Source: Gammaproteobacteria bacterium
GTDB lineage: Bacteria > Pseudomonadota > Gammaproteobacteria > SZUA-140
Assembly: GCA_026994735.1 (NCBI GenBank)
Contig: JALWQD010000074.1
Coordinates: 1-28,520 of the forward strand
Length of the DNA stretch: 28,520 nt
Reading direction: 5' to 3'
In this document: positions 1 through 28,520 of the stretch, piece after piece
Layout: each line of letters opens with the position of its first letter
Position numbering within the stretch: position 1 is the first letter of the stretch
Program-made: the position numbers and the translations under genes
The notes under the pieces: model-generated
Seen by the model: the letters and a program-made list of their open reading frames with translations, nothing else
The model's database searches: none
Told to the model about the DNA's origin: nothing

Positions 1-1
1 T

Positions 2-1306
2 GAAACTCTCGGCCTGTCGGCCGAAATTCTGCGCGCTATCTCTGAACAGGGATATAACAAACCAACCCCGGTCCAGAGCCAGGCCATTCCGGTCATTCTT
101 GCCGGTAATGATGTCCTTGCCGGTGCTCAGACAGGTACAGGCAAAACGGCCGGTTTTACACTGCCTATTCTGCAACGTCTGCAAAGCCGCGAGCGTCAAA
201 GCGGTGCCCGAAAACAGTCGCCCAGGGCCTTGATTCTGACGCCAACCCGCGAGCTGGCCGCTCAGGTCGGTGAAAGCGTCCAGACCTACGGCAGGCATCT
301 GCCGATGAAGTCGACAGTGATCTTCGGTGGCGTCAAAATCAACCCACAAATTGACCGCCTGCGTCGTGGCATCGACATCCTAATCGCTACCCCGGGCCGT
401 TTACTCGATCATGCCCAGCAACGCACCGTTGATCTCTCACAGATCGAAATTCTCGTCCTTGACGAAGCGGATCGCATGCTCGACATGGGATTTATCCACG
501 ATATCCGCCGCTTGCTGGCCTTGCTGCCAAAGAATGACAAGCGCCAGAACCTTCTCTTTTCGGCCACCTTTTCGGCAGAGATAAAGACACTTGCCAAAGG
601 TTTGCTCAATGACCCTCAATTGATCGAAGTTGAGCGCAACAACAGCACCGCTGCCCGCATCTCCCAACTGATACATCCAGTTGACAAAGGTCGCAAACGC
701 GAACTATTAAGTGCCCTCATTGGCGCCGGTAACTGGCACCAGGTACTGGTTTTTACGCGCACTAAACACGGCGCCAATCGTCTCGCGGAGCAACTGGGCA
801 AAGACGGCCTGACTGCCGCCGCTATTCATGGCAATAAAAGCCAGGGAGCCCGTACGCGCGCCCTCGCCGACTTCAAAAAAGGCACTGTCCGGGTGCTTGT
901 CGCCACTGATATTGCCGCTCGGGGTCTGGATATTGACCAGCTCCCTCATGTCGTCAACTTTGAACTACCGAACATCCCCGAGGATTATGTCCACCGGATC
1001 GGTAGAACTGGTCGTGCTGGCAATGAAGGCCAGGCAATCTCTCTCGTCTGCGTTGATGAACTCAAACTGTTACGTGATATCGAACGACTGCTGAAGTCTG
1101 AATTGCCGAAGGAAATATTAACCGGATATGAACCCGACCCCAGCATTAAGGCTGAGCCGATTCAGAAAGGGCGTCAAGCCCGCCCGTCAGCACGTCGCGG
1201 CCCACGTCAGAATAACCGGGCCAACGGCAATCGCGCCAGCACGAAACCTGCTGCAGCACGCAGCCGTGGTCGCCGCCAATCATCCCGACGCGCCCACGCT
1301 GGCTAA
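2..1306 (+). CDS. rhlE: ATP-dependent DEAD-box RNA helicase RhlE (5' end lies just outside the window)
   Basis: Frame is open from base 2 ([31 protein letters not shown] motif; AQTGTGKT, Walker A). Also [31 protein letters not shown], the RhlE-typical [13 protein letters not shown] and an Arg-rich tail. The ORF-track start at 230 is internal. Confidence 0.93.
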
Positions 1307-1332
1307 CTTTCCTGTCTTTCCGGAATGAGACG

Positions 1333-1362
1333 AAGGGCCCCATTTCCGGGGCCCTTTTTATT
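1333..1362 (+). terminator. Rho-independent terminator after rhlE
   Basis: Perfect 9-bp inverted repeat AAGGGCCCC-atttcc-GGGGCCCTT (1333-1356) running into TTTTTATT, 26 nt after the rhlE stop. Confidence 0.85.
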
Positions 1363-1518
1363 GCCCCTGACGCTACAGACAGCGGAAACACAAGCACATC
1401 GAATAACTTGCACGGAGATCAAGAACAATAAAAAAATACTGGCATACTGTTTGGCAGACGTAGGTGAGCATTTTGAAAACCGTCACACGAAGACAAGATA
1501 GCCAGGCAACTTACGTTT

Positions 1519-2385
1519 TTAGAGCACCTCAAGAAGTCGTTCAGCCATTGCTGCGGGCGAGCGTACAGTCGCCACACCAGCCGCTTCCAGGGCCAGGTAC
1601 TTTTCTTCGGCTGTACCCTGGCCAGCGGCAATAATGGCCCCGGCATGGCCCATTCGTTTTCCGGCCGGTGCTGTGACACCGGCAATATAAGCGACCACGG
1701 GCTTGCTGACATGGGTACGGATAAAATCAGCAGCTTCTTCTTCGGCAGTGCCACCGATCTCACCGACCATAACAATGGCCTCAGTCTGGTCATCAGCCTC
1801 AAACCAGCCTAAACAATCGATGAAATTTGTCCCCGGCAGTGGATCTCCACCGATGCCGACACAGGTACTCTGCCCAAGTCCGGCATCGCTGGTTTGCTTG
1901 ACCGCTTCGTAGGTCAGCGTCCCCGAACGAGAAACAATACCAATACGGCCAGGGCGATGGATAGCGGCAGGCATAATGCCAATTTTGCACTCACCCGGGG
2001 TAATCACACCGGGGCAATTTGGTCCGATCAAGGTAACCCCGGCATCATGGACAACCTCATTTACCAGCAACATATCCAATGTCGGAATACCTTCAGTGAT
2101 GCAAACAATCAGCCTTAGACCGGCTGCAACGGCTTCAAGAATAGCATCTTTACAAAAGGCTGCCGGAACATAAATCATCGTCGCATCGGCAGCCGTTTCC
2201 GCAACGGCATCACGTACCGTATCAAAAACGGGTCTGTCGAGATGCCGTTGACCGCCTTTACCTGGCGTCACGCCACCGACCAGCTGACTGCCATAAGCAA
2301 TCGCCTGTTCGGAATGAAAAGTGCCCTGTTTACCGGTGAACCCCTGACAAATCACCCGCGTCGACTTGTTGACAAGAATACTCAT
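1519..2385 (-). CDS. sucD: Succinyl-CoA synthetase alpha subunit
   Basis: [44 protein letters not shown], phospho-His motif MGHAGA. 4-nt overlap with the sucC stop. Confidence 0.97.
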
Positions 2386-3551
2386 GTCACCCCCCCGACA
2401 GCAGCAACAATCGCTTTTGCCGCTTGCGAGAGACCTGCTACGGCCTGAATTTGCAGGCCGCTGGGTTCAAGTAACTGGCGGCCACGCTCAGCATTCGTGC
2501 CTTCGAGGCGGACAACAACAGGGAGCGTTACACCCACTTCCTCTACAGCGGCAATAATGCCTTCGGCGATCAAATCACAGCGCACAATACCCCCAAAAAT
2601 GTTGACCAGAATGCCGCGCACCTGATCATCGGAGAGAATAATCTTGAAGGCTTCAGCCACCCGTTCTTTGGTCGCCGTCCCGCCAACATCGAGAAAATTC
2701 GCCGGTTCACCGCCAACAAGCTTGATCAAATCCATCGTCGCCATGGCCAGTCCGGCACCATTGACCATGCAACCGATATTGCCATCAAGGGCGATATAAT
2801 TCAGCTGCCACTGATTGGCTTCAACCTCACGCGGATCTTCCTGGCGCAGATCGCGCAGGGCAAGCAAATCGGAATGGCGGTAAAGTGCGTTATCATCAAT
2901 ATTCACCTTCGCATCGAGACAAAGCAGTTCACCACTCTCGCTGACAGCGAGTGGGTTAATCTCAACCAGGGCCAAATCCTCGGCTATGAATAATTGCCCC
3001 AGGCCCAACAACAATTGACTGAAAACGGATACCTGCTTACCCGACAGGCCGAGAGAAAAAGCCAGTTCTCGGCATTGGTAGGGCTGTAAACCAACACGCG
3101 GGTCAACAATGGTTTTAAGGATTTTTTCGGGTGTTTGAGCGGCTACCTTCTCGATCTCCACTCCCCCTTCCGTCGATGCCATAACAACCACGCGCGAACG
3201 CGAACGATCGATGACGACACCAAGGTATAATTCACGCGCAATCGCCAGGGGAGGCTCAATCAGCACTTCATTCACCGGCTTACCTGCCGGACCGCTTTGG
3301 TAGGTCACCAAGGGCTGTGCCAGTAATTGCTTGACATAAGCAATGGCTGCCGCCTGATCATCAACAAGCCGAACACCACCCGCCTTACCACGGCCTCCTG
3401 TATGCGCCTGTGCCTTGATAATCCAGCGATCGCCAGCCACTTCTGCCAGCGCCGCCGGTACTTGCTCGGCCGTTTGAACGACAGCCCGGGCGGGCACGGG
3501 CAAACCATAACGGGCAAATAATGCCTTTCCCTGATACTCATGAAGATTCAT
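2382..3551 (-). CDS. sucC: Succinyl-CoA synthetase beta subunit
   Basis: [63 protein letters not shown]. Confidence 0.97.
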
Positions 3552-3632
3552 TGCTGCCCCTTTCTCTTGTTATCTGCTGGCAGGGAATATCATCATAAAT
3601 TACCGTTACTATAAACCGCCTAGAAGGTTTTT

Positions 3633-5069
3633 TCATGGTCGCCTTGAGCGTCCTTTATGAATCGCCAGGCCATTCACATCCATGGCCGCTTCGTGAAGAA
3701 CCTCGGAGAGACTGGGATGCGCAAAAACCGTCATCGCCAAATCTTCACTGCTGCCCTGAAATTGCATCGCAATAACCGCTTCGGCAATCAATTCAGAGCA
3801 ATGATTGCCGATCATATGAACACCGAGTATGCGATCTGTATGGACATCGGCAAGTATTTTGACCAGTCCACGGGTATCACCCATAGCCATTGCCCGGCCA
3901 CTGGCAGCATAGGGAAAACTGCCTACACGGAAGTCTGTCCCGGCAGCTTTAAGCTGCGCCTCATTCTTGCCTACCCAAGCAATTTCGGGTTGGGTATAAA
4001 GGACGCTGGGGATGGTCTCGTAATCGACCCAGGCTTGCTTGCCAGCAATCACCTCGGCGACCATGATGCCCTCTTCCGAACCCTTGTGTGCCAACATGGG
4101 CCCGCGGACAAGATCGCCTATGGCATAGACCCCGGGTTGATTGGTGCGACAATGGTCATCGACGATAACCTGTCCCCGACGCCCCATCGCCAACGGGCAG
4201 TCACTGGCAAAAAGATGATCACTATTAGCTTCTCGGCCAACGGCAACGATCAAACGATCAAAGCGTTCCTGGTGTGTGCCATCCGCGTCCTGATAGTCAA
4301 CAATCACGCCATCATCACGGGTCGTCGACGTTACCCGTGCGCCAAGGCGAATATCCAGCCCCTGTTCCGTAAAAAAACGCAGCCCGTCATTCGCAATCTG
4401 GCTATCCGCCATGGCAAGAAACTCATCCTGCGCCTCGAGCAACACCACATCGGAGCCGAGACGCCGCCAGACACTACCTAGCTCAAGGCCAATCACGCCA
4501 GCACCGATGATGCCCAGTCTCTGCGGCACCTCGGAAAATGATAGGGCGGCTGCTGAGTCGACAATCTGCTCACCATCGAGGGGCGCCACGGCAAGATCGA
4601 CAGGCCGTGATCCTGTTGCCAGGATAACGTTTTCGCTGTCAATAAAATAATGCTCGGCACCGTCTACAGGCATCACTTCTACTCGCCGACCGCTATGCAG
4701 GCAGGCACGAGCACTGATCATCTTGACGTCATTCGACTTCAGCAAGCTGGTGACGCCTTGATTGAGTCCACGAACAATACGCCGCTTGCGCGCCAACATT
4801 GCTGACAAATCCAGTGTCACCTTGCCGGAAAGCCCATGATCAGAAAACTCCTCGCGACTACGTTCAAGTAATTCAGAGGATTCAAGCAGTGCTTTCGACG
4901 GAATACAGCCGACATTCAGGCAAGTGCCGCCGGGAGCCGGCTGTCCTTTTTCATCCAGCCAGTCATCAATACACGCTGTTTTCAGGCCCAATTGAGCCGA
5001 GCGTATCGCGGCAACATAACCCGCCGGTCCGGCACCGATGACTACAACATCAAACTGATCTGCCATCAT
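3633..5069 (-). CDS. lpdA: Dihydrolipoamide dehydrogenase (E3)
   Basis: GAGPAGY FAD motif, GGTCLNVGCIPSKAL redox disulfide, GAGVIGLE NAD motif, HPSLSE catalytic dyad. Located after sucB. Confidence 0.96.
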   Translation of the reverse strand: MMADQFDVVVIGAGPAGYVAAIRSAQLGLKTACIDDWLDEKGQPAPGGTCLNVGCIPSKALLESSELLERSREEFSDHGLSGKVTLDLSAMLARKRRIVRGLNQGVTSLLKSNDVKMISARACLHSGRRVEVMPVDGAEHYFIDSENVILATGSRPVDLAVAPLDGEQIVDSAAALSFSEVPQRLGIIGAGVIGLELGSVWRRLGSDVVLLEAQDEFLAMADSQIANDGLRFFTEQGLDIRLGARVTSTTRDDGVIVDYQDADGTHQERFDRLIVAVGREANSDHLFASDCPLAMGRRGQVIVDDHCRTNQPGVYAIGDLVRGPMLAHKGSEEGIMVAEVIAGKQAWVDYETIPSVLYTQPEIAWVGKNEAQLKAAGTDFRVGSFPYAASGRAMAMGDTRGLVKILADVHTDRILGVHMIGNHCSELIAEAVIAMQFQGSSEDLAMTVFAHPSLSEVLHEAAMDVNGLAIHKGRSRRP

Positions 5070-5160
5070 TCCCTCTCATGATTTCGGGGCACTTTACAAT
5101 GCCTTCCAGTCATCTGCGTCAATGAATCCTCACCGGCTGCTGAAGACACTTGCCGACGTC

Positions 5161-6399
5161 TCAGATTTCAAGCAACATCCGCGCCGGGTCTTCCAACAGC
5201 TGCTTGATGTGAACCAGGAACTGCACTGCTCCACGTCCGTCGATAAGACGGTGATCATAGGACAGGGCGACATACATCATCGGCCGAACAACAATTTCAT
5301 CAGCAATCACTACGGCACGCTTTTCAATCTTGTGCATGCCGAGAATGGCACTCTGAGGGGGATTAATAATCGGTGTTGACAGCAGAGAACCGAAAACGCC
5401 ACCATTGGTGATCGTGAAGGTGCCGCCAGTCATCTCTTCAATATCCAGTCGCCCTTCATTGGCTCGACTGGCAAAATCCGTGATTTGCTGCTCTGTCACC
5501 GCCATTGTCATTTGGTCAGTATCACGCAGCACGGGCACAACGAGCCCACGCGCCGATGCCACGGCAATACCGATATCGTAATAGCCATGGTAAACAATTT
5601 CGTCGCCATCAATAGAGGCATTGATATCGGGAAAGTGTTTCAAGGCATCGGTAACTGCTTTGACAAAAAAAGACATGAAGCCCAGACGCGCCGCATGACG
5701 TTGCTCGAATTGTTTGCGGTAACGCTGTCGTAAATCAATGACCGCCTGCATGTCGATTTCATTAAACGTCGTCAGGATGGCGGCACTTTGCTGAGCATCC
5801 AGCAGACGGTCGGCAATCACTGCCCGCAAGCGGCTCATGGGCTCGCGTTTTTCCGGCCGGTTGCCCCCCGGAAAAGCATAGACAGGTGAGCTGACAGGCC
5901 CCTCTTTTTGTCCTTCATTAACCATCACGGCCGGCGGCTGCTGGTCAAGAAAACGGATAACATCGTCCTTGAGGATACGCCCCCCTTGTCCGCTGCCAAC
6001 AATATCAGCAACATCCAGCTGCTGTTCGGCAATCAAGCGACGTGCTGAAGGTGTTACCAGGCGCGCTTCATCAGTGGCTGCGGCTTCTGTCACTGCCGCA
6101 ACCGTACTGTCTTTTGTAGCAATAGCAGGCTTTACCATCGCAGCCACGGTTTTCTTTACCTCACCCGCTTGCAAGGCTGCCAGCGGCTGCCCCGACTTAA
6201 CGATGCTGCCTTCGTCGGCAAATATCTGCACTAACTTTCCAGCACTCGGAGCAGGTACTTCAAAAACGACCTTATCGGTTTCAATGTCGGCGACAATCTC
6301 ATCACGGCCCACGTCATCACCCGGCCGTTTATGCCAGCAAACGACTTTCCCGTCTTTAACCGACTCGGGAAAACTCGGCACCTTGATTTCAATCGTCAT
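5161..6399 (-). CDS. sucB: 2-oxoglutarate dehydrogenase E2 (dihydrolipoamide succinyltransferase)
   Basis: Lipoyl domain ETDKV, peripheral-subunit-binding [21 protein letters not shown], catalytic DHRLIDG. Confidence 0.96.
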
Positions 6400-6552
6400 C
6401 TGCCTTCCTCCATGCTGTGGCCGCTGCTGGCCTCTTCTGAGATCTGGATACCGCGAGCGAATTAATCATTGTTAACAAAAAATCGTCGGGCCACTAGAAA
6501 CAATCGCCCGCATGACAACGCATTTGTCGTCAAACTCCCGGATTCAAAACAG

Positions 6553-9408
6553 TCAATCGTCACTATCATCAGAAGTCGATAAAGTAGCGCTTCCCAGCGC
6601 TTCATCAAGCAATTGGCATAATTGGCGAATATGCAACAGTGGATAACCGACAGCGGGAGCGGCAGAGGCCGGTCGCCCGGCATAAATTAGTTGATCATCT
6701 TCTCGCAACAAAGAACGAATATGATGCTGACTGGAATACCAGGCACCCTGATTCATCGGTTCTTCCTGGCACCAGACAATTTCATGCGCCGTACCATATT
6801 GTTCAAGGATACGGGCCAGATCGGCTGTTGGAAAGGGGTAGACCTGTTCAATACGAATAATAGCAACATCCTTACGCGCATCATTTTGACGTTTCTCGAT
6901 CAAATCAAAATAGACCTTGCCGGCACAGAGTACGAGGCGACGAACCTTGCTAACGTCAATGGCCTCAACTTCTGGTATCAGGACACGAAAGCCGCCATGA
7001 GTCATTTCATCGAGACTGCTAACCGAAAGCTTGTGGCGGAGCAAACTTTTCGGCGTCAGTACGATCAGCGGCTTACGGCAATCGATATGCATCTGCCGCC
7101 GTAACATATGAAACATCTGCGCCGGTGTCGTGGGAATACAAATCTGCATATTGTGCTCGGCACAAAGTTGCAGATAGCGTTCCAGTCGCGCCGAAGAATG
7201 TTCCGGCCCCTGCCCCTCATAGCCGTGCGGCAGAAAAACAACAAGGCCACAGAGACGATTCCACTTTTGCTCACCGGCACTGATAAACTGATCGATGACT
7301 ACCTGGGCATTATTGGCGAAGTCACCAAATTGTGATTCCCAAATGACCAGTGTCGCCGGGTCTGTCGTCGCATACCCGTACTCAAAGGCCAATACAGCTT
7401 CCTCGGAGAGCAGGGAATTTGTCACCAGAAAATCCGGCTGGCGAGCGGAAAGATTGCGTAATGGCACATAGACTTCACCATCCTGCATATTATAAACCGT
7501 AGAATGGCGATGAAAAAACGCCCCTCGACCACTATCCTGTCCCGATAAACGAACAGGATAACCTTCATCGAGTAAACTGGCGTACGCAAGGTTTTCGGCA
7601 AAACCCCAGTCGACCGCCATCCCTCCCGCAGCCATCCGCCGACGATCTTCATAGATCTTGTTGACACTGCGATGTAATTCAAAACCATCCGGCAACGCCA
7701 GCAAACGCTCACTGAGCTGCCGCAATTGATCCAGAGAAATCCCTGTCTTGACCAGATCGGAGGGTATTTCACCGTGATATGAACGCCATTTCCAGCCACC
7801 GGTATCCCATGCCGGTGTTGCACTGACCAAATGAGGGGCAACACATTCGCCCCGGTCGAGAGACTGCCGGTATGACTCTTCCCAAGTTGTTGCCCAATCG
7901 CTGTCCACCAGCCCGGCTTGCTGCAAACGAACAGCATAACCTTCACGCACAGTCGGCAAAGAGCGTATACGCTTATACATCATTGGCTGGGTAACCGAAG
8001 GTTCATCGGCTTCGCTGTGTCCGTGGCGGCGATAGCAGACCAGATCAATGACAACATCCTTGCGATAGCGCATACGATAGTCGAGCGCCAACATGGTCAC
8101 GTATGCGACAGCCTCGGGGTCATCACCATTAACATGAAATACGGGCGCATTCACGATCTTGGCCAAATCACTGCAATAAACCGATGACCGGGCATCACGT
8201 TCATTGCTGGTCGTAAAGCCGATTTGATTATCGACAATAATATGTACTGTACCCTTCGTCGAATAACCACGGGATTTGGACATATTGATGGTCTCCATGA
8301 CCACGCCCTGCCCGGAAAAGGAGGCATCGCCATGAATCAGTACGGGAACAACCTGGGCACCGTCACCATCCTGGCGGCGTGCTTGCCGTGCCCTGACAGA
8401 GCCCTCGACAACCGGCGAAACAATTTCAAGATGTGATGGATTAAACGCCAGTGCCAAATGGACAATGCCATTCGGCGTTTCGATATTCGATGAAAAGCCC
8501 TGATGATATTTAACATCACCCGAGCCCTGCGGGCCATCAACCTTGCCCTCAAACTCGAGAAAGAGCTCGGCTGGCGATTTACCCATAATATTGACAAGGA
8601 CATTGAGACGGCCGCGATGAGCCATACCGATAGCCACTTCGCGAACACCCTGTTCAGTGCCGTGACTGATCAAACCATCAAGAATCAGAATCAGTGACTC
8701 GGCACCTTCGAGAGAAAAACGTTTTTGGCCAACATAGCGGCTATGAAGATAACGTTCGAGGGTTTCCGTGGCAATCAGACGCCGCAACAGTTCGCGACGG
8801 TAATCATCACCGGGCTGCCAGCAGGGGTAGCCCACTTCGAGACGCTGCTGTAGCCAGCGCTTTTCCTCTCGATCAGGAATAAACATGTATTCCGAACCAA
8901 TAGAACCGCAGTAAATATGCTGCAGGGCCTCTATCAACTGACGAATCGGAACATTTTTCAGGCCTGCAATCCCTTGCGTTTCACAGGCGCGCTCAAGATC
9001 ATCGTCCTGTAAGCCAAAATATGCGGAGCGTAATTCAGGAATGTCCGCCGACTGCCGTAACATCAACGGATCGATGGCCGCATTTAAATGCCCCAGCTCG
9101 CGGTAAGCAGCGATCAGCTGGCGAACAGCAATTTCACGCCGCAGATGGCTGGCATCTGCAGGCAGCTTTTCTATGGGTGGCAGTGGTTCATGTCGGGGCC
9201 GGGGTCTTTGACGACGATCCTGTTTTGGCGGATCCTGTTCAGATTGTCCTTGCAACAGGGTCTCGAAATACTGCTGCCATTGTCGGTCCAGCAGTTCGGG
9301 ATCACGGCAAAAATCAGCGTAGAGACGTTCGAGATAGGCAAGATTACCCTCTGCCAGGGGTGACTTCATTAGCAAGTCCAGCAAGTCTTCAGGGTGGTTT
9401 TTACTCAT
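6553..9408 (-). CDS. sucA: 2-oxoglutarate dehydrogenase E1
   Basis: GQKRFSLEG, GMAHRGRLN, GDVKYHQG, HGDASFSGQG, QFGDFAN, PHGYEGQGPEHSSARLERYLQ, QEEPMNQGAW. SD-like AAGGAG upstream of the ATG. Confidence 0.96.
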   Translation of the reverse strand: MSKNHPEDLLDLLMKSPLAEGNLAYLERLYADFCRDPELLDRQWQQYFETLLQGQSEQDPPKQDRRQRPRPRHEPLPPIEKLPADASHLRREIAVRQLIAAYRELGHLNAAIDPLMLRQSADIPELRSAYFGLQDDDLERACETQGIAGLKNVPIRQLIEALQHIYCGSIGSEYMFIPDREEKRWLQQRLEVGYPCWQPGDDYRRELLRRLIATETLERYLHSRYVGQKRFSLEGAESLILILDGLISHGTEQGVREVAIGMAHRGRLNVLVNIMGKSPAELFLEFEGKVDGPQGSGDVKYHQGFSSNIETPNGIVHLALAFNPSHLEIVSPVVEGSVRARQARRQDGDGAQVVPVLIHGDASFSGQGVVMETINMSKSRGYSTKGTVHIIVDNQIGFTTSNERDARSSVYCSDLAKIVNAPVFHVNGDDPEAVAYVTMLALDYRMRYRKDVVIDLVCYRRHGHSEADEPSVTQPMMYKRIRSLPTVREGYAVRLQQAGLVDSDWATTWEESYRQSLDRGECVAPHLVSATPAWDTGGWKWRSYHGEIPSDLVKTGISLDQLRQLSERLLALPDGFELHRSVNKIYEDRRRMAAGGMAVDWGFAENLAYASLLDEGYPVRLSGQDSGRGAFFHRHSTVYNMQDGEVYVPLRNLSARQPDFLVTNSLLSEEAVLAFEYGYATTDPATLVIWESQFGDFANNAQVVIDQFISAGEQKWNRLCGLVVFLPHGYEGQGPEHSSARLERYLQLCAEHNMQICIPTTPAQMFHMLRRQMHIDCRKPLIVLTPKSLLRHKLSVSSLDEMTHGGFRVLIPEVEAIDVSKVRRLVLCAGKVYFDLIEKRQNDARKDVAIIRIEQVYPFPTADLARILEQYGTAHEIVWCQEEPMNQGAWYSSQHHIRSLLREDDQLIYAGRPASAAPAVGYPLLHIRQLCQLLDEALGSATLSTSDDSDD

Positions 9409-9485
9409 GACTCCTTAGCCAATGGTCTTACCATCTATGATCGTCTCTTAGCTGGCCGTTTCATAACGACCGGCAGCACCCTGAA

Positions 9486-10517
9486 TCAAGCAGTCATTGC
9501 CAAACGCTCACGAATCTGTTCGGCATGAGGCGTATCGCCCTTCGCATCACAGATTTCCGCCAAAAGAGCCAATGCCCGACGGTTATCCGGCATCCGCTGC
9601 AGAATTTGACGGCAGTCATCTTCCGCCTCTGCCAGGCGGCCAGCACTCAAGTATGCACGACTGAGGCCTAAATGCGCATAGAGATCAAAGCCACATTCAA
9701 GACTTTGATTATAATAATCAAGAGCCTCGTCAAAACGACCCAACGATAAGCAGGCATCACCCACGCGAGTATAGAGATTCTGGTTCTCTGGTTCCTGTTC
9801 AAGAACAGTCAGCCAAACTTCAATCGCTTTTTCAAGCTGTTGCAAGCCGCGAAAACAATTGCCCAAGCCATATAAGGCGAATGGATTTTGCTCATCGATG
9901 GCCAGCGTCCGCCGGTAAAATCCCATCGCCACATCAAAACGCTTCTGACGCTGATGCATATTACCCATCATTGTCAATACAGCGATATTACTATCATGCA
10001 ATTTGAGATATTTCTCAAAACTGGCAATAGCCGTCTTGTCATCGCCCGTTTTGTAACAGAGGTTACCGATACCAAGCAGGGCATAGAGATCATTACCACC
10101 ACGTTCAAGGGCCTTTAGATAAAGCGCATAGGCTTCACGAAAAGCACCCTTCTTGCGATAAGAATCCGCCAAACGAACCATGACCATCGTATCTCCTGGC
10201 TTACACTGTAAGTAGCGTTTCCAGAAAATAATGGCTTTGTCCGGCTTTTGCAGACCACGATAAGCATTACCCATACCCCGTAATGCAAAAACATTTTCCT
10301 GGTCGATTTCGAGCAACTGCTCGTAATAATCGATTGCATCACGAAAGCGCTTCAATTTCCGACAGACATCGCCTAATCCGACAAGGACGTAGGCATTTCC
10401 GCTCGACAGCTCGTAAGCCTCGAGAAAGGCCGCCTCTGCGTCACGGTAGCGTCGCTTATTGAGCAGGGCATAACCCTTGCGTGAGAGCCTGACGACTGCC
10501 CTGGCATCACCGCTCAT
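9486..10517 (-). CDS. All-TPR (tetratricopeptide repeat) protein, no signal peptide, function unknown
   Basis: 343 aa made of about nine 34-aa repeats with the N-x-x-A-L-x-G-L-G-x-x-Y pattern (NAYVLVGLGDVCR, NVFALRGMGNAYR, NPFALYGLGNCFR). GGGAG upstream of the start. Confidence 0.85.
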   Translation of the reverse strand: MSGDARAVVRLSRKGYALLNKRRYRDAEAAFLEAYELSSGNAYVLVGLGDVCRKLKRFRDAIDYYEQLLEIDQENVFALRGMGNAYRGLQKPDKAIIFWKRYLQCKPGDTMVMVRLADSYRKKGAFREAYALYLKALERGGNDLYALLGIGNLCYKTGDDKTAIASFEKYLKLHDSNIAVLTMMGNMHQRQKRFDVAMGFYRRTLAIDEQNPFALYGLGNCFRGLQQLEKAIEVWLTVLEQEPENQNLYTRVGDACLSLGRFDEALDYYNQSLECGFDLYAHLGLSRAYLSAGRLAEAEDDCRQILQRMPDNRRALALLAEICDAKGDTPHAEQIRERLAMTA

Positions 10518-10997
10518 CTTTTCTATCTCCCGAATAGTGGGTCTTCAATATCAGTAACGAGTCTGGACAGATAATCTTTAGCGATTAGCCATTGCTAGCG
10601 CAAAAAATAATCAATCCGTTGTTATTATTCTGTAGAAACTAGATACGCAGCCTGACATCCGTGACTAGCGTTGATAACGCATCAAACTGAAGGCAATCAA
10701 TCAGCCCTCCTTCTGACAACTGACCAGGCCATAAAGGGCCTGCGTTTATCGTTCCGGGCTATCAGCCCGCCTTAATAATCAGGTTGCTCATGTTCTGCCG
10801 GCCACTACGCGCCAGATAACCATCATACAAGATGCGAGTCATTATGAAAATGCTCCAATTCATTGTATGCATTCAGCTTCAGAGAGCGATAAAAAAAACA
10901 GCTTTTGAAAAACACAAAAGCCATCCATTAACAACCATCCCTTGGAACTTTGATACTTGTCAGCCCGATATGTTCCCATAAAGATAGAAACACTTCC

Positions 10998-11396
10998 TTA
11001 AACTAGGCTTTTTACCCATAAAGTCACGAATGCCAGACAATAGTCACGTTCATCGGACAAACTGACATGACTCTGCGAAATCCCAAAACGCCTCACAAGG
11101 CGCTCGGTCTTATCCAGATAATAGAGCATAGGACGCCCCATGCTGTCATGACTGAGACCAATTTCACACATCGACACACCTTGACGAAAGCCAGTACCGA
11201 GAGCCTTTGCAGCCGCCTCTTTGACTGCAAACCGCTTTGCCAGCATACGCGCCTGCAAGCGCTTATCCTTGCGCAAACCCAGCTCATGCCATTCCTGCTC
11301 GGTCAGAATCCGACGACAAAAACGCTCACCGAAACGATTGAGGCAAGCTTCAATACGAGGAATATGAACAATGTCGGTACCGATACCGTGAATCAC
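10998..11396 (-). CDS. acpS: Holo-[acyl-carrier-protein] synthase
   Basis: [37 protein letters not shown] start overlaps the pdxJ stop. Confidence 0.95.
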
Positions 11397-12136
11397 CCTG
11401 CCGATGCCTCACGCATCAAACGGAGCATTTCCCGAACGGCACAGCCAAGCCCGGAAAAGAGAGCCCTGGCAATAATCGCATGGCCGATATTGAGTTCACT
11501 GATACCTGGAATAGCGGCGATCGCAGCAACATTTTGGTAATTGAGGCCATGGCCGGCATTCACCTGTAAACCCAATTGCAGACCATGATCGACAGCATCC
11601 CTGATACGCATCAAAGCTTGTTGCCGCTCTGCGCGTCTACGCATATCGGCAAAGTGACCGCTATGTATCTCAATCACCCGGCAGCCCGTCTCGGCAGCTG
11701 CCGCAACCTGCTTCGGATCGGGGTCAATAAACAGGGAAACCTGACAGCCGGCAGCCTGTAATTGCTGGCAGGCATCACCAATGCGCGATAATTGACCGAC
11801 CACATTCAAGCCACCCTCTGTCGTCAATTCCTGACGGCGCTCTGGCACCAGACAGCAATCTGCCGGCTTTATTTCACATGCCAGGGCAAGCATCTCGTCG
11901 GTTACCGCCATCTCCAGATTCATGCGTGTCTGCAAAACCTCGTTAAGCAGGCGCACATCGCGTTCCTGTATATGCCGGCGATCTTCCCGCAGGTGAACCG
12001 TGATCGCATCGGCACCGGCCTGTTCAGCTACCCGGGCAGCCTCCACTGGCTCCGGATAGCGTGTCCCACGCGCCTGCCTGAGGGTGGCAACATGATCGAT
12101 GTTAACACCCAACTGGATCATATTTTTCATTCTCAC
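11393..12136 (-). CDS. pdxJ: Pyridoxine 5'-phosphate synthase
   Basis: [57 protein letters not shown]. The start could instead be the ATG at 12130 or 12121. Confidence 0.96.
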
Positions 12137-12166
12137 TCATCCATCCTTATACATTCAAAAAAATGA

Positions 12167-12943
12167 TCAATCGTCTATCTGCACATGAGCAGCAAGCTCT
12201 GCCCTGCGAGAAAAAAGACACCAGCTGCGCAGTGGCTTGCCGTCAAGACAGGCAAGAATAATACGACGCATAAGGTTACGGGCAATACGCGCCGATTGCT
12301 CATCACGCAAATCATCTGCTGCCAGCTGTAACAACACCTGACCAGGTACAACCAGGCTACTGCTGTGCGGCTTGTCAGCCAGCAGCGGCCCTTGCAAGGG
12401 CAGATAAATATATTCCGCCTCGGCAACAATCGCCAGCCCATTCTCGATATCCTGCGTCAGAAGCGGTCGATAACCAATAAGCGTGAGTAATTGCAATTCA
12501 AAACGTCGCAGGCAACGGTGCAGGGCCAGCCGACCTGTCATCATTGCCTGTGGCAACTCTGCCAGCGTCTCGACATAGAGATCAAAAACATCTGGACAGG
12601 GGTCATGACGATGCAACAAACGCATCAATAATTCATTGATATAAAGACCGCTAAACAAGCTGTCCCCCGTCAGTAGCTGGGGTGTCGTAGCGGCATCAGC
12701 ACTGCGCAAGCTGCCCAGCTCCCCACGCCCCTGCCAGACTATCTGCAGACGGCAAAAGTGTTGGTTAACAACATACTGAGCTGAACGGGGTTGGCGTGCG
12801 GCCCGACAAACCAAGCCGACACGGCCATGTTCACGGGTGAGCAAATCAGCAATCAGGCTACTGTCCCGATAGGGTCTACGATGCAATAAATAGGCTTCAT
12901 CCTGGCTGCGCAGACGATGCCCGAAAGAATGCTTATTCGTCAT
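12167..12943 (-). CDS. recO: DNA repair protein RecO
   Basis: AYLLHRRPYRDSSLI, EHGRV, LFSGLYINELL, RRFELQLL, GKPLRS. I place the start at ATG 12943, overlapping the era stop; the ORF-track extension to 13066 lies inside era. Confidence 0.92.
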   Translation of the reverse strand: MTNKHSFGHRLRSQDEAYLLHRRPYRDSSLIADLLTREHGRVGLVCRAARQPRSAQYVVNQHFCRLQIVWQGRGELGSLRSADAATTPQLLTGDSLFSGLYINELLMRLLHRHDPCPDVFDLYVETLAELPQAMMTGRLALHRCLRRFELQLLTLIGYRPLLTQDIENGLAIVAEAEYIYLPLQGPLLADKPHSSSLVVPGQVLLQLAADDLRDEQSARIARNLMRRIILACLDGKPLRSWCLFSRRAELAAHVQIDD

Positions 12944-13841
12944 AACCGAGCGAACGCAAGGCACGCTCATCGTCAGACCAACCCTCCTTGACCTTGACCC
13001 ACAAACGGAGGAACACCTTGCGTTCAAAGATCTTCTCCATAGCCTCTCTTGCCTGACTGCCGACACGCTTTAACTGCTGTCCCTGGCGTCCGATGACAAT
13101 AGATTTTTGCGCCGCACGTTCAACCCAGATCAAAGCCGAAATATCGAGCAGCTTTTCTTCTTCTTTAAAATGCTCAATTTCCACTGTCAAGGCATAGGGT
13201 AATTCCTGATCAAGCTGACGCATCAGACGCTCACGAACAATTTCAGCAGCCAGAAAACGCTCACTGCGATCCGTCACCTGATCTTCTGAAAACAACGCCG
13301 GTGCGGCAGGTAACAGTTCCGTAACCACCTTCTCAAGTAATTCGACCTGCGCCCCCTTACGCGCCGACAGTGGAATCACCTGGTGAAAGGGATAACGGTC
13401 TGCAAGACTGGCAATAACCGGCAGCAATTGCTCTTTGTCATTGACACGATCAACCTTGTTGATGGCCAGGATAACGGGTACATCGACACGCTCAAGATGC
13501 TCCAGAATCAATGCTTCTTCATCGCCCCACTTACGATAATCAACCAACATGACGATGACATCAACGCCCATAAAGGCATTGCTGGCTGTCCGGTTCATCA
13601 TGCGGTTAATGGCCCGCCCTGCCGTCGGGTGAATACCTGGTGTATCGACATAGACGACCTGGCTGTCAGCTTCGCTACGGATACCCAGAATCGAATGGCG
13701 TGTCGTTTGTGGTTTGTGCGAAGTAATACTGACCTTCTGCCCCAAAATTCGATTAAGCAGTGTTGATTTACCCGCATTTGGTCGTCCAATAAGGGCAACA
13801 TAGCCGCAGTGTTGAAGCATAAAACCAGGTTCCATCGTCAT
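12933..13841 (-). CDS. era: GTPase Era
   Basis: GRPNAGKS, TTRH, DTPG, NKVD, SA, and KH-domain IVIGRQG / LWVKVKEGWSDD. ATGA overlap with rnc. Confidence 0.97.
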   Translation of the reverse strand: MTMEPGFMLQHCGYVALIGRPNAGKSTLLNRILGQKVSITSHKPQTTRHSILGIRSEADSQVVYVDTPGIHPTAGRAINRMMNRTASNAFMGVDVIVMLVDYRKWGDEEALILEHLERVDVPVILAINKVDRVNDKEQLLPVIASLADRYPFHQVIPLSARKGAQVELLEKVVTELLPAAPALFSEDQVTDRSERFLAAEIVRERLMRQLDQELPYALTVEIEHFKEEEKLLDISALIWVERAAQKSIVIGRQGQQLKRVGSQAREAMEKIFERKVFLRLWVKVKEGWSDDERALRSLGYDE

Positions 13842-14578
13842 CTTTTCTTTCCAGGGTTGTTGTCTTCCGTAATGACGGCAAGGACTTGCTCGGCGGCTGC
13901 CTGCTCTGCTTGACGACGACTGCCACCATCGCCAAAAACGGCTTCCGTCAGCAAGCCATCAAGACAACAGGAAACACGGAAACGGCTGCCACCAGGGAGC
14001 TTGCTCTCATCCAGCAACTGATAGATGGGCAAAGGCAAGGCACGCGCCTGTAACCACTCCTGCAAACGGGTTTTGGGGTCTTTCAGGGCTTGCTCAATGG
14101 TCAGTGTTTTTAGACGGCGAGAAAAAATTGACAAGACATAATCACGCGTCGCCTGGCCATCAGAATCGATATGAATGGCCGCAATAATTGCCTCCATGGC
14201 TCCGGCCAGAATGGAATCACGATTGGCACCGCCACTGCGCAATTCACCACTGCCCAGAACCAGGGCCTCGCAAAGCTTTAACTCGCGGGCAATCTCGGCC
14301 AATGTCTGCCCCTTAACAAGACGAGCACGCAAGCGGCTCAGAGCACCCTCGCCAGCTTCAGGAAAACGCTGATAGAGATGTTCGGCAATGATACAACCGA
14401 GCAAGGCATCGCCGAAAAACTCAAGCCGTTCATTATTCAAACGGCCAATACTACGATGCGTCAATGCCAAACCGAACAGTGCCTGGTCATGAAAGCGATA
14501 ATCAAGCCGGCGAGTCAGGCGTTGTGCCGCTACCGTCTGACCACTGGAAAGTGTTCGTTTAGAGCTCTGCACGTTCAT
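13838..14578 (-). CDS. rnc: Ribonuclease III
   Basis: ALTHRS, NERLEFFGDA signature, dsRBD KDPKTRLQEWLQ and SRRQAEQAAA. Lies in the lepB-rnc-era context. Confidence 0.95.
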   Translation of the reverse strand: MNVQSSKRTLSSGQTVAAQRLTRRLDYRFHDQALFGLALTHRSIGRLNNERLEFFGDALLGCIIAEHLYQRFPEAGEGALSRLRARLVKGQTLAEIARELKLCEALVLGSGELRSGGANRDSILAGAMEAIIAAIHIDSDGQATRDYVLSIFSRRLKTLTIEQALKDPKTRLQEWLQARALPLPIYQLLDESKLPGGSRFRVSCCLDGLLTEAVFGDGGSRRQAEQAAAEQVLAVITEDNNPGKKR

Positions 14579-14927
14579 TAAAATGAACTATCAAATCGAT
14601 ATTTGCCAACAGAGGCTTACGCACCTCGTATTCAATAACAATGGCTTTTTTCTTGCCATTCTTTTCGATATGAATATTTTCACGTTTGACGCTGTCAATA
14701 TCATTAACATCAAATTGTCGAATCAGGCGATCCCGAATGGTCTTTGTGCTTGCCTTCTTCACACCGTCTTCATCGGCGACTATTTTAAGCGAGGAGACAA
14801 CGCTGAAGTATTCAACATAAACGGGAATCAGACGCATACCAATTGAGGCAATAAATACAATCATGACTAACACTGCCAGAAATGATGTCATTGTCATTCC
14901 TGACATATTTCGTGAACCATTGTGCAT
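14559..14927 (-). CDS. DUF4845-family small membrane-anchored protein with pilin-like N-terminus
   Basis: 122 aa, SG-MTMTSFL followed by a hydrophobic helix, PVYVEY, YEVRKPLLANIDLIVHF. Occupies the usual slot between lepB and rnc. Confidence 0.8.
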   Translation of the reverse strand: MHNGSRNMSGMTMTSFLAVLVMIVFIASIGMRLIPVYVEYFSVVSSLKIVADEDGVKKASTKTIRDRLIRQFDVNDIDSVKRENIHIEKNGKKKAIVIEYEVRKPLLANIDLIVHFNERAEL

Positions 14928-14955
14928 CGTAGTTACCTCCGATTGACAATAATGA

Positions 14956-15744
14956 TCACTGGATACGCATGCCGATTCGGTTCCAATGGACGCTTGAGAT
15001 CGATGAATCCCAGTTCATCCAGATCATAAAGGCTTTGCCGACAAGATTCTCTTCCGGCACGGTACCCCAGAAGCGACTGTCATTGCTATTATCCCGGTTA
15101 TCACCCATGACAAAATAACGGCCGGCCGGCACGATAAATTCACCTTCCGAAAAACGCCGACTTGTCTGCACCAATATCCGGTGATCAATGTCACCCAGAT
15201 GTTCTGTCCGCAGACTCGCCCCGCTAACGCGGATGCCTTCGCCCATACCGGTATAAATTCCTTCTGATTTTTGTTCCGCTGGCTGACCATTAATGTAGAC
15301 CGTCTTATTTTGATAGCGAATCGTATCACCTGGCAAACCAACAATACGTTTAATATAATCCACAGAGGGATCTTCCGGGAAGCGGAAAACAACCACATCG
15401 CCCCGTGCTGGCTCATCAATGTCGATAACCTTTAGACCAAATAAAGGCAGCCTGATTCCATAAGAAAACTTGTTCACAAGAATAAAATCACCGACCTGTA
15501 AGGTTGGCAACATTGAACCCGATGGAATCCGAAAAGGTTCCGCCAGAAATGAACGCAGTACCAGGACAATCAATATAATAGGAAAAAATGAGACCGCATA
15601 TTCGACAACAACGGGTTGAGATATCTCTTCGCCCTCACCAACTGCGGCACGACGTTTGGGAGCAAAAACCCAGACATCACCCGCCCAAATGATGGCGCTT
15701 GCCACCAAGGCAATCAACATCATCGCCTGAAAATCAAAGTTCAT
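14956..15744 (-). CDS. lepB: Signal peptidase I
   Basis: EPFRIPSGSMLPTL (catalytic Ser), DYIKRIVGLPGD (catalytic Lys), GDNRDNSNDSRFWG. TAATG overlap with lepA. Confidence 0.97.
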   Translation of the reverse strand: MNFDFQAMMLIALVASAIIWAGDVWVFAPKRRAAVGEGEEISQPVVVEYAVSFFPIILIVLVLRSFLAEPFRIPSGSMLPTLQVGDFILVNKFSYGIRLPLFGLKVIDIDEPARGDVVVFRFPEDPSVDYIKRIVGLPGDTIRYQNKTVYINGQPAEQKSEGIYTGMGEGIRVSGASLRTEHLGDIDHRILVQTSRRFSEGEFIVPAGRYFVMGDNRDNSNDSRFWGTVPEENLVGKAFMIWMNWDSSISSVHWNRIGMRIQ

Positions 15745-17537
15745 TATTTCTTACCTGTATGCAGTACCGCAAGAAAGGCATCCTGCGGGATTTCAACCGA
15801 ACCCAATTGTTTCATGCGTCGCTTACCCGCTTTCTGTTTTTCCAGCAATTTACGTTTTCGTGAAACATCGCCGCCATAACACTTGGCTGTTACATTTTTA
15901 CGCAGTGCCTTCACTGTTTCGCGTGAAATAATTTTCGACCCGATAGATGCCTGAATGGCCACATCAAACATTTGTCGTGGAATCAGCTCACGCATTTTTT
16001 CAACCAACTCACGCCCTCGCTGAACTGCCCGTTCACGATGGACAATATATGATAAGGCATCAACCCGCTCGCCATTGATCAATAAATCAAGACGCACAAG
16101 GTTAGCGGCTTGAAAACAGTCGAGATTATAGTCAAGCGAGGCATAACCACGACTGACTGATTTCAGACGATCATAGAAATCGACGACCATCTCACTCATT
16201 GGCAACATAAAACTCACCGCTACCTGTTGGCCATGATAGATCATCTTTTTTTGAACACCGCGCTTTTCAATGCATAGTGTAATCACTGCCCCCAAAAATT
16301 CCTGCGGGACAAGGATGTCGGCTTCAATGATCGGCTCGCGAATTTCAGCAATCGTTCCAACATCCGGCAAGCGCGAAGGGTTATCAATCAAAACCACATC
16401 ACCGGATGTCAAGATAACCTCATAGACCACTGTCGGCGCAGTCGTAATCAGATTCAGATCATATTCCCGTTCAAGCCTTTCCTGGATAATTTCCATATGC
16501 AGCATACCCAGAAAACCGCAACGAAAACCAAACCCCAGCGCCTGCGAAGTTTCAGGCTCGTAAAATAAGGCAGCATCATTCAACCGCAATTTTGACAGTG
16601 CCTCACGGAGGGCTTCATAGTCCTCTGCGCTGACGGGGAAAAGACCGGCAAAGACCTGCGGTTTAATCGCTTTGAAACCAGGCAATGCCTGTTCGACAGG
16701 ATGATTGCTTAACGTCAATGTATCGCCCACCGGAGCCCCTTCAATCTCCTTGATCCCGGCAATAACAAAACCAACCTCACCGGCATGAAGGACGGAACGT
16801 GATAACGGTTTGGGCGTAAAAACACCGACCTTATTGACAGGATAGCTACGCCCGGTGGACATTATTGTAATCTTGTCGCCAACAGGTAAACGACCATTAA
16901 CGACACGTACCAGCGACACTACTCCGAGATAATTATCGAACCATGAGTCAATTATCAATGCTTGCAAGGGGCCCTCTGAGCTGCCTTTTGGTGCCGGAAT
17001 ACGGTCGATCAGCGACGCCAGCAAGGCATCGACACCGAGGCCAGTCTTGGCACTCACCTCAAGCGCATCGGTGGCATCGACACCAATAATATCTTCAATC
17101 TCCTGACAGACGCGATCCGGGTCTGCAGTCGGCAGATCAATTTTATTGAGAACAGGAATCACTTCCAGGCCTTGTTCTATCGCCGTATAGCAATTGGCAA
17201 CCGTTTGTGCCTCGACACCCTGCGAGGCATCCACTACCAATAACGCCCCTTCACAGGCAGCAAGAGAGCGCGACACCTCATAGGAGAAATCAACATGGCC
17301 GGGAGTATCAATGAAATTAAGCTGGAATACCTGACCATCACTGGCCGTATAGTCGAGTGTTACGCACTGGGCCTTGATCGTAATACCGCGCTCACGCTCA
17401 AGATCCATCGAGTCAAGCACCTGAGCCGACATTTCTCGATCACTGAGACCGCCACAAATCTGAATCAAACGGTCAGCAAGAGTGGATTTACCATGATCAA
17501 TATGGGCAATAATCGAGAAATTACGAATGTTCTGCAC
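15744..17537 (-). CDS. lepA: Translation elongation factor 4 (LepA)
   Basis: [53 protein letters not shown] place the start at GTG 17537 (MQNIRNF, with GGTGA SD); the ORF track gives TTG 17552. Confidence 0.97.
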
Positions 17538-17600
17538 GTCACCATCACACAATGAGGGTTAAAACGGGCGACAGACAACAACATCTCATCCCCCGCACCC

Positions 17601-17634
17601 AAAAAAATCATCAGGGGCCGACGAGCGGCCCCTG
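17601..17634 (-). terminator. Intrinsic-terminator-like hairpin between mucD and lepA
   Basis: Perfect 9-bp stem CAGGGGCCG-ctcgt-CGGCCCCTG followed by ATGA and T7 on the minus strand. Confidence 0.6.
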
Positions 17635-17710
17635 CAGTGACGACATTCTACCGGCTAGCGCCGGAGAATCCCAGTTAATCTGAGGCCCCTGTCAACCGTT
17701 AGCGCAGCCA

Positions 17711-19168
17711 CTATTGAGACAAACGTAAAGCGAGAAAGCGCGGGCTGCCCCGGCGCTGAATAAGCACGCGCACAGGATGATCAACCTCGAGTTGATCAAC
17801 CAGCTTCGCTAATTGTGCAATATCGATGATGTCATCATTATTCACTTTCAAAATCACATCACCGGCAAGGATCCCTGCACGTGCAGCGGGCCCATCATCA
17901 ACCTCGTCAACCATGATTCCCGTTGTCACTGACAACTTGTCCTTCTGCTCGCCATTGAGATTGCTAACTGTCATCTGCAGACGCGATAAAACCCGTTTCC
18001 CGGCCTCAACTGAGCCTTGCTGTGCCAATTGATTGTCTGCTGGCAGCTCGTTGAGTGTCACCGTCAGTGTTTTAGCCTTGCCCTGACGAATAATGTCAAG
18101 ACGTACGCGACTACCAACGCGACTACTGCCCACCAGTGGCGGCAAATCCGATGAACTGCCGATCTCATGGCCCTCGAATGATACGATGACATCACCGACC
18201 TCAACGCCGGCCTTCTCCGCCGGACTATCGGGCAAAACACGGGAAACCAACGCGCCGACAGGCTTATCCATAGAAAAAGACTCGGCCAATTCGCGTGTCA
18301 CATCCTGAATCAGTACTCCCAGCCATCCGCGTGAAACATGCCCTGTCTCCTTGATCTGTTCAACAACATTCATCGCCAAATCAATAGGAATTGAAAATGA
18401 AACGCCCATATAGCCACCGGTACGGCTATAGATCTGGGAATTAATTCCGATCACCTCGCCATCAAGATTATAGAGCGGCCCACCTGAATTACCGGGGTTA
18501 ATGGCGACATCCGTCTGAATAAAAGGTGTGTAGTTCTCATTCGGCAGACTGCGACGAATAGCGCTGACAATCCCCGCCGTCACAGAGTGATCAAAACCAA
18601 AGGGCGAACCAATTGCCAGCACCCAGCTGCCAACCTTGACGCTGGCAGACTGTCCAATGCGGGCAACAGGCAAATTATCGGCGTCAATCTTCAATAAGGC
18701 CACATCACTGCGATCATCCGACCCAATGACCTTGGCCATAAATTCTCGCCGATCGCTGAGCCGGACGACAACTTCATCGGCATCCTTGACGACATGCGTA
18801 TTGGTCAGGATATAGCCATCCGTCGAAACAATAAATCCTGACCCGAGTGAACGCTGCTCGCCCTGAATACCGGGAATACGGCCTTGCCCCTTGTCACCAA
18901 AGAATTTGCGCAGCAAATCCTCCATTGAGGGGTCCATGCCATGGGGCAGCCGGAAGGCTCCCTTCGACTCTTCTTTGTTATGGGTCGTCGTACTGATATT
19001 GACGACAGCCGGTGCACTACGCTCTACCAGCTCGGTAAAATCTGGCAAGGCTACCGTAGCCTGTACAGCCCAAGCAGGAGAAACGAGTAATAACATCACC
19101 GCCAGCAGGCATAAATAGCTTCCCCGCCAGCGAATAACAGCAGGCAACAGAAAGGCAAAATTCTTCAT
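17711..19168 (-). CDS. mucD: DegP/MucD-type periplasmic serine endoprotease with two PDZ domains
   Basis: Signal peptide ending PAWA; LPDFTELV, SLGSGF, TNTHVV, SDVALLKI, QTDVAINPGNSGGPL, RGWLGV; two PDZ domains. Located downstream of rseC. Confidence 0.9.
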   Translation of the reverse strand: MKNFAFLLPAVIRWRGSYLCLLAVMLLLVSPAWAVQATVALPDFTELVERSAPAVVNISTTTHNKEESKGAFRLPHGMDPSMEDLLRKFFGDKGQGRIPGIQGEQRSLGSGFIVSTDGYILTNTHVVKDADEVVVRLSDRREFMAKVIGSDDRSDVALLKIDADNLPVARIGQSASVKVGSWVLAIGSPFGFDHSVTAGIVSAIRRSLPNENYTPFIQTDVAINPGNSGGPLYNLDGEVIGINSQIYSRTGGYMGVSFSIPIDLAMNVVEQIKETGHVSRGWLGVLIQDVTRELAESFSMDKPVGALVSRVLPDSPAEKAGVEVGDVIVSFEGHEIGSSSDLPPLVGSSRVGSRVRLDIIRQGKAKTLTVTLNELPADNQLAQQGSVEAGKRVLSRLQMTVSNLNGEQKDKLSVTTGIMVDEVDDGPAARAGILAGDVILKVNNDDIIDIAQLAKLVDQLEVDHPVRVLIQRRGSPRFLALRLSQ

Positions 19169-19208
19169 CAGTAACTCCTCTGCAGGGAAATTATAAACAT
19201 GGACAGGA

Positions 19209-19694
19209 CTATTTACCGGGGAGAGTCCAGCTTATCGGAGAAACAGCTGATAAACGTTCGACAATACGTGCATTATAGCGATCATCCTTAGCCAAAATAT
19301 GAGAAAATCGACGCAAGCACAGACATCCGATAAGCAGTCCGGTAAAACCCAAAAAAATCACCAGGCCTTCACCTTCCGGATCGGCAAATAATGGTTGCAG
19401 GATGTCACCGAGCAAGGCGCCGGCAAAAAGACTCAGCAATGGAAACATGTAGGCCATCAAAGAACCGCGCACGAGCACTTCATCAGCAATGGCAACAAGG
19501 ACACGATCACCAACCACAGCAGCAATTTCGTTATCGACACGAATCCGCATTTTCCTGCCAGTAAAAAAGCGTGCGACAATACCTGTACCGCACCCCTTAC
19601 TGGCCGTACAACTACCACAAGCGGTTCGCCGCAGGGCCTCAACCCACGCATGATCACCTTCAACAGCGATGACCTCCGCTTCTTCGGTAATCAT
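19209..19694 (-). CDS. rseC: RseC/MucC family SoxR-reducing membrane protein
   Basis: MITEEAEVIAVEG, ACGSCTASKGCGTG Cys motif, YMFPLL, two TM helices. Confidence 0.92.
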   Translation of the reverse strand: MITEEAEVIAVEGDHAWVEALRRTACGSCTASKGCGTGIVARFFTGRKMRIRVDNEIAAVVGDRVLVAIADEVLVRGSLMAYMFPLLSLFAGALLGDILQPLFADPEGEGLVIFLGFTGLLIGCLCLRRFSHILAKDDRYNARIVERLSAVSPISWTLPGK

Positions 19695-19761
19695 AATGAG
19701 TGTCGTTTATCCTCGCGTCGTGACAACGATGCCCGACAGATGCAACATAGGCACCCAGGTA

Positions 19762-20445
19762 TCAATAACTGGCAAGACTGACATGGCGCAACATATCATT
19801 ACCCGAACTGCTTTGAGAATAGCGGCTGTAATTAACTAGGTAGTCATAGAAGTCAGCCGCTTCCTGAGGGTAATTGACATTATTTGTAGCTACATTCTGG
19901 CCCGCTGAGGCCAGCACAACCCGTGCCGAATGGGCACTCTGTGCGGAAGAAAATGCCGCACTTGCAAGCGGACCTTCCGCTCTTGTGGCCGAAGCCATCT
20001 GAGCATTGGCAACAATGGCAGTATTCGCTGCCAGAGATTGCACAGGCATTGAATCAGTCGCTGGTGAAAAGGAGCCCATATTGAAAATAGCCAGTGCCGA
20101 CAATGATGCGGCAAGAGCAAAACCAACAGCTGGCACCGTCCGCCGAGGCAGTGTTGCTACCTTTGCTTGCCGGATGGCTGTCTGCTGCGGGGATGCCTCA
20201 TCCATCTGCGGTAACAGATAACTCGGCTCGGAGGCAATCGCTTTCGCTACAGACGCCGCAACATCAAAGTTCATTGTCTCGGGCAGTGACCGTCGCATAG
20301 CGTCACCAATTATATGGTAATCCTGCCAGTGCTGCTGTAACTGGCCAGCTTTCGACAACTGGTCAAGAACTTGATCAAAGTCTGCCTTCTCGACCTCACC
20401 ATCGGCCAGCATCGAAACCTTTTCAGCATTTACTTCATTCATCAT
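19762..20445 (-). CDS. rseA: Anti-sigma-E factor RseA/MucA
   Basis: EKVSMLADGE, WQDYHIIGDAMR N-terminal domain, a single TM (VGFALAASLSALAIF), periplasmic tail. Follows rpoE. Confidence 0.9.
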   Translation of the reverse strand: MMNEVNAEKVSMLADGEVEKADFDQVLDQLSKAGQLQQHWQDYHIIGDAMRRSLPETMNFDVAASVAKAIASEPSYLLPQMDEASPQQTAIRQAKVATLPRRTVPAVGFALAASLSALAIFNMGSFSPATDSMPVQSLAANTAIVANAQMASATRAEGPLASAAFSSAQSAHSARVVLASAGQNVATNNVNYPQEAADFYDYLVNYSRYSQSSSGNDMLRHVSLASY

Positions 20446-20488
20446 CTTACACTCCGTTTAGCGGCTCCTGGATCAGAGCTAGCAATGC

Positions 20489-21067
20489 TCAAGACTCAAG
20501 CATGGGCCGCAGACGTTTCTGTATCGCTTCACGGGCGCGGAAGATTCGTGACCTTACCGTTCCCACAGGACAATCCATCCTTAGGCTGATCTCTTCGTAA
20601 CTCAAACCTTCAAGTTCACGCATCATAATTGCTTCCCGCAACTCCGCAGGCAAACGGTCAATGGCATCGACAACCGTTTTCTCAATCTCGTCCCTCTGGT
20701 AGAGACGTTCCGGCGTTGCTGTTTCCTTCAACTCACCGGCTGTTTCAATATGTTCAGCATCGTTAATCTCAATATCAACACCGGGTGGCCGACGCCCCTG
20801 AGCGATAAGATGATTCTTCGCCGCATTGACGCCAATCCGGTAGAGCCAGGTATAAAAGGCACTCTCACCGCGAAAAGACGGCAATGCCCGGTAGGCTTTG
20901 ATAAACGCTTCCTGCGTCACGTCAAAGACTTCCTCTGAATCATGCACATAGCGTGATATCAGTTTCGCCAGTCGATGTTGGTATTTCTGTACAAGGATGT
21001 CAAAAGCCTTCTTATCACCCTGTTGTACACGTTCGACTAACTGCTGGTCTGTACTGCTCTCGCCCAT
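20489..21067 (-). CDS. rpoE: ECF sigma factor sigma-E (RpoE/AlgU)
   Basis: DQQLVERVQQGDKKAFDILVQKYQH, FRGESAFYTWLYRIGVN, RELEGLSYEEI, CPVGTVRSRIFRARE. Confidence 0.97.
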   Translation of the reverse strand: MGESSTDQQLVERVQQGDKKAFDILVQKYQHRLAKLISRYVHDSEEVFDVTQEAFIKAYRALPSFRGESAFYTWLYRIGVNAAKNHLIAQGRRPPGVDIEINDAEHIETAGELKETATPERLYQRDEIEKTVVDAIDRLPAELREAIMMRELEGLSYEEISLRMDCPVGTVRSRIFRAREAIQKRLRPMLES

Positions 21068-21112
21068 TCAGGCCTGTGCTCCCCTGCGTGGGCAATCGCT
21101 CTATACATGGAG

Positions 21113-21140
21113 ATAGACAGAGCTTGCCGCGATAAGTTCC
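21113..21140 (-). promoter_or_regulatory. Sigma-E-dependent autoregulatory promoter of rpoE
   Basis: Minus strand GGAACTT (21140-21134), 16-nt spacer, TCTAT (21117-21113). Matches the RpoE/AlgU consensus GAACTT-N16-TCTAA/TCTAT, 45 nt upstream of the rpoE ATG. Confidence 0.85.
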
Positions 21141-21192
21141 CGCTGATCGCCAATCTTTTTCCTCCAGCCGAATAAAAAGTATATTTACATCG

Positions 21193-21221
21193 ATTATAGG
21201 CCTGCAAGTAGCGGTTGCCCA
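21193..21221 (-). promoter_or_regulatory. Probable sigma-70 promoter of rpoE
   Basis: Minus strand TGGGCA-N17-TATAAT: perfect -10, 4/6 match at -35, canonical spacing. Confidence 0.55.
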
Positions 21222-21415
21222 TAGTTTCCTGCGCAGATATTCATATCACTAGCGGTTTTCTATACGCGGCAGCATACCTTTGCTATCCTTTCCCGAGGTG
21301 ACAATAGACGGAAACAACAGCGCAAAGGATACCAACCCTTGTCCCGACAGAGAGCAATTCAGCAGATCTTAAAAAACGCCGTAGAAGTCATCGCCAACCA
21401 CAGGGCCTGTCTCTA

Positions 21416-22672
21416 ATGCTTCCTACGTTCGAGCGATTACTGCCCTTGCAATGGCTCCTTCTGAGCACCCTGCTCACTGCCTGTCAAGGCCTCGACCAGG
21501 CGATTAAAAAAGGCCAGCAAGCTAGCGAGATTCTAGATACGGAAACGGTACAATCATTGCTCAGCCTGGCCCAAAGTGATCAACCGAAGGAGTCGGCCCG
21601 CCTGGCCCTGAGCAAGAAGATTGATGCCTATAGCGATAACCCTGCGCTGCTCGTCGCAGACTTGCAACGGGTCAAGCGTGATTACCAACACATCATGGCT
21701 GTCCTTGAAGGCAAGGTACAGCAACGCTGGGGGAAAAAGGAAAGTCGCCTGCCTGACCGTAAAACCTATGTAAAATATACCCAGAACTATGCCAGCCGGG
21801 CCGTCGTCGACTTTGACCGCGGACAAATCACCATTGAAACCCTGGCCCTTCAAAACACCAACAAACACCTGAAAAACGCCATTATTACCACCCTGTTAAC
21901 ACCACAAGATCCTCGTGCAGTTGACCTCTTCTCTGCGCGTGAAGTCACTCTCGACAGTGGCCAACCGCCTTATCTCCTTAATCTGGTTGTCGACAAACAA
22001 GGGCAAGCCATAAGCACTCCCGCCCAGGCAGAGGCCTTTGCCAACAAGCTCATCAGCACACAACGACAGCAACGGACCATTACCTCACCACAGGGGAAGC
22101 AACTAGCTCGGTACGTCGAAATTAAAATGGTCAGCAATTTCAGTCACCAGCAGGCGCTCAAATACCGCCCGATGGTCGAGCGCTACGCACAAAAATATAG
22201 CATTAGTAAAAGCCTGATTTATGCCATCATTAAAACCGAAAGCAACTTTAACCCCTTTGCTGTCAGTCATGTTCCGGCCTATGGTTTGATGCAACTCGTA
22301 CCTAGCAGCGGCGGCCAGGATGCCTACCGTCATGCCCGTGGAAAGCAAGGTATCCCGTCAAAACAGTTCCTCTTTAAGCCAGAAAATAACATTGAGCTGG
22401 GCACTGCCTATCTTGATATTCTCGATGACAATTACCTGGCTCGCATCACTAACCCCGTTGCCCGTGAATACTGCGTCATCTCTGCTTATAACACCGGTTC
22501 AGGCAATGTCTTCAAGGCCTTCGCCAAAACGCGCAAAGAGGCCCAGAATATCATCAATGGCATGACGCCGAGTCAGGTTTATGCGCAATTAAAGAAACAT
22601 TTGCCACACCAAGAGACCCGCCGCTACCTGGATACCGTTATCAAGCAACGCAAGCGCTTCATCTCATTGTGA
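21416..22672 (+). CDS. mltC: Membrane-bound lytic murein transglycosylase C (lipoprotein, DUF3393 + SLT domain)
   Basis: Lipobox LTAC; RWG...[22 protein letters not shown]-domain; catalytic [43 protein letters not shown]. Confidence 0.88.
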
Positions 22673-24270
22673 CAACCCCAGCCGTGCGCGCACCTCAATA
22701 TCATGGCCAGGTTCTGGTCATTGGCAGCGGTGCTGCCGGACTAACACTGGCGCTGCGCCTTGCCAACCACCGGCGCATCACCTTGATCGCAAAATCCTCT
22801 CTTGATGAAGGCGCAACGCTCTATGCCCAGGGCGGCATCAGTGTTGTCCTTGACGAAACCGATTCCCCACAATCACATATCGAAGACACCATCAATGCCG
22901 GTGCTGGCCTCTGCGACCCGGAAGTCGTCAGCCATACAGTCAACCATGCCCGTGAATGTATTCAATGGCTGATTGACCACGGTGTTCCCTTTACGCGTGA
23001 AACTACGGCTAAAGGTGCCATCGGCTATCACCTCACCCGTGAAGGCGGACACAGTCATCGACGCATCCTCCATGCAGCCGATGCCACAGGTATGGCGATT
23101 GAAAAAACCCTTGAACAAGAAGCGCGCGAACATCCAAATATCGAGATCTTCGAACACCACCTGGTCATTGACCTTATCTGCCAGCAAAAACGCTGTCTCG
23201 GGGCTTATATTCTCGACATCAGGAAACAGCAGGTACGCACATTCAGTGCTGACCATACCGTCCTTGCTGCCGGTGGTGCCGGCAAGGTCTACCTGTATAC
23301 CAGCAACCCGGATGTTGCCAGCGGTGACGGTATTGCCATGGCCTGGCGAGCGGGCTGCCGGGTTGCCAACCTCGAATTCATTCAATTTCATCCAACCTGC
23401 CTCTACCACCCACAGGCGAAATCCTTCCTCATCACCGAAGCCATTCGTGGCGAAGGGGGGCGCTTACTGTTACCCGATGGCAATCGTTTCATGCACCGTT
23501 TTGACCCACGTGCGGAACTGGCACCCCGTGACATCGTCGCGCGGGCAATCGACCATGAAATGAAGCGGCTAGGTGCCGACTGTGTCTACCTCGACATCAG
23601 TCACCGGCCGGCAGCATTCATCAGCGAACACTTTCCAACAATCTATCGCCGCTGCCTCGAATTTGGTATCGATATTACCCGGGAAGCTGTGCCTGTCGTG
23701 CCTGCTGCACACTACCTCTGTGGTGGCGTCATGACCGACCTGCAGGGACGCACAGACGTCAACAGGCTCTACGCCATTGGCGAAATGGCCTATACAGGAC
23801 TGCATGGAGCCAATCGCATGGCCAGCAACTCCTTGCTCGAATGTGTTGTTTTTGCTGCCGGTGCCTGCCAGGACATCCTCGACAAGAGCACAGACTCAAT
23901 GGCAACGCTCACCCTGCCGCAATGGGATGAAAGCCAGGTTACCGATTCTAATGAAGAGGTCTTTGTCTCGCATAACTGGGATGAACTACGACGTTTCATG
24001 TGGGATTATGTCGGCATTGTCCGCAGCAACAAACGCCTCCAGCGGGCACAACGACGTTGCCAGATGTTACACCGGGAAATTGATGAATATTACGGGGACT
24101 TTCGCATCACCAGTGACTTGATCGAACTACGCAACCTCGTTCTGGTTGCTGAATTGATTATCCAGTCAGCCCTGCAACGACGTGAAAGCCGGGGACTCCA
24201 TTTCAGTCTCGACTATCCTGAAAGTGATGACAGCAAGCCTCCCCAAGCAACGGTCCTGACACCGCCCTGA
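22669..24270 (+). CDS. nadB: L-aspartate oxidase
   Basis: [69 protein letters not shown] start overlaps the mltC stop. Confidence 0.96.
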
Positions 24271-24329
24271 GCAAACCCAGCCCTCTCTCGCAGCAAGAAA
24301 CAGAGCCACATGACAACGACCACTTGCTT

Positions 24330-25661
24330 TTACGGTTGAGCTATCCTGGCTACACCACCAAAGCTACCAACCCAGAGCGCCCCATCGTCGGCAATATCCA
24401 TCGAAAAGACATTATCGGCAAACAGGCCATCGGCACGTGTCAAGATCGTGAAACTCTTTTTATCATCATCAAAGCGTACCAAGCCATTACTTGTACCGGC
24501 CCAAAGACGATCGTCATCATCAAGATAGAGCATAAAGATATGATTCGCAGGCAAGCCATCGGCTGTCGTCAGGTTCTTCCAGTTCTGGCCATCGAACCGG
24601 GCCAGGCCGCCGCCCCAGGTACCACACCAAACGATCCCTTGGCGGTCAACAACCATCGAAATAATGTAATTCGGGTTGTAGGCAACCTTGACATTCTCCA
24701 TACCCTGCGCCGATTTCTGTTGCGCATGATGGCGGGATGATTTAGCCGGATCATTGGTAAATTGGATGGCATCCTTTACCAGCTCATAGGGAGCACCAAG
24801 ACCATCACTGTGTTTCCAATGCTTCCATTGGCCATTACGATAGCGCGCCAGGCCTTCCTCGGTAGCAAACCACATATCACCATTCAAACCTTCTTCAATA
24901 CCATAGACCCAGGGGTTTGGCAGGCCGCCGGCCGTATTCTCAACGGTAAACGTCGTCCATTGATCGGGATCATCGAGCTTACCCGCAGTGACCCGGTTAG
25001 CACCGGACCAGGTAGCAATCCAGACATCACCATTGCGAGTCTTGACAACCTCATAGACAAATTGATCAGCCAGTCCCTGGGGAATATTGTAATTTTGCCA
25101 TTTGTCTGCCGCCGGGTCGTACAATGACAGTCCACCACCATAGGTGCCTACAGCCAAGCGTTGCCCCAGTTTGCTGATATGAAAAATACCGTTCGAGAGC
25201 AGGCCAGGAATCTTGTTATTGTAGAGCTTGTGGCTATCATCGCGACTATCGTAGCGGATCACTCCACCTGACGTGCCAATCCAGGTAATGGGGCCATCGC
25301 TGACAACACCCTTGACGTTACGATTGCCAACACGAAAATGAGCAAAACGATTATCGCCCTTGGCTACCGCTGGCTTGGCCTCAGGCGTTTCCGTGGCCGG
25401 CGTCGCCATCGCAGGCAAAACAGACTGGGGCGCACTGCCACCACTGCGCGCGGCACGAATCACTGGCTGGGTCATCGGTGGATGATTGCTTGGCAATATG
25501 GTGCTTTCAGTCACCACACCCGCGTCTTTTTGCGCAGCACTTGTCAGCCTATTACCAGCGCCTGCGCTGTCACCCTGATGGGCACCAAATTGATAGCTGG
25601 CAATCAATAAGCCGCCAATAATAAATACCAGCAGAGCCAGCGTAGTATGATTCATTTTCAC
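24330..25661 (-). CDS. Stand-alone 7-bladed beta-propeller protein (two-component-regulator-propeller-like repeats) with an N-terminal membrane anchor or signal and an Ala/Pro-rich linker
   Basis: Seven repeats of (GL-x-x-x-x)-V-Y-x-I/V-x-x-D-x-x-G-x-x-W-x-G/A-T-x-G-G-L/V-x-R-F/Y-D. Hydrophobic N-terminus LALLVFIIGGLLIA. No Y_Y_Y, kinase or output domain follows blade 7. Confidence 0.8.
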   Translation of the reverse strand: MKMNHTTLALLVFIIGGLLIASYQFGAHQGDSAGAGNRLTSAAQKDAGVVTESTILPSNHPPMTQPVIRAARSGGSAPQSVLPAMATPATETPEAKPAVAKGDNRFAHFRVGNRNVKGVVSDGPITWIGTSGGVIRYDSRDDSHKLYNNKIPGLLSNGIFHISKLGQRLAVGTYGGGLSLYDPAADKWQNYNIPQGLADQFVYEVVKTRNGDVWIATWSGANRVTAGKLDDPDQWTTFTVENTAGGLPNPWVYGIEEGLNGDMWFATEEGLARYRNGQWKHWKHSDGLGAPYELVKDAIQFTNDPAKSSRHHAQQKSAQGMENVKVAYNPNYIISMVVDRQGIVWCGTWGGGLARFDGQNWKNLTTADGLPANHIFMLYLDDDDRLWAGTSNGLVRFDDDKKSFTILTRADGLFADNVFSMDIADDGALWVGSFGGVARIAQP

Positions 25662-25688
25662 GATTTGATCTTTCCTGAAGTCAACAAT

Positions 25689-26786
25689 CTATTCTGTTAC
25701 GGGTGGACCGCTAACCGACGGGCTATCGACACCAATACGAGCCACATTGCCTCGACTGCCGGCCCAGACATCACCATTCGCTGTTACCTGCACGGCATAG
25801 ACGGGGCCTGCTGGCAAGCCAGAATCCTGATTCACCGTCAGCCAATGATGCCCATCATAACGAGACAAGCCCTGATCGGTAGCAAACCAGAGACGGCCGT
25901 CGCTGTCTTCACTGATAGCAAAAACAATATCGCCGGCAAGCCCATCACTGACGGTCAGGTTGTGCCACTGTTGGCCGTCAAAATGGCTGACACCACCTCC
26001 CCAGGTGCCAACCCAGACAGAGTTGTCACGAGCAACATGGATGGCAAAAGCATAGCCCGGATTATAGGTTGGCTCGCCCTCGCTGAGAACACTGATGTTA
26101 TGACGGTCACGTGTCCCCAGGCCGGTATTTTTGCTCGCCGCCAGATGACGGTTATTGGGTGCCCCGAGACCATCATCATGCGTCCATTCTTGCCATTTTT
26201 TGCCGTCAAACATTGACACGCCACCTTCCGTGGCGAACCAGACACGATCCTGGTCATCAACGGCAATCCCATAGACCCATTCGTTAACCAGTTCGCCGTA
26301 AAACGTCTGCCATCTGTCCGCTCCAGGATCATAGCGATTCGCGCCCGCCCAGGTGCCCATCCAGATAGCTCCATTGGCCTGTTCAGCAAACGCATAGACC
26401 CAATAATCGGCCAATCCGTGCAAGGGGAAAAACGTCCGCCATGTTCCCTCCTTAAAACGTGAAACGCCACCACCGTTAGTGCCAAACCATTTATTCCCCT
26501 GGCTATCGGCCATGACAGCAAAGACGTATTCATTGGCCAGACCAGAAGCGCGAGTAAATGTCCGCCGCAGATCGCGGCTGGCCAGGTCGACCTCGTGGAC
26601 ACCCAGTGATGTCCCGACCCAAAGGCTGTTGCGCTGAGTATCAACGGCAAGGCTACGAACATAAACATCCTTACCAACCTCAAAGGCCTCAAGAACATGG
26701 GGCGTTGCCGCATCTGCAGCCCATAGAGGGCTTATCGGAATAATAACCGACAGCCAGAAAAGAAAGCCTGGCATACGAAGAATCAT
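25689..26786 (-). CDS. Secreted stand-alone 7-bladed beta-propeller protein, paralog of 24330..25661
   Basis: Signal peptide ending PLWA-AD; seven blades of the same repeat; no output domain. ATGA overlap with the upstream cytochrome c gene. Confidence 0.8.
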   Translation of the reverse strand: MILRMPGFLFWLSVIIPISPLWAADAATPHVLEAFEVGKDVYVRSLAVDTQRNSLWVGTSLGVHEVDLASRDLRRTFTRASGLANEYVFAVMADSQGNKWFGTNGGGVSRFKEGTWRTFFPLHGLADYWVYAFAEQANGAIWMGTWAGANRYDPGADRWQTFYGELVNEWVYGIAVDDQDRVWFATEGGVSMFDGKKWQEWTHDDGLGAPNNRHLAASKNTGLGTRDRHNISVLSEGEPTYNPGYAFAIHVARDNSVWVGTWGGGVSHFDGQQWHNLTVSDGLAGDIVFAISEDSDGRLWFATDQGLSRYDGHHWLTVNQDSGLPAGPVYAVQVTANGDVWAGSRGNVARIGVDSPSVSGPPVTE

Positions 26787-27085
26787 CTCAGGGTTCTCAA
26801 AAAAGCGACGAGGGCATATAACTCATCACGACTAAAACGGCCGGCAAAGGCAGGCATCATCCCCTGCCCCTGCTCAATCGAGGATACCACTTGCTCATCG
26901 GCACGCAATAACCGTTCGCCGCGTGAAAAATCAGGCATAGCGGGCATGAGTGGCTGGCCATTAGTACCATGACAGTTCTGGCAGTGACGCATATAGAGAC
27001 GACTGCCAACAGTCGTATCAGCCGCCATTAGCGGGCTACTCAACAATAACAGCACGAGGCTGATCAGTAGTAGAAATCGACTCAT
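26783..27085 (-). CDS. Periplasmic monoheme class I cytochrome c (c6/c553-like, probable His/Met ligation)
   Basis: Signal peptide ending PLMA-AD, G-x-x-L-Y before CQNCH, distal MMPAF, C-terminal LVAFLRTL helix. GGAG upstream of the start. Confidence 0.9.
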   Translation of the reverse strand: MSRFLLLISLVLLLLSSPLMAADTTVGSRLYMRHCQNCHGTNGQPLMPAMPDFSRGERLLRADEQVVSSIEQGQGMMPAFAGRFSRDELYALVAFLRTLR

Positions 27086-27182
27086 TATTTCTCCCTCCCC
27101 ACGGACTTCAAGGCCCGCATCGGATCATAATAACAAAGCTCACCAGCCAACTGGCAAAAAGACTTGCTGGGTGCAGACACTG

Positions 27183-27752
27183 TCACGACGCCGGAAACAG
27201 ATCGGCAAGGATACTACCATCTCCGTCCCGGGCCAATTGCCGCAAGGCCTCGACGACCGCAGCAGCATCCCATACCTGTTCACCCACCACTCGCCGCAGC
27301 AAGACACCCTGGGCGGAAATAATAAAAGTATCCGGGTAAATACGGATACCAAGAAGACGATTGGCAATATCCTGTTGACTGTCAATAAATGACGGCAGAT
27401 CGAGATCACGCTGACGTAGGTATTCACGCGCCAAAACTGGGTCCTTGTCTACTGATAGCAGAATGACTTCCATGCCCTCATCGGCCAATAGCCCTTGCAA
27501 ACGTTGTAAACTGGGCAATTCACGACGACAGGCTGAACACCAGGTAGCCCAGACATTAACAATCAATAGCTGGCCACGATAACTGTCCAGACGACGATCG
27601 GACTGACTGAGCCCGGTCAGGGTAAGGTTGGGGAACTGACTGCCTTCACGCAACTTATCTGGCGGCGCGGTCTGATCACACGCCGACAACAACAAAAGCA
27701 GGCACAACAAACTGCAGCGGAAGGAGTTAAAAAAGTAATCCGTCATTAACAT
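27183..27752 (-). CDS. TlpA/ResA-family thiol-disulfide oxidoreductase lipoprotein
   Basis: Lipobox LSAC, RGQLLIVNVWATWCSACRRELPSL thioredoxin motif, SVD, cis-Pro loop YPDTFII. The start may be the ATG at 27746. Confidence 0.88.
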   Translation of the reverse strand: MLMTDYFFNSFRCSLLCLLLLLSACDQTAPPDKLREGSQFPNLTLTGLSQSDRRLDSYRGQLLIVNVWATWCSACRRELPSLQRLQGLLADEGMEVILLSVDKDPVLAREYLRQRDLDLPSFIDSQQDIANRLLGIRIYPDTFIISAQGVLLRRVVGEQVWDAAAVVEALRQLARDGDGSILADLFPAS

Positions 27753-27912
27753 GACGGCAACTGATGCGCGGCCATTATCATTGCCAGGTCAGTTTCAGAT
27801 ACATGGTTACAGGCTTCTGCCGATGACAGCTAATCCCTGACACAAATGCGCACATCAACAAGCAGCATTACGAACAGAGCACGCCTGCTCCTGAGTAACC
27901 GTCAACAAGCGG

Positions 27913-28520
27913 CTAGGGAACAATCTCATTAATAACTATCTCCGGCACCTGACTGCCAACAGCAACAACAGCACTCAGTCCCTGCAAGTCACCACTACTC
28001 GGCATGGCATTGCCAGTGTGAGAAATACGTGCGCCGACGACAACCTGGGAAAAACGAGCCAAACTCATCTGTGGTGTCATCGCCATAGACTCATCGAGGA
28101 CGAAATCTAGCGGCAAATCACGTACCTGAACACGCTTTACGGCGAGTGGCATCGGCGGTCCGGAGGCCGCGCGGGCAAAGATAAAAACCGTATCATCGGC
28201 AGCAGCACGGCCAGCCAATGATGGCGATAAACTGACACGCCCAGTCAGTCGTGCCGGGCCATTACCAGCGGCCGCAGGCGCTGATGCCATGTTCTTCTGC
28301 ATATCGGGCATGCTTTGTGCTGAAGGCGGTGGACGCCCTTCGAGCAGGGCCTGTGCCTCAGCAATATTAGCGGCCATCGTGCGTGCCGTTTCTGAACCGG
28401 CAGGTAACTGTGTCGCCAACTGACGCCATAACTGCACCGCTTCAGCATAACTCCCTTGTTCAAATGCTGCGGTACCGGCTAGCCAGAGAGCCTTCTGGTT
28501 GTTAGGGTCAATCATCAACG
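27913..28520 (-). CDS. ccmI: Cytochrome c-type biogenesis protein CcmI/CycH, C-terminal part (5' end outside the window)
   Basis: TPR end DPNNQKALWLAGTAAFEQGSY..A..LW, then the CcmI C-terminal domain VSLSPSL...DTVFIFARAASGPPMPLAVKR...LPLDFVLDESMAM...VVVGARISHTGNAMPSSGDLQG. Frame is open to the window edge. Confidence 0.85.
   Translation of the reverse strand, partial: LMIDPNNQKALWLAGTAAFEQGSYAEAVQLWRQLATQLPAGSETARTMAANIAEAQALLEGRPPPSAQSMPDMQKNMASAPAAAGNGPARLTGRVSLSPSLAGRAAADDTVFIFARAASGPPMPLAVKRVQVRDLPLDFVLDESMAMTPQMSLARFSQVVVGARISHTGNAMPSSGDLQGLSAVVAVGSQVPEIVINEIVP

Follow-up and report, generated by a model that had tools for sequence, protein, structure and literature searches.

A conserved cytochrome c and twin Reg_prop propeller gene trio behind the cytochrome c maturation genes of a gammaproteobacterium

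What could two beta-propellers without a kinase be doing when they are encoded directly behind a small cytochrome c and the last gene of a cytochrome c maturation operon? The question is raised by one end of the stretch of DNA analysed here (28,520 nucleotides, referred to as the window). The source organism is a hydrothermal-vent autotroph. An earlier note on the locus had proposed a new periplasmic enzyme or binding complex with its own electron carrier and thiol reductase, appended to the ccm operon. Our own, tentative, reading is that the cytochrome and the two propellers, PropA and PropB, form a periplasmic redox-linked sensing or adaptor complex.

Gene order and the genes upstream of the propellers

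The ORF listing shows five co-oriented genes on the minus strand, and their boundaries are as follows:

27913..28520, minus strand: C-terminal part of ccmI/cycH, running beyond the window end (Pfam Ig_CycH, E=6.6e-38, and TPR_CcmH_CycH)
27183..27752, minus strand: TlpA/ResA-like thiol:disulfide oxidoreductase (Pfam AhpC-TSA, 6.3e-19; Redoxin, 1.5e-16)
26783..27085, minus strand: small monohaem class I cytochrome c (Pfam Cytochrome_CBB3, E=1.5e-12; Cytochrom_C, 1.9e-8)
26783..26786, minus strand: ATGA, in which the cytochrome c gene ends and PropA begins (from the sequence)
25689..26786, minus strand: PropA, a stand-alone seven-bladed Reg_prop beta-propeller (Pfam Reg_prop, E=7.9e-28)
25662..25688, minus strand: 27-bp spacer between PropA and PropB (from the sequence)
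24330..25661, minus strand: PropB, a paralogous seven-bladed Reg_prop propeller (Pfam Reg_prop, E=4e-18)
24271..24329, no strand: operon end, a short spacer to the convergent nadB (ORF listing)

The convergent nadB occupies 22669-24270 on the plus strand. Gene orientation, the overlap and the 27-bp gap are all as the earlier note had described them. The ATGA overlap suggests translational coupling of cytochrome c and PropA, and an overlap of 1 or 4 bp is seen again in most orthologous loci. The 27-bp gap assumes that PropB starts at the GTG at 25661 (the database start is two codons shorter); the spacer holds a Shine-Dalgarno-like AGGAAAG about 9 nt 5' of this codon. The five-gene order was found in all 12 family genomes that were sampled, and its core recurs in 20 further families, so the arrangement is not a product of chance.

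The ccmI gene, listed as an ORF at 27913-28518, is the last gene of a system I cytochrome c maturation operon; ccmA-H and the remaining part of ccmI are found elsewhere in the assembly, on separate contigs. One of these, C382, has the gene order ccmF (C-terminal part)-ccmG-ccmH-ccmI (N-terminal part) and overlaps with the end of the window, and another (C281) carries ccmA-ccmC-ccmF.

Export signals of the TlpA-like protein, the cytochrome and both propellers were assessed by eye. The TlpA-like protein has a WCSAC active-site motif and is probably an inner-membrane lipoprotein, judging from its lipobox LLSAC with Asp at +2. Its NCBIfam matches (ResA subfamily, 4.4e-24; TlpA, 3e-19) are both under the curated cut-offs, and its PDB relatives are ResA, TlpA and DsbE. 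In only 8/21 families is a TlpA-like gene found no more than two genes upstream of the propeller pair. In other loci the thioredoxin adjoins CcsA/TPR, which fits a cytochrome-maturation reductase. The propellers offer it no plausible thiol substrate, since PropA is free of cysteines and the single cysteine of PropB is unconserved in a profile of 41 orthologs. The protein therefore belongs with the maturation genes and not with the propellers, where the earlier note had placed it as their own thiol reductase, and it would reduce the CXXCH cysteines of apocytochromes.

The cytochrome c is secreted, with a cleavable-looking signal (..LMA/AD) and about 77 residues in the mature form. It carries CQNCH at residues 35-39, and the Met ligand likely lies in QGMMPAF. 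Among solved structures it is closest to CcoP C-terminal domains, anammox c552 and cytochrome c6.

Fold and conserved features of the propellers

PropA and PropB contain Reg_prop repeats only and give the sole Reg_prop matches in the assembled genome. As the earlier note had stated, neither has a Y_Y_Y, kinase or other output domain (Pfam, NCBIfam). That note had assigned export signals to TlpA, the cytochrome and both propellers, which holds for the lipobox of the TlpA-like protein and for the cleavable-looking signals of the cytochrome and PropA (the latter ..LWA/AD, of the signal-peptidase I type). PropB lacks a classical signal peptide: its N-terminus is a hydrophobic, uncleaved-looking transmembrane anchor, and some 90 residues of variable, Pro/Ala-rich linker separate this anchor from the propeller. 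The window copy of PropA is not lipid-anchored; lipoboxes, mostly with Ser at +2, occur in at least 25 of the 50 PropA orthologs compared.

The AlphaFold2 model of PropA (pLDDT 89.2, pTM 0.87) consists of seven four-stranded blades closed by an N-terminal strand. Between blades 4 and 5 lies an insertion that is modelled at low confidence and is invariant among the 50 orthologs (S218..R226, R228, H229..N242-P243-x-Y245). PropB is 36% identical to PropA. The 41-ortholog profile shows the corresponding insertion (DGLGAP..DP..S.HH..YNPNY) and a conserved entry strand, FxHFRVGNRNVK. In a model of an artificial PropA-X-PropB concatenation the PropB propeller reached pLDDT ~85-93, with a helical anchor and a disordered linker. 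The overall pTM of this model was 0.51, with only 5 paired rows, and the twin-propeller arrangement of the hybrid two-component system (HTCS) sensors was not reproduced (TM ~0.33).

In sequence, PropA and PropB both match HTCS sensor domains; in fold, the PropA model does so too, with 4a2l, 4a2m and 3v9f as the best Foldseek matches at ~21% identity. No propeller oxidoreductase was among its top 50 structural matches, and neither propeller matches a propeller oxidoreductase family in Pfam or NCBIfam. This speaks against the enzyme proposed by the earlier note. A new oxidoreductase or substrate-binding enzyme exchanging electrons with the cytochrome c, with its active site at a conserved ring (Asn/Asp-Glu-Tyr/Trp) and at the insertion loop with its His and Arg residues, is in our view unlikely. 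It would account for the translational coupling to the cytochrome, for the very high sequence conservation and for the invariant, probably flexible insertion with its R226, R228 and H229 in PropA and HH in PropB. Propeller enzymes paired with c-type cytochromes do exist, as in NirN, cd1 nitrite reductase and the quinohaemoprotein dehydrogenases, and hydrazine synthase combines propeller subunits with a cytochrome subunit. However, with no conserved cysteine and only two or three invariant histidines among the 50 PropA orthologs, a metal centre like that of NosZ, TcDH or MtoX is improbable. The conserved neighbourhood of the pair also holds no cofactor-biosynthesis or metal-chaperone genes, and in 6/21 families the cytochrome is absent or displaced from the position immediately upstream.

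Distribution and genomic neighbourhood

PropA orthologs were found in 24/24 sampled genomes of the family and in 37/400 genomes of the class. The latter span about 20 gammaproteobacterial families, across which PropA is 54-67% identical. PropA and PropB are always adjacent in the loci compared, and the cytochrome lies directly upstream of PropA in 15/21 families, where the two genes mostly overlap by 1 or 4 bp. The trio is the conserved core of a gene island that occurs in Gammaproteobacteria with a chemolithoautotrophic or electroautotrophic way of life. The idea of a cytochrome-associated periplasmic module appended to ccm is borne out; the module is conserved and occurs together with multihaem cytochromes.

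The pair follows ccmI in 12/21 families and lies downstream of ResB-CcsA-TPR-thioredoxin elsewhere, and cytochrome-biogenesis genes are present in 16/21 loci. This could point to the propellers, the small cytochrome and TlpA being accessories that help system I or II to mature multihaem cytochromes, which we regard as very unlikely. In the system II loci the pair does not adjoin the maturation genes, as genes for a kinase, a regulator and a Sel1 protein lie in between, and no ccm or ccs gene was seen in 5/21 family loci, such as a 10.8-kb contig (L121) on which the pair has no adjoining maturation gene. System I ccm is widespread in Gammaproteobacteria, yet the pair was found in only 37 of the 400 class genomes searched. 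We know of no precedent in which a mature cytochrome serves as a factor dedicated to maturation.

Genes for an NHL propeller and for pentahaem and trihaem cytochromes adjoin in 12-13 of 21 families, and undecahaem UetJ-like genes flank the kinase-type loci. The window's genome encodes RuBisCO and, on other contigs, a Uet-like NHL-undecahaem-ResB-CcsA set and an NHL-pentahaem-trihaem set (the latter on contig C276). PropA is present in 25/26 class genomes that carry the pentahaem cytochrome. This close co-occurrence would suit propellers that act purely as a structural scaffold, with no part in signalling, and arrange the small cytochrome c across the periplasm along with its neighbours, the pentahaem and trihaem cytochromes; a similar role is proposed for NHL propellers in Uet-type clusters. 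The opposite tethers, an often outer-membrane-type lipoprotein (PropA) and an inner-membrane anchor with linker (PropB), are suggestive of the same, and a structuring role has been suggested for the NHL protein encoded in the matching cluster of Tenderiales (bioRxiv 10.1101/2022.05.06.490989). Nevertheless, a scaffold seems rather doubtful to us: the pentahaem cytochrome is missing in 12/37 PropA-positive class genomes (E<=1e-30), the window PropA has no lipid anchor, Reg_prop is otherwise known as a sensor input domain, and signalling genes adjoin the pair in most families.

These signalling genes were found next to the pair in 12/21 families; the earlier note had held that a kinase or cyclase partner beside the propellers would count against its enzyme. 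The type found directly downstream is an 820-aa protein with a transmembrane segment, a periplasmic haem-c sensor domain with a single CXXCH (a weak Tll0287-like match), a second transmembrane segment, HAMP, PAS, GGDEF and EAL. The alternative, directly upstream, is a PAS kinase with a sigma-54 regulator and a Sel1 protein. The output type thus varies among families and the propeller pair is constant.

In the sensing reading that we favour, PropA and PropB would be the two halves, each from its own gene, of a Reg_prop-type periplasmic binding module with twin propellers and no kinase. PropA would be soluble here and a lipoprotein in many relatives, and PropB would hang from the inner membrane by its anchor and flexible linker. 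The two would be made together with the small monohaem cytochrome c and probably dock it. The trio might then report the condition of the cytochrome pool in the periplasm, or a ligand linked to this pool, to interchangeable signalling outputs, which may tune the expression or assembly of electron-uptake cytochromes.

Some observations sit less well with this signalling role. The GGDEF-EAL and kinase-type outputs each have their own periplasmic domain of ~165 residues, so an external sensor is not obviously needed. No GGDEF-EAL gene lies 3' of PropB in the window, whereas one is present there in most relatives. Three genomes of the window's genus (84, 80 and 95% complete) gave no match to the haem-sensor GGDEF-EAL domain, in contrast to two control genera from the family, and no Sel1 or kinase-type partner was found either. 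As the trio is kept in this genus, it does not strictly depend on those outputs, which would also fit a scaffold or an enzyme. The propellers are also conserved to an unusual degree: median identity for PropA/PropB is ~60% both within and between families, higher than for ccmI (50/45%), TlpA (48/39%) and the cytochrome (47/43%). For a ligand-sensing domain, so high a value between families is unusual and counts against sensing, and a high and flat identity is what would be expected of a scaffold with several fixed protein partners.

Comparison with known systems

The propeller oxidoreductases NosZ, thiocyanate dehydrogenase, MtoX/SBP56 and methylamine dehydrogenase (heavy chain) are likewise seven-bladed and periplasmic, with a small cytochrome or cupredoxin as partner. 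In contrast to them, PropA and PropB have no His or Cys constellation suiting their metal centres; there was no sequence match to these enzymes and none was among the top 50 structural matches.

The Bacteroides HTCS sensors BT4663, BT3049 and BT4673 (PDB 4a2l, 4a2m, 3v9f, 3ott, 3va6) share the Reg_prop family and the use of two propellers, and the similarity to the PropA model extends over one propeller (TM ~0.65, ~21% identity). In the HTCS proteins, which bind glycans, both propellers are part of one chain that continues with Y_Y_Y, a transmembrane segment, kinase, receiver and AraC. PropA and PropB differ in being encoded by separate genes, in carrying an additional conserved insertion between blades 4 and 5, and in being paired with a cytochrome c in surroundings rich in cytochrome genes.

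The undecahaem electron transfer (Uet) cluster of Tenderiales and some Gallionella comprises the NHL propellers UetH/I, the undecahaem UetJ, CcsAB and an NrfG-like TPR protein, and its non-catalytic propellers have been proposed as organisers of cytochrome complexes (PMC10734462; bioRxiv 10.1101/2022.05.06.490989). The kinase-type loci place the pair just downstream of NHL-NHL-undecahaem-ResB-CcsA-TPR-thioredoxin. The Uet propellers are nevertheless of the NHL and not the Reg_prop type, and PropA and PropB fall outside the named uetA-J. The pair goes unmentioned in the Gallionellaceae paper (PMC10734462).

The closest counterpart comes from Ca. Tenderia electrophaga, whose 'secondary c-type cytochrome cluster' follows the type I ccm genes next to the Uet genes (bioRxiv 10.1101/2022.05.06.490989). 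It lists a thioredoxin (ALP54648), a cytochrome (ALP54909), two ligand-binding sensor domain proteins (ALP54649 and ALP54650), a haem c-di-GMP phosphodiesterase (ALP54651), an NHL protein, a pentahaem and two trihaem cytochromes; the propellers are annotated as periplasmic ligand-binding, regulatory sensor domains (bioRxiv 10.1101/2022.05.06.490989). The locus described here differs in having no GGDEF-EAL gene after PropB and in having the multihaem cytochrome part on another contig. It shares the position after type I ccm, the thioredoxin, the small cytochrome and the two stand-alone sensor-domain proteins, and the NHL, pentahaem and trihaem genes and a Uet-like cluster are also present in the window's genome. 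The earlier interpretation, which recognised no named system here, is accordingly only partly supported: by gene series and annotation, the block matches the Tenderia secondary c-type cytochrome cluster and was thus already listed in 2022.

Genes at the end of the window

The window ends in five co-oriented genes, the last two of which encode the propeller proteins PropA and PropB:

27913–28518 (open at the window end), minus strand: ccmI/cycH, C-terminal part (Pfam Ig_CycH, E=6.6e-38)
27183–27752, minus strand: TlpA/ResA-like thioredoxin-fold protein (WCSAC motif; lipobox LLSAC with Asp at +2)
26783–27085, minus strand: monohaem class I cytochrome c of 100 residues (CQNCH)
25689–26786, minus strand: PropA (Reg_prop repeats only)
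24330–25661, minus strand: PropB (Reg_prop repeats only)

ORF calls and the sequence itself bear out the earlier note on this arrangement, including the ATGA common to the cytochrome c stop and the PropA start and the 27-bp gap between PropA and PropB; an AGGAAAG motif precedes the GTG start of PropB. Its statement that both propellers lack a Y_Y_Y, kinase or any other output domain is upheld by Pfam and NCBIfam. The export signals that it had assigned to the last four proteins hold for PropA (cleavable-looking), the TlpA-like protein (lipobox) and the cytochrome, but PropB starts with a hydrophobic membrane anchor and not with a classical signal peptide. This anchor is followed by a ~90-residue Pro/Ala-rich linker, poorly conserved among 41 orthologs. 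In the otherwise variable linker, PropB residues 55–63 carry a partly conserved LPxxHPP motif, with P57 and P61 found in at least 80% and H60 in at least 50% of the 41 orthologs.

The operon is closed by convergent nadB, which comes after PropB. Promoter and terminator scans gave counts no higher than the shuffled expectation. DNA runs holding the stretch were from hydrothermal-vent metagenomes only, and a search for RNA runs found none. The gene arrangement is real and its synteny is far from chance.

The cytochrome has the features of class I, with one CXXCH near the N-terminus, a distal Met, ~80 residues and a signal peptide. The TlpA-like protein is an exported thioredoxin fold with a CxxC motif and matches AhpC-TSA, Redoxin and the ResA subfamily. 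In NCBIfam it stays below the equivalog level both for TlpA of Bradyrhizobium (69.7 bits vs a cut-off of 230) and for CcmG/DsbE (DsbE 47.3 vs a cut-off of 123), and a separate ccmG is present inside the ccm operon. The TlpA-like protein is better explained as a cytochrome-maturation reductase than as a partner of the propellers, because the propellers have no conserved cysteines, because the only CXXC-type target nearby is the haem motif of the cytochrome, and because the thioredoxin of other lineages sits with CcsA/TPR and not with the propeller pair.

The remaining window is core chromosome (mltC, rpoE-rseA-rseC-degP, lepA-lepB-rnc-era-recO-pdxJ-acpS, sucAB-lpd and sucCD). The envelope-stress operon at 19209–21067 on the minus strand reads rpoE, rseA, rseC and then degP; the gap between rseA and rseC is just 67 bp, and there is therefore no rseB/mucB gene in the usual place. 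Between a TPR protein gene and acpS lie 480 bp without an ORF of at least 90 aa (10518–10997), which lie where the GC of the window is lowest (0.46). Rfam and tRNA scans of the window found nothing, this gap included.

Sequence and predicted fold of the propellers

Reg_prop (PF07494), with a blade motif of ~24 residues, matches PropA with 93.4 bits and PropB with 63.6 bits (gathering cut-off 20.4), and these two proteins are the sole Reg_prop matches of the assembled genome. PropA was modelled with AlphaFold2 from 50 orthologs (pLDDT 89, pTM 0.87), and the model has seven four-stranded blades with an N-terminal “velcro” closure and an insertion at blade 4/5 that is modelled at low confidence. 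A Foldseek search of the PDB with this model gave as best matches the periplasmic sensor domains of BT4663, BT3049 and BT4673 (4a2l, 4a2m and 3v9f; E about 1e-16, ~21% identity), which belong to the hybrid two-component system sensor kinases (HTCS) of Bacteroides, followed by Vgb lyase and generic WD40 proteins. The search covered PropA; the propeller fold of PropB is predicted by a concatenated model. In the HTCS, propellers, Y_Y_Y, transmembrane, kinase, receiver and DNA-binding parts form one chain, whereas PropA and PropB consist of Reg_prop only and are two genes. Y_Y_Y (PF07495) had no match in either protein at E≤0.1, no transmembrane, HisKA/HATPase, receiver or DNA-binding domains follow the propellers, and the chains stop right after blade 7.

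Propeller oxidoreductases were sought as well. NosZ, TcDH, MtoX/SBP56, the MADH heavy chain and cd1-type proteins gave no Pfam or NCBIfam match at E≤0.1, and the first four were absent from the top 50 Foldseek matches of PropA. Sequence conservation in PropA and PropB does not reveal the multi-His/Cys metal or cofactor ligands of such enzymes: PropA has no cysteine, PropB has one that is not conserved, and two histidines, H123 and H229, are invariant among 50 PropA orthologs, H203 being conserved in at least 90%. A true enzyme is thus a distinctly unlikely reading of these proteins. The same 50 orthologs share invariant blade-entry triplets (N85-E86-Y87, D127-Y128-W129 and N168-E169-W170) and an invariant insertion loop (S218, N220-T221-G222, G224-T225-R226, R228-H229, N242-P243 and Y245). 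A homologous insertion, in which DP, S and HH are conserved, is also present in PropB, as is a conserved entry strand, FxHFRVGNRNVK (41 orthologs). Lipoproteins make up at least half of the PropA orthologs, and most of these have Ser at +2; the PropA of the window is not one.

The two propellers are paralogs with 36% identity. They are split by long branches in the tree with a support of 100/100, and the duplication is therefore older than the spread of the pair. For each propeller, the 120 best orthologs listed are stand-alone proteins without an output domain, nearly all of 330–460 aa. No natural PropA-PropB or cytochrome-PropA fusion was seen among the 120 top homologs listed per protein. 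An exhaustive representative search with PropA was swamped by long multi-propeller sensor proteins through their summed repeat scores and was not used for orthologs or fusions. A 660-aa ORF in locus L118 was considered as a PropA-PropB fusion and rejected, as it turned out to be an artefact of long ORFs that overlap in this high-GC genome.

An artificial concatenation of the pair was also folded, from only five paired rows: the genes of the window joined by X, and four relatives with in-frame genes whose single stop codon was read through, which is not to say that these are real read-through proteins. Both propellers fold in this model (pTM 0.51), with no confident mutual orientation; compared with 4a2m it has a TM of about 0.33, and the HTCS arrangement is not reproduced.

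Distribution and neighbourhood in relatives

In a first sample, all 24 genomes from the family carry a PropA ortholog, adjoined by PropB every time, and none of the 15 from other families does, one of these giving weak sensor-kinase matches. An even sample of the class contained a PropA ortholog in 37 of 400 genomes from about 20 families (E≤1e-120; 54–66% identity). Thousands of homologs, clustered at 90%, come from public metagenomes and are annotated just as “regulator” or “ligand-binding sensor domain-containing protein”; among the carriers are MAGs from groundwater, sediment and vents with the labels Gammaproteobacteria, Chromatiales, Thiohalomonadaceae, Gallionellaceae and Sideroxyarcus. 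Median identity to the propellers of the window is ~60% for both, inside and outside the family, while the corresponding values within and outside the family are 50 and 45% for ccmI, 48 and 39% for the TlpA-like protein and 47 and 43% for the cytochrome.

The ORFs of 42 loci were clustered and recurrent clusters annotated, and two further contexts were taken from precomputed Pfam calls. The ccm-linked type, which includes the family of the window, has ccmABCDEFGHI, the TlpA-like gene, cytochrome c, PropA and PropB, and then an 820-aa membrane protein with the order TM, ~165-aa periplasmic domain, TM, HAMP, PAS, GGDEF and EAL. The periplasmic domain contains one CXXCH and has a weak Tll0287-like match. 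Beyond this gene, and divergent from it, lie an NHL propeller and a pentahaem cytochrome, and then two trihaem class I cytochromes. The system II/kinase-linked type starts with two NHL genes, an undecahaem cytochrome (11 CXXCH, UetJ-like; Uet stands for undecahaem electron transfer), ResB, CcsA, a COX1-like membrane protein, a TPR protein and a thioredoxin, and continues with a PAS histidine kinase, a sigma-54 regulator, a secreted Sel1 protein, cytochrome c (sometimes absent), PropA and PropB. No relationship could be detected between the periplasmic domain of the kinase and that of the GGDEF-EAL protein, and a CXXCH is present in the second one only. In a PropA tree rooted with PropB, which has low resolution and context labels assigned from synteny, the kinase/Sel1-type rows are basal, and a single supported clade (97/94) comprises the ccm-type rows together with two kinase-type rows.

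With one locus counted per family, cytochrome c lies directly upstream of PropA in 15 of 21 families and anywhere in the locus in 18, all these counts being floors as several loci are cut by contig ends. ccmI lies within three genes upstream in 12 families and Sel1 within two in 7; cytochrome-biogenesis genes occur in the locus in 16, and NHL, pentahaem and trihaem genes in 13, 13 and 12. A TlpA-like gene is found within two genes upstream in just 8. The earlier note had proposed a new periplasmic redox enzyme or binding complex with its own electron carrier and thiol reductase, and this is only partly supported: a conserved, cytochrome-linked trio near ccm and multihaem genes is supported, and an oxidoreductase family with its ligands is not, nor is the TlpA-like protein as a partner. 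A kinase or cyclase neighbour in relatives, named there as speaking against the proposal, occurs in 12 of 21 families, where a signalling gene is adjacent. A maturation-accessory role of the trio is very unlikely, even with biogenesis genes so often in the same locus. Pentahaem orthologs and PropA occur together in 25 of 26 pentahaem-bearing genomes of the class, and 12 PropA-positive genomes have no pentahaem ortholog; these genomes are related and the counts not independent.

Cytochrome c, PropA and PropB make up the constant unit. The small cytochrome comes after PropB and not before PropA in one family (L130:12316–12771), and in a few families it was not seen in the locus (e.g., L112 and L122); its place in the trio is therefore not fixed.

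Some loci contain additional genes. A Kelch-repeat propeller gene of ~450 aa directly follows PropB in three families (L116, L119 and L127); in L116 it separates PropB from the GGDEF-EAL gene, and in the other two no downstream GGDEF-EAL gene was seen. A formylglycine-generating-enzyme-like (FGE-sulfatase) gene precedes ccmA in the ccm-type loci L111, L113, L114, L123 and L128, and two copies follow PropB in the Gallionellaceae locus L033. Between CcsA and the NrfG-like TPR protein is a 9-helix membrane protein with a weak COX1 (PF00115) match only (L078:2278–3612, L080:6136–8031 and relatives), which is fused to the TPR protein in Sideroxyarcus and may serve haem handling within a dedicated variant of system II.

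The assembly of the window is 84% complete and encodes RuBisCO (contig C296). The upstream ccm genes are on C281 and C382, the latter overlapping the window end. The trihaem-pentahaem-NHL block is on another contig, C276, of 4 kb, which the assembly does not join to the window (79 and 61% identity to the family orthologs for the pentahaem and NHL proteins, respectively), and a Uet-like NHL-undecahaem-ResB-CcsA (system II) set is on C289 and C70. As gene content, this block and this set, in addition to the system I ccm, suggest an extracellular electron-uptake lifestyle. Three genomes of this genus (completeness 84, 80 and 95%) gave no match to the sensor domain of the haem-sensor GGDEF-EAL protein, while the same search was positive in two control genera of the family. 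No Sel1 or kinase-type partner was detected in the genome of the window. What the window adds is that the trio can persist without a GGDEF-EAL partner, none being found in this genus.

Possible roles of the trio and known systems

Among the possible roles we favour, tentatively, that the trio would form a periplasmic redox-linked sensing or adaptor complex, because the sequences of both propellers, and for PropA the predicted fold too, place them in a sensor-domain family, because they are operonic with signalling proteins in most lineages, and because the output (a c-di-GMP enzyme or a kinase/sigma-54 regulator) swaps while the pair stays constant. Against sensing, the trio is kept here with no signalling partner found, each candidate output carries a periplasmic domain of its own, conservation is unusually high for a sensor domain, and the interactions within the trio are inferred only. 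A structural scaffold in a periplasmic cytochrome chain is possible, if doubtful. Since this genus keeps the trio with no GGDEF-EAL or kinase partner found, we also considered a self-sufficient periplasmic redox device that is not a sensor, which we regard as unlikely. Such a device may be a new cofactor-poor oxidoreductase, with a conserved acidic/aromatic ring and the Arg/His insertion loop binding a substrate, e.g., Fe(II) or another cation. Alternatively it may be a trans-periplasmic bridge from outer-membrane-tethered PropA to inner-membrane-tethered PropB, and electrons may be fed over it from Uet-type uptake complexes to the respiratory chain.

Electron uptake from minerals and cathodes by chemolithoautotrophs is poorly understood, and its regulation even less so. 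The trio is among the most conserved non-cytochrome parts of Uet-associated islands (~60% identity, about 20 families). If it links periplasmic redox state to c-di-GMP/sigma-54 control, as in the favoured sensing reading, it would give access to how iron oxidisers and biocathode organisms regulate their biofilms and cytochromes; should it be a redox device itself, it would be a new component of extracellular electron uptake.

No experimental work on these propellers was found in the literature. A Gallionellaceae pangenome paper lists Uet together with a cluster of a one-CXXCH diguanylate cyclase/phosphodiesterase and leaves the propellers unmentioned (PMC10734462), and the main text of a 2017 metatranscriptome paper does not mention expression of the corresponding Tenderia genes. 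A comparative-genomics preprint on Tenderiales does describe a conserved cluster that directly follows the type I ccm pathway, of ten genes, in Ca. Tenderia electrophaga. This cluster begins with a thioredoxin, a cytochrome with a partial CcoP domain and two “periplasmic ligand-binding sensor domain” proteins and continues with a haem-containing c-di-GMP phosphodiesterase, an NHL protein, a pentahaem and two trihaems; its authors suggest that the sensor-domain proteins and the phosphodiesterase are regulatory (bioRxiv 10.1101/2022.05.06.490989). This “secondary c-type cytochrome cluster” shares with the window the position after ccm and the series of thioredoxin, small cytochrome and two propeller proteins, and the NHL, pentahaem and two trihaem genes are present in both, here on C276. 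After the propellers, Tenderia has the haem c-di-GMP phosphodiesterase (GGDEF-EAL) gene, whereas the window has nadB. Matched to ALP54649/ALP54650 by the described gene order, the block in the window is the same gene series as in Tenderia. The module is thus already in the literature with no function attached, and the window is a further member of it.

Follow-up and report, generated by a model that had tools for sequence, protein, structure and literature searches.

A conserved insertion between blades 4 and 5 marks an uncharacterised, cytochrome-linked and sensor-like family of paired Reg_prop propellers

The window analysed in this study is a 28,520-nucleotide stretch of a gammaproteobacterial contig (GenBank assembly GCA_026994735.1, contig JALWQD010000074.1). 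One group of genes within it runs in the order cytochrome c maturation (ccm) genes, thioredoxin, monohaem cytochrome c, a first propeller protein (propeller B) and a second, membrane-anchored propeller protein (propeller A). The stop of the cytochrome c gene and the start of the propeller B gene share a 4-base overlap, while beyond A lie nadB, in convergent orientation, and further on housekeeping genes. The genes and features discussed below are listed here; A is numbered either in a 443-residue form or from its ATG in a 441-residue form, in which each number is lower by two.

27913..28518, minus strand: CcmI/CycH, C-terminal part only, which closes the cytochrome c maturation operon and runs off the window
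27183..27752, minus strand: TlpA/ResA-like thioredoxin lipoprotein (motif W-C-S-A-C)
26783..27085, minus strand: monohaem class I cytochrome c (CQNCH, MPAF)
25689..26786, minus strand: propeller B, 365 aa, with a Sec signal peptide, seven Reg_prop blades and no Cys
26052..26180, minus strand: B lid, the linker between blades 4 and 5, from H203 (H-x-DGLGAP) to Y245 (YNPxY), placed by translation, AlphaFold2 secondary structure and conservation
26100..26111, minus strand: codons of R226-D227-R228-H229, which belong to the B lid's invariant basic tip (G-L-G-T-R-x-R-H), placed by codon position
24330..25661, minus strand: propeller A, 443 aa (441 from the ATG), with seven Reg_prop blades
24666..24812, minus strand: A lid, the linker between blades 4 and 5, from H284 to Y332 (H282 to Y330 in the 441-aa form), placed by translation, AlphaFold2 and conservation
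24726..24731, minus strand: codons of H311-H312 (H309-H310 in the 441-aa form), the invariant His pair in the A lid, where a predicted helix of 9 residues begins, placed by codon position

Propellers A and B are paralogues that share 36% sequence identity. Reg_prop (PF07494) is the only Pfam family found in either protein, scoring 93.4 bits in B and 63.6 bits in A against a gathering cut-off of 20.4 bits. The N-terminus of A is a transmembrane helix, followed by a linker of about 75 residues and then by the propeller; Tyr21 and Gly24 within this helix are near-invariant, which is unusual for a passive anchor. AlphaFold2 predicts seven four-stranded blades for each protein, with a pLDDT of 91 for B and 86 for A.

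In both models, a long insertion, here termed the lid, follows strand 4 of blade 4 and leads into strand 1 of blade 5. An earlier note, made from the sequence of the window, had proposed this position in both propellers and had described the other linkers as short, and the models bear out both points: the blade 4–5 linker measures 39 residues in B and 46 in A, whereas the remaining inter-blade linkers measure 8–10 residues in B and 9–13 in A. Strand 1 of blade 5 is also lengthened in the models, to 10–11 residues compared with 6–8 in the other blades. The peptides that the note reported are present as described, 24666-24806 (minus strand) encoding the 47-residue DGLGAP...YNPNY of the 443-aa protein and 26052-26174 (minus strand) the 41-residue DGLGAP...YNPGY of the 365-aa protein; the W-x-H-x residues preceding each DGLGAP fall just outside these intervals.

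The lid is the most distinctive and most conserved feature of the propeller family, with a conservation on par with that of the propeller core. Its length is fixed: counted from DG to Y, 84 of 93 B homologues have a lid of 41 residues, and 114 of 115 A homologues have one of 47. The window proteins show these same lengths (41 in B, 47 in A), together with G-L-G-T-R-x-R-H in B and S-x-H-H-A in A. The near-identical anchors noted earlier are indeed common to both proteins, and their key residues (H203, G206, G208, N242, P243 and Y245 in B; H282, G285, G287, Y326 and N329 in A, 441-aa numbering) are at least 98% conserved among homologues. The anchor Asp is conserved at 83–88%; betaproteobacterial A proteins have Lys, Asn or Ser in its place. 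Because the same anchors occur in both paralogues, the insertion is older than the A/B duplication. Its description as family-defining is likewise upheld: among the best 150 Reg_prop representatives, only two carry the insertion, and both are members of the B family. A whole-library HMMER search with B was dominated by large multi-propeller sensors, which are without the lid, and the lid peptides matched no PDB sequence even at E = 10.

Inside the lids, the two paralogues carry separate signatures, a glycine-rich N-T-G-L-G-T-R-x-R-H in B and a helical D-P-x3-S-x-H-H-A-x-Q-K in A. Across 121 B sequences, R226, R228 and H229 are invariant and D227 is variable. The tip motif was kept in 78 of the 82 sequences scanned, with one sequence carrying R226Q, and residues 220–231 reach a mean column identity of 95%, compared with 75% over the whole propeller; the locus search singled out T-G-L-G-T-R-x-R-H among the two most conserved stretches of B. 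The His-His pair of A is invariant in 120 sequences and was found in all A copies of the fetched loci.

The note's claim that an Arg-His is retained in both loops holds in part. In B, R228-H229 is invariant, and in a family-level lid alignment of 40 B and 40 A sequences it pairs with the His-His of A, so that the shared interior residue is a single His. The Arg of A does not share this conservation: the position preceding the His pair is variable (top residue 31%), Arg occurs there in about 13 of 115 sequences (~11%), and in the same alignment the Arg of the window's A protein pairs with the variable D227 of B. The first RH of the B lid in the window, R213-H214, is not conserved. A profile–profile alignment of the two family alignments proved unusable for the lids, being distorted by one chimeric row (P0204), and covariation of variable A and B tip positions across paired loci was dominated by shared ancestry, with few independent pairs.

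The earlier note had named a loop predicted to be disordered and distant from any pocket or interface as grounds for refutation, and on order the outcome is divided between A and the tip of B. AlphaFold2 models the A lid as ordered, with a pLDDT of 86–93 and helices at 290–293 and 308–316, whereas B residues 223–229, exactly the invariant tip, have a pLDDT below 50. The inter-blade linkers and the strand 2–3 loops of a propeller are located on the entry side, on which propellers including BT4663 bind their ligands (PMC5121618). Near-invariant positions make up 38–71% of the entry-side elements and 30–38% of the lids, as against 7–9% of the exit-side loops, and nearly all invariant residues are placed on the entry face when assigned by propeller topology; part of this entry-face conservation is owed to the GL and GG turns that belong to the Reg_prop repeat. 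By the same topology, we infer an entry-face location for the lid, adjacent to the central shaft. It probably lies over the binding face of each propeller, a placement in agreement with the topology and with the way in which conserved residues gather on the entry side. A complex prediction for A (100–441) with B (26–365) gave a score of 0.01 (mark 0.32) and was counted neither way.

B and A are 55–70% identical across beta- and gammaproteobacterial lineages, and the module of cytochrome c and twin propellers occurs in about 9% of the genomes sampled from the class and was also found in more than 570 species representatives. Iron and sulfur oxidisers and electrode oxidisers account for many of the carriers, and cultured carriers include Sedimenticola hydrogenitrophicus and Motiliproteus sediminis. 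Where the contig of a fetched locus reaches past B, the next gene is A in essentially every case. Of the 81 loci tabulated, 66 have an ORF with CxxCH directly upstream of B, 11 have none, and 4 offer too little upstream sequence for a call; translational coupling between the cytochrome c gene and B is the usual arrangement, and the 11 loci without the upstream CxxCH ORF retain R-x-R-H and both lids unchanged. The thioredoxin gene stands upstream of the cytochrome gene in most loci, most of the 80 fetched loci share the gene order of the window, and the cytochrome c maturation genes directly before the module belong to either system I or system II. No credible B–A fusion was found among the proteins and loci checked, where both motifs occurred together only in an odd 512-aa entry (P0204); a 797-aa candidate ORF in locus L082 was a wrong-frame artefact.

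Signalling genes are frequent neighbours of the module. A GGDEF-EAL protein, a histidine kinase or a sigma-54 regulator adjoins 46 of the 51 loci with enough flanking DNA (~90%), and in 25 of 29 cases the periplasmic domain of the GGDEF-EAL partner contains CxxCH. The adjacent kinases and GGDEF-EAL proteins each bear their own periplasmic input domains, and a comparison of the periplasmic domains of the two types revealed no detectable shared domain. Since these input domains are unrelated, the kinases and GGDEF-EAL proteins may simply regulate, or work alongside, an effector module. No transducer adjoins A in the window or in its closest relative with sequence downstream of A (L005), and the haem GGDEF-EAL protein, the NHL protein and the multihaem cytochromes are likewise missing next to A at both loci. 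When the genome, which is 84% complete, was searched with the periplasmic and HAMP segments of the GGDEF-EAL protein, only a HAMP-level match emerged.

The reading that we favour, and hold at about even strength, is that the lid is an ancient, family-specific elaboration of the blade 4–5 linker that completes a ligand or partner site in a periplasmic sensing module. The linker, which connects the outer strand of blade 4 with the shaft-lining strand of blade 5, is elaborated in both stand-alone periplasmic propellers, of which B is soluble or a lipoprotein and A is membrane-anchored. Insertion preceded the A/B duplication, after which the interior split into the two signatures while the anchors were kept. 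Each lid, beside the central shaft on the entry face, would complete a binding site for a ligand or partner, and the trio of cytochrome c, B and A would form the input part of the module. In most genomes, its output would run either through a GGDEF-EAL protein with haem c or through the pairing of a histidine kinase and a sigma-54 regulator. The composition of the glycine-rich Arg-x-Arg-His tip suggests that it may meet an anion or an acidic partner surface. The closest solved folds are those of Bacteroides periplasmic sensor propellers, which we counted in favour of sensing, together with the signalling genes beside the module. Counted against it were the 55–70% cross-lineage identity, which is on the high side for a sensor domain and more in keeping with enzymes or fixed complexes, the separate input domains of the adjacent kinases and GGDEF-EAL proteins, and the lack of a transducer next to the module in the window and in L005.

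The lids could instead serve protein–protein contacts, acting as the arms of a B–A heterodimer or as docking sites for cytochrome c or for the periplasmic domain of a transducer; we regard this as unlikely, while giving it more weight than the alternatives that follow. As a heterodimer, the pair would be a split form of the tandem propellers of hybrid two-component sensors, whose solved representatives carry two propellers per chain. Adjacency of the B and A genes wherever the contig extends, the usual translational coupling of cytochrome c to B and the high cross-lineage identity, which fits a fixed complex, all point in this direction, and the low model confidence of the invariant B tip in isolation is what would be expected of a segment that becomes ordered on a partner. 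However, the persistence of both lids in the 11 loci lacking the upstream CxxCH ORF indicates that they are not specialised for the cytochrome, the lids stay constant while the periplasmic domains of the transducer types are unrelated, and a credible fusion of B with A is missing from the proteins and loci checked. Rather improbable, in our assessment, is the binding of a metal or non-covalent haem by the conserved His residues (H229 in B; the His-His in A, perhaps with the anchor His and Asp). The propellers would then carry a cofactor and serve in redox chemistry or metal sensing, an idea of the earlier note, which also raised a swap of the loop between the two subunits. Cofactor binding would suit the invariance of His in both lids, the further invariant or near-invariant His in the H-x-D anchor, and the location of the genes directly after those for cytochrome c maturation, beside thioredoxin and cytochrome. 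Covalent haem is excluded by the absence of CxxCH from both propellers and of Cys from B. Against the remaining forms of cofactor binding stand the incomplete conservation of the anchor Asp and its substitution in betaproteobacterial A proteins, the pairing of the first His of A with an Arg in B, which is a poor metal ligand, the fact that the adjacent cytochrome already has His and Met ligands, in its CxxCH and MPAF motifs, and the lack of a match to any known metal- or haem-binding family.

An enzymatic role, in which B and A would constitute a periplasmic enzyme with cytochrome c as electron partner or alongside, and in which the lid Arg and His residues would bind substrate or act in acid–base catalysis, is judged improbable. 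Very high sequence conservation across lineages, the possession by adjacent regulators of their own sensing domains, and the presence of Vgb lyase-type propellers among the structural matches, together with a weak Vgb_lyase profile match for A, are in keeping with it, but no enzyme family scores above threshold, and the known Reg_prop relatives, including those matched by solved structures, are binding or sensor domains and are not known to be enzymes (PMC5121618). PQQ was considered as a cofactor bound by the Arg/His lid and rejected, as pqqC was not found in three of four near-complete module-carrying genomes. We also assign a small probability, lower than that of a catalytic role, to a shared B:A interface at which the lids would jointly supply His, with Arg/His, to a non-covalent haem or metal centre. 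If this were true, the split twin propeller with its shared centre would be a periplasmic receptor of a new type, for haem, metal or redox signals. Placed beside the cytochrome c maturation machinery, it would report to c-di-GMP or sigma-54 pathways that control extracellular electron-uptake cytochromes. Least probable of all is that the insertion is a structural embellishment only, stabilising the propeller without a direct functional role. The prediction of the A lid as ordered helices packed on the propeller would agree with this, but a strict length and an invariant B tip or A His-His over approximately 240 sequences exceed the needs of packing, and the B tip is not predicted to pack at all.

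If the lids bind the signal, they are the way to discover what these bacteria sense in the periplasm. The module sits beside genes for cytochrome maturation, extracellular electron uptake and c-di-GMP signalling. The lid provides precise targets for mutation (R226, R228 and H229 in B and the His-His pair in A), as well as a simple sequence signature by which family members can be recognised. The literature yielded one paper that lists genes of the module, and it reports no function for them (bioRxiv 10.1101/2022.05.06.490989). It describes a cluster of Tenderia electrophaga and the Tenderiales in which a type I cytochrome maturation operon is followed by thioredoxin, two proteins described as having 'periplasmic ligand-binding sensor domains', a haem c-di-GMP phosphodiesterase, an NHL protein and multihaem cytochromes; the genes are listed without structural or functional analysis, and the insertion is not mentioned. 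The order of this 'secondary cytochrome cluster' is that of the gammaproteobacterial loci, the two sensor-domain proteins (ALP54649, ALP54650) being matched by description alone, and the window contains only its thioredoxin, cytochrome c, B and A part.

Among characterised proteins, the best matches in both sequence and structure are BT4663, BT3049 and BT4673 (PDB 4a2l, 3v9f and 3ott), which share Reg_prop repeats and the seven-bladed fold with the window propellers; Foldseek matched 4a2l and 3v9f at E ~1e-17. These Bacteroides hybrid two-component sensors have paired periplasmic propellers that bind ligand on their entry faces near the shafts (PMC5121618). Unlike the BT4663 type, the window propellers are separate polypeptides without Y_Y_Y, kinase, receiver or DNA-binding domains according to Pfam, are coupled to cytochrome c and thioredoxin, and belong to families that are far more conserved across lineages. 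The sole blade linker of BT4663 covered by the sequence alignment is of ordinary length and lacks the insertion. Virginiamycin B (streptogramin B) lyase, also among the closest solved folds to B, is a seven-bladed propeller of similar size, with a TM-score of about 0.75 normalised to the lyase; it differs in being a cytoplasmic enzyme with 11–16% sequence identity and no equivalent lid, and its profile (PF24684) gives A 16.7 bits against a cut-off of 50 bits. The PorZ profile (NF052228) scores both window proteins at about 30 bits, below its cut-off of 260 bits. PorZ resembles the window pair in having two Reg_prop-like seven-bladed propellers that act as a binding protein without a kinase, and its inter-blade linkers vary in length, some with extra secondary structure, up to a maximum of 16 residues. 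In contrast to the separate window proteins, it is a single chain with a T9SS C-terminal domain, occurs in Bacteroidota and binds anionic LPS.

In the window, the module that encodes propeller B and propeller A, together with a thioredoxin and a cytochrome c, comprises the following genes and is preceded by ccmI:

27913-28518, reverse strand: ccmI, 3' end
27183-27752, reverse strand: TlpA/ResA-like thioredoxin lipoprotein
26783-27085, reverse strand: monohaem cytochrome c, 100 aa
25689-26786, reverse strand: propeller B, secreted, 365 aa, Reg_prop (Pfam)
24330-25661, reverse strand: propeller A, 443 aa with an N-terminal membrane helix, Reg_prop (Pfam)

The stop of the cytochrome gene overlaps the start of B by 4 bases, and the gap between B and A is 27 bases. 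Across the whole propellers, A and B are 36% identical. Reg_prop repeats are the sole Pfam match in each protein, and no curated NCBIfam model fits either.

Both proteins had been described as sharing an insertion, placed between blade 4 and blade 5 and anchored by DGLGAP and YNPxY, with short linkers elsewhere. Translation of the two stretches agrees exactly with the peptides originally written. AlphaFold2 models, generated from 120-sequence alignments, are confident, with a mean pLDDT of 91 (B) and 86 (A), the lower value being due to the disordered N-terminal linker of A. Each model contains seven four-stranded blades, and in both the insertion runs from strand 4 of blade 4 to strand 1 of blade 5. 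This linker spans 39 residues in B and 46 in A, compared with 8–13 for the remaining inter-blade linkers, and the description is therefore correct. Strand 1 of blade 5, which begins with YNPxY, is also extended, at 10–11 residues versus 6–8 in the other blades.

Homologs of B and of A each number in the thousands at E <= 1e-10; the best 120 of each, sharing 55–75% identity with their query, were used for alignment. Measured from DG to the last Y, the lid has 41 residues in B (84 of 93 sequences) and 47 in A (114 of 115). Mean column identity is 76% in the lids versus 75% (B) and 78% (A) in the propeller cores, so that overall the lids are conserved to the same degree as the cores. In B, G222, G224, T225, R226, R228, and H229 are invariant, N220, T221, and L223 nearly so, and the anchor residues H203, G206, G208, N211, N242, P243, and Y245 are invariant or nearly so. 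Column identity reaches 95% in the B tip (residues 220–231), and its T-G-L-G-T-R-x-R-H stretch, selected independently by the locus search, is one of the two most conserved in the protein. Invariant positions in A are D302, P303, S307, H309, H310, G318, Y326, and N329, numbered on the 441-aa form that starts at ATG (add 2 for the 443-aa form). The lid signatures are also kept at the 80 genome loci retrieved, even in the more divergent A proteins of betaproteobacteria, with the sole exception of one B carrying R226Q. The insertion is real and clearly beyond chance.

The Arg-His that the earlier note regarded as kept in both lids stands for B, in which R-x-R-H is universal, but not for A, in which Arg precedes the His pair in only about 13 of 115 sequences; Gln, Ser, Asp, Lys, Met, and other residues also occupy this position. 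When 40 B and 40 A lids were aligned, R228 and H229 of B corresponded to the first and second His of A, respectively, while the A Arg of the window fell opposite B D227, a variable position. The feature common to A and B is therefore [Arg/His]-His, located +24 to +26 residues from the DGLG anchor, with the six additional residues of the A lid following it. No conservation is seen for the other RH of B in the window, R213-H214.

In a library of 1.8 billion proteins, the 150 top-scoring Reg_prop representatives, mostly large sensor kinases, include only two with the lid motif, both members of the B family; on these sequences, the insertion is a synapomorphy of the A/B family. Since the anchors are common to A and B, it is older than their duplication. 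Fixed length, core-level conservation, and this rarity among Reg_prop proteins support the initial reading of a family-defining lid. The 512-aa database protein P0204, which joins the C-terminal half of B to A without its membrane helix, distorts profile comparison of the two families and may be a chimeric or truncated record instead of a true fusion.

In the AlphaFold2 models, the A lid (pLDDT 86–93) forms short helices and a nine-residue helix starting at the His pair. Both ends of the B lid are confident, and its invariant tip (223–229) has pLDDT below 50; a conserved, Gly-rich, basic segment of low confidence in the isolated chain is what would be expected if the tip became ordered on a ligand or partner. 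In these propellers, strand 1, which begins at the entry side, lines the shaft, and the linkers from strand 4 to strand 1 run across the entry face, the usual site of ligand binding, also in BT4663, a Bacteroides sensor (PMC5121618). By this topology, the lids are predicted to lie on the entry face. When every residue was classed by its place in the models, near-invariant positions amounted to 42–48% in entry-side linkers, 56–71% in entry-side strand 2–3 loops, 30–38% in the lids, and 7–9% in exit-side loops, indicating that the entry face, lid included, is the constrained surface, although part of this signal stems from the Reg_prop repeat motif itself. At the other end of A (residues 1–95; window 25380-25661, reverse strand), Tyr21 and Gly24 of the membrane helix are near-invariant, and the following linker is mostly variable yet contains a recurrent P-x-N-H-P motif. 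Such conservation exceeds the needs of a passive anchor and may reflect contact with a membrane partner.

B is present in more than 570 species representatives and, as a single copy, in 37 of 400 genomes sampled evenly across the class. Carriers include Gallionella, Sideroxyarcus, Sedimenticola, Motiliproteus, Thiohalobacter, Rhodoferax, and many uncultured Chromatiales. Contigs L038, L048, L051, and L058, labeled Anaerolineales, Litorilinea, Chitinophaga pinensis, and Deltaproteobacteria, hold typical proteobacterial module copies, and their labels are probably binning errors, not true distribution. A follows B in essentially all fetched loci whose contig runs beyond B. Of 81 loci, 66 have an ORF with CxxCH immediately upstream of B (absent in 11, upstream sequence too short in 4).

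Two architectures dominate: ccmC-I, thioredoxin, cytochrome c, B, A, HAMP-PAS-GGDEF-EAL protein, NHL protein, and pentahaem cytochrome; and (CcsBA), thioredoxin, histidine kinase, sigma-54 response regulator, Sel1 protein, cytochrome c, B, and A. A signaling gene of these types adjoins the module in 46 of 51 loci with sufficient flanking DNA. The GGDEF-EAL partner carries a periplasmic-domain CxxCH in 25 of 29 loci, near residue 157 (e.g., L020:9468-11945), suggesting a covalent haem sensor domain. The module in the window follows the first architecture but stops after A, with convergent nadB and housekeeping genes next, and has no multihaem cytochrome, NHL, or signaling gene near it; housekeeping genes (sucCD, lpdA, sucB, sucA, pdxJ, recO, lepA, a DegP-type protease gene, rseA, and rpoE) occupy 1519-21067. 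At locus L005, the nearest relative whose sequence continues past A, the module is cut short and followed in the same way.

In Sedimenticola (L041:2613-6842) and about 20 related loci (betaproteobacterial, Sedimenticola, Motiliproteus), the histidine kinase, sigma-54 response regulator, and secreted Sel1-repeat protein separate thioredoxin from cytochrome c, B, and A. At L041:9311-9847, A is followed by a hemerythrin-domain protein and a small multihaem cytochrome, with an HNOBA-GAF-GGDEF protein further downstream. In Sideroxyarcus (L002:1-9068), system II genes (ResB, CcsA, and a TPR protein), an NHL protein, and an 825-aa multihaem cytochrome precede the module in place of the ccm operon; the link between the module and cytochrome maturation therefore spans both maturation systems. 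A thioredoxin-like gene occurs twice in gammaproteobacterial loci: between ccmF and ccmH, and again after ccmI beside cytochrome c. Because B lacks Cys and A has only one, non-conserved, the second thioredoxin probably serves the module cytochromes, not the propellers.

The fold, the nearest solved relatives, and the near-constant signaling neighbors favor a binding or sensing role for the A/B pair, in which each lid would complete a binding site at the entry face of its propeller. From its residues, we infer that the Gly-rich R-x-R-H tip of B may meet a ligand that is anionic or a partner with an acidic surface. Were cytochrome docking the only role of the lids, it would be difficult to explain why both are unchanged in the 11 loci without the upstream CxxCH-containing ORF. 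The lid His could instead be a haem or metal ligand, and non-covalent haem or metal may be bound; however, A and B contain no CxxCH, the thioredoxin beside a Cys-free B more likely acts on cytochromes, the adjoining cytochrome supplies His and Met ligands itself, and the anchor Asp, a candidate third member of a His/Asp/His site, is not invariant. As the earlier note also proposed, the lids may swap as arms between the two subunits.

An enzymatic function of A/B is also kept in consideration, given their unusually high identity across lineages and the neighboring regulators, which carry their own, mutually unrelated input domains, although no enzyme family was matched and the idea of PQQ as a cofactor failed. 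Binding or sensing remains the favored role, and the finding pinpoints lid residues for testing.

The insertion, of which no mention was found in the literature, is a new structural variant in a known domain family, and the module is widespread and periplasmic. A gene cluster listed without analysis in a 2022 Tenderiales preprint (bioRxiv 10.1101/2022.05.06.490989) comprises a thioredoxin, two "periplasmic ligand-binding sensor domain" proteins, a haem c-di-GMP phosphodiesterase, an NHL protein, and multihaem cytochromes; by description, it is the same as the module.
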